Shown: positions 1 through 64,000 of the stretch, piece by piece
Layout: each line of letters opens with the position of its first letter
Position numbering within the stretch: the stretch's first letter is position 1
Made by a program: the position numbers and the translations under genes
Notes under the pieces: generated by a model
The model's input: only the letters and a program-made list of their open reading frames with translations
What the model was told of the DNA's origin: nothing
The model's database searches: none
Source of the DNA: Marsupella aquatica
Lineage: Eukaryota; Plantae; Marchantiophyta
Reading direction: 5' to 3'
NCBI GenBank assembly: GCA_973895155.1
Contig: OZ316891.1
Location: 16,829,651-16,893,650 of the forward strand
Length of the DNA: 64,000 bases

Positions 1-756
1 CCAAAATGATCAATTTTGTCCAATTTACGATTTGAGCTATAGCATGCAACTCCTCACGCATTGCAAAGCTCACATCATCAAGAAACCTATCTCAGATCCC
101 TCATCTGGAAAAACCGTTGAAGAAACCGTCAAATACAAATCATTTTACACCCAAATCCAGAATGACTCAAACTTCAATTCCTCCACGCCACAAACTCCGT
201 TCAAGGATTTCTACGCACCGCTAGAAATTCCTTGCCCCGATCTATCTACTGAGCCCATAAACTTTGAGTTCCACGGGACGGAACTTTGGGAAATCTACCG
301 ACAAAAAATTGTCATGAAAAAAGTCGTCTCCCAGGCTTGCTGTAACACTAATTATTGAACTATGACGTATTTCTCTACGATAAGATCATGACTCATCTCA
401 TGCATACATAGTCGACACACTTGAATACATGATTCATATATTTTCCAAGGTTACATCCACACGAACACGAAAGCTAAGAGTAGTCTCCACATACGAGCTC
501 TCTTTTTCTCTCAAGTCGCTTAGTTACAATGAGCAAATATCATTTTACCAATGACTTACACTAACCCTGGTATATACAAGGTCACACACGACTAACTTAA
601 TTTCAACTAAATTCTTAATTACAGTTAACCTAATTATTATAACCTATGAGTCACAAAACTAAGAACAATCTTTAACACTAGAAAAATGAACTTACTGACA
701 AAATGGATATACAGATCCCTTACAAGCAAGGTCGGCCCCAAAATGTGGGTGTCACA
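1..756. mobile_element. Possible terminal portion of an LTR (element extends left of the window)
   Basis: AT-rich non-coding stretch ending GGGTGTCACA at 756, a typical gypsy-like LTR end. No partner LTR or TSD is visible. Confidence 0.3.
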
Positions 757-2527
757 ACAAGGGAAGGGAACATGCACCCTAGGAACATGGCCAAAGAAAC
801 ACGGATGGTACAAAGATGAGCCATAGCAAACACAACTCTGCCAATAGGGTCGCCCTGTTGGGTGGTACACAATGGTTTCTCCTATTCATAAAGTCAAACA
901 CTTTAGCATGAGTGATGCAATCTTATTACCTCCCTTGCCTTTTATGGTCCCCGGAGCTAATAATACATTACCATTACCAATTAAAAAAGACACAAACTTA
1001 AATCCTATTTTTATTGCAAAAAGTTTTTTGAATACTGTTGTAAACTTGCATTTTGATTGCCTGGAGAGGAAGTTGCATACTTCTTATGGAAAATTCAGAA
1101 AACATGTATGTAAAGGCCCACAATCTTATAGTCTATAATGTGGAGGTTGAGCTTGAACCAGGCCCAGGCTTTACTACTAATAGATGTCTGCAGGTGTTCA
1201 GTCCAAGCCAAGAGTACTGAGACAATTCCAAATGGTTCAGCAGGTGGTAGCATGGATAACTTGCCAACAGATGATCAGCCCAGACAGGACCAAACGCAGA
1301 CATATCTTTAGTAGTGTTATCTGATGTGGTGAGAGGCCACTGATGAACCCAGGCTAGGACAGACATGGGACAGGACCAAATGCAATGGAAGATATCTACA
1401 AAAGTGTTGGGTGGACATCTAAAACAGTGGTCTCTGTGTCAGCCCTGTCGAGGTGGGGGAGGCGCCACCTGTTTTAGCTGGCTGGTACACGTGTTCCCAT
1501 CAAAATATTATTTCCCGCAGCACCACTGTAGAAAAAATATGTTAGCGCAATGATGACTCGGTAATGAGATATAATCAACGGCCGTGGCAAAGCTGTGAGT
1601 GGATGAGCCCAACAAAATCGCATCACTCGCCCTGAACGTTCTTTCACCGGGCTCTAACGGGATATCAATCCACAAAGCCCTCACTGAAGAACTTTATCGA
1701 ACTTGTCTGAAAGGCGAACGATGCTCGAATGCTTCAAGAAACCGTATCAGGTGATACCATAGAAATTTGCAGGGGCCCGCCAAGGGTAAAGGGATTTGTA
1801 TCCTGTTTCGCAAGGACGGTTAGAAGGTTTATCGGGCCGACGAATTTCGTACCAGTTGTCAGTGTAGATCTTGTGGCGCTGAGACGAAGATGACGCAGGG
1901 AGGACAAGAACCTAGGAGTTTTGGAGAGGGGATGTTGGGCTGAAGACACGAGCTCGTTAGGTGTCAGTCCTGCTCAGTGCAGACACAAAATGCGTCGTCT
2001 CCAAATTTGGGAAGGTAACAAGTAGCGTAATGAATGTTTGGGAGCAGCCAACCTAGTTCGAAAGATCGAAAAGTTCGATCAGTGGTGCTGGCAAGCACTG
2101 CACTAACCAAGATTTGTCAAAAGTAAAAGGCAGGTCTAACAGAGGATGGTAAAACCACTACCTTCCACATAAAATGCAGAACAAGCACACAGAAACTGTA
2201 AATGGGTCCTTTGATTGCAGTGGGATTCAAATGAAGTTTGGTTTACAACCTGCAGCTCTTCGTGTCATCCGAGCGACCCATGCAGTGTATCCCGACATCT
2301 TAACATAAAAGGGAGTGGAGACCAATCACCGTCCTTAATGATGAAACTAACAGCAGAAAGGGATGCAAGTAGAGAATATATCACGGACACCAAAAATACG
2401 AGAGTACCAAGAAGACCTTGCAAAAGGAAAAAGAAAGAGATTCTCTTACTATGAAAGTGGCAAAAGTTTCTCCCTTGTGACCTTTAAAAAGCAGCCTACA
2501 AGCGGAGCAATATGTAGCATAGACTCT

Positions 2528-5500
2528 CTACAAGTATAAGGAATTGGCAAACACAATACCCCGCCGTATGCTCCCGCTTCCAGCCTCAAACTTCTTCTCC
2601 AAATCTGAATCTCCTACTGCTTGTGCAGCACCCCGTAACTGAGGCCAAGCACCGAACCGGTAGCAAGACGTCAGTACAGTGAATGTGAACAAATAAATGA
2701 TCCAACCAGAATTAAATTTTTTGCCAGGCACAACCAATATAATCAAATCACATTAACGAAGCTGATTTGTGTCTCCTATCTTTTGCAATTATTAAGTGCC
2801 AAATTCCAAAATTTCTCTGCAGAACAAGGTGGACTCATACAATGCAGAGCTCTAAGACAAATGTATACCTGGTTCAAAAACTCATCCAATCGTCTTGCAG
2901 CACGAATAATACTACCTTCAAATATGTCTGTTAGCTCGCATATGTCTGCAAACTTTGAACCCTGTCAAAGACTGCGATTTTCAGATATGGAACTTCGCCC
3001 TGCGCATCCTATCTGAGAGATTGTCACAGCTTCTGACCAGAACAAATAGGATCTAGAGAGGAGTGCACTGGCAGCTCTGGTCATTTTCTGATCTAAACAA
3101 GATTAAAAGAAGCGTTTCTAAATCAAAATTGAAGTGCATTTTCTACTGGAGAGCTGTCACCAAAAAACTCTAGTGGGGGTGAGCCTTTCCTTAGGGCACA
3201 TAGGATGGGAAACGAACATGGGCACGTGGACAATCCTTGCTCGGAAATAACTCATGTTCGGAGATTACAGCAGGTAGAAAATTGTCTAAATGTTGACAAA
3301 TCTCAATAAAATGATCATTTATCGTTAGAAACGGCAATGCTAGTGTACCTTGGACCAGCTATACATCACATCCATGAGAGACGGTTTGAATGATTGTACA
3401 TAGGCTTCAACGTCAACCTCCAACTTGCACTCTTGTTGAATCTGGCAAAAAATTCAACTCACTTGATATCTGATGCATTTAACAAGGCCCAAAGACTGGT
3501 CTACAATAAAAGGTTAACCATTAATCAAAACCAATCCATCTCACAACGAAGCCAGGTCCTAAAGAAAATTGTTGTCACCATTTTTGAAAGATATCCACTT
3601 TAACATGAAATTCTGGCTGTTTAAAGCTGGAAAACTTCTATTTCCAAGATCTACCTTGTATACAACTAAAGACATCCTGACCTGATTTTACTCCTAGCAA
3701 TGTAAAATATCTTAGGTTTACAAAGTCTACCCAAGAGAATCCTGCTCACCACTGCGATTGTCCGTGCTGTTTCTTGAAGTTGACGAAGTGGCCAAGCCAG
3801 TTCATTTTTCAAACGCACTTGTTCATTTGACTTTTCTACGGGTAGAAAACAACTTGAGAGAGCAACCACTTGGTGATGATCAAGATCAGTAAATAGGCCT
3901 GTTCAGAAAGTTTATTTCACAAGTCAGGTCGTTCCTCAATACTGTCTTTGCCATGTAATGTCGACATGAACTGTTTGTTTCCTTTAAGTAAATTGGTAAC
4001 AGCAATCGCCTTAACCATCATCTTACGACACAGAGGCATCTTCAAGATTGACATAACTACCCATAGTATATGCATGATGTTGAAAATGCAGGAAATGCCG
4101 GACAAGGCGAGGGAACAGAAATGGAAGAGCAGGTCATGACATTAGTTACCATTGAACATTAACTCAGTTACCAGCAGTTCCTCGGCAGTGTCAATCAGGC
4201 ACGCAGCACGACCTTTCAACTGTACTACTCCATCATCGTTTATGTGCCCTAAACGTCTCAGCACCCTTGACCTACTTTGGAACTCTTCCCTGAACTTATG
4301 CAACTGTGAAAGGAAGATCACGAGTCCAACATCAACCAGGAAGGTTAACCTTTATCAAAATAGGTAAATCTGGGAACTACACATTCGACTGTTAGGAAAT
4401 CACTGCAAAACTGGCCCACCTAATCAGCTTTAAGAAGCTAGTGATGAGGTGTTCGCTCCAACTCCTAGTAAGTTCGCGCACCCATTGAGGTCAACAAGCT
4501 TCAACGCAACCAACAAGTACCTGTGAATCACGCATCCTGGACCTCAGCTTCTGAGATTGAGCACGAAGCTCTGCTTTCCTTTGAAGAATTGCACGACCAG
4601 ACGCATCTTCTGACTGTAGGACAGGAAGATACAAACCACATAGCCAACACTCCGTTTGTTTTGAGACTTGAAGGGGAAGTACACGTGCGTGCCCATTGTG
4701 TCGAAGAACTAACATCCTCTAAACAGGCGACCACTTGTACAGAACAGCTGTACTTCGAATACGAAGAGAACGAGCAATTTGACAAGACCTTGATGAAGCA
4801 TGAAGATAAAAACTTGAGACAAGTGACAGATAGAAAAATGTTACACTAAAGAGTGGATTTGCAATGAGCTTTTTCTCTTCCTCCTCGATCTCCTTCACTA
4901 TTGAGACAAAATCTTCGTCATCAATGCCCATATCCTGCACAGAAAATATGAAGACTGAGTCCTTCCGCCCCGATTCTAATAACCAATGACGTTGAGGATG
5001 CAAGTTCAGTGAACATTTTTACATTGAAATAGAAGCGCTCTTATTTATACTCAGGACGTTTTGAGCCTTGCCCAGAAACATGGCAGGACCCTGCGGCACA
5101 AAATTGTCTGGACATGTATGTCTGGCCAATCAAATTCGTCTATTTCATTTAGACAAGTGAGTGGGCAGGCTGCAACACAGAACCAATTGAGTCTAGTATA
5201 ACTCCAAATGAATACAGTAGCACCACTGCTTTCGACGAAGATACTTTGGACCATACTTGCCCACACACAAACCCAACGAGAAAAAGAAAATCCTTGAAAA
5301 GAATGTAAGAAACTAAAAAGAAGTTACCTCTATTGGATCAAGTCTTGGCAACCCATCAGGGAATCTTCGTTCAAGTTCTTGGACAGCTAAGAGAATGCTT
5401 TGACGAGCCTCCGTAGGCCGTAGGTCCCCTGGAACAGCCACTCTTAGTGCACTGATTGCACAGATCAATGGCATTTGGACAGGTACCTACAGAGATCACC

Positions 5501-8500
5501 CTTCATTGTAAAAAATTGCTTTGAGTGACGTAATAGTTATACCTCGCAACGTGACTAGCAATCCAAGCTTAAGCCCAGGTCGTAAAAATAACCAAACGAG
5601 AATCAAGTAGCAGACTATTCTCGCATAATTCTGAGGAAGAGAACTGACATAAGGATATCCGAACTGAACAATTCTAGCGGACCTCTAAATAAAACAACTC
5701 TCGTCCGAATTACATGAACTCTCTCCAGGAACATTTGATGATAGATCCCCATCTCAGACCTCCATTTCTGTGTTTAAATTCTACACTCGTGTCCGACAAT
5801 CTCTCTCCCGCAACAAATGAGCATTGCAGTTCTTTTACGGCGATTGGGGACCATCCCGCAGCCATTAGTGAAAACCCCTTGGAAGAATTTCACTGCAAGG
5901 ATACCCAAGCAAATAATTGTCAACCGATGCCAAACAGTCTATACTGATCCCATATTCTTACCACATGCATCTCTCCTTTTCCACCTGCCGGACAAGGTTG
6001 GGGCTTAGGTCGAGGGCGTTCTTGAGCTAACACCGAAGAACAGTGTAGAAGAATATCCACAATGTAGAAGCTTGCAGTGGGTGCTGATAACACTGCAGAA
6101 GGGACAACACTTTGAGAGACAAGGGGCTTCTTAACTACATTCACAACCACCCCCCAACCCCATTCTTCCCCCAAAGTTCCTCGTACCTTAACCTGCGAAG
6201 ACAATTTTTGTGGTGAGAGTATCAGACTGCGAAAGGAATCTTTTAGTCGAGTATGGACATAAAACTTTGCTGCTAGTATCACTGGGAATGTGTGACATTC
6301 ACACAGCCGGATGGTATGATCCATCGATAGAACTTTGCAAAACGGAACATTCTCACAAATTACTCTGTAAACTGAGTAGAAGTCATGAACTCCACATTGA
6401 ATTCAATCCTAGGGAGCAGCTTTATGTCCGTACCAGACGGCCAGGTTGCAGAAACAGTAGCGCTCGTTCGGGTCTCAGAACCTCAGCCATCATCTTCTTT
6501 TCTAGCCGTGCCATGTTCAGTCTTTGATTGTGATACTCAACCAATGATTCCTGAGGCAACACAGGTTCCTAATCAGACCCACTGAAGACCTCAGTAGAAT
6601 TTATGGCTTTCCATTCCTCCAATCAGCTGCAGAAACGTTCATATTTGTGAGATCTATCACTCATCTGGCTGCCACTGGAAGGTGGACAAAGCCTCATTCG
6701 CCCTGGCTGCAGAAACTTCTCCCGGATACAATTTCAAACAATTTCAAAAACTTTCAAAGTTACAATTTCACCTGTTCCAACATATATGTGTTTGCTAGTC
6801 CTACCGTCTGATCACTACATAGAACGGAAACAAGCTTCAATTACTCAAAATCATTGAATAAAATAGTCTGATCTCACACTCCGAGGTTCCTAAATCTATG
6901 AAGACAAAAGAACCTTGACATGAGGGCTAAGGCAGACCTCCCCTGAAGCATCTAGTTTGGAAGCTTCTTGTTCGAGCTTTAGTATCTGCTCTTCAACTTC
7001 TGGTAACGCCTGTATTAGTGCCAAGGACGGACAAACGATTCAATGCAGCTGCAAAGAGACTAATAAGGTGACCTAAATTGACCGAAAATCTACAACAAAT
7101 ATATCTGGGCCAACAGACAAACAAAGGTATGGGGACTTCCTGGTAGCTTAGGTACATGATTTCATAGCCATTATGGACCCTTTACAATTACATAAGTAGA
7201 GAAGAACGAAATCCATTGGTGCAAAAACTTAGGATTCCACAAGTATGTATTACTGCTTCAAAATTGGACGGCATATATTACCTTCTCGTGTTGAAACTGA
7301 TGGAAAGAATTCTTGATGACGTACTCGGCATCAAATTGGCCCTCTGCCCTACTCATGAGATTGAGGAGACTATAGTAACTAAGTCTGAAACTGCTGATCA
7401 GTGGTGCCGACTTTCCAGTAATCATTTCCTTGAACACTTCTATTTTCAGCTGTGTCAACCAATGATGAATCTTATGAGCCTGGAAATTTAAGTGTCTGAA
7501 GTACAAATATAATACAAATTGGTATCAAGATCGCCTTTCCACTATTTGGTCATAAGGGTACTGCACGTCTCAGATTCCAAATTTGGGACTACAAAGAGGC
7601 TCAAATTGTGAGGTGCGTAGTCTCAGACAAACACGAAGAAGAAGGTAACGAGAGATGGAACGAACTTGACAATTTAAGGGTTCCCAAATTATTTTTAAAA
7701 TCCATTAGAAAATCATAAAAAACTCACCTGGTCATCAATCATGACAATGCATATCCCCTTATCATCCTTGCCACGTCGCCCTGCCCTGCCACTCATCTAA
7801 TTACAGAAAACCACCACAATCTCATAATTGGACATACCTTGATAAAGCAATTGTGTCTTCGGAAGAATATATTTGTCCATGCTAGTTCATGGTAAATGCT
7901 ATAAATAGTACCCCAAACTAAGATGTCGTAAAGACCCTTCCCTTCCGACTACTTCCCTTCGTTTTTACAAATGCGACGTGACAGTTCACACATAGCAGAA
8001 AGATGCGTCATTTCATAGAAGCGTAAGGTTATAAATCCAATAGTACTACAGTGTTGTCAGCAAGTTCTTTACGATGTCCATCAGTCACTCTATCATTGCC
8101 AACAGCCCAAATGTTGGGATCACAAACAGACTCCAACGGCAAGTGCTTATTCACAAAACAACCAATCTTATAATTTGGCTGTTACAAACTGTCCAACGTA
8201 CCTGAATATATTCTCCTGAAGTCATAAAGCGGTGGCTATCACCATCCCACTTACGCACTTGTGTGAAGACTACAGTCTTTGCTGGCATATTAAGCCCCAT
8301 CGCAAACTATCAAGCATCACGACATCGACAAGGGCCATCAGGCACAATGCCAGCTCTGACGAATAAACGAGTATCAAGCTTGCAAAAATCTTGCGCTGGT
8401 TCTCTCCTTTCAGCCAAACGGCACAACAAGCGCAAACTATGGGTCCAATTAGGTTCAGCTGGTAGAGAATATGACTCGACTACTTACAGTTTCAGTGGCA

Positions 8501-10124
8501 AACAATGCTTTGATTAGACCTTCTTGAAAAAGAATCTCAATGACTTCTTTCAGGATTGGAAGCAGGCCCGAATGATGCACTCCTATTCCTCTCTGTAACA
8601 TTGGAAGAATCAGGCCGATTGCAGGTAGGCTACGATCTTCTTCACTGAGGATTTGAATTGCATTTGAAAAAACCTCTTCCACCATTGACTTTTCTTCCTC
8701 TGTGTTGAAATCGAGCTTTGGCATGGATAGAGCATACTGTTCACACTCACGGCGACTGAAGCTGAACACAATCACCGGTTGAAATTTTCTTTCCATAATC
8801 ATCTGCGGACAAAATACTCGTGATGTCAAGAAGGATCAAGGAACCGCGTCCACCAAAAGTCAATGGGAGTATATTTTAAATGACTAGTCTGTGCGTGCTT
8901 GTGTCAATGTGGAGAGACTAAATATCATGTCCTTAGGTCCGGCGTACCTGAACGCTCTCATACTTGCGACATGAAGCGCAACAGATTTGATCCAAGCATG
9001 GCGGTTTTAAAAGAAACGCAACTGAAATGATTCCTCTAAACCTGAAAGAATCCAGAGTTGAGATTTCAAAAAACGTTTGATAGGTTGTTTCGAACAGAAA
9101 TTACCTTGACAATTTTGTAAATGTCTGTTTTGGAATCACCAGCGCCAGCTCTTCCACCACCTCTTCCACCACCTCTTCCTCCTCTCCCTCGGGCACCTGC
9201 TCTGCCTCTTCCATTTGGTGAATTCAAACCATCCTCGCGACGACCTTCTTGGGAGAATGTCTCAGACACTTTTTGAAAGTTATCCTCTCGAAATTGTCCC
9301 TTTTCGTCAACAATAAGATACAGCCCTTGTCCTCCCATCGGAAATGCATAATGTTGGAGAGGAGTGGGCCGAAAGTCAGTGTAGACCACGTGACAAGGTT
9401 GTTTGTGCAGGAAACAGATCCACTCCGCGAACTCCTTCGAATTAGACATCGTAGCTGAAAGGAAAACCATCTTAATTTCTGGAGGCAGAAAGATGATGCT
9501 CTCTTCCCAAACGACACCTCTCTCGCGGTCCCGCATGTAGTGAATTTCATCAAATATCACCCAAGCTACTTCCCTGAGAACTTCCGAACCTCTGTACAGC
9601 ATTGCACGGAGAATCTCGGTGGTCATAACAATGCAGGAGGCATTCGGGGAGATAGAAACATCGCCGGTCATCAATCCGACATCTCCGAATTCCTGGCTCA
9701 GTTCCCTGTACTTCTGATTACTCAATGCCTTCAGCGGAGACGTGTAAATCACTCTCTGCTTGTCTCTAAATGTCATAGCAATAGCATATTCAGCGACGGC
9801 CGTCTTTCCAGCAGAAGTATGTGCAGCTACTAAAACGGATTCTTTCCTTTCCAGACAAGCGATAGATGTCTCCTGAAAAGCATCCAACTTGAATGGATAG
9901 ACTTTCGCCCTTGGGCCTGTGAAGGTTGGATTGTAGACCGTCCCGTGGATTCCCGCATCAAGTTGGGAGTTGTAATCCACAGGTAGGGCAACTTCATGAA
10001 AGCAAGGGGCTTGTATATTGCGTTTTTTCAAATCAGACGCCCCATTATCGACACTATTTGCAGAATCCTCAACTTTCCTCTTCAAAGGGGTGTTCGGCGA
10101 TGGAGGAGATCCCGAATCTGCCAT
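2528..10124 (-). CDS. HEN2: DExH-box RNA helicase, HEN2-type nucleoplasmic exosome cofactor (MTR4/SKI2 family), 16 coding exons
   Basis: Motifs [27 protein letters not shown]/arch region and C-terminal [31 protein letters not shown] and the ANSLYL end match HEN2 better than MTR4 (from memory). GT-AG exons: 10124-9105, 8802-8488, 8306-8202, 7796-7728, 7449-7282, 7009-6938, 6550-6434, 6192-5962, 5486-5328, 4934-4845, 4613-4521, 4303-4150, 3898-3750, 3441-3349, 2961-2869, 2638-2528. Confidence 0.93.
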
Positions 10125-10861
10125 GCCTTGCAGATACAATTGAAAACTCGAGCCGATTTCCTTCTTTGCTGACCAACTCCTTCATGAGAAACTCTCAAGT
10201 CTACTACAAGCTTCAACGAGTACTCTCCTTCAACGGCTCGCCAGCGATCGTGTGTTAGCGCGGGTTAAGGTTTGCTGAGTCTGGGCTCGGGATGCTCGTG
10301 TTGCGTTTATGTTTCGGTAACCCCGTTGACTGAATGATGCATGAAGTAATAATAATAGTCCTGAAAACTCGGTATCGATCCAGCCTATGGTACCCATAGT
10401 GCTATTTGAATAGCTTCAAGAAATAAATACAACTTATCTAACTTTTAAAACTAAAACGTTTTCGGACATAGGACATAGCTAGTCCATTATGAAAATGATG
10501 ATGCTCTCATGGACCTTAGACGGAAACGATACAATTGGGATGGATTAATGCAGAATATTCACTGTGACATTGTGAGTAATATGAGGTCCATCTGAGTTGC
10601 AAAAATCCATGAGAGCTTTTGACAAACCTAGGGGTCTATCTGGGCTTCATTTTCCTTCCATTATCAAACATAATTTTCCATTTTTCTTGGAGCATGATTA
10701 AAGGATATTTATTATATCTTGCGGAGTCAAGTTAAAAAGTGAATCATTAAAAAAGAGTGACAAAGTTTATGGCTACCGTAGTACTTGGGAACACAACACC
10801 ATGGAATGGCGCAGTCCAATTTTTCAGGAATTCTCAAATATTCCAAATCTGCATTGCCAAG

Positions 10862-10875
10862 TTTAGGGTTTAGGG
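10862..10875 (-). promoter_or_regulatory. (TTTAGGG)2 / telo-box-like motif about 740 bp upstream of the HEN2 ATG
   Basis: gTTTAGGGTTTAGGGt reads as AAACCCTA on the gene strand. Function is unproven. Confidence 0.25.
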
Positions 10876-11271
10876 TCTATGTGGGAAATCAAGAGCTATA
10901 GATACCCACTTGTTCAATGATTATAATAATTCAGGACCATCTACGGGGAGAACTGAGAGAACAGCGCACTTGGGTGGGGGATGTTCATGGTTGTGTCATC
11001 CGGTGGGACTTTGGACTTTGGATTTGTCTGGGCGATTATTGATAAGTAGACAGGATCAGGGATTGAACAAGTTTAGCTTCAATGTTTATGACCAAGGAAT
11101 GGGGACATAGTAGGGAGGCTTGATTAGGGATAGCGGCGGCTGTAGCTATAGAGGAAAAACTGGGCTGGACAAACTACAGGCGTAAGAGAAGGGCGGGAGA
11201 TCGAGGAACTGTTGCGCAGGATCGGCGAGCAGGCTAAGACAAGCGCATGAACAGTATATAGCTACTGTAGA

Positions 11272-11481
11272 ATCAAACAGGGGAGAAAGAGAGGCGACAG
11301 GATTTGCGGGGCATCGAGAGGAAGGGAGGAGACGAAGGAAAAGGGGTGAGCCGCGATAAAACAAAAGGTGAGATTCATCAAACAGGGGAGAAAGAGAGGC
11401 GACAGGATTTGCGGGGCATCGAGAGGAAGGGAGGAGACGAAGGAAAAGGGGTGAGCCGCGATAAAACAAAAGGTGAGATTC
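11272..11481 (+). repeat. Perfect 2 x 105-bp tandem duplication, purine-rich
   Basis: ATCAAACAGGGGAGAAAG...GGTGAGATTC starts at 11272 and again at 11377. Confidence 0.95.
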
Positions 11482-11949
11482 TATTTGGAGCTTAGTTGGT
11501 GATTTGCGTTTAGCACGATCCCACTTGGAAGCGCTATGAATACAAACGGGAGACATAAGGAACATAAAGAGGATGGCCAAGAGGGACATCGAAGGGAGGC
11601 AGGTCAGCGTCAAGATATTGGTGCTGCAATACCTGAAAGGTATAGTAGACAGGATTTGAGAAGTACCGCTTACCCAAGAGGAGGGCGGGGATATAATCAT
11701 TGACCACAAGTAGTAATTCAACAACCATTTGATCTATACGCTAACTCTGATAGGGCTAGAAAAAGTTGCCAGGTTCAGGTGGAGCTGAATAGTGGTCAAG
11801 AAAGAGAGCCGGTAGATATGGAGCCTATAATTGCTACTTCGGGGGGGCGGCGGGATGGAGAAATGGTGCCTCCCCTGGTAAAGCTAACTCGGAACGTGAG
11901 GATAGTGAGGAGGATAACACAGAGGGGTCAGAACAGGAAGAGGTGGTGG

Positions 11950-12944
11950 TCACGGCAGAATGTATAAACATTCTGAAGGAGGCTGCAGCAAATACTACCG
12001 GGGATTGGAGTTCTAAGTTGTATGCGTTAGTTGAATGGAGTCTAGGTGAAGCAGCGAATAATGCAAGGCAGCTATATAACTGTGGAATGCTCTGTTATTT
12101 ATGGATTGGACTCCGATGCTCCCAAACTTTGGGCTTGGATTGAGGCGCGAATGGTGGAAGAACAAAATTGGCCAGTACTGCAACTAAAATTTGTGGGGAA
12201 GAGTTTTTATCTGGTTGTCTTTGAGAATGGTGACCATCAGGACATGGCGCTGACTTCGGCACCGTGGTTCCTGGAACGGAAGTTGGTATACACATTCCCT
12301 TGGGACCCTTCATTTGATATAAGGAATGAGAGGTTTACTAAGCTGCCTGTATGGATTGAGCTTCCATTTCAGGCACTGATACTGGAAGGATGTCGAATCA
12401 AGATTGTGGAATCACTAGGGAAGCTGCGCGCTACACTATATACAAGGCAATGATTATAGCTCCTATCCACATGATAGAGCATGCATCTTATGGGATACGG
12501 AAAGAGAGGTGCCTCACAATGCACGGGTGGTGATCAGAGAGAACATAATAATCTGGCAACCAATTATGTTTAAAAATATTCCATATCACTGTTTTAGGTG
12601 CAACAAAAAGGGACATCTTGCAAGAGAATGCAAGGAGGGGCGAGATGTCGTGACTGAAGCAGATCAGGAGAATAATGATGACTTAGTGGGAATGCCTGAA
12701 GAACTTGATGTTGTTGCTGAAGGGGACCCGGAGGAGGTATTGAGGATGCAACTCGCTATGAATTTGCGAGTAAGAAAGGGAGCGGAGCTGGCAGCACCTA
12801 GAGGGGAAGATATGGTGACAGCTGATATAGTAGCTATTGAATTGCTGATGAGCAAAGAAAGGGCTTCCTTGCCGCAGGAAATAGGAGAGAAAAAGTTGGA
12901 TGAGGTGAGTGTGGAAGCAGAGGGCAAAGGGGGCACATGGACCA
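11950..12944 (+). pseudogene. Degenerate LINE (L1-like) ORF1: DUF4283-like region plus CCHC zinc knuckle
   Basis: KFVGKSFYLVVF...APWFLERK...WDPSF...LPVWIELP followed by CFRCNKKGHLAREC. Frameshifted, and cut at 12945 by an LTR-like insertion. Confidence 0.75.
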
Positions 12945-13811
12945 TGTCACGCCAAAAGAGTCGCCCTTGCACGGATTTTGGCTTAGGCAGCCATAAGCTT
13001 TGTAAATATTGAGGTTTCAGGCAAGGAAGGACGTGCAAACTGCACTTATTCTTGTAACTTGATGCTACCCGCGTCCAATTTTAAGTCTACACACATATAG
13101 GTATATTTTGTATTCCATCGCTGGAATGTACCTTAAGTCGATGGTTGGATCAACCCCGGCTTAAGGACTTCTAAGCCTTCGCGTTATCCGCTTCCAATCC
13201 GGATCCGATGATACAAGTATCTAACCAGAGATCACGCTTGGATCGAGACACCCAACTTTGAGCCATTATCGATGACTAAAATGGCCTCGCCTTCTCACGC
13301 TCGAGCTCACCCTGGCACCTCCATAAGAGCTGAGTCAATGGCGCCGCGGCCCATTTGCTCATTCATACCTTTCAGAATTTGCAGACGCTGCCACTCACTC
13401 TCATATTTTGCTCGGATCAAGCTAACTTTTACGGGGAAATTATCGAAGGTTAAGAGCGGATTGAGGCAAGATTTAGTCAGGGCGAGGAAGGCCTCCACCA
13501 GCGAGCGAAACTGCCGGGCGGGGACGCGGACTTGACGAACCAGACTGCAAAGGTTAGTATGACCCTTACAGCTTTGGGATTTGGACCTTGTTTGGCGAGG
13601 TAGGTGCGAAGTTCTTCGAGACTTACTAGTACTCTTGCCCCGAGAAAGCCGCCTACGAACAACGATATGCAAAGTTGGTGGCCAAGGTAGCACAAGTTAA
13701 CTATGAGAAGACAGCCATCACCAAGGATTCCAGCTACAACGAGCTGCGGGACTACATCACCAAGCTATATATTAGCGATGAGGGACTTAGATCGGTAGTA
13801 GAGGCAATTCT
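12945..13811 (-). mobile_element. Inverted end of an LTR-like element related to family A, interrupted by A1
   Basis: Starts TGTCACGCC. Region ~12945-13230 resembles the reverse complement of the A2 right end, e.g. GGATCAACCCCGGCTTAAGGACTTCTAAGCCTT at ~13147 vs AAGGCTTAGAAGCCCTTAAGCCGGGGTCGATCC at ~27551. Confidence 0.7.
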
Positions 13812-16304
13812 TGTGACGTCGCCCGTACGGTGGGTAATGAGTGATTCGGCCTAACGACGCTTAGCATGCACATTAGGGGTATCTTAGGCCGTAATTATCA
13901 GCATAACGACAGTATTTAGGTAGCCATTATGAGTAGGAAATCATTAGTCAATAAGGGGCATTCGTGTTCGGGCTGGCGGCGGGTCGCCATTTGCACGCCC
14001 GGGTTGCGAGCGTGTAATGGGCCTCACCTTTCCCCCTCGGGTCCGTATAACAAACTTTGGGAGGCGGCCACTGACACGAGCTGACCCGGACCGGCGGAGT
14101 GGCCGGTACACTGCAAGCGTGAAAAGCTCGGCCTATAAGCGACGAGCAGGCATCGGGCGATCAACAAGCTCTCAGGGTATAAAAAGGGGGCCGATCCTTT
14201 GCAGTGCACCAGTTCTTCAGTCCACGCGCCAACTTCGACCCCAGTTCTCTCGCTTATCCTTAGTCGCCTTCTATCTTCTCTGAATGTCGCACACAATCCT
14301 TTCGAGTTTGGCCATACGATTCTGGACGCAGTTCCTGTCTATTGGAGGGCACTTGGCCGACTCATTGAAACACGCCAACCCGCGCCGATACAAAATCGAA
14401 CGCGAATACGAGAGAGCCATCCGCCTAGCAAGCCGCCACCACTATCTCCTTAACTTTGACTACCCATCCCAGAGTGAGCTTTATCGACCCAAAGAGATAT
14501 CAGGGTACTTCTTCGACGAAGGCAAATATATCGGCTTCTAGGAGGCACTGCTTTGGCTCCCGAACGAGGTCTTCAATATCCTAGGCACGATCGACTTACA
14601 ACGGCACCACTTCGACCACATCCCCGCTCGGGTCCGGGACATCATCAACAGTGAGTCCAGCACTACCCAGTCTACAAGGGCGTCTACACTTGCTTCAGAA
14701 AACCTCTACCGGCATCTGCAGAATTTCATGGCAACCGTACCATTGACCACCGGTGCCAGCCCAGCTGTGCCCGTGCCCGCACCAGCACCAGCTCAGGATC
14801 AGGCTCAGGCTCCGCCTCAGCCTAGCCAAACCCCGCCACCAGTCTCCCCGCCCATACAGGTGAGATCCGTTGTCAATGCTGTAGATCTCAGCGACGACAA
14901 AGAGGCTACGTTACCCCTGTTCAGGCGGCCCAGAGGAGCTCGCACTCAAGGAGCTGGGACTACATCGCCCCCTCCCCAGGCCCGGACCCGAGTAGCGGCT
15001 CCAGCAGACAACACGGTGACCGTAGCCGCCCCGGCCCCAATACTAACGGTGATGGCACTACCTATACCCGATCAAGAAGATGGGGAGGTGTCACCCTTCC
15101 CAAGCCAATCTTGGGGAAAGAAGAGGAAGGAAACCGCAGCTGTATCCGGGTTACCCATGGCCATGGTAGCCGCGGCCAAGGTGACAATGCACCGCATGGG
15201 GGAGAACGTGCATTAGAACATCCTCCACCCCAAACATGCGGTGTACTTGAAGATTCAGGGGTTCAAGCACCTCGCCTCTCTCCCTTGGAACACCTGCAAG
15301 TACTACAAGGAGGACATGACAAAGTTCGTCAAGAATTATGATGATGTCCGTCAGCATACTCGGCTACGGGGGAGGAATATGTCCCTCACAGAAGAGCGAC
15401 TCAAGATGATCTTTGGGCTACCCAAGGGTGATCACCAGGTTGAATCACGGGCTCCCAGGGGCAAAGGAGCCAAGTACCAATCCTCGAGTTTTCCCCCCAA
15501 GGGGTCAGTGGACAACGGGTTTGTGATGAGGACTTGCCTCATCCCCGAAATAGCCGAGCGGCTGGAGTTCCAAAGGTATGCCCTCCACATGATGGAACCC
15601 CGGGGCAAGATCTCCGCTGCCTAGGTTATCCAAGTCGAGAACTATCGACCTAGGAAGTGGGCGTCGTACTTCGCTAAGAAGTTCCATGAAGAGATGGAGC
15701 AACGAAGGAAGGCGCTATACATTGGTGGGAAGGCGTATTTTGCGAGCCACATCAAGATCATTCTTGAGTGGTACACCCAATTTGATCGACGAACCCTTCC
15801 CCGGGTCAACGTAACTAAGTTGGTCCCAGCTAGGTGGGTCTTCCCGGCCCTGGACAAACGGCCCCAACCCGAGGCCCAAAGTCTGGCGGCCATGCAGGCC
15901 TCACCCACCCCACCTCCACAAGTAGCGTAGCCGTAGCCATGGCCAAAGTGGTACCTTAGACGCAAAGTGGTGGACCTCGTTACCCAGCGCCCTCACCAAT
16001 CCCAGCACTTGCGCCTAAGTGCCCTTGGTGCCCGAATGCCTCCATGGAATACCTCGAGCAAGCTTCCAAGTGCCTCTAGCACCACCTGCGGCCACTCCCA
16101 TACAAAGCCGCACTTGCTCACCTACACGACCGCTACTCAACGGTCCTCACTGTCTGCACAAGCAACCAAGCACCTTGGTAAGTAACCCCACCGGATCTAG
16201 AACTCGTCAAGTCTAGCATCCTAACTCAAGCTCAACAGACGTTGGTAAATAGGTCAGCGATAGGTCCTCCCAATGCCATAAGCCGGAACCAGAACCCACG
16301 CCCA
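13812..16304 (+). mobile_element. Element A1: left part of an ORF-bearing solo-LTR-like element, interrupted by CACTA copy 1
   Basis: Starts TGTGACG and is colinear with A2 (23775 onward) to ~15930. TATAAAAAGGGG at ~14178. Region 15940-16304 does not align with A2. Confidence 0.8.
14284..15930 (+). pseudogene. Family A protein, copy 1, with in-frame stops
   Basis: MSHTILSS... is homologous to 24241-25905, with premature TAG/stop codons at ~14539, 15214 and 15622. Confidence 0.85.
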
Positions 16305-16759
16305 CACTGGAAGAAACCGGGCCATTCTGAGACCCTGCCTTAAGTGACTCGCTTGAGACCTTCCATATTTTGTGACTCCTAGGTTGTTGGTGTCATTTTT
16401 GTTACAAGTTGTTGACTGAGTTTTGGAGAATTCTTGGGAAGTCATATTCCTAACTATGGTGGAAGTTACAACTATAACTAAGTTCAGCCAACAAGAATGA
16501 AGTTTGTTAAGTCACTCCCTCTACAATAGAGCTTTATACATGCAAGAGAACTTTAGGGTTAACACCACAATCTAATCCCATTTGACCTCGCCCAACACAT
16601 AGCATTCGGGATATATCCTAATTTCTTAGTCCCTTTAAACACATTTGAAAATTAGGACTAAATTAAGGGAATGCCCTGGCAATTAATATTGTGCGAGTGC
16701 GTACATAGCGATACAAGGTAAGTAATCTACCAGGTAAATTAAAGGTACTTGGTCTAGGC

Positions 16760-16785
16760 TAGGGTTTTAGGGTTTAGGGTTTAGG
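16760..16785 (+). repeat. Short interstitial TTTAGGG-type telomeric repeat inside CACTA copy 1
   Basis: tagggttttagggtttagggtttagg. Confidence 0.6.
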
Positions 16786-16832
16786 CCGGGTATGTGCATG
16801 CCAAAAGTTTACAAGTGTTACAACATAAAAAC

Positions 16833-19800
16833 TGTTGTAACTCATACCTGAGTTAAGTCTACCTTTGGGATAACTACCTATGTAACTACCCTAACTACTT
16901 AGGCCGTAGCCACATGTACATATCCTACCAAGAGTAAAGATGGAACCAACTCTTTGTCTCATTTATCCCACAACACGTTATCAGCACTTTGTCTCACCAG
17001 CGGAGCGGAGAGAAGAGAACAGGTTATGGCGATTAAAATCTGAAAACGCTTGGGAAGAGAAGAAGAAGAGAGATCGAACAAGAGAGCACTCTTTAGAAAA
17101 TCGGACATAGAAATTCATAAGGCATTCGAGAGGAATCGATAAGGACAGCAAGAACAGAAGCAGCATTCCCCTCCAGGGTGAAAAGGATAAGAAGAGCAAG
17201 ACGACAGCAATAGAGAGAAGACGATCAAAAAGCAAAAAGAAGAATTCGATTAGGACATTGCGACCTCATAGGGACAGGCCTTGCTCGATAGCCAATGATA
17301 GCCGCACGGGATGCAGCTATCTTGGAGTGAAATTCGGCTATCACAGAGAGAATAGCTGCATATGAGGAGAGAAACGCTGCCCTCCTGCTATGTGACGTAG
17401 CTTACGCTTAAGAATGGTTCAAACGATAGATACTGGAGCAGTAATGGCTCAAATCGTACTAGTTGTGATTTCAAAGCTGTATGCTAGAGAAAGATTGACA
17501 TGTAATTTACCTCAAGACCAAGCTGCGTGATTAGAGCCTGGACATGGTCAGCTTTCTCGGAGTGCAAAAGCTTCGTGGGGAGGCGCATCTCAGCAGCGAA
17601 CATGAAGGTCTCAGTAACTGTTAGAAAGGGGAAGAGAAGGTCTTCCTGCATCACGTACGCGCTATTGCGCTTGATATAGCTGCCGGTCACCTGCTGCCCA
17701 TCTAGCCGCACTGTCTCGCCCAGACTCCGTTGCTCAATGCGGCCGGCCAGAGCATCCAGGAAGGTGGACTTGCCAGCACCGCTCGGTCCCATGATTCCTG
17801 TCAATTGGCCTCTGATAGCCTTTCCCAAAATCCCTTGCAGAAGGTCGATGGGATAGGACTCCCATTTTCCATCGATCTTCTCCTGCTTGACGACAGTGTA
17901 CGTGAGATCTTCAAACTCGAGGCCCAATTCAGCGGTAAATCTTGTCGGCTCTGCACCTTGAATGGCTTCAGCATTCGGTACTCCAAAATTGAGTTCTCTG
18001 TCGCCGCTACGGGACGGCACCTTGTCGATGTCCTCCAGGACAGTTTTCAGCGTCTTCCTGTCATCCTGCCAATGATTCATATTTCGAAGTGCTCAATCGG
18101 ATCCGAAGCAAAATAAAATAAAATGCTGCCAAGGTGCTTCGATCCTGAAGACCTTCCAAAAACACCTTACGGTGTCATTCCACAAGCTATCGAGTCTGAG
18201 ATCAAATAGTTTGTGGCGACAACATCAGAGACTTAAATTAACAGGCGCAAAATGTTTTGGTTTCGGGGGCCAAGTGAGGCACACTGGGCGTTTACCGAGA
18301 TGATACATGGTTATACTGACGCGTCTGCACGAGTTCCACATTTGAAGTATATAATACTGTTGTATTTTGTAAGTTCATGGAGATCTGCGTTTTGGAACGA
18401 GTCATCAGACCTCCTAATTCCAGTCCGTGAAGGCGACCTCATACGGAAGATTGATTCATAAGGAACACCCATACGCCTAATTCCCAATTGAAAAGATAGG
18501 AGGAGAGAAGACGCTACAAAAATCGAACGCAGATCGTGAGCAAGGCAGGCAGCATCGCGAACATATAAAGATAGTCCATGATCGAACGCGAAGGGAGAAA
18601 CTGAAAACTTTGAAGGAAAGAATGCGAGACAGAGGAGAGAAACAATAAGCACCAAAACCAAGGAGGATAAATCCAAGAACATTGAAGGAAGCACAAACCC
18701 GAAAAAGCAAAGAGAGAACGTGAGGAACGCCAGGAGAGAGAAGGACGTCCAGTGCAGATGGAGATCGTGGTACAAGCTAAAGACGAGACGCCGGGCAAAG
18801 GAGGCAAACAAAGAGAAGCCATCAAACCAAAGGAAAGTCCTCCACCTTTTCTTCTAAGAAGACCATTTTACACTAAGGAATGGAGAACTAAAGAACAAAG
18901 AGACTTTCTCTTCAAAAGGAAAGAAAAACCAAACAACAAAGCATGAAGTAAGGACATAAAGAAAGAAGCTCAAGTACAGAACCTACATGGCGACAAATGA
19001 TGATTACTTCCACCAATTAATTTCATAAATTCAGGGGGAGATATTTTTCCCAGGGGTGCCTACTACACATAAAAGCCCTGTGCCTACTGCACATGGAAGC
19101 AAATGGGTGCCTACTGCACAGCCAGCCAGAAAGGAAAAATATTTGACAAATTGAGGGGGAGACCTCAAGCAAGACTTGCCTCCCAGAAATTTAACCCATG
19201 GGATGTGCCTACCGCACAAGTGCTTTTCACAACAATCAATATTTAAAAAAAATGGAACTACATTCCATGAGTTAGAAGCATATGGCCAAATTATGAAAAA
19301 TGCATTAAATCACCAATATTGGATGACATGTCATGACGACTTAAATTGGAAATATCAAAGACCCCACATCATTCCATAATAAGGTATCATATGATCATAT
19401 GAAGTATGGTATCACATTACAAGGTACTATCAGGTGAGGTATGACTTGGTAAGGCACCATGACAGATGGTACGCTATACCTTGATAGGAAATCCCTATGA
19501 TATATGAGACCTAGGATTGGACACTCCAAACGATTCCAAGGCCAACGGATTTCAATCAACCATATCATCTTCATTATGAACTAATACCTTGTTTTTTCCT
19601 TGCATGTAATCTATGACCATTGAGGAATCTTCATTGCCTGACCGGGAAGAGACGAAAGACACAAAACAGCATCAACTTTGCTAACACCAACCAAGGAGGA
19701 TCTTCAACAAGCCTATAGTGTTGACAAACACCTTAAGAGACTTTGTAAAAATTACACATACACTATATGCTTAAACCCAATTATGTTACACCCATGGGGA

Positions 19801-20200
19801 TGGTAATACTCTTTCCTCCCACAAAGAAAGTAGGGGAGGTTTTAATGAGGTTACATCCCCCACTTATACTTTACCATGCAACATGAATTATAAGACATCT
19901 ATTAGGAGAAGCTTTACATTCATTTATAATAAACTTGAGATGGCTACACCATTTATAAAATAGGCTAGACATAAAAAAAACCTATTGTATACCACTGAGT
20001 ATGCCCAAAGTAGACTCTTGATTGTAACATTTAAACCCCAATGTTACAAAGGGGGAGTGTTGTAACTCATACCTGAGTTAAGTCTACCTTTGGGATAACT
20101 ACCTATGTAACTACCCTAACTACTTAGGCCGTAGCCACATGTACATATCCTACCAAGAGTAAAGATGGAACCAACTCTTTGTCTCATTTATCCCACAACA
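16833..20200 (+). mobile_element. Non-autonomous Ty1/copia-type LTR element (Bianca-like, TRIM/SMART size), 3368 bp, young
   Basis: Two identical 143-bp LTRs (16833-16975, 20058-20200; TGTTG..CAACA). Perfect AAAAC TSD (16828-16832, 20201-20205). PBS CGTTATCAGCAC at 16976, PPT AAAGGGGGAG at 20048-20057. No gag/pol visible. Confidence 0.95.
17511..18080 (-). pseudogene. Captured first exon of a half-size ABCG transporter, STR/STR2-like
   Basis: 190 open codons: GLEFEDLTYTVVKQEKIDGKW, Walker A GPSGAGKSTFLDALAGRI, Q-loop AYVMQEDLLFPFLTV..TFMFAAE.RL. Ends LGLE followed by a GTAAAT donor. No downstream exons. Confidence 0.85.
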
Positions 20201-23200
20201 AAAACAAATTATTCAGTAGTGTTGTGGAAGATGTGCCACTAGCTAGGGTCCCACACTGGCATGCATGTAATCTTAATTGGCCTCATTTTTTTGTCTAAAT
20301 GGATGGCTTTGAAGTTAGAATTTCATGTTATCTCTAACTCTCATTAGTGGTCTAACCTTTGTTGCTAAAGCCCATGTGTGTGTGCAACTAGCAAGCTCAA
20401 GGGCTTGCCTTAATGGAACAGGGGCTTAGGGGTGTCGGAATGGGTCGGTGTAGCTTCGGGTTTCCAGCAGTTCTGCTACTAAGTGTGGGTTCAGGCGTTT
20501 AGTCAGTGTGCGCAGGTCCTTACTAGCAAAGTGCGCCCGTTTGTGAAGCAAACCCTCTTGAGTATTTGCTTCCATAATCCGCAGCCAAAAACAAGAATTC
20601 TGGAGGGAAGCAAGGAAGCAATCGCAGTTTTGGTCCACAACTTGACGGGAGTGTTGAAGGTTTAGGGTGAGGAACAGCGGAGAGCTCATTGCTTGGTGGC
20701 AGGGTTGAAGGTCGTCGGCATATTGTGGAGGTTTAACGAAGTGGGGAGCAAGGTGGATCATCGGGCCGCTCATTGCTTGGTGGCAGGGTTCAAGGTTTAG
20801 GGTCGATTGTGGAGGTATGTTCATTGTGTGAGGTGGATAGGGTGGCCGCATTTTAGGTTCGTGGAGGACATCGTTTCGCCCGCATTTGCACTGTTGTTGT
20901 TGCGGATTGCTGCACAGCTTGTTTTGTGACAGCGGCTTGGTTTGGTTTGGCCCAGGTAAGGCTGCAATCCCCTATCTTTGATATGTGACCTCGTGGCTGC
21001 AAGTTTAGTTGTCTCCCCACGGTCTTTTAAGCTTGCTGTCCATAGCTTACTGTCAGCATTGGAATATCAACCTAGCGAGCGTTGGAAGAGCGCTCAATCA
21101 AGAAGGGAAGCAATCACGCTGATACCTATGAGCTGGGAGAGCTCAGAGAGTCGACTTGCAAAGCTTGTAGTTGCGGACTCTGTTTCAGGCGCTCTTGTGT
21201 TCAGGATTGAGGCCGTTGCGAGCTTCAGTCTGGAGGTGTTAGAGATTGCTTTATCTGCGGAGTACCTCAGGGAGATAGCCGACAGATTTTGGTCCAAGCA
21301 TTGCACAAAGGATTGCGCCCAAGAGTGTGGGATAGTCCCGGGAGCGCGGCCCATCCTAGAGCGTCCTGTCAGTTCAAGGTAAGTTTTCAATGTTTTTGAT
21401 TGCTTTTGTCGCCATGCCCTTTCAATTTCTTAAGTCAGACAACGGGAAGCAAGATGTTTGTATTGTTGAAAGAACGGGAGCGGGCTCCAGACCTGAGACA
21501 TTGGAGTTTCTAGTCTGGCCTTTGAGTGACTTGCGCTGAGCTTCTACTGTGGCTTTTGAGGTTGACTGATCGAGCTGCATTGACTAAGCTAAACTGAACT
21601 ACTACATTTAGTTAATACTCACTGATCAACCTACTGAGCTGCCGTTGGGAGTTGGAGGTTGTGTTGTGCTCATCTTTGGAGGCGGGAGGTGAAATGCCAT
21701 AGCTCTCCCTGTTCTGTCCTCGTGCTTCACTACTTGTATTTAGGTGTTTTTATCAGTTTCAGAGGGGAGGTTATTGTATCTGCAAGCTGTTGGTGAGCTA
21801 AGCAGCCGCTGTGTGTAGGTTTAAGGAGTTGCGCGTGCGAGCTGACGACTTGGACCTGAGGCATCAATCTTTTGAGGGAGCTTGGAGTGGAAGCCGACAA
21901 CTTGGAGCGGGACTTCAACTTGCTATTACTAGCTACCTTGGACAAAGGTGACAGTTAGTAGTGCAAAGGTGAGACTGAGTAGTTTTAGGGATTGACCATC
22001 TCAGTCGTCGTGATCGCTGCTCTCGTCTAGCGCTACATGGCAGATTGCTGCTCTGCCCTTTTGCCATGGGTCGCCGGCCTGCCGGATGCTATCAGCAAAT
22101 TAAGAACAAGTCATATCCTAAGTCCCGGTGTTGCAGTGGTGTCCCTGACCCTAAGATGCTTTCCAAAATCATCTTTCTCATTTCCTGCTGCTGCTAATGT
22201 ATGTATGTTCCCCTCTATTTTTGCTTACTGATTGGTCTCTCCACACTTCTTGCTTGACATGACTGTTTCGCTCCTCCCTGTATCAGAACATGCCTTGTGC
22301 CCCGTGCTTTGGCGGTGGGGTGGAGGGGTGAAGAGACGACCTTAAGGTCCACTAAATTTAGTCAAACCGTGCAATCATTCAGCTGATTTTAGCCGCAAGT
22401 TCCCTTGCTTTCCCCTATTTTTGCTAAGATCCCTCCCCACTAATCACATGCATCCTTTACTTTTCTCGATGGCCCGTGCGCCTGCCTTCCTACTTTCATT
22501 CTTATGGACTTTCCTTAGGTTTTCTTTCACCTGATTTTGGACTTTTTGCTCCGGTGGAATCTGTCTTGACAACTTGTGTTTGTTCTAATTGTTAATATCT
22601 CAAGAGGGCCGTCAACTAAGCTGAAAGGAGTCAAAGCTAACTACAAGCTAGCAAATAGGGAGAATGCTCCCAAGTCATTTTCCAGAGGGAAGTTATTAAA
22701 ACTAGACCTTCACAACTCTCGAAACTGGAAAGTGAAATTCAGCCTGAGACACGCAGCTGAAGGCCACAAGGATAACTATATGGCCACGCTGTCCCTCATT
22801 CAAGTCCAAAGTCCTCTTCAGATTGTCTGAACTCCTGTCTGAACTCCTGAACTGGATGAAGTCCTGTCTGAATGTGAAGTTCAGATTGGCAATCTCAAAT
22901 GGCAAGTTCTGAACTCTTGTCTGAACTTCATCCACCCTTCTAAACTGGGATTTGTGCTACGTGTATAGACTCCACATTGTTGCTTCTCCCTTTCGGGCCA
23001 GCCCTCCTTGTGAAACGTAGGAGCACGATCATGGCACTTACACATAGTCTGACATTCAAAAAATGCTACTTCTCAACAACATGTTTCGAGTAGTTTGCCT
23101 GTGTGTTGAGCCTAATTATTTGTTTATTGCTTTAGTAACATGCATGGCCAATTGGTTTCTCTTCATGTAAAGGCAAGTTTTTAAAACTTACAACTTGAAT

Positions 23201-23774
23201 TGGTAGTTTGAATTTAGTTAAGTGTTGAGAAATTAGCATTCACACTAACTATTTTTCTTTTGTGATTGAGTTCTCTTTGCTATTGAATGTATTGAATAAT
23301 TATTTCATCACATAAATTTTCAGAACAAACACGGAAGCACTAGGGGGCTGAGGATTGGATATTGAGGCTGAAGACATTGAGATAATAAATTGGGTGTGGT
23401 TCTGGTGACAATGTTAGCAACTGATGCTTCTTCAGGGGAACTTCCCATGTACAGTTTATCCACACATGATTGACTTTGGTTCAAGATTGTTGTTTTTCTT
23501 TTGGTGTACTCTTGAGTTTGTGTCACTCTATCCTTTCCTGTAGCCTCGAAATAGGAACACACCTGCTTAGTGGTCCCCAATTGCCCAATGATTTATAATG
23601 ACTGTGTCTAGGTGATGTATGCATTGCGTGTTCATTCCAGAAGAATGAATATGTACACTTTGCACAAACCTGGACAGATTTTGACTGTTATTTATCTGAG
23701 TTTCTGTTTGTGAGCTCTGACTTGGAGCCTTAACATTTGTGTTTCTGTGGGGCTGAGCAAAGTTTGTTCCATCT

Positions 23775-26700
23775 TGTGACGCCGCCGGTACGGCGGTTAA
23801 TGAGTGATTCAGTCTAACTGCGCTCGGCACGCGCGTTAGGTGGGTCTTAGGCCGCTATTATTAGCATAACAACAGTATTTAGGTAATCATTAGGGGTAGG
23901 ACATCATTAGGCAATAAGGGGGACTTCAGGTTCGGGCTGGCGGCGGGTCGCTATTCGCACACCCGGGCTACGAGCGTGGAAGGGCCCCTCCCTCGGGTCC
24001 GTATAACGAACTTAAGGAAGCGGCCACTAACGCACGCTGACTCGGACCGGCGGAGTGGCCGGTACACCACAAGCGTGAGCGGTTCAGCCTATGGGCGTCG
24101 AGGAGACATCGGGGATCGACAAGCCCTCAAAGTATAAAAGGGGAGCCAACCCTTTGTAGTGCACCAGTCCATCAGTCTGCGCGCCAGCTTCGACCCCAGC
24201 TCTCTCGTTCTCTCTAGGTCGCCACTACTATCTCCTCTGAATGTCGCACACGATCCTCTCTAGCTCGGCCATTCGATTCTGGACGCAGTTCCTATCTACC
24301 GGAAGGCACTTGGCCGATTCATTGAAACATGCCAACCCGCACCGATACGAAATCGAATGCGAATACGAGAGAGCCATCCGCCTAGCAGGACGACACCACT
24401 ACATCCTTAACTTTGACTACCCATCTCAGAGCGAGCTTTACCGACCAGCAGAGGTATCTGGGTACTTCTTCAACGGAGACAAATATATCGGGTTCTGGGA
24501 AGCATTGCTTCGGCTTCCGGACGAGGTCTTCAACATCCCGGGTACAATCGACCTGCAGCGACATCACTTTGACCACATCCCTGCCCAGGTTCGGGCTGTC
24601 ATTAACGGCGAGTCCAGTACCAACCGTTTGACAAGGGCGTCCGCACTCGCTTCGGAGAACTTCTACCAGCACCTGCAGAGCTTCATGGGAACTCGGCCAT
24701 CGACCAACATGACCAACTCAGCCGTGCCCGTACCCGTACTCGTGCCCGTGCAACCCCAGCCTCAACCTCAGGCTCAGCTTCAGCTTCAGCCTCAGCCGCA
24801 GCCTAGCCAAACCCCACCACCTATCACCCAGCCAGCACAGGTACGCTCCGTCATCAACGCTGTGGATCTTAGCGATGACGACGAGGCTACCCCACCCTTG
24901 ACCAGGCGGCCCAGAGGAACAGGCGCTCGGGGGGCCGACACTATATCGTCCCCACCCCCTGCTCTGACCCCAGGAGCGGCCCCAGCAGACAACATGGTGA
25001 CCGTGGCTGCCCCGGGCCCGTTACCAATGGCAGTGGCACTCCCCAGGCCCGATCGGGAGGATGGGGAAGTATCACCTTCCCCGAGTCAGTCACGGGGAAA
25101 GAAGAGGAAGGAATCCGCCACTGCATCCGGGTTACCGTTGGCCACGGTAGCCGTAGCCAAGGTGACGATGCACCGCATGGGGGAAAACGTTCACAGCAAC
25201 ATCCTCCATCCCAAGCATGCGGTGTACCTGAAGACTCAGGGATTTGAGCACCTCGCCTCTCTCCCCTGGAACACTTGCAGGTACTACGGGGAGGACATGA
25301 CAGAATTCGTCAAGAATTATGACGACATACGTCAACAGACTCGGCTGCGGGGAAGGAATATGTCCCTCACAGAAGAACGGCTCAAGATGATCTTCGGGTT
25401 ACCCGAAGGTGACCATCGAGTCGAATCACGGGCTCCCGGGGGCAAGGGGGCCAAGTACCAATCTTCAAGTTTTCCCTCAGAGGGAGCAGTAGACAACGGG
25501 TTCGTGATGAGGACCTGCCTCATGCCCGAGATAGCTGAGCGGCTGGAGTTCCAAAGGTACGCTCTCCACATGATGGAACCCCGGGGGGAGATCTCCGCCG
25601 CCCAGGTTATCCAGGTCGAGAACTATCGACCTAGGAAATGGGCGTCGTACTTCGCTAAGAAATTCCATGAAGAGATGGAGCGGCGAAGGAAGACGTTGTA
25701 CATTGGCGGGAAGGCGTATTTCGCTAGCCACATCGAAATCATTCTTGAGTGGTACGCCCGGTTTGATCGACGAACCCTTCCCCGCATCAACGTTACAAAG
25801 CTGGTCCCAGCTAGGTGGGTTTTTCCGGCATTGGAGAGACGGCCCCAACCCGAGGCCCGAAGTTCAGTGGACACGCCAGCTTCACCCACCCCACCTCCAC
25901 AAATAGCTGTAACCGTAACCGAGGAGGCGCCGGAGGGGTCGGTCGTCGCAACCGTTGATGCGACCCAACTAGCCGGGCTAAGTATAGAAGTTGGTACGGC
26001 AGAGGTCTTAACCCGGGTCTCCCAAGGACCCGCCGGTGGCAATTCCGGAGAACCGGACATCGCTGCAGGAGGACACTCCAGCCCCTTCCAACGTTATGTC
26101 CCCCGGGCTGGACGTCACTGCCCCGGCCCCTGCGCGTGTTGACGTCTGCCCGTGCCCAAATCCGGACAGGCACAACTTGGACCACCCGGAACTCTTCGTA
26201 CAGGGTACGTTCCTGAACGGGCTTCTGGGAGATTTCTCTCATCAAATTGCCCGGGATACCGGGGAGTTCATGGCCCGGAAGGTAGCCTGTTTCTTCAATC
26301 AGGAGTTGGTTGCCGCAGTAAAGGCAGGTCGGGCCCAGTCGGCGGCCCTTCAGAGGATAGAGCGGTACCGGGTGGAGTCCGTGTACCTAAAGAACGAAGT
26401 GGCGGCTCAAGAGGCTGAGCTTCTGCAACTACGACCCAAGGTTGCAGCCGCCGATGAGTTGTTAGCAAAGGCGCACGCTCTTACCGCCCTAGCCGAACAG
26501 GCCAAAGCTGGGAACGAGGCCGAGATTACACGACTCCGGAACCAGATTGACAGTTTGAAGACACAAGCTGTCACCTGGCAGAAAGACCTGGAGGAGGCCG
26601 AGGAGCGAGCCCAGCGGGACACGGCGGAGATAGCCACGCTGCAGGCCGAGATAGCGCGGCTCCAAACCGAGGCCGAGAAGCAGGATCAGCTGGCGGCTAA

Positions 26701-27786
26701 ACTGACGAGCGACACCCAGCAGCTGGAGGAGGCATGTCAGGAGGCAGCAGAGGAGACGGACGCGGCGAGGCAAGAGAACGAATCTCTGCTGGACCAGGTC
26801 CAGCTCCTCAAAGCGGACAATGACAGGCTTCAAAGGCAGCGGGATGGCCGTTCCCATTCGGGCGGCTCTGGCAAGCGTGCCAGGCATTAGCGGCGGAGTA
26901 GGAATAGATTAGGATTAGGACTGGCTTAGTCAGGCTCTTGGGACAGGCATCTGCCTTAGGTACAGCAGCGCTGCCCTGCTGTCCAGCCTGAGTAGATTAG
27001 GATTTTCTAATAAGACATAGCCGTTTTCCGGCCTGACTGTCAGCTTAGTTAGGACCTTAGTCAGCGAATCTTCGGCGAGAGGACACCCCGTCCCTCGGCT
27101 CTTAGTATTTAGTGCACCCCTCGGTAGAGGCAGGGGGGTTTTTAGTTTCAGAGTCAGACATCAGCGGGATATGCGGGGAGTCCCGACCTCTGGGAATGAA
27201 AGAGTACCAAGGGGAGGGGGTAGGACTAAGCTCGCCGGGCGAGTGCGGAGCCAGGCTCCGTTGTAGTGTGCACCCTCGGCCTTGAGCCTGTTCATTCCAG
27301 GGCTGTCGGGTCAACTAAGTGTACGCATATGTTCCCTTTGTAGTAAAATCCTTTCCCATCATTTTCCTTCGTGTAAATCGAGATTGTATGCATGTGTGTG
27401 CATATGTGTGTGGGTTTCTCGTATATGGGTGGCAGCGCCAGGCCAAACGCACTACCCGAGACGTGCACAGGGTGCAGCCTGTGGGTAAGTGGTTGCGAGC
27501 ACGGGTTGGGGACCTGTATCATCAAATCCGGATCAAAGGCGGACAGCACGAAGGCTTAGAAGCCCTTAAGCCGGGGTCGATCCTGCTATCGACTAAGGTA
27601 CGTTCCGGCGGCGGAACACAAACCATACCTAGGAGGTGTCCGTATTTAGCAATAGGCGCACTTAGCGCTAGTTTACGAGAATAAGGTGCATTACATGCTT
27701 CCCTTCCTGCCCGAACCCTCAGATTTACGAGGGATATGCCCGTCTAAGCTGAAGTCTGAGTTAAGGCCGAAGCCTACGACGTGACA
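23775..27786 (+). mobile_element. Element A2: complete 4012-bp ORF-bearing solo-LTR-like element
   Basis: TGTGACG...CGTGACA ends. Flanks CATCT / CGTCC are a decayed 5-bp TSD, and the empty site TGTTC-CGTCC-AGAAG is present in CACTA copy 2 (~47241-47255). TATAAAAGGGG at ~24133. No internal direct repeats. Confidence 0.9.
24241..26890 (+). CDS. Family A protein: Pro/Gln-rich linker, conserved globular domain (Transposase_32/PMD-like), C-terminal coiled coil; one frameshift near 26040
   Basis: A 633-aa ORF overlaps a 284-aa heptad-rich ORF in another frame. Core motif EFVKNYD...TRLRGRNMSLTEERLKMIFGLPEG. Confidence 0.7.
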
Positions 27787-28107
27787 CGTCCAAAAGCTGT
27801 TGTACTGAAGTGATCGGCCTCCGGCTTGGAGGTGAATCTTCAATTTTTTGTGGATCCGAGTGACTTCTGTCCAGCTGAGTTTTGCTTTGTCGGGACGATT
27901 GTGTTTGGCTAAGATGCTAGATTGTGGCTTGTCTTCTTGCTTCCAGCTTGTGTATATTCAATTAATAGAAGTTGGGAACGAAGTGACAATTGAATTTCCT
28001 TATATTAAGCATCTTGACCTAGAAACTCAATACATAAACTCCAGGAGTCCCTCGGGATATAAAATGAGCCAAATTGTTTCAAAATTGGGAACCTGCACCC
28101 GCACTAC

Positions 28108-28449
28108 TCAAACAAATGTGTTGGGCTTGGTGGCCTTGTAAGTCGTCTTTAGCTTTCGCGATGGAGGTTGAATCTTGCGGTACGTCAAGGGGAACTTGAT
28201 CTTTGAATCATGGAACTGCTTGGTACATTCTCGCTTGCACAGAGAGACAGGGACTGTCATAGTCTTGATGATCTGGATGCAAGGGAACCGAACTCTATGA
28301 CAAGAAGCCATCTCATCATACATCTGCTCTACAGCTCCGTTCAACGTGGTATCACGATATTCCTTGTACATGTTGTGATAACCTATACGACTCTGATACC
28401 TCACCCAGATACCGAAGTTCTTAATTGTGGTGGGCTTCTTTTCGAAGAT
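28108..28449 (-). pseudogene. RPL18A: Captured last exon of 60S ribosomal protein L18a (eL20), CACTA copy 1
   Basis: After a CAG acceptor: [44 protein letters not shown]...[16 protein letters not shown]-terminal exons are absent. Confidence 0.9.
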
Positions 28450-28998
28450 CTGGTAGACACATTATTCAGCATTTGCTAACTTTGAAACTAGAAGGGTAAC
28501 ATATTAAACAACAGAGAAACTCGCAACATCCTCCTTTGGTCCTTCAGAGTCTGTACTTTGATTATGAAGTTTGACTGAGTTTCTGTTTACTGAAAGAATG
28601 TGACTGTGTAAGAGTTCCGTTTGGCAGTGGATTGGTTGAAGCACTTCATGCTAGTGTGTTGTCCACAACTCTTCAACCAGCTTTCGTCTTCCTTGTCTTT
28701 CACCACTTACGATGACATCAATTCAGCTAAGACCATAGAAGGTTCCAAAGCATCTAACTTGTCAAATCGCATTCTGTTACATCAAGGACTAAGGTGTTGG
28801 GTATCAAAGGAGATAGCACAACAAACACGCTGAAAAGACTTCAGGACTGGGTTCAACAAGGTAGTGAAGGTGCTTACAGCCATAGTAAGTATGCATTCTG
28901 TATCTTTCTCTATTGATGTGAGCTTGTGCATAATGGGAGTTGTAGTTGGCAAGAGTTCCATAAGGCCAAATATGAATAGATCCAGAAGTATGTGTATG

Positions 28999-29037
28999 AA
29001 CCAAGTGTAGAGTTGACTCTTTCTGAATATTGTAGTC
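28999..29037 (-). pseudogene. Tiny captured ubiquitin fragment
   Basis: Translates DYNIQKESTLHLV, identical to the ubiquitin C-terminal region. Absent from copy 2, where the junction has ATGTG microhomology. Confidence 0.75.
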
Positions 29038-29550
29038 TCTTTCTGAACGTACAGTTTGGTAGGGCCAACGCCATGTGATCATGTACTTGCTCTATAAAGT
29101 TCTGAAGATATAAGCATTTTCTGTTAGACCAGGCAACTTGGGAGTTGGTAAGTGTCACCTGCATCTGAGGGGCTACACCGGGGGCATCAGTGGAGGTTCA
29201 CTTGCACAACACGACAGCCAATGAATTTTCTCTCTGGTGCAACCTGCAAGGTGAGACTTTCGGTCTTTCTGGATGAAAAAACAGGATCTTAATATGATTG
29301 ATATACATGTCCGTCGAGATCATGGGTTTATCACCAAGCTCTTTGTCTTAGGAAACTCATAAACTCAGAATCAAATATGTACTATGCACGTTTCATGCTA
29401 TGTGTATACTATGACCTGTAGTTGGAACCAAGACAATGAATGGGAACTGATTAGTTTAGGTTGGTTGCTGTTGGCGAGGCAAGTCGACCTCTTGCTCGCC
29501 TTGCTCATCAAAGGACGTGAACAGAGGACATCACAATAAAAGCAACACTT

Positions 29551-30000
29551 ATGGTGAGGACCCGCAATGCTGAACATGTGCGGCTTGCACGCAAGGCAGA
29601 GATGTTGCGCCTTGAGTATGTCAGACTTGGGATCCTTCCAACCCAGTCTGCATGGTACTTTGAGTACCCTGTTGTTTCCAGGAACAACTACAGCCGGCCT
29701 CTACCTGCTTCAGTACCCTTCCCGACATCCTTGGTATTTGTGTCTCTTGTACATGACCCACCACAAATTAGGTGCCAAGGGTGTGTGCACAGTTGCCAAT
29801 ATGATTGTCCTGCCTGTAGGGCTTCTGGCTTAGAATTGGATGACCGTTCTCTTGGATGCCGATTTTTGCACAGAGCACAATGTATCATCTGGAGCCACTC
29901 ACCATCCTGTAGTGTGCCTGGTGATGTTACTTGTCCTGCCCTCCCAGACCCCACCACCGGTGACTTTGGTGTCTACACATGTTTGGATCACATGCTCTAG
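29551..30000 (+). CDS. Cys/His-rich small ORF of unknown function (CACTA cargo, copy 1)
   Basis: 149-aa ATG-started ORF with CxxCxxxCxxxCxxC. Conserved in copy 2 apart from one stop. Confidence 0.4.
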   Translation: MVRTRNAEHVRLARKAEMLRLEYVRLGILPTQSAWYFEYPVVSRNNYSRPLPASVPFPTSLVFVSLVHDPPQIRCQGCVHSCQYDCPACRASGLELDDRSLGCRFLHRAQCIIWSHSPSCSVPGDVTCPALPDPTTGDFGVYTCLDHML

Positions 30001-30615
30001 AGGACCACTTGTCACACCGCATGCACAAACCAGATACCATTGACCTATAGCTTAACACTCTGACTTCAACACAGAGGATATTTACTTAAAATTTTGATGT
30101 ATGAGCAATTTTGGGTCCAGGGTTTAGGGTCATCAATACATAACTTATCCTATTATGCCTGCACTAAGCAAAATATCCTAATTTAAGAGGCTAGCAAACT
30201 CGCTTAAAAGTCTCTATTGAAAGATTGCTTTCATGATTGCTTTAACCTGGTGAACATTGCAACGTTCAATGAATTAATGGGCCATGTGATAACCTATAAA
30301 ATGTGATTTATGCCTCACTTATTTGTCTCAACCACTATCATAGCCTATTTAGGATGTATAAATTTCAACCCTTATGACACTGCTTCATACCAATCCTCTT
30401 TGAAGAATGCCTGTTTTACATGTCACGACTATTGTATGTGATTCAAATGCATGAAATGTTGTTGCAGATCTCCTTTGGTGAATCATAGCCACAATTAAAA
30501 TTGAGGTGTTGGTGGAGCAATTGTATTAGGGGATCAGTTTTGTGTGTTGGTTCAACATACCAAAAGTATGTCTGCTCTGCATCCTTGTGTGGCCATTCCA
30601 ATTCATTGCAGTAGC

Positions 30616-30759
30616 AAATGCCTTTGTACCTTAAATGCTAAATATATTTTACTTTCTGTGCAGTCTGCTAAATTGTAGAGTCTATCTAAATGCCTTTGTA
30701 CCTTAAATGCTAAATATATATTACTTTCTATGAAGTCTGCTAAATTGTAGAGTCTATCT
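30616..30759 (+). repeat. 2 x 72-bp tandem duplication upstream of the PHD ORF (copy 1)
   Basis: AAATGCCTTTGTACC...GAGTCTATCT occurs twice. The same duplication is at 49967-50110. Confidence 0.9.
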
Positions 30760-30770
30760 CATGCGCAGGC

Positions 30771-31451
30771 ATGCCACGGCCTAAAATTCAAGCCAAAAAG
30801 CGTGTGACAGAGGTGAGAAACACAGGTGTACTTGGGGCAGATGCTACTAACTTCTCTGCAAGTCAGATTTTCTAGAAGACAGCTCATTGTTGTGCCATTT
30901 GTGACGATGGTGGGGGCCTGGTCATTTGTGAGGGCCCTTGCATGAGGTATTTCCACCTCAACCCGGAGTCTGACCTTGCTGCAGAAAACAACTGTCCAGG
31001 GGTGGGCCTCCCGTCAACACACCAGGGAGACTGGATGTGCACTGATTGTTTGGAGAAGCAGGCTAAGTGTGCACAGTGTGGGAAGTTGGGGTCCTATGAG
31101 GGCTCTGTTGATGCTGTAGCAAATGTTAGGAAATGTCCAGACCGTTTTTGTGTGAGATTTTTCTGTTTTGAGTGTTTGCCTGTTCATGCCACAGCTTGCC
31201 CACTTCATAGGTGCAAGGCATGTGGTGAGCATGATGATGACTACTGGACTGACATAGTCGACTGTGCTAGGTGTCCCACTATGTGGCACTATCATTGCCT
31301 GAAAGATCGTCAAGCAGAAGGTTATGCTTGTGACAGAGAAATCTATGATCACTCTGCACATGGTGTTGATCGATGGATATTTTATTGTCATTGCCATGCC
31401 ATTGATCCTACCTCACGCACTCCTGTGAGAGATCATATATCTTGGCTGTGA
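30771..31451 (+). pseudogene. EDM2-like composite PHD module, copy 1 (early CAG>TAG stop)
   Basis: Near-identical to 50122-50802, but TTCTAG replaces TTCCAG at ~30872. Confidence 0.85.
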
Positions 31452-32075
31452 AGCTGAACATTGTACATGCACAGTGCACCTGATGTGGATGTACTATTTT
31501 TTGAGATTGCAGAGATTCCAATTTTGAAAAGGAGTTGGGTAGGCGAGTTTATATAGGCAACACTTATCTTGTGCTCTGGCGTCAGTGGCTGGGTACATGC
31601 CTATAAAAACTTATCCTTACAAGCCTTCTTGGAAGTATTTAGGCTGAGTGGTCATTTTTATAAATACTTTCATCATACTGCTAAATTAAAATAGGACTTC
31701 TAAGTTGTAAGCGTATAAATTATCAGGCATGCAATTAATCAAATTGCCCTATAAGTTTATCATTGAATGTATCCTCCTTTACAATAAAATATGTATGTGC
31801 CATGACAAGTTGGTTGCACTTCATTTCACCTTCGATATGGATTTTGTAGTATATATTCAAACAATGTCCTGCATCCGTGCAGGTGCCTAGTACGTATTGT
31901 TCACATATCCCTTGTACCTATCAAAACCGGACCTGAGCACCAGTGGGCCAGATCAACTCAAAAAGCAGGAATTTTGTTGTCCTTGTATTGTCAGGTGAAC
32001 CCATTCTTCAAAAATTCACTGTCATCATGTAGGGTGTGTGTACATGGAGCCTGGGAAACGTAGAAAGTGTGACCA

Positions 32076-35000
32076 TGTGATGCCTAGCCAGGAATCACTA
32101 GGCCAGTTAAGTGGGGAAACGGAGGTGTACCCTATAAACACATTAGTATAGTAACAAAAACAAGGAAAATATAAACAATTAAGGGTGGCTATGGAACCCG
32201 GGCCGTGGCCGGAGGTAAGGACGTCGGGGGAGAGAACACAATTAGGGTTAGGGCGCGCTAAGCATTGGCGGCTAGGGGTAACCAACGGGAGGAAAGACCA
32301 GAGGAGGAGAGGGGTAAGGACCGCTCGCAAGGAATGGTGGCTCATTTGCAAGCACGAACTAGGCAGACGACTACGGAAGGCCAACTACTGTCAGCTACTT
32401 AGGCAAGCACTCGGGGCGGGAGCAGATACCAACGATCGAGTCAAGAAGGGTATGAGCAACGTCAATCAAGCGGCACATTTTTGGGGATGCCTATTCGAAC
32501 GGGCAACTGAGTACATTAAGACTTACGAGGATGAAGAATCGGAGAGAACAGCTCGAGAATGGCAGGAGCTCGCTCGACAGTGGGAGCTGCAGAAGTCTGC
32601 CTTCTTAGGAGGAGAAATCATCAAGGCCGAGTTCTTGTGGACTCCTACTGCCAATCAGCTCGATGACCTTCTATTTTGCGAAGACAGAATCGTCGGCATT
32701 CGGGAAGCCATCAACCGCTGCAACAACGCGCACTGGGAGTTGAAGGGTAGCACGGAGGGGTGGACAAAGGCAACTGTGCTAGGAGAAACATCCACGGCAG
32801 CCGAGATGAAGAGGAAAGGAAACAACAATGAAGAGGCCACCCCGGCAAAAAGAACGAGGTCGGCGGCACCAAGGAAGCCAGCAGAGCAGCAGAACAGGAG
32901 GCAGGGAGAAGCCGAATAGGAGGAGGTTGATCCCATCAATGCCATTCCAACAAAGGATGACACCTGGAAAGGCTGGGCGGCGACCCTACTAGAGGAAGTG
33001 CAATTACATTTTGCACGGGAGGAGGATGCATGCTTTACGACCATGCAGATCAAGAAGTACCAGGGCTTCATGGCCGGATCCGGCTTGGAAGCCTTCATAA
33101 GATTACCATGGCTAAAGCCGGAGGTGCCGGACTCAGACTTATTAGAATTTGTGGGATCATGGGAACCCAAGACCAATTCCACGAGGGTGTATGGGAAGGA
33201 TTTCTATCTCACTCCTCGGGTGATTGGGGAGGTGTTTGGCTTGCCGATGGGTAATAAGACCAAGGTTGATACTAGGAAGACCTTACCTGACAAGGAGTTC
33301 CGGTCGTTCCCAGGACCATCAACGAAGAATGGCTTCTTCTGGAACACCTGCACCAACCCGCACATCGGAGATATGATCAATTTCTTGCGGGTGACCATGC
33401 ATTGTCACTTGCCAAGGGCAGAGATCGGCAAGGCTCAGGTCTACCTGGCAGAAAGGCCAGACCCAAGCCGGGATTACAACGGGTACCTCCTCAACCAACT
33501 GAAGAAGATCTTGAAGGAGGAACAGCAAGTGATCGGCGTGGGAAGCGTGTCCCGACTTGGCTATCACATGCCGCTGTTGTGCCGGTATGCCAGAAGTCAA
33601 ATCTTTGCCCCAGTACTTCCCCTATCGGCAAGGGCACCGGAGGAGGTTCCGGAGCAGAGGCCGGCAACAGAAGAGCCCAACCAACCTGCCAGTCCTACGA
33701 TTGAGCAGGTGTTTCGCCAAAGGAAAGATGACTTGCCGATGCAACAATCAGGCATGCAGAATCTGCTGAAATTGTTGGAGAAGGAGAGAACGGCACCAGC
33801 AACGGCAACGGCACCGGTACAGGACACTGCCCCAGAGGCCGGCCTAAGCCGACTCAGGAGGCACCCCTTTACCGGAGCCAACGAGAGAAGGAGGCCGGAA
33901 CACAAGCTGGGAGCTCGAATGTATGTGGGAGCCTCAAGCCCCGAATCGGAGGCAGAGCAGCCTAAGGCTCCTTCCCGTGGAAAGCAGAGGGAGAGGACAG
34001 CCTAGAAACTAGAGGAGGAACAAGAGCTCGTGATCTGTGAGGCCGTTTTCATGGCAGGACCAGGGGAACAGAGGGGGAAGCCGAGAGTCCAAGCAGTGGA
34101 GGAGGAGGTGGAGGACTACAACAATGATAACTCCGGCTATGGGTCGGATCATCATGTTCAAGGAGTAAGGACCTGTGGCCGGTTTATCCCCACACTTCCA
34201 AGAGTAGTTCGAGGGGACCCCACCCAGCAGAGTAGCCCCGAGTCTTCCCCAACAGAGGTTGCTCCCCCAAGCTTTGACGGCATAAAGCAGACGACACAAG
34301 AATTTCAGGAGCGACTTAGGGAGGAAGAGAAAGCAGCCCTGGCTAGGGAGAAAGATTTACCAGGAGGAGATTGGCCGGAGGACATCAGGCGGCTTGCCAA
34401 AAAAAGAAGCAACCCTCTTGCCACCGTAGAAGAAATCCGCAAGGCGGCTTGGGAACAGAGGCCGAGGTGGTTGATGCCGATGATTTCTACTTACTCCACC
34501 TATCCTAAAGATAGAGCCATGGAGTACGGGGAGATGTGTGGGGACCTGGCGCTCAACATCTTTGGGGAGGAGTTGGAGCAGGGACCGTTTTTCCAGAGGG
34601 AGATGTTGGAGAAGCACCGATTAGAAGAAGCGGTGGCTTTGGAGAGAAGCAAGAAGGACAAGGTCATCCGGCGGCTTAGGGAGATGGAAGCCAAGGTGGA
34701 AGACTTGCAGGCGCCTAAGAAAGCCCAAGATGAGCTGCGGATTAAGCGACATGAGCTAAACATCATGCAAGGACAATTGGATGCCGCTCAGTCTGGCAAT
34801 CAGATTATCAAGGATAAACTGACTCGAACCCAAGGAGAGTTGGCCAGCGCGGTCAAGGACAGGGAAAAGTGGAAGCATGAGCTGAGGGACGCAGAGGAGG
34901 CCCACATAACCGCCAACAACCGGGCCATGGCGGAGACTCAGAGAAGGGAGAGGGCGTTGAAAGGAGAGCTCGAGGATATCCGCGGAGCCCTTGAGCAGAA

Positions 35001-36794
35001 GGAGGCCGAGTTAGGGAAATCCTATCAAGGGATTATTGCGCTGCAGCAGGAGCTTGCGTCCCTGACGGCCAGCTTCAAGGCCGACCTGCGTGAGTAGGAC
35101 GACCAGCTCGACCAGACTTATGCCAAGATGAATAAGATGGAGTCTGAGGTCGTAGCGGAGCTCAACAAGGAGCTAAGAGCAACCCAGGAGGAGAGGGCTA
35201 CCTTAAAATTGGAATTGGAAGAAGCCAGAAAGGAGGTGCAGGAGGGACAGAAGGAGCTGGAGGAAGCCCAGGAGGAGTTGGAGGAAACCACCAGGAAGAT
35301 GGAGAACTTACAGCGGCGGGCCGACAACCAAACGGAGCGGCTGAAGAAACAGGCCGCAGTATTTAAGTGCTTAGCTTCATCTGGTCCAACTCCAATTGTG
35401 GGAACTCCGTTACCAGGAGGGGTACTGGCCGAAACACAAGCCGAGACACACGCCCCGGTGCCGGAGGTAGGTAGCAAGGGGAAGGGACCAGCTACCGAAA
35501 CAGGGAAGAAGAAGAAGCGGAAACCTTCTGGGTCTGGGAGTTATACGGCTTACCATGTCGTTGTGATCCAAGAGGTCAACCCGGCACCAACCTCCGGCAT
35601 GATTACGGTAGTAGATCCACCTGTTGAAGAAGGTGGGGATGGCAAGGCCAAGGCCGGGACAGCTATTGATGAAGCCAAGGTACCGGATCCTCCACTAGAA
35701 CATGTCGGGGAGGCCAAAGCCGTATCGAGGGCCGTGACCGATGCTGGGGCCGAAGCCGAGGGTGGACCCAGTCAAGCCGATGAAGAGTTGACTCAGTCCG
35801 GGGCAGGTAATTTGTCAGAGGACGGACCGACGGCAGTGGCTGCGGGGGAAGTGTTGGGGGCGTCCATTGAGGGTCCGCCACCGGTGTCGTGATGGTGCAA
35901 GGGCGCCGTTCCTTTTAGGAAGGGCGGACGTGAAGGTAGGAGGCGTGAGTGGGCAAGGCGGGCTCAGATCTCCAAGTTTAGGATTAGGATCAAGACCAGG
36001 AGACGGCCCTGACACTTAGATTAGTGGGATGGCGGATCCACTGGTAGGAGCAACACTTGTGCTCCTGCCTCGCTGTACAGTTAGGTAGATTACAGGTAGG
36101 ATAGATTAAGCTTACACAGCGAAGTTCTGGACAGATCCGCTGCCAGGATAAATACCTGGGCAGCGGGGAGTCCAGGGCCTCTTCTTTAGCAAGTTTTTAG
36201 TTGCACCAGCAGGGCTGGGATCAAGTAGTAAGAGAAGCTCTTGGTTAGTTATACAGTGACCCTTGTGTATATTCATGTTTCCTCATGCCTAAGAATTGAA
36301 TAGAGTTGGCCTCACGGCTTAGTTCGTAGAGCTTGTGTATGAGATGTACTATTTGTATGGCAAGTGCATGGTATAACTCAGTCAGAAGGAGTCATTTTGC
36401 TATTTGTGTGTCGCATTAACTTGTGTGAAGAGTGCCCACATCAATGAAGGGAAGTAGCAAGGGAGTGAGAGTTGGATGTGTCGAGCTGAGAGAGGTCTTA
36501 GCGGCTTAACCAAGCCAATTGGGGATCATTTCGGCGGCGGAATCCAAACATACCTAATGGAAGACCAGGAGAGGAATACAAGGGAAGGCCTAGAATAGGC
36601 CGGCTAAGTATCTCATGACCCGATGAAAGATCTGTCCAGTATATGTGTGTAAAATGTTAATAGTAGTAGAAGGAGGGTTAGCAGTGTCCCATGCCGCTAA
36701 GCTGCGGAAATGGCCTCGCCAAGGACGAAACCTACGGGAATCGGCTTGAGCAAGGGGGTTTTCTTGGGTTTGGGGAGCCATGGGACGCACCACA
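32076..36794 (+). mobile_element. Element B1: complete 4719-bp ORF-bearing solo-LTR-like element
   Basis: TGTGATGC...GCACCACA ends (7/8 inverted match). Perfect GACCA TSD (32071-32075, 36795-36799). Empty site GTGT-GACCA-CCCAG in copy 2 (~51423). No internal direct repeats. Confidence 0.95.
32191..35892 (+). pseudogene. Family B protein, ~1230 codons: Transposase_32/PMD-like domain plus long coiled coil; three in-frame TAG stops
   Basis: The ORFs at 32185, 32998, 34030 and 35128 share one frame. Stops at 32917 and 35095 are sense codons in B2; the stop at 34003 lies in a region B2 lacks. TATAAA lies about 20 bp before the ATG. Confidence 0.85.
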
Positions 36795-37724
36795 GACCAC
36801 CCAACAATGTTTACAGGGGTCAGAGCGATTTTGGTCCATGGCCAGCATGGGTTGACCAAAGTGCATTGGTCAACTGTACAGAAATGATTCTCTGAGCTCC
36901 ATGGCACTATAGTTCAGGACATCACTCCAGAGACTACACATGTTGTTGCAGGGACATGGCTATCAGTGATAAAGAAGTGGTCATGGTCCTACATGAATTT
37001 TGCAATTACTAAGCAAGGCCTAAACGTAGTTGAGGCCTCTTGGATCACAGATTCCATAGTACATAAGATTGTACAGGATACTGAACAATATGAGCTGTGG
37101 GAGGATGAAGAAGCTACTGCATCAGCTTGGGCTGAACAAGAAGTCTGGGAAGCAAAGGCACGGCTTGCTGATCTCCAATATGGACCTGTACTCAACAAAG
37201 GACAGAGCTCTACAAGGCTGAAGAGTATGTTGGCTGAGGAGACGAAGCAACCAACCCCCATTCTGAAAGGGCTGAGCATGGTATTTGTGGAGGCGGGAAT
37301 TGGAGAGGTTAAGTGCAAAGTGTACAAGTCCACAGTGCTTGACCTAGGTGGGACAGTGGAGGAGAATATAACAGAGGACACCACTCATGTCATTACTAAG
37401 TCATATCCCAAAGCCTGCCGCAAGTTTGGGAAGGGAGACATTCGCTTTTATGTCATGTCCCATAATGTGTTTGTGGTTTCATATGCTTGGCTTGTGGAAT
37501 CAGTAGCAGCTAGGAAGCGTCAAAACCCAATGGACTATGATCTTTTTGAGGCCTGGCCACGGAAGGGTCAGGATCCTTACAGAGAGGACTATGAGACAAC
37601 AAGTGAGGAATGGGTCATTAGCGATTCTGAATCAGAGTGAGGAGTAGTAGCATCAGTTTGGACACAAGTTTTTTTTGTAAAAATCAGATCATTGAAATAA
37701 ATGTGATCTTTGAACTAATGTACC

Positions 37725-38186
37725 TTGTTATGGTTGGTGGCAGTTGGGCTTATTTTACTGTTGGCGGATTGTTGTTTCCTGCTGCCTGGGGGTGTCACTG
37801 TAAACGTACTGGGTGGGCTCAAATCTCGGCGGCAGACTTTGGTGGGTATGTTGCCTTTCCTAGATAAACAGGCGCTATTACGGCTCCTCCTCCGGGTTGC
37901 CATATGGCTGGCCACGGTTAGGACTCTCCTGCATGGGTTGGTGCTAAAACATTTCTTGGCACCGCCTGAGGATGCAAGAGACGTTGAATCTATCGTGAAT
38001 GAGGATGCACAGTCCGAAGTGGACATCTACTTTTCAGCAGATGAGTTAGACAAGCCTGATGTTGTAGGTGGTTCCATGTTGCCTAATTTGGCAGATGATA
38101 TAGTTCTTTCACATGTCTGGCCGAGGGTTCTTGTGGTGTCCTGTGCACAAGATATCTGCAAATATAGATTTAATGTACATGCCTGA
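37725..38186 (+). CDS. ORF with hydrophobic N-terminus and an F-box-like motif (CACTA cargo, copy 1 only)
   Basis: MLPNLADDIVLSHVWPRV resembles the F-box start LLPGLPDDI...LxRL. Region 37810-38325 is missing from copy 2. Confidence 0.35.
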   Translation: MLWLVAVGLILLLADCCFLLPGGVTVNVLGGLKSRRQTLVGMLPFLDKQALLRLLLRVAIWLATVRTLLHGLVLKHFLAPPEDARDVESIVNEDAQSEVDIYFSADELDKPDVVGGSMLPNLADDIVLSHVWPRVLVVSCAQDICKYRFNVHA

Positions 38187-38590
38187 GTACCTGAGGTCTG
38201 AGTGGCATCGAGAACAGGGTTGGTACCCATATCTCACCTGGTAATAAGGTGAGATATGTGATACCACTCTCACACCTGTGCCTGTGACTATACATGATTG
38301 GACTCTGATATGGTCATGGGTGTACATGCAGAGGCGGTACATTTGAGGACAGCAGAGGAGGTGGTGACACCCTCCAACATTTAGGAATTTTGTGTCATTC
38401 ACTTGACAATAGGTACACTACTCGCAAACCTGTTTTTTTCTTTTGGGGTGGTTTAGGGTTTGTGAGAATTTAGTACATGTTATGTTAACTCTTTTGGTAG
38501 ATACAGTCAGGGATATATGGAACACAAATACCACCATTAGGCATCCTTGTTCACTGCTGTCCATGACTGCAGAGCTCCCAGCCTGTTACA

Positions 38591-41500
38591 ATGCACCCTG
38601 GTCACCACCCTCCCCAGACCCAGCCTAGGGCACAGGCACTGCCTTTGCATCATCCCACAAGGATATCACGCCATGATAATAAGCTTTGGCAACGTGAAAG
38701 GTTACGAACCAGACTTTCAGGAGCCAGTAGGATGAGATGTCCTTGTGCAATCTGCCAAGGATCCCGTACCAGGGGTCTGAATGAGGTTTGGCGGCATATC
38801 GCGGTTCATGGAAGAGATCCACAACATCGAGTTTGGAATGATTCTGCAGAGGAAGATTCTTCCGACGAGGAGTGGAGGTTAGAATTTGATGCTGCCAATG
38901 CTGCAAGACGGGCAAGTGAGGTTCTACCTGGTGCATTTGAAAATGTTGTAGCTGGTCTCTGTGGGTTGTCAGCTCTCCAACGGGATGGTGCTCAGGCAGC
39001 ACCACGTGACGAAGGAATTCATGTGGAAGAGATGGTGAGAGACATCTTCCAAGACTTGGATGCATTTCACGATGGGCTGGACAACGAAGAGGATACGGCT
39101 GCAGATGCAAGTGTGTCCCCTGTCAAAGAGCCTCTTGATGAGTTTGAGATAGGGCAGGAAACCCCTGGGCATGATGGGATGTTTGGCTCTCCCCTGCAAA
39201 TACAGGAAGGCAGGAAGTCTTTGTACCCCGATAGCAAATGTTCTAAACTGGGATTTGTCATCATGTTCCTGAACATTTGCGGCAACCACAATGTCCCCAA
39301 CGTTTTGGTTTCTGAGTTGTTGGCATTCTTGCGAACAACTGTGCTACCATCTGGTAATATTTTGCCCAAGAACATGTACGAGGCAAAAAGATGCATATCT
39401 AATCTTGGATTGAACTATGATTCCATCCATGCCTGTCCTGATGGGCATGTTTTTTTCAGAAAGGAGTATAAAGAATCGTTGACATGCCCTAAGTGTGGGA
39501 AGCACAGGTATCGGAACTCAGGAAAGTCTATGGTTCCCGCCAAGGTACTTCGTCATTTTCCACTCATTCCCAGACTTCAGCGGATGTTCAAAAGCCGTGC
39601 CATCTCGGAGATGATGACTTGGGCAACTGACAAGAAAAGTGATGATGGGCTACAACGACATGCTGCAGATTCAAGGCAATGGAAACTCATAGATGAGATG
39701 TATCCCGAATTTGCTGCTGAGCCGAGGAATGTCAGACTTGGGCTGTCATTGGATGGGGTAAACCCATTTGGAGACAAGAACAACAAATTTTCATGCTGGC
39801 CTGTAACTATTTTGAATTATAACCTTCCTCCTTGGATGACTACAAAGCGATTTTTTGTTCTAATGGTCCTACTGATACCAGGGCCAGACAGTGTTGTATC
39901 TACCAACATAGATGTGTTTCTGGCTCCCCTAGTGGAGGAATTGAGAAAGCTTTGGGAGGAAGGAGTCCTCACATATGATGTCCCACAGAGGCTTGGGAGG
40001 TTAAACCCATTCATCCTTAGAGCCATCGTCATTCTGACTATAGCTGACTACCCAGCCCATGGGATGATATCAGGCCAAACAACAAAAGGATATTGTGCTT
40101 GTACTATCTGTGGGCGCAAAGTCACGAGTGAGTACTCCAGAGCCCTGCAGAAAGTGATATACATGGGCCATCGTCATTTTTTGAAGGCAGATCACCCTTA
40201 CAGAGAAAGACAGGCACTGATTGCACACTTTGGCAATGAGATTGAGCAACATGGACCCCCGGCACGAGTGACAGTGAGATTAGGCAGTGGGGAGCACTGA
40301 GGGATGACTATATCAAACGAGGGGGCAGGGAAGATGGAGTGAGTGATCCAATAAAGCGATATGGTGTAAAAAGACTGAGCATATTGGACTTGGAGCTCAA
40401 GTATTGGAGGGTAAGCCTCTTGGAGTTGATGCTAATTGGGATACATGTTTTGGTTCAGAGCATGTGCATTCATTTCGAAGAGAGAGACTAAACTTGAGGC
40501 ATTTGTTAACGCTTTTGCATTGCAACGGTGCAGGAGTTTGAGCCAAGCAAACATAACATTGATGTTATGCACATTGAGAAGAATATTTGTGAGAGTCTAC
40601 TCAGATTCTTGTGTGGAGAGAAAGACACTGGTTCAGTGAGATTGGATCTTGAACAGAGGGGAATGAAACCCCATCTTTGGTTGAGGCCACATGCCCATAG
40701 AGCTGATGTGCTCTTGAAGTACCAAGCGCCCTATGTTCTGACAGACACAGAGTGGCAACTATTTGTGCAGAGGTTGAGTTCTTTGAAGGTTCCTTCAAAC
40801 TATGGCAGTGCTTTCAAGAAGCATATCATGACTAGAAAGCTTGGTAGTATGAAAATCCATGACTACCATATGTTGATGCAATAGGTGTTGCCTTTATGTC
40901 TGAGGGGCCTGTTGCAGAAGCCTGTTTGTAATGTGATCATGCGACTCAGTGATGTGTTTTGTCGTATTTGTGTGAAGGTTTGGGATGAAACACACTTCCC
41001 ACAACTGACAGAAGATGTCGCTCAGGTGCTGTGTGACCTGGAGATTTATTTTCCTCCCGCATTTTTTGATGTCATGACCCACCTACTTGTCCATGTTGTG
41101 GAAGAGCTACACCAATTTGGGCCTGTGAGTGCTCGTTGGTTGTACCCTTTGGAACGGTACATGAAGCTACTCAAAGGTCACGTGAGAACATATTACAAAC
41201 CTGAAGCAAGCATGGCTAAAGGTTACATCAAGGATGAGACTTTGGGATTTCTGACCGAATACATAGCACAATATGAGCATGTGAAGACCAGGGTGTGGAA
41301 TTCTGATGAGGAGGAAGGGGTGATAGGTGAAGTACTGGAAGGGGCTGCAACCACAAAGAACCTGACCACATCTATGAGAGACTTGGCACATGACTTTGTA
41401 TTGCACAACACTGTGGTGATGGAACCCTGGATACAGTGAGTGCATACATGTGCTATAATCCAGTTCATGAGCTTAAATGTTGTGTGCGTGTGATTTTCTC

Positions 41501-41772
41501 CTTCAGCCTGTTCATATTTACCCAAGCTAATGCTGTGTGGTTGTTTGTTCAGGAAGTATGAGTCATTGAAGGCGGCCCATCCCACTGCAGGAACAACTTT
41601 TCCAGGTTTCATGGAGTGGATTAGAGTGGCAATTAGAGAGCATCACAAGACCTACCCAGACATGGATGCAGACATTTACCTATTGTCTAATGCCCCTAGC
41701 CTGAAAGTGAAGACTTACAAACGGATGAGAGCATATGGGAATCACTTTTGAGTGAAGGATGGTGACAGTGTT
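38591..41772 (+). pseudogene. CACTA TnpD/TNP2 transposase, copy 1, disrupted
   Basis: Near-identical to 52702-55885, with a frameshift at ~40270, stops at ~40882 and ~41749, and interruption by B2 at 41773. Confidence 0.92.
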
Positions 41773-44700
41773 TGTGATGCCTAGACAGGAATCACTCGGC
41801 AGGTTAAGTGGGTAAAGCAGGAAGGCACCCTAGGAACACCTTAGTATAGTGACAAAACAAGGAAAATATAAACAATTAGGGGCAACCATGGAACCCGGGC
41901 AGAGGCCGGAGGTAAGGCTGAGGGTGAAAACCCGATTAGGGTTAGGGCGCGTTAAGCGTCGGCGGCTAGGAAGGATCAACGGGAAGAAGGACCGGCAGAG
42001 GAGAGGGGTAAGGAGCGCTTGCAGGAGATGGTGGCTCATTTGCGAGCACGAACTAGGTAGACGACTACGGGAGGCCAACTACTGTCAGCTGCTTAGGCAA
42101 GCACTCGGGGAGAGAGTAGATACCGACGATCAACCTAAGGAGGGTATGAGCAACGTCAATCAAGCGGCACATTTCTGGGGATGCCTGTTCGAACGGGCAA
42201 CTGAGTACATCAAGACTTACGAGGACGAGGAGTCAGAAAGGGCAGCTCGAGAACGGTAGGAGCTCGCTCGATTGTGGGAGCTGCAGAACACGGCTTTCTT
42301 AGGAGGAGAACTCATCAAGGACGAGTTCCTGTGGACGCCTACTTCCAATCAACTCGACGATCTTCTGTTTTGCAAAGACAGCGTCGTCGGCATCCGAGAG
42401 GCCATCAAGAACTGCAACGACATACACTGGGAATTAAAGGGTAGCACGGAAAGGTGGACCCAGGCAACGGTGCTAGGAGAAACCTCCACGGCAGCAGAGA
42501 TGAAGAGGAAGGGAGCCGTCAACGATGAAGCCACCCCGGCAAAAAGAACGAGGTCGGCGGCACCAAAGAAGCCAGCCGAGCAGCAGAGCAGGAGGCAGGG
42601 AGAAGCCGAAGAGGAGGAGGTCAATCCCATCAAGGCCATTCCAACCAGGGATGACACCTGGAAGGGCTGGGCGGCAACCCTACCGGTGGAGGTGCAACTA
42701 CATTTTGCACGGGAGGAGGATGCATGCTTTACGGCCATGCAGACCAAGAAGTACCAAGGCTTCATGGCCGGATCCGGCTTGGAGGCCTTTGTAAGATTAC
42801 CATGGCTGAAGCCGGAGGTACCGGAGTCAGACCTATTAGAATTCGTGGGGTCATGGGAACCCGAGACCAATTGCACGAGGATATATGGGAAGGATTTCTA
42901 TCTTACTCCACTAGAAGAAAACCACCCATTCTGAGACCCTCCCCTATGTGACTTGTGCGAGACCTTCATAAATATGCGACTCCAAGTTTGTGGGTGTCAT
43001 GTTAGTTACATCATACCAACTAAGTTTTGGTGAGGTTGTGGGAAGTCATGCTTACAACTTTATCCAATGTCGCTATTGTAACACTAGTAAGTAAGAAATA
43101 GGTAAGTTATGTTAGTTACTCCACAATAGTGCAATATGAATTGGACATCATTTTTTAAAATTCCGTCAGCATGCATACCCCATTAGCCAATTTCGGATGC
43201 CAATCCCTAATATGCAACTCCCGGTGCAACTACATATTGCACACTCATGGTTCAATAAGTCCAAATATAATGGGTATAAATATGGGGGTTTTCATCAGAA
43301 TGGTGGGTACTTTCACTTATAATGTGGATTCATACCTGACTATATTTGGCCTTGTTCTTGACCAAAGTGCACTCTCCCCACATTGAACTTTTTGCTAAGT
43401 CATTTGCATTGGTTCTTTTATGTCCAAACCAACCTGTTTGCTAAGTCACTCGATGGCTGCCCACATGTGAGGGGTACTACTTTCCCTCAGGGTCAGTGTA
43501 CCTTGGAGGTTGGTTTTGCGAGAGATTTTGGGGGTACTACTTGCCCTAAGTGTTCAGGGTCAGTGTGCCGCAGAGGTTGGTTTTGCGAGGGAAATTGGGA
43601 GTCGACGACCTTCATTCCAGCTGCACTCTTCGCGAACTTCCTGCAGGGTCGTTTGAAAGTGTTTGAGCGCGACTGGACTTTAGGGTGCAAATGTGTTTAG
43701 GATTGGGCCTGCTACGAGCGTCAGTGTGGAGGTCTGCCAATCAGTTTTGAGGGGAGTCCATTGTCGCTTTTCAACCTGCTGGTGAGCTAAGCTGCTATTG
43801 AGTTTCAAGTGAGAGCTGCCGACTTGGAGTTGAGCTCTACGAGGTGGTGCCTGAGTGTACATCTGCTCGACATACTTTTGGGAGCTCGTAGTTGGTAGGA
43901 GGGCCAAGTCATTGCACAAAAAGTTGCAGCCGTGACAGTGCAAACTAGCTAGGCGGAGGCTGGTTACTGCAAGCAAGGCGGAGGATCACTGCGAGCTAGG
44001 TGGAGGAATGCTGCGCTGCTTCACATTGTGAAGAGACATGCTGCATCGGCCCAAGTAAGGTTGCATTGACCTATCTATCTCTATGTCTATAAGGTCCTAA
44101 CCGATAGTCTGCTTAGTGAGGTCCTGCTTTAAGCTACATTTGTGCGATTGATTGTGTCCTCAGAAGCTTAACCATCACATGGGGGAACGGTAGCGAGAAA
44201 GGAGGGGTGGAGCCTGATGGTCGCCAAATATTCAAACAGGGTCGCCTTGCTCGATATTGGTCTCATTGTTTTTTGCTACGGTGTGAAGGCGGCGGAGCTT
44301 CTAGTCTGACCTTTGAGTGACTTGCGGTGAGCTTCTAGTGTGGCTATTGAGGTCGACTGACCTGCATTGACCGAGCTGATCAACCTACTGAGCTGCCATT
44401 GGGAGTTGGAGGTTGTGTTGCGTTCAATTTTGGAGTCGGGAGGCTAAATGCGATAGCTCTGTTCCGGGCTCTGTTTAGCTAATGCAGACGTTTCTGCTCA
44501 GGAGACGAGGTAAAATCTATCGACCTTCAAGCTGTTGTGAGGTTCATTGAAGAGGGAGGTTGAATGCCTAGCGCTATGAGGTGAGGAAAGAGAGTATGGC
44601 CAAGCTGCATCTTTAGGGGTTTTGCTTCAGCTTTGACCATCTTTCATCGTCGTAATCGCTGCTCTCGCCTATCGCTACATGGCGGATTGCTGCTCTGCCC

Positions 44701-47566
44701 TTTTGGCATGGGTCGCCGGCCTGCTGGATGCTATCTCCAGTTTAAAAACAAGTCATATCCTAAGTCCCGGTGTTGCAGTAGTGTCCCCGACTCTAAGATG
44801 GAACAGAGTATCATCTTTCTTGTTTCCTGCTGCTGCTGATGTATGTCTATTCTCCCCTATTTTTGCTTACTGATTGGTCTCTCCACGCTTCTTGCTTGAC
44901 TTGCTGCTTCCTTCAATCCCCTATCGCGGACTCACCTCGTGGCTGCAAGTATAGTTGTCTAGGTGATGTATGCATTGCGTGTTTAGGGTCTAGGTGACAT
45001 CGCTGCTGAGCAAAATTCGCGAGCTGCCTAGGTCCATTGCCGAATGCTGCTTCCTTCAATCGCCAGGTGCCTGCTGTTACAATTGCCTACTCAATCATGC
45101 ACCCAATCTCCTGGAGCTCATTCGCCTAGAGCTTCATCCGTCAGATTCAAACTATTATTGGACCTCCCTGTTGCCCGAAGTGTATACACTCCTAGCATTG
45201 TCGTCCCAAACTGCAAAACGCTTCTCCCTGTTCTGTCCTCGTGCTTCACTATTTGTATTCAGGTGTTTTTATCAGTTTCAGAGGGGAGGTCATTGTTTCT
45301 GCAAGTTGTTGGTGAGCTAAGCTTCCGCTGTGTGTAGGTTTAGGGAGTTGCGCGTGCGAGCTAACGACTTGGACCTGAGGCCACAATCTTTTAGGGAGCT
45401 TGGAGTGGAAGCCGACAACTTGGAGCGGGACTTCAACTTGCTATTACTAGCTACCTTGGACAAAGGTGACAGTCAGTAGCGCAAAGGTGAGACTCGGTAG
45501 TTTTAGCGGATTGTTGCTCTGCCCTTTTGCCATGGGTCGCCGGCCTGCCGGATGCTACTAGCAGATTAAGAACAACTCATATCCTAAGTCCCGGTGTTGC
45601 AGTGGTGTCCCCGACCCTAAGATGCCACCCAAAATCATCTTTCTTGTTTCCTGCTGCTGCTGATCATGTATGTATGTTCTCCCCTATTTTTGCTTACTGA
45701 TTGGTCTCTCCACATTTCTTGCTTGACATGACTGTTTTGCTCCTCCCTGTATCAGAACATGCCTTGTGCCCCGTGCTCTGGCAATGGGGTGGGGGGCTGA
45801 ACAGACGGCCTTAAGGTCCACTAAATTTATAGGAACCGTGCAATCGTTCAGCTGATTTTAGCAGCAAGTTCCCTTGCTTTCCCCTATTTTTGCTAAGATC
45901 CCTCCCCACTAATCACATGCATCCTTTACTTTTCTCGGTGGCCCGTGCACCTGCCTTCCTACTTTCGTTCTTATGGACTTTCCTTAGGTTTTCTTTCACC
46001 TGATTTTGGACTTTTTGCTCCGGTGGAATCTGTCTTGACAACTTGTGTTTGTTCTAATTGTTAATATCTCAAGAGGGTCGTCAACTAAGCTCACAGGAGT
46101 CAAAGCTAACTACAAGCTAGCAAATAGGGAGAATGCTCCCAAGTCGAGTCAGGAGGAAGTTACTAAAACTAGACCTTCAGAACTCTCGAAACTGGAAAGT
46201 GAAATTCAGCCTGAGACACGCAGCTGAAGGCCACAAGGATAACTATATGGCCACGCTGTCCCTCATTCAAGTCCAAAGTCCTCTTCAGATTGTCTGAACT
46301 CCTATCTGAACTCCTGAACTGGATGAAGTCCTGTCTGAATGTGAAGTTCAGATTGGCAATCTCAAATGGCAAGTTCTGAACTCTTGTCTGAACTTCATCC
46401 ACCCTTCTAAACTGGGATTTGTGCTACGTGTATAGACTCCACATTGTTGCTTCTCCCTTTCGGGCCAGCCCTCCTTGTGAAACGTAGGAGCACGATCATG
46501 GCACTTACACATAGTCTGACATTCAAAAAATGTTACTTCTCAGCAGCATGTTTCGAGTAGTTTGCCTGTGTGTTGAGCCCGGGGTTGAGCCTAATTATTT
46601 GTTTATTGCTTTAGTAACATGCATGGCCAATTGGTTTCTCTTCATGTAAAGGCAAGTTTTTGAAACTTACTACTTGAATTGGTGGTTTGAATTTAGTTAA
46701 GTGTTGAGAAATTAGCATTCACACTAACTATTTTTCTTTTGTGATTGAGTTCTCTTTGCTATTGAATGTATTGAATAATTATTTCATCACAGAAATTTTC
46801 AGAACAAACACGGAAGCACCAGGGGGCTGAGGATTGGATATTGAGGCTGAAGACATTGAGGTAATAAACTGGGTGTGGTTCGGGTGACAATGTTAGCAAC
46901 TGGTGCTTCTTCAGGGGAACTTCCCATGTGCAAAATATCCACACATGATTGACTTTGGTTCTTGCTGTTTTTCTTTTGGTGTACTCTTCAGTTTGGTGTC
47001 ACTCTATCCTTTCTTGTAGCCTCGAAATAGGAACACACCTGCTTAGTGGTCCCCAATTGCCCAATGATTTATAATGACTGTGTCTAGGCGATGTATGCAT
47101 TGCGTGTTCATTCCAGAAGAATGAATATGTACACTTTGCACAAACCTGGACAGATTTTGAATGTTATTTATCTGAGTTTCTGTTTGTGAGCTCTGACTTG
47201 GAGCCTTAACATTTGTGTTTTTGTGGGGCTGAGCAGAGTTTGTTCCGTCCAGAAGCTGCTGTACTGAAGTGATCGGCCTCCGGCTTGGAGGTGAATCTTC
47301 AATTTTTTGTGGATCCGAGTGACTTCTGTCCAGCTGAGTTTTGCTTTGTCGGGACGATTGTGTTTGGCTAAGATGCTAGATTGTGGCTTGTCTTCTTGCT
47401 TCCAGCTTGTGTATATTCAATTAATAGAAGTTGGGAACGAGGTGATAATTGAATTTCCTTATATTAAGCATCTTGACCTAGAAACTCAATACATAAACTC
47501 CTGGAGTCCCTCGGGACATAAAATGAGCCAAATTGTTTCAAAATTGGGAACCTACACCCGCACTAC

Positions 47567-47906
47567 TCAAACAAATGTGTTGGGCTTGGTGGCCTTGTAA
47601 GTCGTCTTTAGCTTTCGCGATGGAGGTTGAATCTTGCGGTACGTCAAGGGGAACTTGATCTTTGAATCATGGAACTGCTTGGTACTTTCTCGCTTGCACA
47701 GAGAGACAGGGACTGTCGTAGTCTTGATGATCTGGATGCAAGGGAACCGAACTCTATGACAAGAAGCCATCTCATCATACATCTGCTGTGTGGTTGTTTA
47801 ATGTGGTATCACAATATTTCTTGTACATGTTGGGATAACCTGTACAACTCTGATACCTCACCCAGATACCAAAGTTCTTAATTGTGGTGGGCTTCTTTTC
47901 GAAGAT
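47567..47906 (-). pseudogene. RPL18A: Captured RPL18a last exon, copy 2 (frameshifted near 47790)
   Basis: Homologous to 28108-28449, with a small indel in the LNGAVEQ region. Confidence 0.88.
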
Positions 47907-48901
47907 CTGGTAGACACATTATTCAGCATTTGCTAACTTCGAAACTAGAAGGGTAACACATTAAACAACAGAGAAACTCACAACATCCTCCTTTGGTCCT
48001 TCAGAGTCTGTACTTTGATTATGAAGTTTGATTGAGTTTCTGTTTACTGAAAGAATGTGACTGTGTAAGAGTTCCGTTTGGCAGTGGATTGGTTGAAGCA
48101 CTTCATGCTAGTGTGTTGTCCACAGCTCTTCAACCAGCTTTCGTCTTCCTTGTCTTTCACCACTTACGATGACATCAATTCAGCTAAGACCATAGAAGGT
48201 TCCAAAGCATCTAACTTGTAAAATCGCATTCTGTTACATCAAGGACTAAGGTGTTGGGTGCCAAAGGAGACAGCACAACAAACACGCTGAAAAGACTTCA
48301 GGACTGGGTTCAACAAGGTAGTGAAGGTGCTTAGAGCCATAGTAAGTATGCATTCTGTATTTTTCTCTGTTGATGTGAGCTTGTGCATAATGGGAGTTGT
48401 AGTTGGCAAGAGTTCCAAATATGAATAGATCCAGAAGTATGTGATCATGTACTTGCTCTATAAAGTTCTGAAGATATAAGCATTTTCTGTTAGACCAGGC
48501 AACTTGGGAGTTGGTAAGTGTCACCTGCATCTGAGGGGCTACACCGGGGGCATCAGTGGAGGTTCACTTGCACAACACGACAACCAGTGAATTTTCTCTC
48601 TGCTGCAACCTGCAAGGTGAGACTTTCGGTCTTTCTGGATGAAAAAACAGGATTTTAATACGATTGATATACATGTCCATCGAGAATATGGGTTTATCAC
48701 CAAGCTCTTTGTCTTAGGAAACTCATAAACTCAGAATCAAATATGTACTATGCACGTTTCATGCTATGTGTATACTATGACCTGTAGTTGAGTGGGAACT
48801 GATTAGTTTAGGTGGTTGCTGTTGGCGAGGCAAGTCGACCTCCTGCTCACCTTGCTCATCAAAGGACGTGAACAGAGGACATCACAACAAAAGCAACACT
48901 T

Positions 48902-49351
48902 ATGGTGAGGACCCGCAACGCTGAACATGTGCGACTTGCACGCAAGGCAGAGATGTTGCGCCTTGAGTATGTCAGACTTGGGATCCTTCCAGCCCAGTCT
49001 GCATGGTACTTTGAGTACCCTGTTGTTTCCAGGAACAACTACAGCCGGCCTCTACTTGCTTCAGTACCCTTCCCGACATCCTTGGTATTTGTGTCTCTTG
49101 TACATGACCCGCCACAAATTAGGTGCCAAGGGTGTGTACACAGTTGCCAATATGACTGTCCTGCCTGTAGGGCTTCTGGCCCAGAATTGGATGACCGTTC
49201 TCTTGGATGCCGATTTTTGCATAGAGCATAATGTATCATTTGGAACCACTCGCCATCCTGCAGTGTGCCTGGTGATGTCACTTGTCCTGCCCTCCCAGAC
49301 CCCACCACCGGTGACTTTGGTGTCTACACATGTTTGGATCACATGCTCTAG
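48902..49351 (+). pseudogene. Cys/His-rich ORF, copy 2 (CAA>TAA at ~49229)
   Basis: Colinear with 29551-30000. Confidence 0.4.
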
Positions 49352-50121
49352 AGGACCACTTGTCACACCGCATGCACAGACCAGATACCATTGACCTATA
49401 GCTTAACACTCTGACTTCAACACAGAGGATATTTACTTAAAATTTTGATGTATGAGCAATTTTGGGTCCAGGGTTTAGGGTCAACAGTATATAACTTATA
49501 TCCTATTATGCCTGCACTAAGCAAAATATCCTAATTTAAGAGGCTAGCAAACTCGCATAAAAGTCTCTATTGAAAGACTGCTTTCATGACTGCTTTAACC
49601 TGGTGAACATTGCAACGTTGAATGAATTAATGGGCCATGTGATAATATGCAAAATGATTTATGCCTCACTTATTTGTCTCAGCCACTATCATAACCTATT
49701 TAGGATGTATAAATTTCAACCCTTATGACACTGCTTCATACCAATCCTCTTCGAAGAATGCCTGTTTTACATGTCACGACTATTGTATGTGATTCAAATG
49801 CATGAAATGTTGTTGCAGATCTCCTTTGGTGAATCATAGCCACAATTAAAATTGAGGTGTTGGTGGAGAAATTGTATTAGGGGATCAGTTTTGTGTGTGG
49901 GCTCAACATACCAAAAGTATGTGTGCTCTGCATCCTTGTGTGGCCATTCCAATTCATTGCAGTAGCAAATGCCTTTGTACCTTAAATGCTAAATATATTT
50001 TACTTTCTGTGCAGTCTGCTAAATTGTAGAGTCTATCTAAATGCCTTTGTACCTTAAATGCTAAATATATATTACTTTCTGTGCAGTCTGCTAAATTGTA
50101 GAGTCTATCTCATGCGCAGGC

Positions 50122-50802
50122 ATGGCACGGCCTAAAATTCAAGCCAAAAAGCGTGTGACAGAGGTGAGAAACACAGGTGTACTTGGGGCAGATGCTACTA
50201 ACTTCTCTCCAAGTCAGATTTTCCAGAAGGCAGCTCATTGTTGTGCCATTTGTGACGATGGTGGGGGCCTGGTCATTTGTGAGGGCCCTTGCATGAGGCA
50301 TTTCCACCTCAACCCGGAGTCTGACCTTGCTGCAGAAAACAACTGTCCAGGGGTGGGCCTCCCGTCAACACACCAGGGAGACTGGATGTGCACTGATTGT
50401 TTGGAGAAGCAGGCTAAGTGTGCACAGTGTGGGAAGTTGGGGTCCTATGAGGGCTCTGTTGATGCTGCAGCAAATGTTAGGAAATGTCCAGACCGTTTTT
50501 GTGTGAGATTTTTCTGTTTTGAGTGTTTGCCTGCTCATGCCACAGCTTGCCCACTTCATAGGTGCAAGGCATGTGGTGAGCATGATGATGACTACTGGAC
50601 TGACATAGTCCACTGTGCTAGGTGTCCCACTATGTGGCACTATCATTGCCTGAAAGATCATCAAGCAGAGGGTTATGCTTGTGACAGAGAAATCTATGAT
50701 CACTCTGCACATGGTGTTGATCGATGGATATTTTATTGTCATCGCCATGCCATTGATCCTACCTCGCGCACTCCTGTGAGAGATCACATATCTTGGCTGT
50801 GA
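50122..50802 (+). CDS. Stand-alone EDM2-like composite PHD-finger module (NSD-type PHD array), intact 226 aa
   Basis: CAICDDGG..CEGPCMRHFH / C..C..LGS / CPLHRCKAC / CARCP..WHYHCL / IFYC..H.ID...TPVRDH follows the EDM2 PHD region in order (recalled from memory). Preceded by a GCAG acceptor-like site. Confidence 0.85.
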   Translation: MARPKIQAKKRVTEVRNTGVLGADATNFSPSQIFQKAAHCCAICDDGGGLVICEGPCMRHFHLNPESDLAAENNCPGVGLPSTHQGDWMCTDCLEKQAKCAQCGKLGSYEGSVDAAANVRKCPDRFCVRFFCFECLPAHATACPLHRCKACGEHDDDYWTDIVHCARCPTMWHYHCLKDHQAEGYACDREIYDHSAHGVDRWIFYCHRHAIDPTSRTPVRDHISWL

Positions 50803-51395
50803 AGCTGAACATTGTACATGCACAGTGCACCTGATGTGGATGTACTATTTTTTGAGATTGCAGAGATTCCAATTTTGAAAAGGAGTTGGGTAGGCGAGTT
50901 TATATAGGCAGCACTTATCTTGTGCTCTGGCGTCAGTGGCTGGGTACATGCCTATACAAACTTATCCTTACAAGCCTTCTTGGAAGTATTTAGGCTGAGT
51001 GGTCATTTTCATAAACACTTTCATCACACTGCTAAATTAAAACAGGACTTCTAAGTTGTAAGCGTATAAATTATCAGGCATGCAATTAATCAAATTGCCC
51101 TATAAGTTTGTCATTGAATGTATCCTCCTTTACAACAAAATATGTATGTGCCATGACAAGTTGGTTGCACTTCATTTCACCACGGATATGGATTTTGTAG
51201 TATATATTCAAACAATGTCCTGCATCCGTGCAGGTGCCTAGTACGTATTGTGTGACATATCCCTTGTACCTATCAAAATCGGACCTGAGCACCAGTGGGC
51301 CAGATCAACTCAAAAAGCAGGAATTTTGTTGTCCTTGTATTGTCAGGTGAACCCATTCTTCCAAAATTCACTGTCATCACGTAGGGTGTGTGTAC

Positions 51396-52268
51396 ATGGA
51401 GCCTGGTAAACGTAGAAAGTGTGACCACCCAGCAGTGTTTACAGGGGTCAGAGCGATTTTGGTCCATGGCCAGCATGGGTTGACCAAAGTGCATTGGCCA
51501 ACTGTACAGAAACGATTCTCTGAGCTCCATGGCACTGTAGTTCAGGACATCACTCCAGAGACTACACATGTTGTTGCAGGGACATGGCTATCAGTGATAA
51601 AGAAGTGGTCATGGTCCTACATGAATTCTGCAATTACTAAGCAAGGCCTAAAAGTAGTTGAGGCCTCTTGGATCACAGATTCCATAGCACATAAGATTGT
51701 ACAGGATACTGAGCAATATGAGTTGTGGGAGGATGAAGAAGCTACTGCATCAGCTTGGGCTGAACAAGAAGTCTGGGAAGCAAAGGCACGGCTTGCTGAT
51801 CTCCAATATGGACCTGTACTCAACAAAGGACAGAGCTCTACAAGGCTGAAGAGTATGTTGGCTGAGGAGACGAAGCAACCAACCCCCATTCTGAAAGGGC
51901 TGAGCATGGTATTTGTGGAGGCGGGAATTGGAGAGGTTAAGTGCAAAGTGTACAAGTCCACAGTGCTTGACCTAGGTGGGACAGTGGAGGAGAATATAAC
52001 AGAGGACACCACTCATGTCATTACTAAGTCATATCCCAAAGCCTGCCGCAAGTTTGGGAAGGGAGACATTCGCTTTTATGTCATGTCCCATAATGTGTTT
52101 GTGGTTTCATATGCTTGGCTTGTGGAATCAGTAGCAGCTGGGAAGCGTCAAAACCCAATGGACTATGATCTTTTTGAGGCCTGGCCACGGAAGGGTCAGG
52201 ATCCTTACAGAGAGGACTATGAGACAACAAGTGAGGAATGGGTCATTAGCGATTCTGAATCAGAGTGA
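51396..52268 (+). CDS. Tandem BRCT-domain protein (DNA polymerase lambda-like BRCT), intact ~290 aa
   Basis: Two repeats: FTG..HGTVVQDITPETTHVV..VVEASWITDS..YEL and LKG..LGGTVEENITEDTTHVI..VVSYAWLVES..YDL. Acidic tail. Confidence 0.8.
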   Translation: MEPGKRRKCDHPAVFTGVRAILVHGQHGLTKVHWPTVQKRFSELHGTVVQDITPETTHVVAGTWLSVIKKWSWSYMNSAITKQGLKVVEASWITDSIAHKIVQDTEQYELWEDEEATASAWAEQEVWEAKARLADLQYGPVLNKGQSSTRLKSMLAEETKQPTPILKGLSMVFVEAGIGEVKCKVYKSTVLDLGGTVEENITEDTTHVITKSYPKACRKFGKGDIRFYVMSHNVFVVSYAWLVESVAAGKRQNPMDYDLFEAWPRKGQDPYREDYETTSEEWVISDSESE

Positions 52269-52701
52269 GGAGTAGTAGCATCAGTTTGGACACAAGTTTT
52301 TTTGTATAAATCAGATCATTGAAATAAATGTGATCTTTGAACTAATGTACCTTGTTATGGTTGGTGGCAGTTGGGCTTATTTTACTGTTGGCGGATTGTT
52401 GTTTCCTGCTGCCTGGGGGTGTCACTGTAAACGTACATGCAGAGGCGGTACATTTGAGGACAGCGGAGGAGGTGGTGACACCCTCCAACATTTAGAAATT
52501 TTGTGTCATTCACTTGACAATAGGTACACTACTTGCGAACCTGTTTTTTTCTTTTGGGGTGGTTTAGGGTTTGTGAGAATTTAGTACACGTTATGTTAAC
52601 TCTTTTGGCAGATACAGTCAGGGATATATGGAACACAAATACCACCATTAGGCATCCTTGTTCACTGCTGTCCATGACTGCAGAGCTCCCAGCCTGTTAC
52701 A

Positions 52702-55700
52702 ATGCACCCTGGTCACCACCCTCCCCAGACCCAGCCCAGGGCACAGGCACTGCCTTTGCATCATCCCACAAGGATATCACGCCATGATAATAAGCTTTGG
52801 CAGCGTGAAAGGTTACGAACCAGACTTTCAGGAGCCAGTAGGATGAGATGTCCTTGTGCAATCTGCCAAGGATCCCGTACCAGGGGTCTGAATGAGGTTT
52901 GGCGGCATATCGCGGTTCATGGAAGAGATCCACGACATCGAGTTTGGAATGATCCTGCAGAGGAAGATTCTTCCGACGAGGAGTGGAGGTTAGAATTTGA
53001 TGCTGCCAATGCTGCAAGACGGGCAAGTGAGGTTCTGCCTGGTGCATTTGAAAATGTTGTAGCTGGTCTCTGTGGGTTGTCAGCTCTCCAACGGGATGGT
53101 GCTCAGGCAGCACCACGTGACGAAGGAATTCATGTGGAAGAGATGGTGAGAGACATCTTCCAAGACTTGGATGCATTTCATGATGGGCTGGACAATGAAG
53201 AGGATACGGCTGCAGATGCAAGTGTGCCCCCTGTCGAAGAGCCTCTTGATGAGTTTGAGATAGGGCAGGAAACCCCTGGGCATGATGGGATGTTTGGCTC
53301 TCCCCTGCAAATACAGGAAGGCAGGAAGTCTTTGTACCCCGGTAGCAAATGTTCTAAACTGGGATTTGTCATCATGTTCCTGAACATTTGCGGCAACCAC
53401 AATGTCCCCAACGTTTTGGTTTCTGAGTTGTTGGCATTCTTGCGAACAACTGTGCTACCAGATGGTAATATTTTGCCCAAGAACATGTACGAGGCAAAAA
53501 GATGCATATCTAATCTTGGATTGAACTATGATTCGATCCATGCCTGTCCTGATGGGCATGTTCTTTTCAGAAAGGAGTATAAAGAATCGTTGACATGCCC
53601 TAAGTGTGGGAAGCACAGGTATCGGAACTCAGGAAAGTCTATGGTTCCCGCCAAGGTACTTCGTCATTTTCCACTCATTCCCAGACTTCAGCGGATGTTC
53701 AGAAGCCGTGCCATCTCGGAGATGATGACTTGGGCAACTGACAAGAAAAGTGATGATGGGCTACAACGACATGCTGCAGATTCAAGGCAATGGAAACTCA
53801 TAGATGAGATGTATCCCGAATTTGCTGCTGAGCCGAGGAATGTCAGACTTGGGCTGTCATTGGATGGGGTAAACCCATTTGGAGACAAGAACAACAAATT
53901 TTCATGCTGGCCTGTAACTATTTTGAATTATAACCTTCCTCCTTGGATGACTACAAAGCGATTTTTTGTTCTGATGGTCCTACTGATACCAGGGCCAGAC
54001 AGTGCTGTATCTGCCAACATAGATGTGTTTCTGGCTCCCCTAGTGGAGGAATTGAGAAAGCTTTGGGAGGAAGGAGTTCTCACATATGATGTCCTACAGA
54101 GGCTTGGGAGGTTAAACCCATTCATCCTTAGAGCCATTGTCATTCTGACTATAGCTGACTACCCAGCCCATGGGATGATATCAGGCCAAACAACAAAAGG
54201 ATATTGTGCTTGTACTATCTGTGGGCGCAATGTCACCAGTGAGTACTCCAGAGCCCTGCAGAAAGTGATATACATGGGCCATCGTCGTTTTCTGAAGACA
54301 GATCACCCTTACAGAGAAAGACAGGCACTGATTGCACACTTTGGCAATGAGATTGAGCAACGTGGACCCCCGGCACGAGTGACCAAAGAGGAGATCAGGC
54401 AGTGGGGAGCACTGAGGGATGACTATATCAAACGAGGGGGCAGGGAAGATGGAGTGAGTGATCCAATAAAGCGATATGGTGTAAAAAGACTGAGCATATT
54501 GGACTTGGAGCTCAAGTACTGGAGGGTAAGCCTCTTGGAGTTGATGCTAATTGGGATACATGTTTTGGTTCAGAGCATGTGCATTCATTTCGAAGAGAGA
54601 GACTAAACTTGAGGCATTTCCTGACGCTTTTGCATTGCAACGATGCAGGAGTTTGAGCCAAGCAAACATAACATTGATGTTATGCACATTGAAAAGAATA
54701 TTTGTGAGAGTCTACTCAGATTCTTGTGTGGAGAGAAAGACACTGGTTCAGTGAGATTGGATCTTGAACAGAGGGGAATGAAACCCCATCTTTGGTTGAG
54801 GCCACATGCCCACAGAGCTGATGTGCTCTTGAAGTACCAAGCGCCCTATGTTCTGACAGACACAGAGTGGGAACTATTTGTGCAGAGGTTGAGTTCTTTG
54901 AAGGTTCCTTCAAACTATGGCAGTGCTTTCAAGAAGCATATCATGACTAGAAAGCTTGGTAGTATGAAAAGCCATGACTACCATATGTTGATGCAACAGG
55001 TGTTGCCTTTATGCCTGAGGGGCCTGTTGCAGAAGCCTGTTCGTACTGTGATCATGCGACTCAGTGATGTGTTTCGTCGTATTTGTGTGAAGGTTTGGGA
55101 TGAAACACACTTCCCACAACTGACAGAAGATGTCGCTCAGGTGCTGTGTGACCTGGAGATTTATTTTCCTCCCGCATTTTTTGATGTCATGACCCACCTA
55201 CTTGTCCATGTTGTGGAAGAGCTACACCAATTTGGGCCTGTGAGTGCTCGTTGGTTGTACCCTTTGGAACGGTACATGAAGCTACTCAAAGGTCACGTGA
55301 GAACATATTACAAACCTGAAGCAAGCATGGCTAAAGGTTACATCAAGGATGAGACTCTGGGATTTCTGACCGAATACATAGCACAATATGAGCATGTGAA
55401 GACCAGGGTGTGGAATTCTGATGAGGAGGAAGGGGTGGTAGGTGAAGTACTGGAAGGGGCTGCAACCACAAAGAACCTGACCATATCTATGAGAGACTTG
55501 GCACATGACTTTGTATTGCACAACACTGTGGTGATGGAACCCTGGATACAGTGAGTGCATACATGTGCTATAATCCAGTTCATGAGCTTAAATGTTGTGT
55601 TCGTGTGGTTTTCTCCTTCAGCCTGTTCATGTTTACCCAAGCTAATGCTGTGTGGTTGTTCGTTCAGGGAGTATGAGTCATTGAAGGCGGCCCATCCCAC

Positions 55701-56433
55701 TGCAGGAACAACTTTTCCAGGTTTCATGGAGTGGATCAGAGTGGCAATTAGAGAGCATCACGAGACCCACCCAGACATGGATGCAGATGTTTACCTACTG
55801 TCTAATGCCCCTAGCCTGAAAGTGAAGACTTACAAACGGATGAGAGCATATGGGAATCACTTCCGAGTGAAGGATGGTGACAGTGCCTACAGGGTGACGA
55901 ATGACTGCGGGCTCATCACTGTATTTGAGCAACAGAGCCACAATCACGACAGGGCCTGGATGGAGATGGGATATGTGGGAGAATTAGTTGACATATGGGC
56001 TCTGGACTATGGGGCGGTGTCCAGTCCTGTGATTCTTATGAAAGGTTCATGGGTGCGGCAGGATTGGCTTGGTAACAGGGCTACCATGAAGAGAGACAAC
56101 GACGGTTTCTTGCTGGCCAATTTCAGAGGGAAATTGCCCGAATGGTCTGAGCCATTTGTGTTTCCTAGTCAGGTGGAGCAAGCTTTCTTCCTGGATGTGG
56201 AAGACTCCCCAGGTTGGCGTGTAGTGTGTCATAAACAGGCCAGGCAACGCCGGATGGAAGGATCAAACCTTGAGTTTCATTTACACTCTCATAGTGCCTT
56301 TGATCGTTGGCGTTCAGACCAAGTGCCTGTAGTTCATGATAGCGGGGACTTCATTCCTGTGACAAGGGTAGATGCATTTGCTGAAGGAGGCGAATTCAGA
56401 GATGCAGATGCCAACAGTGTGCCTGTGCCATGA
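52702..56433 (+). CDS. CACTA TnpD/TNP2 transposase (Transposase_21, DUF4218, DUF4216-type regions), 3 exons, apparently intact
   Basis: Exons ~52702-54525, 54649-55550 and 55668-56433 join in frame at GT-AG sites. Motifs CPCAIC, IHACPDG, RNVRLGLSLDGVNPF, DYPA, DVMHIEKN, FFDVMTHL, YPLERYM, EPFVFPSQVEQAFF. The true start is uncertain. Confidence 0.93.
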
Positions 56434-56589
56434 GTAATGTGAATTGTTTGCATAGACATTAGTGAGGGGAAGGATGTGTAATAAAGTAATTCTGAAGCAA
56501 CACAGATGTATGGATGGATGCCTGGTGATTGTGGTTGCATTGTGTTATACGGGGTGACCATAGATGACATGTTTTTGTGGTCCAGTAGG

Positions 56590-59500
56590 ATGGAACAGAG
56601 TGACACAGAGATGTGTGAGTATGAAAGGAAAGCTATGGAACAACGAGCATACGTGAAAGCCAAAATCGCAGAACTGGATCTGGAAAAGGATGTGGCTGAA
56701 TTGTAAGGGAACGATTCTCAACTACACCCCTCCGCTGAGTTTGTGTGACATGAATAGTTCAATGTGGCACTGAAATTGTGACTGTATTCTCATATTGGAA
56801 TGTCGCAGAGCCACAGCATTTTCAAAGAAACAAAAGGAGTACGCAAGAAGGGTGACCAGCACTATCTCTGGGCCTGTGCGTCGGAGTGACAGGTTGAGCA
56901 AGAAGGTCGTACCTACAATGGCAGAATGTGGAGATGACATTGATGCTGCACAGGTGGGTGCAGACACTAGACAAGAAGATGCAGATGATGAGTATTTTCC
57001 AGAGGAAATGGATGAGGATGGGGGTTATGAAGATGAATACATTGCAGAGCAGCCCCAAAAGAAACATGTAAGTAGTTTTCCCAACAAGGTTTTGAGTTAA
57101 AAACTCTTGTTTAGAGGTTTCATATGTTCAGTACTACACATATGTACCTTGCTTAGTTCCTGACATTGTAGTTGGTGATGTGATGCAGCGTCCTGCCAGT
57201 TCTGTTTTGCCTTCGAAGCCTGTGCATGCACCATACCAGCAGGGGGGGCTGACCTCTGATCAAGGTTGGCGAGGTGGTAGTAGTGGTAGATCCCAGGCTG
57301 GTGCCCAATACTATGGCAGGGGGCAAGCTCTAGGTTATGCCCGTGGTAGAGGCAGAGCAGGTCCAAACCCACAATCTCGTGGGTATGGACGTCCACCTCA
57401 ACCGTGGGGATGTGAGTATATATCTATATGCCAGTTCTTTGTGAAGGCATGGCACTCCTGAATTTCAGACTGCATATCAATTTTTGACATTGTTTGGGAT
57501 GTATTGGATTCAGACAACATGAAATTCTGTCCACCTGCCATTGCATGCAGATTCTGCCCAACCTGATTGGGCAAATGCTAGTAATGATCAGTTCCAATGT
57601 CCACAAGGACAGACATGGGTTGAACCAGGTTGGGAGGATGGTGGTGGGTCGTGGAATGAACAAGGTTGGGAAGGTGGTGAAGGTAATTGGCAGGGATATC
57701 AAAATTCAGTACCTACAAACGCTGGAAGAGGAGCAGGTAATGTCTGATCTTGTCAGCAATGGAAGAACTCATTATATGTGGAGTCCATTCACGTGGGGGG
57801 GACTCTGCACATGTATAATGATAGAAAATGTATGTGTGCAGGTTGGACAGTCGAACCATCGACTCAAGTATTCACTAATGCCCCTATGCAGATGCAGCAC
57901 GGAAGGGGGACAGGTATGTCGGTGAATGTTCAGTTGTTTTCCTACAGTTTGTACTTAGTTTTCAGTACATATGTTTGCACACACATACCTAGAAAGTGAC
58001 ATCATCCGGCCCCTGTACTAGGCTGGACAGGTGGTCCAGGGTCGCAACAATTTCAGAGTGCAGTCCCTGCACAGGCATCTACAGGCAGAGCTACAGGTAT
58101 GTATGTTTGAAGAATTTTTCTTGAAGTGAAGCATTGAATGTTGCCGTCATCCATTCTGCTATATGTAGTTCTCAAGCATGAATGGCATTGTATTTTCCCA
58201 GGTGGCTTCAGAACCCCAGGTAGGGTGAATGAAGGGGTGGCCAATACAACGCCCAGTACTACCGAGAGCAGTGCACGAGGGGAGGTGACAAAGAAAGGGA
58301 ACGTAAAGTTGAATGAGAGACAATGGGTGGATGCTGAGTGTCCTCGCAAGAACCGATGGCATGCTGATTTGAAAGCTGAAGTATTGCGTTGGTTAGATGT
58401 GAGTGTTATTAATTTTAAAAAACAGCATCCAAAAGATTGGAAGACTGTATGTGAAAATGTTGCTGCCAAATGGAATTATGTGGGCAGTGATGATGGCGTG
58501 GACATAGGTTGCCTAGAGAGTACAGCAGGTAAAATTATCAAGCAAGAGAGGTGGAGAATGCATAAGGCTTGGAAGGAAGGTGGGGAGAAGCCAGATATGC
58601 CTCCACCAGCCAGTTGTGATGATAAAGTGTGGGCAAGGTTAGTAGCTTATTTTGTAACAGATGCTTCAAAAAAGAAGAGTTCACAGATGACCGAGGCCAG
58701 GTTGAGTGTTCAGAACCCTAATCTGACAGGAAGGACCGGCACTGCACCGACAGCTAAACGTTTGGTAAGAATGAATGGCCTAGCTATGTAATTTATGCTA
58801 CACTATGTACTATTTTTTAGTGTACTGTCCCTACATGTAAACTTTGTTTTTTAGTGTACGTTCCCTGAATATTGATCGATAACTTGTGTTTGCCATGCAT
58901 GTGCAGAAAGCCCAATTGGGGCAAAGCCCTTCAAAAGAAGAGTTGAGGGCTGAAATTGTGAACACCCGGGCTCAAGAGGGTGCATCTGAATCCTCCAAGC
59001 ATGTAAGTTATATGAGTTCTGATTGGTAATTGAATGACCTGCGTTGAATTTCAGGTGTACACTGTATATAACATTGATTGTGCATATATTGCCCAACATT
59101 TCATATGGAGTGATTGAACCTATACCCCTGTGTCATGTAGGGAGGTGGATCTTCACTTACAGAGATAAGTGGTCGTTTGAAGGCTGTCGAAACATGTCTT
59201 CCAGAGATCAATGAACGTTTGAATTCATTGACTGACTTGTTCCATGTGAACTTCAAGACATTAATGGAAGCTGTTGTGTCGGTGAGAGATAAAATTGATT
59301 CCAATTCTGCAGGAGTTCCACCATCACCACTTGAGGTGGCAAAGTCGATGCACTCTTCTGGCATGCCAACGACATGTAGGCTTGAAGGTAAGGCCTTTAC
59401 AACTGTGTGGGATATGATTATTAAATGTATAGTTTGAATTGACATTGTTTGTTGAATGTGTTATTTTCAGTAACATATATTGTGGTTGTTGTGTCCATAG

Positions 59501-60297
59501 AGAATAAGACAGGTGCTACAGAGAAGAAGTATGAGAACCTGGCAAATACTCGCTGTAATTTAGAGGCAACAAAGTTGCAGTCTGTACAAGCAACTTGTTT
59601 GACAGAGGGCAGTCAACCATGTTTGGATGAGGATGACATTGGCAAGGGAGTGGATGATATCAATGTTGGGGCAAATGAGGATATCAGCAAGCATGACAAT
59701 GATACCATTGAGCCAGATTCATGCTATGTAGATCTTGACTCCATTGCAGAGATAAATGATTTGCAGAATGTATCATTCTCAATGACAGGTGTGCCTCTTG
59801 TTGAGATAAATCCAACCAAAGAGTTAGTTGGTATGACACTCCCAGGTGATGAACCTGCTACTGTGACAGTCCTAACAGAGGAACCTACTGAGCCTAGCTT
59901 CACTACTGTGAAGAGAGGAAGCATGCGCACACGAAGCAAGTCTGCTGGTGGGAGCAGAGCCACGTCAAAGGTTTCATACAAACCTCCAAGAACAGTGCTG
60001 GCAGAAAGATCTAAGGTGGAAGTGGGGAAAGCACCTAATGCTGAGGGACAAAGTGGCTTGTTAGCTGTTGATGAGAGTGGAACACGAGTAGGATTTGCCA
60101 GAGTGCAGGTTGGTTCCACAACGTTCCATGGCAAGAGGATTCCCCCAGGTTATTCAGTAGTGTTAGTCACATTACTAGTGAAACCTAAAGCTGTCCTTCC
60201 CATTCCAAACACAAATGATGATCCTCCTCAAAAGACACTTGGAGATGCTGCAGGTTCTTTGGTATTATGGCCAAGCAAGTTCATAGAGGATCCATAA
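56590..60297 (+). CDS. CACTA TnpA/TNP1-like second gene, multi-exon
   Basis: Short GT-AG exons from 56590. 58202-58765 has a Ptta/En/Spm-like W..LV.YF..SSQMTEAR..TGRTG region. The last exon ends FHGKRIPPGY..V..LPIP..TLGDAAGSLVLWP. Exact exon structure is not resolved. Confidence 0.75.
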
Positions 60298-60814
60298 CAA
60301 TGTCATGCCATTATTTGTTTGTAGTGTGAGTCATGTTATGTAGATTTTAGATGTCAAGAAACAGTACAAGAATCATGTCCTCTTGGAGATTCATAGTATC
60401 ATGCATGTGCTTTCAGTTATCTCATCCTACAGTCATCAATTATGAGTTCCTGTTTTGTCTAAATTACATTGATCACATTGTAAACTATTCCATTGGAATT
60501 CAAATGATCTTCATTTTTTAGCAAGATTGTGATTGTGTTTAATTCTTATGAATGTTTTATGTAGGATCTGCTTATATGATGCTTTGTTTCATGTGGATGT
60601 CATTCATGCTATGTTCATTTCTTGTATTCAATGTGTTATATTTCTAAAGTTAGAACATCAGGTTTCTATGTATTGTAATGTCGAGTGCTCTCTCTTCTTA
60701 TGAACTGTCCCTCTGTGTTCATTAGTCATGGTTATAACTTGCATGTGATCCTTATTAGTTATAAACATGAGTATATAGAGTCCCAAATGGTTCTGTTGTG
60801 TGACGCGGGCCAGG

Positions 60815-61140
60815 GTCTCCATTGGTCTCTCCTGTGACACTAAATAGTCACACGCTAGTCGTTGTTGAATGCGGGTAAGTCATGTATGTGATTTACGATG
60901 TGACTCGCTGAAGTCATATTGCAGTCACGTCGAAACAAGGCTAGACTCCACAATAAAGTCACAGATCAGTCACAAATGGGTATCAAGCAAGTTGCAAAGC
61001 CCAGTATCAATAGTGACTTCCATTTTTTGGTCTCAACTTTTGCAACTCCAAGGGTCACAGCGTGGGTCAAGTCACGTTGAGTCACAATGAAGTCACATGA
61101 GCCAAAATGAGTCATATATTGCGGTCTCAGTTCACCTCGG
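60815..61140. repeat. CACTA subterminal repeats (GTCAC/GTGAC core, both orientations)
   Basis: Dense TGTGAC, AGTCACA, GTGACT and GAGTCAC motifs beside the right TIR. Similar motifs lie near both left ends. Confidence 0.7.
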
Positions 61141-63527
61141 ATTCTTCTAGTGCTCCCAAGGTGATTGCCGAAGTGTTTGGCTTGCCGATGGGCAATAAGA
61201 CCAAAGTTGATACCAGGAAGACCTTGCCTGACAAGGAGTTCCGGTCGTTCCCCGGGCCATCAACGAAGAATGGCTTCTTCCGGAACACCTGCACCAACCC
61301 GCACATAGGAGAGATGATCGACTTCTTGCGGGTGACCATGCATTGTAACTTGCCGAGGGCAGAGATCGGCAAGGCACAGGTCTATCTGGCAGAAAGGCCA
61401 AACCCAAGCCGGGACTACAACGGGTACCTCCTCAACCAATTGAAGAAGATCTTAAAGGAGGAGCAGCAGGTAATCGGCATGGGGAGCGTGTCGCGGCTTG
61501 GCTATCACATGCCGCTGTTGTGCCGGTATGCCAGAGGTCAGACTTTTGCCCCGGTACTTCCCCTGCAGGTAAGGGCACCCGAGGAAGCTCCAACGCCGAG
61601 GCCGTTGGCTGAGAAGCCTCAACCACCTGTTAGTCCTACGATCGAGCAGGTGTTTAGGCCCAGGAAGGAAGACTTGCCGATGCAGCAACCAGGCATGCAG
61701 AGTCTGCTGAAACTACTGGAGAAAGAAAAGAAATCGGCATCGGCAACAACAACGGCAACGGCAACAATGCAGGACACTACTACAGAGGTAGGCCTACACC
61801 GGCTCACAAGAGAAAACCCCTTTGCTGGAGACAAGGAGAGAATCAGGCCGGAATCCAAGCCAGGTGTTCGAATGTACGTGGGAACCTCAAGCTCCGAATC
61901 TGAGGCAGAATTGCCTGAAGCTCCTACCGAGGAAGAGGAGAGGGAGAAGCCGGAAATCCAAGAGGTAGAGGAGGCAGTGGAGGACTGCAGCCATGATAAT
62001 TCCGGCTATGGGTCGGACCATCACGTTCCAGGAGTAAGGACCTGTGGCCGGTTTGTCCCCACACTTCCAAGGGTAGTGCGAGGGGACCCCAACCGGCAGA
62101 GTAGCCCTGAGTCTCCCCCACCAGATGTTGCTCCCCCGAGCTTCGACGGCATAAAACAGACGGTGCAGGAATTTCAGGAGCGAATCAAGCAGGAGGAAGA
62201 GGCCGCCCTGGCTAAGGAAAAGGATTTACCAGGAGGAGATTGGCCGGAGGACATCAGGCGGCTAGCCGAAAAAGGAAGCAAACCTCTAGCCACGATTGAA
62301 GAGATCCGCAGGACGGCTTGGGAGCAGAGGCCACGATGGGCGATGCCGATCACTTCTACTTACTCCACCTACGCTAAGAATAGAGCCATGGAGTATGGTG
62401 AGATGTGTGGGGAACTTGCGCTCGGCATCTTTGGAGAGGAGTTGGAGATAGGACCCTTTTTCCATAGGGAGCAGTTGGAGAAGCACCAATTAGAAGAAGC
62501 GGTGGCTTTAGAGAGAAGCAAGAAGGACGAGGTCATTCGGCGGCTTAGGAGGATGGGAGCCGAGATTGAAGATCTAAGGGCGGCCAAGAAAGCCCAAGAT
62601 GAACTGCGGATTAAACGACATGAGCTGAACATCATGCAGGGGCAGTTGGACGCCGCGCAGGCTGATAATCAGAATATCAAGGATAAACTGACTCAGACGC
62701 AGGAAGAGTTGGCCGACACGATCAAAGAAAGGGAAAAGTGGAAGCAAGAGCTGAAGAATACAGAGGAGGCCCACATAACAGCCAACAGCCGGGCCATGGC
62801 GGAGACCCAAAGAAAGGAATGGGCGTTGAAAGGGGAGCTCGAGAAAATCCGCGGAGCCCTTGAGCAGAAGGAGGTCGAGTTAGGGAAATCCTATCAAGGG
62901 ATTATGGCGCTGCAGCAGGAGCTTGCGTCCCTGACGGCCAGCTTCAAGGCCGACCTAAGGGAGAAGGACGAGATGCTCGAACAGACTTACGCCAAGATGA
63001 ACCAGATGGAGTCTGTCATCATTGCAGAGCTCGACAAGGAGCTAAGAGCAACCCAGGAGGAGAGGGCTACCTTGAAGAAGGAATTGGAGGAAGCCCACAG
63101 GGAGCAGGAGGAGGCCAAAAACGAGCTGGAGGGGGCACGTAAGGACCTGGATGAAACCCAAGAGGAGTTGGAGGAAATCACGAGGAAGATGGAGAACCTA
63201 CAGCGGCGGGCCGACAACCAAACAGAGCGGCTGAAGAAACAAGCCGCAGTATTTAAATGCTTAGCTGCAGCAGGTCCATCTCCTGTTGGGACAAACCAGT
63301 TACCAGGGGTGGTAATTGCCGAAGGACAAGCCGCGCCACCTACACCAGTGCCGGAAGTAAGTGGGAAGGGGAAGGGACCAGCTGCCGAGCCACCAACGAA
63401 GAAGAAGCGGAAACCTTCAGGGTCAAGGAGTAATACGACTTCACAGGCCGTGGTGATCAAGGAGGTAGACCCAGCACCGACCCCAGACAGGGTCACGGCT
63501 AAGGATCCAACTACCCTAGGGGAAGGG

Positions 63528-63623
63528 GAGGCCGAAGCCGTGGGGGTGGCTGAAGCTGAAGCCGAGGGAGTGGCTGAAGCCGAAGCCGTGGGAGTGGCTG
63601 AGGCCGAAGCCGTGGGTATTGCC
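63528..63623 (+). repeat. 4 x 24-bp coding repeat (EAEAVGVA) in B2
   Basis: GAGGCCGAAGCCGTGGGGGTGGCT-like units, not present as an array in B1. Confidence 0.85.
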
Positions 63624-64000
63624 GAGGCCGGTGTCGAGGCTGAAGCCGAAGGTGGACCCAGTCAGGCCAATGGAGAGTTGACTCGGTCAAGGGCAGGTAA
63701 TCTGTCAGTAGGCGGGCCAACGGCAGTGGCTGAGGAGGAAGTGTTGGGGGCGTCCATTGAGGATCCACCACCGGTGTCGTGACGGTGCAAGGGCGCCGTT
63801 CCTTTTAGGGAGGGCGGACGTGGAGGGAGGAGGCGTGAGTGGGCAGGGCGGGCGTGGATCTCCACGTTTAGGATTAGGATCAGAACCAGGAGCGGCCCTG
63901 ACACTTAGCTTAGTGGGATTGCGGTCCCACTGGTAGGAGCAACACTTGTGCTCCTGCCTTGCTGTACATAGGTAGATTCGGGCAAGTAGATTACTGTTAA

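Follow-up and report, generated by a model that had tools for sequence, protein, structure and literature searches.

Two related CACTA elements and their cargo

The window, that is, the whole stretch of 64,000 nucleotides analysed here, contains two CACTA elements that are related to each other by blastn. One of them (copy 2) is a near-intact, high-copy transposon of 18,244 bp on the plus strand, at positions 42909..61152, with three extra single-exon ORFs upstream of TnpD and TnpA. It is structurally complete, as shown by its inverted termini, target duplication and empty site. The left TIR is of CACTA type (11 bp; 42909..42919, plus strand), ahead of the right TIR (11 bp; 61142..61152, minus strand) lies a stretch of about 350 bp where short subterminal repeats are frequent, the 3-bp target duplication CTC flanks either side, and the empty site, with the joint 42905-61153, was seen in Logan contigs from four of four runs. 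In run X1 the empty site reached a depth of 10831, the LTR-type element that hosts copy 2 being abundant. The other element (copy 1; 16305..41772, plus strand), a terminus of which begins CACTG, is older and decayed, carries three LTR-type insertions and has exon 3 of its TnpD cut by a fourth. The arrangement is nested and not tandem, since copy 2 lies within an LTR-type element which itself interrupts copy 1 at position 41772.

Besides its termini, 3-bp duplication and subterminal repeats, copy 2 shares with the CACTA/En-Spm superfamily a spliced TnpD followed by a multi-exon TnpA-like gene. The TnpD transposase (52702..56433, plus strand; modelled exons 52702-54525, 54649-55550 and 55668-56433) is open over 1163 aa and matches the Pfam families Transposase_21 (E 2e-70), DUF4218 (E 5e-28) and DUF4216. 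The TnpA-like gene (56590..60297, plus strand) is open over 876 aa in a splice model of 10 GT-AG exons, and its match to Transposase_24 is weak (E 1.5e-4, under the Pfam cut-off). Copy 2 departs from the superfamily in adding three complete ORFs upstream of TnpD. The plus-strand order in both copies is Cys-rich ORF, PHD ORF, BRCT ORF and TnpD, and for these genes the original prediction of an ordered, co-oriented set present twice is upheld; co-orientation with TnpA was found in copy 2, copy 1 having no TnpA inside the 64-kb window. In run X1, the contig spanning the PHD-BRCT spacer had a depth of 1641, similar to that of the TnpD contigs (1554-1782), which indicates that the cassette travels with the transposase.

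Both copies also hold pieces of other origin. The last exon of RPL18a (eL20), captured with its splice acceptor (47567..47906, minus strand), is frameshifted in copy 2, is about 81% identical to plant eL20 (59 of 73 columns) and, taken as a control, shows 3 synonymous and 10 replacement changes in its codons plus the frameshift; to judge from its sequence, it is a recent, decaying capture carried as passive cargo. A C-terminal scrap of ubiquitin (28995..29072, minus strand), recognised by eye, occurs in copy 1 only, and the antisense orientation predicted for both scraps was confirmed. Copy 1 alone also contains a 512-bp block (37810..38321, plus strand), flanked by a 4-bp microhomology, with a 112-aa frame earlier called F-box-like. 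Neither this frame nor its last 36 aa matched a Pfam family at E<=0.1, and the frame gave no F-box in the PDB at E<=10, so that the label was rejected. The four-member accessory cassette first proposed is thus reduced to three genes, and the pieces of RPL18a and ubiquitin, as well as, probably, the F-box-like one, are best read as passive cargo of the usual kind.

The three cassette ORFs

The first cassette member is a Cys/His-rich ORF of 149 codons (48902..49351, plus strand). In copy 2, which is otherwise intact, a premature stop breaks it at codon 110; in copy 1 (29551-30000, plus strand) it is open over 149 aa. Two full-length relatives at 54% identity were found. Pfam assigned it to no family, the ESM Atlas gave no usable match, and its AlphaFold model, built from a 3-sequence alignment, had a mean pLDDT of 45.7.

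The second ORF (50122..50802, plus strand) encodes 226 aa with a basic N-terminus and is open in copy 2, as predicted; the copy-1 version (30771..31451, plus strand) is broken by a stop at codon 35. It was described as a chromatin reader, and this assignment stands on its sequence and can be sharpened to the PHD-finger block of EDM2, a member of the ASI1-AIPP1-EDM2 complex. The ORF is 34% identical to EDM2 of the moss Physcomitrium and 30-34% identical across EDM2 proteins, much further from the host than the RPL18a piece, which agrees with the original prediction and is far from the near-identity expected of a recent capture. The family aligns with moss EDM2 over residues 35-226, C-terminal extension included (E 6e-28). 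In the 150 best of 564 profile matches, the long ones include named EDM2 proteins, and the motif of the C-terminal extension is present in 105 of the 150 and in none of the four NSD-like ones. The likeness thus covers the whole PHD block and its extension, with the zinc ligands kept. The differences are also clear: the transposon ORF is intronless, has 226 aa versus about 550-1600 in EDM2 and gave PHD matches only in Pfam, where neither the RFD domain nor the long methyltransferase-like C-terminal region was found, whereas the full-length protein L001 carries a DNMT1-RFD.

Five relatives of the same length were found at 82-37% identity, and the set of 150 best profile matches held 14 further short ones, giving 19 short relatives in total, in which the zinc ligands are retained. 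In the tree, nine stand-alone PHD rows make up one side of a branch with support 100/100, and they share a His-to-Cys ligand change and the loss of an insert of about 20 aa, both in the second finger and both setting the transposon ORF apart from EDM2. Grouping of the family with short paralogs from grasses was rejected in an AU test (p-AU 0.014), and grouping with liverwort EDM2-like paralogs (p 0.36) or with moss EDM2 (p 0.26) was not, the groups for these tests having been named after the tree had been seen. On this comparison, the ORF is a stand-alone PHD block of EDM2 type, placed in a distinct clade far from host EDM2. None of the 16 short relatives looked up had an NCBI or UniRef record, and their absence from annotated proteomes is probably due to repeat masking. 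The EDM2 PHD block gave no direct match in a PDB search. A metagenome locus search returned 11 loci, made up of grass transcripts resembling EDM2 and of unrelated PHD genes, and no locus matched the other proteins of the element; no cassette-bearing locus was found in viral contigs, and prokaryote genomes gave one weak match and no cassette-bearing contig.

The third ORF (51396..52268, plus strand) encodes a twin-BRCT protein of 290 aa with an acidic tail, open in copy 2, again as predicted, and broken in copy 1. Its two repeats, about 50 residues apart, are 25% identical to each other without gaps, and two full-length relatives share 60% and 54% identity with it. In tandem BRCTs of the BRCA1 type, which bind phosphopeptides, the repeats are packed closely and have a pSer pocket. 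Matches in the PDB were weak (E about 1e-3 to 1e-2), repeat 2 reached generic BRCT clusters only in the ESM Atlas, under 0.9, and neither search found a donor gene or partner for the repeats; the AlphaFold model had a mean pLDDT of 36.5 (3-sequence alignment). A likeness between the two repeats and the BRCT domain of plant DNA polymerase lambda was considered, and no search bore it out.

Probable selection on the cassette and decay of copy 1

Between the two copies, the PHD ORF shows 3 synonymous and 10 replacement changes and the BRCT ORF 3 and 9, with dN/dS of 0.85-1.4. A ratio near 1 had been named as a sign against selected genes, and it was indeed obtained for these two ORFs; the Cys ORF, with 10.5 synonymous and 5.5 replacement changes, gave 0.16-0.23 (p 0.001-0.009). 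The values for PHD and BRCT are explained by the decay of copy 1: of the polarisable replacements in the two ORFs, 13 of 14 fell on this dead copy (5 more were ambiguous), so that comparing the two copies reveals little of how the active lineage evolved.

Selection across the distant relatives was assessed on proteins only, by a simulation test that is biased, since database proteins are pre-selected as open frames and the profile favours cysteines. Cys and Trp positions of the PHD ORF were kept at 84-100%, versus 39-82% under neutral simulation, and the observed value was reached in 0 of 500 simulations for each of six relatives; at 40-45% identity, the PHD frames stayed open in 0-2 of 500. 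Substitutions were non-conservative for one of the six (302/500) and marginal for another (31/500). For the BRCT relatives, substitutions were conservative (1/500 and 6/500) and the frame remained open in 0 of 500 simulations, and the Cys ORF gave a weak protein signal (substitution type 17/500 and 269/500; frame open in 27-37 of 500). At the protein level, these conservation patterns are unlike neutral decay. Together with the same-length relatives at 37-82% identity, the kept zinc ligands and the separate clade far from host EDM2, they argue for long residence in the element, as had been proposed, and for selection, and we consider with good confidence that the PHD, BRCT and Cys ORFs are selected genes of the element.

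Possible roles and comparison with known systems

EDM2 is reported, in the available part of the source, to bind H3K9me2-marked chromatin and to suppress proximal polyadenylation (PMC7529245). The evidence leans slightly towards an EDM2-derived PHD protein that would read silenced, H3K9-methylated chromatin to the benefit of the element; given the altered PHD2 of the transposon family, binding of H3K9me2 is not to be assumed. We hypothesize that capture in an ancestor was limited to the PHD block of EDM2, with loss of the RFD at the N-terminus and of the long C-terminal part, and that the product may bind nucleosomes bearing the mark, acting there as a shield or linking in proteins of the element as an adaptor, whereby the family would remain expressible and mobile in heterochromatin. 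The twin-BRCT protein is tentatively predicted, from its BRCT fold, to serve as a repair adaptor at the cut-and-paste break. Each cassette ORF perhaps has its own mRNA, spliced from upstream non-coding exons; the sequence hints are weak, since the AG site that an ad hoc score ranks in the top 0.3-3% within 200 nt upstream of each ORF is the best pick from many sites. Taken as a whole, selected accessory genes comprising a PHD chromatin reader and a BRCT break adaptor are, with modest confidence, the best explanation of the cassette.

One alternative, which we regard as unlikely, is that the PHD protein steers target-site choice, tethering TnpA/TnpD to heterochromatin so that copies land in repeats with little harm while silencing is unrelieved. 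Chromoviruses and RAG2 offer known examples of integration steered by reader domains, and copy 2 did insert into an abundant LTR-type element; however, chance alone would account for one insertion of this kind in a window so rich in repeats, and the PHD is encoded here as a protein separate from the transposase. The reported binding of EDM2 to TE chromatin, in the part of the source available, also fits such steering (PMC7529245).

Still less probable is that the ORFs are passive Pack-CACTA cargo, recently captured from fast-evolving, unannotated host genes, their relatives being host genes or copies. The RPL18a exon with its acceptor and the ubiquitin scrap show that the element can acquire host sequence, grasses do have annotated short PHD-only EDM2 paralogs (P0035, L004), and the PHD and BRCT ratios between copies are near 1. 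Transduplication of the Pack-CACTA kind, which leaves fragments close in sequence to the host gene, accounts for the exon of RPL18a and the scrap of ubiquitin, and probably for the 512-bp block as well, but the three cassette ORFs are whole from start to stop, intronless, co-oriented and far in sequence from the host gene, unlike the antisense scraps. The lack of database records for the short PHD relatives, the rejected grouping with the grass paralogs and the low ratio of the Cys ORF also speak against passive capture. Moreover, 9 of the 19 short relatives end or leave frame within the fingers, as judged by eye, like decaying repeat copies, an appearance that contig ends can mimic; and cover in run X7 was high on the PHD bin (2718) and across TnpD (bins of 225-2580) but 1-4 in the sequence next to the PHD, depth not being equal to copy number.

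That the PHD N-terminus imitates the H3 tail as a decoy diverting host H3 readers or writers, or bends back onto the protein's own PHD finger as a switch, is very unlikely. In its favour, the copy 2 protein starts Met-Ala-Arg-Pro-Lys, H3 begins ARTK, the available part of PMC6028506 describes viral and G9a mimics of similar size, and Met-(Ala/Thr)-Arg-x-Lys precedes the first finger in 9 of the 16 short relatives whose N-terminus is present and opens 3 of 123 proteins over 300 aa (the counting rules differed slightly, any position ahead of the finger being allowed for the short relatives and the start alone for the long proteins). Against it, so short a basic motif equally fits a nuclear-localisation signal, the relatives share kinship and hence one origin of the motif, copy 1 has Pro where copy 2 has Ala, and the first 27 residues had no PDB match at E<=10.

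Returning to the accessory genes as a chromatin reader and a break adaptor, a bolder version appears doubtful at present: an old plant CACTA clade would have domesticated host genes in reverse, taking the PHD block from EDM2, the reader by which transcription passes through heterochromatin, and trimming it to a mobile reader whose N-terminus resembles histone H3. Together with a duplicated BRCT adaptor and a novel protein that binds zinc, it would be carried as one spliced operon of several genes, by which silencing marks are read and break repair is managed on behalf of the transposase. If the reader is real, the cassette would represent a counter-silencing kit of a type new among transposons. 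Insofar as the available excerpts describe them, the counter-silencing proteins VANC, TnpA and MURA work by recognising DNA sequence or by demethylating DNA; a protein derived from a host H3K9me2-associated reader and carried by a transposon would be a histone-level route. One could then test whether elements make use of the read-through pathway of EDM2 or are self-guided by chromatin marks, and the 226-aa reader would offer a compact model for the EDM2 PHD block.

Several known systems are comparable. In maize Spm, TnpA itself is reported as an anti-silencing factor in the part of the source available (PMC10398659). VANC and Kaonashi (KIU, Ulp1-bearing) of the VANDAL MULEs are described, in what is available of PMC13317346, as extra element genes, partly host-derived, long kept and tied to escape from silencing, and the cassette likely works in a similar way, as element-encoded extra genes. 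The superfamily differs, VANDAL MULEs versus a CACTA-type transposase here, and no VANC or Ulp1 domain was found by Pfam among the ORFs of the element that were scanned; in addition, VANC is described there as recognising DNA motifs of related elements, whereas the PHD protein is a predicted histone reader. Rehavkus, a MULE-related DNA transposon, likewise encodes a PHD finger, which according to the available part of its description lies within the transposase and occurs in animal hosts (PMC6446971), whereas here the finger block would be a separate EDM2-type gene in a plant.

Nested CACTA elements and their neighbors

Self-BLAST revealed two related long repeats in the window. Copy 2 (42909-61152, + strand) is bounded by 11-bp CACTA-type inverted termini with CTC duplicated on both sides, and carries short subterminal repeats, chiefly at its right end. 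According to GT-AG splice models made from the sequence, it encodes an open TnpD of 1163 aa in three exons, recognized by Pfam, and an open TnpA-like protein of 876 aa in ten exons. All four features tested were present and the element is a CACTA member. Copy 2 lies inside an LTR-type element, whose halves (41773-42908 and 61153 onward) match a further copy at 32076-36794, and the empty site of this insertion was present in contigs of the four public sequencing runs compared. Since the LTR-type element that holds copy 2 interrupts TnpD exon 3 of copy 1 (from 16305), the copies are nested and copy 1 is the older. The left arms (43300-45730 vs 16450-21750) can be aligned between copies in patches only; both contain internal repeats and several splice-donor-like sites, and are possibly variable non-coding 5' exons.

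Two TG...CA-bounded insertion families with 5-bp target duplications were also observed, one of 4.0 kb (23775-27786 and 13812-15938) and one of 4.7 kb (32076-36794 and 41773-42908 plus 61153-64000), the empty-site contig of the latter being very deep in run X1. These insertions are without an internal LTR pair, contain long frames on the + strand (633 and 292 aa; about 1250 codons), for which Pfam gave coiled-coil matches only, and look like giant solo LTRs with a protein gene inside. In the left arm of copy 1, a small LTR element (16833-20200) with 100% identical 143-bp LTRs, a 5-bp target duplication and a purine tract carries an antisense ABC-transporter fragment; it appears to be very recent and non-autonomous, with captured host sequence. 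Other features are a host gene for a DEAD-box helicase that has an Mtr4-like beta-barrel (5920-10181, minus strand), decayed LINE ORF1-like frames (DUF4283, zinc knuckle; 12046-13012) alongside a 105-bp tandem duplication (11272-11481), and a further CACTA-type terminus motif at 676 on the + strand.

The accessory cassette, passive cargo and conservation

Three same-strand ORFs upstream of TnpD are common to both copies, and the original prediction that the cassette is co-oriented with TnpD was borne out for all of them: a Cys/His-rich frame (48902-49351, +), interrupted by a stop in copy 2 (codon 110) and open in copy 1, one encoding a PHD protein (50122-50802, +) and one encoding a twin-BRCT protein (51396-52268, +), the last two open in copy 2, as had been claimed, and broken in copy 1. 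The F-box-like fourth member did not stand, as this 112-aa frame had no Pfam or PDB support for the label and sits in a 512-bp block exclusive to copy 1. This block may be polymorphic within the family, because loose contig ends in run X2 resemble its end. The ubiquitin scrap is exclusive to copy 1. The RPL18a piece, an antisense last exon with its splice acceptor, frameshifted in copy 2, is passive cargo; it differs between copies by 3 synonymous and 10 replacement codons, 3 of these adjoining the gap. Its type marks the host as a land plant. The PHD ORF is indeed further from its host counterpart (34% identity to moss EDM2) than is RPL18a (about 81% to plant eL20, 59/73 columns). In both copies a 72-bp tandem duplication (49967-50110) directly ahead of the PHD start doubles a strong-looking splice acceptor.

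Contig depth, which is no copy number, was, in run X1 (possibly the source of the window itself), 1641 for the PHD-BRCT spacer vs 1554-1782 for TnpD, with two left-arm contigs at 474-498, and in run X7 cover was concentrated on PHD and TnpD bins with little in between. Such depths would be expected of a high-copy family in which cassette and transposase move together, and of a diverged family conserved in coding parts only.

Synonymous to replacement differences between copies were 10.5:5.5 for the Cys ORF (ratio 0.16-0.23, p 0.001-0.009), 3:10 for PHD, 3:9 for BRCT, and 13:16 and 4:8 for TnpD exons 1 and 2. Among PHD and BRCT replacements, 13 of the 14 polarisable ones fell on copy 1 (5 were ambiguous), as would be expected from decay of copy 1 after insertion, so this pair speaks neither for nor against selection in the active lineage. 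In neutral simulations run to the observed identity, which are biased since databases store open frames, the Cys and Trp retention of the six PHD relatives was reached by none of 500 replicates each, 0-2 of 500 kept the PHD frame open at 40-45% identity, and 0 of 500 kept the BRCT frame open for either relative. Substitution type was conservative for BRCT (1 and 6 of 500) and weak for the PHD relative P0003 (302 of 500); for the Cys ORF the protein-level signal (17 and 269 of 500) was weaker. Between copies the Cys ORF (48902-49351 vs 29551-30000) diverges by 3.6%, through transitions only, vs 1.3-1.9% in PHD, BRCT and TnpD, a hint that the family's history was mosaic.

Affinities of the cassette proteins

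Five proteins of 217-245 aa align with the PHD ORF end to end (82, 75, 53, 37 and 38% identity), and a profile built from them matched 564 proteins at E<=0.001, the best 150 of which included 14 more short relatives and many long proteins. NCBI/UniRef records were found for none of the 16 short relatives looked up, out of 19, and 9 of the 19, judged by eye, end abruptly inside the fingers. The ten matches outside the short family whose records were consulted comprised two clusters named ENHANCED DOWNY MILDEW 2 (Physcomitrium, Neltuma), seven hypothetical PHD proteins from liverworts, Sphagnum, fern and grass, and one unnamed JGI protein. Residues 35-226 of the profile aligned with moss EDM2, whereas the alignment with an NSD-like protein stops at residue 179; the C-terminal extension motif occurs in 105 of the 150 best matches and in 0 of 4 NSD-like proteins.

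In an IQ-TREE tree of 44 rows (9 near-complete short members, 4 NSD-like proteins and 31 other EDM2-like proteins hand-picked from 136 with the full block), the short proteins form one side of a long branch with 100/100 support, a support that does not extend to their point of attachment. They share a His-to-Cys change and a deletion of about 20 residues in the second finger. Grouping with liverwort paralogs (p 0.36) or moss EDM2 (p 0.26) was not rejected, and that with short grass paralogs was (p 0.014). These separate PHD-only EDM2 paralogs of grasses (about 270-400 aa; loci L002-L007 of the metagenome search, and proteins P0035, P0043, P0038, P0056 and kin) represent an independent trimming of EDM2, and three begin with Met-Ala-Arg-x-Lys.

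The BRCT protein has two relatives (294-295 aa, 60 and 54% identity) and the Cys ORF also two (both 54%), in searches that spanned proteins of similar length only. The two BRCT repeats align gap-free at 25% identity (E 6e-12), which suggests an internal duplication. Matches in PDB were weak and mixed (Rtt107, BRCA1, ligase IV), the Atlas gave generic BRCT clusters only, and no donor gene emerged from either. No family assignment was obtained for the Cys ORF from Pfam or Atlas.

Proposed function and known systems

In excerpts of published accounts, EDM2 binds H3K9me2-marked chromatin at intronic transposons and suppresses proximal polyadenylation (PMC7529245), its PHD repeat binds histone according to modification, cited as unpublished (PMC3632883), and its partners are IBM2/ASI1 and AIPP1 (PMC10241880). 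The element retains the reader block of EDM2 only. We hypothesize that the PHD protein binds to marked nucleosomes, where it would serve either as a shield or as an adaptor for the proteins of the element, and that this binding would help expression or mobility in heterochromatin. By analogy with the general activity of BRCT domains, the BRCT protein would putatively act at the excision or integration break. Alternatively, the PHD protein might be a histone-mimic decoy, since 9 of 16 relatives have Met-(Ala/Thr)-Arg-x-Lys ahead of their first finger and the N-terminus of histone H3 is ARTK (excerpt of PMC6028506). Another alternative is that it steers target sites.

The three-gene accessory cassette in this plant CACTA family is real and probably undescribed. 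Among the matches listed from the open literature, no account of a CACTA with a PHD, EDM2 or BRCT accessory was found, a repeat-database entry being possible, and a term search of PMC13547354 gave no match to PHD or BRCT in its main text. In Rehavkus, the PHD is located within the transposase (excerpt of PMC6446971). The cassette is neither VANC nor Ulp1 but likely works like such accessories, which are outlined in excerpts of PMC13317346 and PMC10398659.

Follow-up and report, generated by a model that had tools for sequence, protein, structure and literature searches.

What would a transposon gain from carrying a chromatin reader of its own? In the window analysed here, a 64,000-nucleotide stretch of the Marsupella aquatica genome, a short ORF that encodes a triple-PHD module of the EDM2 type (hereafter the PHD ORF) lies within a CACTA/EnSpm element. 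Judged from its sequence, this ORF is real, conserved, transposon-borne and more specialised than the first-pass annotation had read it to be; its function we infer. Our preferred reading, to which we assign a probability of roughly 0.4, is that the product would serve the element as a chromatin adaptor or decoy that reads nucleosomes, presents a mimic of histone H3, and blunts silencing.

An in-frame stop (50092-50094) lies upstream of the PHD ORF, and all 24 zinc ligands of the EDM2/NSD triple-PHD module are kept in it. The Cys/His array, C41-H209, accounts for 75% of the protein, which had been described as consisting almost entirely of this array; the C-terminal end quoted at that time stopped four residues short of the actual ...TPVRDHISWL*. 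Pfam recognises three NSD-type PHD models in order (E 4.6e-5, 3.9e-3 and 7e-5, each below the curated cut-off), and the scan returned PHD models only, with no evident DNA-binding domain. AlphaFold2, supplied with a 96-row alignment in place of a 6-row one whose fold was unusable (pLDDT 49), predicts a confident structure (mean pLDDT 89, pTM 0.83), with values below 50 in residues 14-24 only. Structure searches retrieved PHD cassettes only, headed by the NSD2 tandem PHD (Z 5.1, rmsd 2.6, 75 aligned), and our PDB searches returned no solved structure of the EDM2 PHD module. BLASTP against Arabidopsis EDM2 (EDM2_ARATH, P0172, which we take to be At5g55390) aligned EDM2 residues 225-432 with 64 of 211 positions identical (30%; E 2e-27), the two proteins sharing a triple atypical PHD module, all ligand positions and the YC..H..TP.RDH motif.

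Table 1. Features of the two CACTA copies and of the PHD ORF, in coordinates of the window.
Feature	Position	Strand	Remarks
CACTA copy 1, decayed, with nested insertions	16305..41772	+	3' part past window end
Copy 1 PHD ORF	30771..31451	+	98% identical; premature stop at codon 35
Twin-BRCT ORF, copy 1 counterpart	about 32040-32075 and 36795-37640		
TG..CA element, left part	41773..42908	+	split by copy 2; right part 61153-64000 and beyond
CACTA/EnSpm element copy 2, 18,244 bp	42909..61152	+	apparently intact; TIRs, TSD, empty site
Small Cys-rich ORF, 109 aa	48902..49231	+	no Pfam match; possible further cargo gene
Stand-alone EDM2-type triple-PHD ORF	50122..50802	+	226 aa, intron-free, one terminal stop
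Histone-H3-like tail, residues 2-10, A-R-x-K-x-x-A-K-K	50125..50151	+	fits iM-Z-R-X-K
Family-specific leader F/W-S/T-x-x-E-x-x-Q-x-x-x-H, residues 28-40	50203..50241	+	in place of the EDM2 acidic stretch
Three zinc fingers (C41-C93, C100-H146, C148-H209)	50242..50748	+	24 Cys/His ligands
EDM2-type C-terminal motif YC..H.I....TP.RDH..W	50734..50799	+	followed by conserved stop
Twin-BRCT ORF, 290 aa	51396..52268	+	second cargo gene; PF00533 E 2.6e-13; AATAAA at 52323
TnpD transposase, 1,163 aa	52702..56433	+	no internal stop; predicted exons 52702-54525, 54649-55550, 55668-56433
TnpA-like gene, multi-exon	56590..60297	+	approximate boundaries; open GT-AG-bounded stretches
Sub-terminal repeats, GTCAC/GTGAC motif	60800..61096	.	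12 sites near 3' end

The transposon-borne location proposed at the outset is borne out by the element itself. Copy 2 carries a perfect 11-bp TIR, CACTAGAAGAA, at both ends, starting CACTA (inverted-repeat termini of the form 5'-CAC(TA)...(TA)GTG-3' are the criterion for CACTA elements according to PMC12730594), and is flanked by a 3-bp TSD, CTC (42906-42908 and 61153-61155). TnpD matches Transpos_assoc, Transposase_21 (E 2.2e-70), DUF4218 and DUF4216 in Pfam, so that termini, TSD and transposase all have the form expected of CACTA/EnSpm; by its looks, the element is autonomous. Contigs join 42905 to 61153, the empty site, in four of four runs (three organisms from three studies, one possibly being the window's own source), and in the same four runs contigs span all 30 bins of the element. 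The GTCAC repeats are clear at the 3' end and sparse at the 5' end. Along the element, the order of genes is Cys-rich ORF, PHD ORF, twin-BRCT ORF, TnpD and TnpA-like gene. A weak Transposase_24 match within the last of these (58138-58791, +; E 1.5e-4) is below cut-off; TnpA-like proteins occur only in flowering plants among the references of a preprint (10.64898/2026.08.24.746577), a range that this weak TnpA-type match may widen. The ratio of observed to expected CpG is 0.25 in the PHD ORF as compared to 0.63 in the host-gene region, and such depletion is consistent with methylation pressure on the element.

Two further ORFs travel with the PHD ORF. The Cys-rich ORF, which differs between the window copies by 5 nonsynonymous and 6 synonymous changes, is open over its length in both, copy 1 lacking a stop at the same place in an ungapped comparison. 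The twin-BRCT ORF, whose nearest Atlas clusters score below 0.9, shows 3 nonsynonymous versus 8 synonymous changes and is a conserved second cargo gene, possibly with a role in break repair. As a separate observation, contig depth over the 48.8-51.0 kb block, which includes the PHD gene, exceeds that over the rest of the element in several runs; this PHD-containing cassette may be shared with other element families. A 512-bp segment between the BRCT and TnpD genes (37810-38321) is shared by copy 1 and further copies represented in the runs, where it is seen as loose contig ends at 52433, and is absent from copy 2.

Self-comparison of the window reveals a long unit that is present twice, the copies being 92-99% identical; copy 1 carries stops in both the PHD ORF and TnpD. 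Copy 2 had been placed in a nest of transposable elements, and it does sit in one: it splits a TG..CA element that itself lies within the last TnpD exon of copy 1. Elements of this TG..CA kind, 4-4.7 kb in length (32076-36794, 23774-27786, 41773-42908 plus 61153-64000, and one from about 13809), are bounded by 5-bp duplications (GACCA for 32076-36794) and hold long ORFs with coiled-coil ends that gave no RT or integrase match; they are giant solo-LTR-like units with a coding region of their own. Copy 1 also contains a small LTR-type element (16833-20200) with identical 143-bp repeats and an AAAAC duplication, which carries an ABC-transporter fragment on the minus strand (17487-18092; PF00005, E 2.9e-14) and is a recent insertion with a captured host piece. 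Adjoining the nest are exons of a host gene for a SKI2/MTR4-like RNA helicase (5920-10181, minus strand; DEAD and MTR4 beta-barrel matches).

Is the PHD module made as a protein in its own right? The stand-alone form suggested by the first-pass annotation holds up: the ORF is intron-free, and the stop follows directly on the C-terminal motif in 11 of the 16 relatives that have the motif. Among the best 150 of 564 all-length matches there is no long or fused protein belonging to the clade of short relatives, complete family members scoring 206-333 bits and long proteins at most 125 per stretch. The idea that the module is spliced to the transposase and guides it is disfavoured, given the conserved stop position and the poor donor site: as a hidden splice donor, the stop codon scores 0.1 on a rough matrix, as compared to 4.3 for a TnpD donor, the offset of the end varies among relatives, and in two of them the last residue is Ile. 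We likewise rejected an in-frame intron at 50164-50226, which would remove residues 15-35, since residues 28-39 are conserved as protein and L001, a relative, has CAA at the Gln codon. There is, separately, a strong donor-like site (GAG/GTGAGA) at 50164, directly after the 14-codon H3-like tail, and L001 has a donor-like site at the corresponding codon; splicing could join the tail to a gene further downstream. The relatives in the databases have probably been predicted as ORFs on contigs, which leaves room for spliced forms.

As a separate protein, the product might act in transposition rather than on silencing, namely as a cofactor that, with the BRCT protein and TnpA/TnpD, anchors the transpososome either in chromatin of a given state (heterochromatin, TE nests) or at the repair machinery. 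Its position upstream of TnpD and next to a twin-BRCT ORF under apparent constraint would suit such a role, as would the PHD fingers reported in transposases such as Rehavkus (PMC6446971). Both copies reside in a TE nest, but two insertions in one window are uninformative on target preference; the lack of a fused form among those best 150 matches is unhelpful to the idea, and the conserved H3-like tail is left unexplained by it. We consider this reading unlikely, yet place it ahead of the other alternatives.

Where did the module come from? Searches for relatives yielded 5 among 124 candidates, 16 among 1,416, and 564 among 1.84 billion representatives. Within the best 150 of these 564, the closest are short ORFs of about 213-245 aa (37-82% identity), followed by full-length plant proteins; the ten long matches that were looked up are all land-plant PHD proteins, and two clusters are named EDM2. 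The short proteins form one clade in each of two trees, comprising 12 of 12 rows at 100/99 support and 17 of 17 rows at 99 SH-aLRT (built without near-duplicates, fragments, and 15 of 68 rows in the 17-row tree or more in the 12-row tree). This clade falls inside the streptophyte EDM2 group at 83/80, on a long stem of 1.61 changes per column. In the best tree its sister group, at 78/86, consists of ELP-less EDM2-like paralogues from liverworts; the AU test did not reject a position outside plant EDM2 (p 0.229) or one as sister to seed-plant EDM2 (p 0.167). Of the 18 family rows, 13 carry the EDM2-type C-terminal motif, as do 33 of the 46 EDM2-type rows and none of the 4 outgroups, a distribution that favours an EDM2 origin over other NSD-type PHDs. 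The NSD1-3 PHD1-3 cassette is covered by the same three Pfam models, but the profile match to NSD2 (E 8.7e-11) is much weaker than the EDM2 matches (E 1e-25 to 1e-37 among the best 150 of 564), the NSD cassette lacks the EDM2 C-terminal motif in the alignment, and the PHD ORF has neither SET nor PWWP. Derivation from a plant EDM2-family gene is thus likely, as the first-pass annotation had it: the best matches are of the EDM2/NSD type, and the zinc ligands are not lost in most copies.

The ELP-less liverwort paralogues (Calypogeia P0023/P0186, Riccia P0026, P0028 and P0069) resemble the PHD ORF in their low-acid leader (2-6 acidic residues in 20); the Calypogeia proteins share the FS..E pattern and P0069 has an RPK.KA.K stretch. 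In contrast to the PHD ORF, they mostly measure 690-770 aa and keep both the PHD2 His and a loop of 25-27 residues. Short EDM2 derivatives also occur in grasses (Leersia P0017; P0042, P0050 and P0068), where they form a separate clade, and a stand-alone EDM2 PHD is therefore not in itself peculiar to the present family. Three of these start M-A-R-x-K, a hint that the EDM2 PHD module was joined to an H3-like start a second time and independently. Elsewhere, a metagenome scan gave one locus from 60 pattern matches, too short to show flanks; no listed contig joins a distant relative to a transposase, L001 (1,495 bp) holding none; and viral contigs yielded relatives in 0 of 25 and transposase in 0 of 153 cases. 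A match in a prokaryote genome (L002, 1 of 17; E 2e-4, 31% over 72 residues) was treated as chance.

Despite this likely ancestry, the PHD ORF is, as we read its sequence, not simply a clipped EDM2. Its product stops after the PHD module and lacks the RFD-like N-terminal part, acidic stretch, PGR and ELP methyltransferase-like domain listed for EDM2 (PMC7529245), no ELP motifs being found in it; the H3-like tail and the location in a transposon, in turn, set it apart from EDM2. The 20 residues before PHD1 contain 1 acidic residue as compared to 11 in Arabidopsis EDM2 (means of 2.4 in the family, n=24, and 10.0, n=52). In the leader that takes their place, F/W/Y is found in all 24 members, S/T in 23, E in 19, Q in 22 and H in 22, and the model renders it partly helical. 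In PHD2, Cys replaces His in 18 of 18 family rows (residue 132 in the PHD ORF), versus His in 44 of 46 EDM2-type rows, and the loop counts 7 residues in 18 of 18, versus a median of 26.5, EDM2's PHD2 insert being absent. Peptide data on the EDM2 'composite PHD' reportedly come from Lei et al. 2014. That the surface before PHD1 matters is indicated by AIRE PHD1, in which H3 binding depends in part on the aspartate that immediately precedes the first Cys (Asp297Ala; PMC3471955); the equivalent position is His in 22 of 24 members, while two acidic positions further inside are retained, residues 45 and 54 being D/E in 18 of 18 each. EDM2 was pulled down with H3K9me1/2/3 and not with unmodified H3 peptides, as described in PMC6208443. 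With the acidic leader lost and PHD2 altered, this H3K9me preference cannot be assumed for the PHD ORF; since the surface before PHD1 is rebuilt, the histone mark that it reads probably differs from that of EDM2.

These changes bear on the proposal that the product shields H3K9me2 or competes with EDM2, of which the retained EDM2 PHD module stands, while the presumed specificity is weakened. In its fullest form, the proposal makes the protein a stand-in for EDM2, or a dominant-negative, in the ASI1-AIPP1-EDM2 complex, with H3K9me2 specificity kept and transcripts running through the heterochromatin of the element. The whole PHD module and the C-terminal motif are indeed there, and EDM2, besides its H3K9me binding, affects silencing and read-through of transposable elements (PMC3632883, PMC10241880). 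Against it speak the lost acidic leader, the substitution and short loop fixed in PHD2, and the long stem branch; moreover, the pairing with ELP-less liverwort paralogues in the best tree reaches only 78/86. We regard this as rather improbable.

A further feature that sets the family apart from EDM2 lies at its N-terminus. After removal of Met, the PHD ORF would start A-R-P-K-I-Q-A-K-K, to be compared with A1 R2 T3 K4 and A7 R8 K9 of the histone H3 tail (PMC9898751, PMC8166343). H3 N-terminal mimics have been defined by iM-Z-R-X-K, a pattern that fits 48 of about 21,000 human proteins according to PMC8166343. [AST]RxK precedes PHD1 in 20 of 24 family members (a set without one near-duplicate, three tail-less rows and two outside the clade), as compared to a mean of 1.7-1.8 and a maximum of 8 in 5000 shuffled controls; 19 of the 24 have A/S at position 7 plus K/R at 8 or 9 as well. 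Given that the rows are related, these counts speak for conservation, not for independent origins. The motif comes right after a Met in 11 of 24 members and at the called start, in the strict form M-Z-R-x-K, in 9 (P0001 and eight more; copy 1 fits with Pro at Z). At the called start, the strict form was found in none of 120 transposases and in 3 of 158 other EDM2-like proteins, all of the short grass type. Of the 20 members with the motif, 9 have it elsewhere than directly after a Met, so that the mimicry does not always extend to the free amine of H3. In the single-chain model, residues 2 and 6-7 are in a strand or bridge state (pLDDT about 55) with no partner strand visible, and complex predictions of the tail (2-31) with the module (28-226), run without alignments, scored 0.32, 0.02 and 0.01.

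We take the H3-like N-terminus to be a conserved feature, though a basic tail of this kind may simply be an NLS. The first-pass annotation had seen a basic N-terminus and a possible NLS, and had missed the likeness to H3. Could the tail be an NLS only, and the protein a generic PHD scaffold that binds proteins other than histones and assists the element by other means? Basic residues are all that an NLS requires, wherever they stand relative to the initiator Met, and the spacing of R2, K4 and the small residues at 1 and 7 is fixed far beyond composition-matched shuffles. Lys-rich positions 6, 8 and 9 and the four of 24 members without the motif would agree with such a scaffold, as would the existence of PHD fingers that do not bind H3 (PMC9640981); on the whole, we find it quite improbable.

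Is the gene maintained? Across 18 proteins, zinc-ligand positions hold Cys or His in 412 of 423 aligned cells, in agreement with the claim that these ligands are kept. Between the PHD ORF and L001, residue identity is 97 of 212, whereas 8 of 25 four-fold third positions agree, near saturation. We therefore read the short-protein clade as being under long-term purifying selection. Between the two window copies there are 10 nonsynonymous and 3 synonymous changes, a neutral-looking ratio; with P0002 as outgroup, 7 of the 10 nonsynonymous changes are assigned to the decayed copy 1. Contigs from organism D at 80% or more reach depths of 3406, 978 and 907 in the PHD-ORF bins versus 8 and 1 in neighbouring bins (depth not being copy number), and concentrate on the TnpD exons also, not on the flanks; runs X8 and X9 give good coverage of TnpD but hardly any of the PHD ORF, a coverage hole that proves nothing. 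Taken together, this is in keeping with a functional gene in an element that has multiple, decaying copies. That the ORF is a passively captured, Pack-CACTA-like gene fragment without function, or that the distant relatives are ordinary host genes, is highly improbable: copy 1 is broken and changes between copies look neutral, 12 of 28 relatives lack an intact end, and linkage to CACTA is seen for this element only, but divergence is deep with ligands, start and stop conserved, L001 is interrupted by a frameshift of the kind seen in decayed TE copies, and none of the 14 short relatives looked up is named from an annotated plant proteome.

How might an adaptor or decoy serve the element? The PHD ORF would be expressed as its own protein from Met1, and removal of this Met would expose Ala1-Arg2-x-Lys4 as in H3. 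The PHD module would bind an H3-type tail, either that of the nucleosome or its own, the latter as an on/off latch; the mimic tail could bait or block host histone readers and writers, or latch its own PHD1. The net effect would be anti-silencing, with the element staying transcribable. With no evident DNA-binding domain in the product, anti-silencing restricted to the element itself would call for a partner; TnpA could plausibly supply the sequence specificity. TnpA of Spm and VANC of VANDAL/Mutator elements provide precedents for anti-silencing (10.64898/2026.08.24.746577): they, too, are transposon-encoded accessory proteins that act on chromatin for the benefit of the element (PMC6446971, 10.64898/2026.08.24.746577), but they bind DNA motifs. 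According to the same preprint, H3K9 methylation persists on activated Arabidopsis Spm, which leaves room for a helper at the histone level. The TET/JBP genes of fungal DNA transposons, including EnSpm, are likewise separate chromatin-related cargo in complete CACTA elements (PMC12730594); they encode an enzyme that acts on DNA, whereas the PHD ORF encodes a reader-type module with a mimic tail. The iM-Z-R-X-K start is shared with the H3 N-terminal mimicry proteins described in PMC8166343, which are human host proteins, whereas the mimic of the present case is transposon-encoded and attached to a PHD module of its own. A bolder version, which we offer tentatively and hold to be unlikely, is that a widespread plant CACTA lineage has turned an EDM2-family reader module into a 'mini-nucleosome decoy', in which the H3 mimic is latched on its own triple PHD, is released or modified by host H3K4/H3K9 enzymes, diverts silencing, and works with the co-carried BRCT protein.

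Chromatin-related cargo as such is already known from transposons, as illustrated by VANC and the PHD of Rehavkus (PMC6446971) and by TET/JBP in fungal EnSpm (PMC12730594). A survey of 962 Spm-encoded structures describes various accessory proteins, the term 'PHD' being absent from its main text (10.64898/2026.08.24.746577), and in the main texts of the open-access literature we found no EDM2-type PHD or H3 mimic in a CACTA element. Being small (226 aa), confidently folding and housed in an apparently intact element, the PHD ORF is easy to test, and it represents a naturally occurring, minimal form of the EDM2 PHD module. If the conserved, probably EDM2-derived reader and its H3-like tail act as proposed, they would open a histone-level route of anti-silencing, unlike the DNA-motif route taken by VANC and TnpA. 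Should the decoy reading be true, a plant DNA transposon would be using histone mimicry, which is hitherto known mainly from viruses and host proteins.
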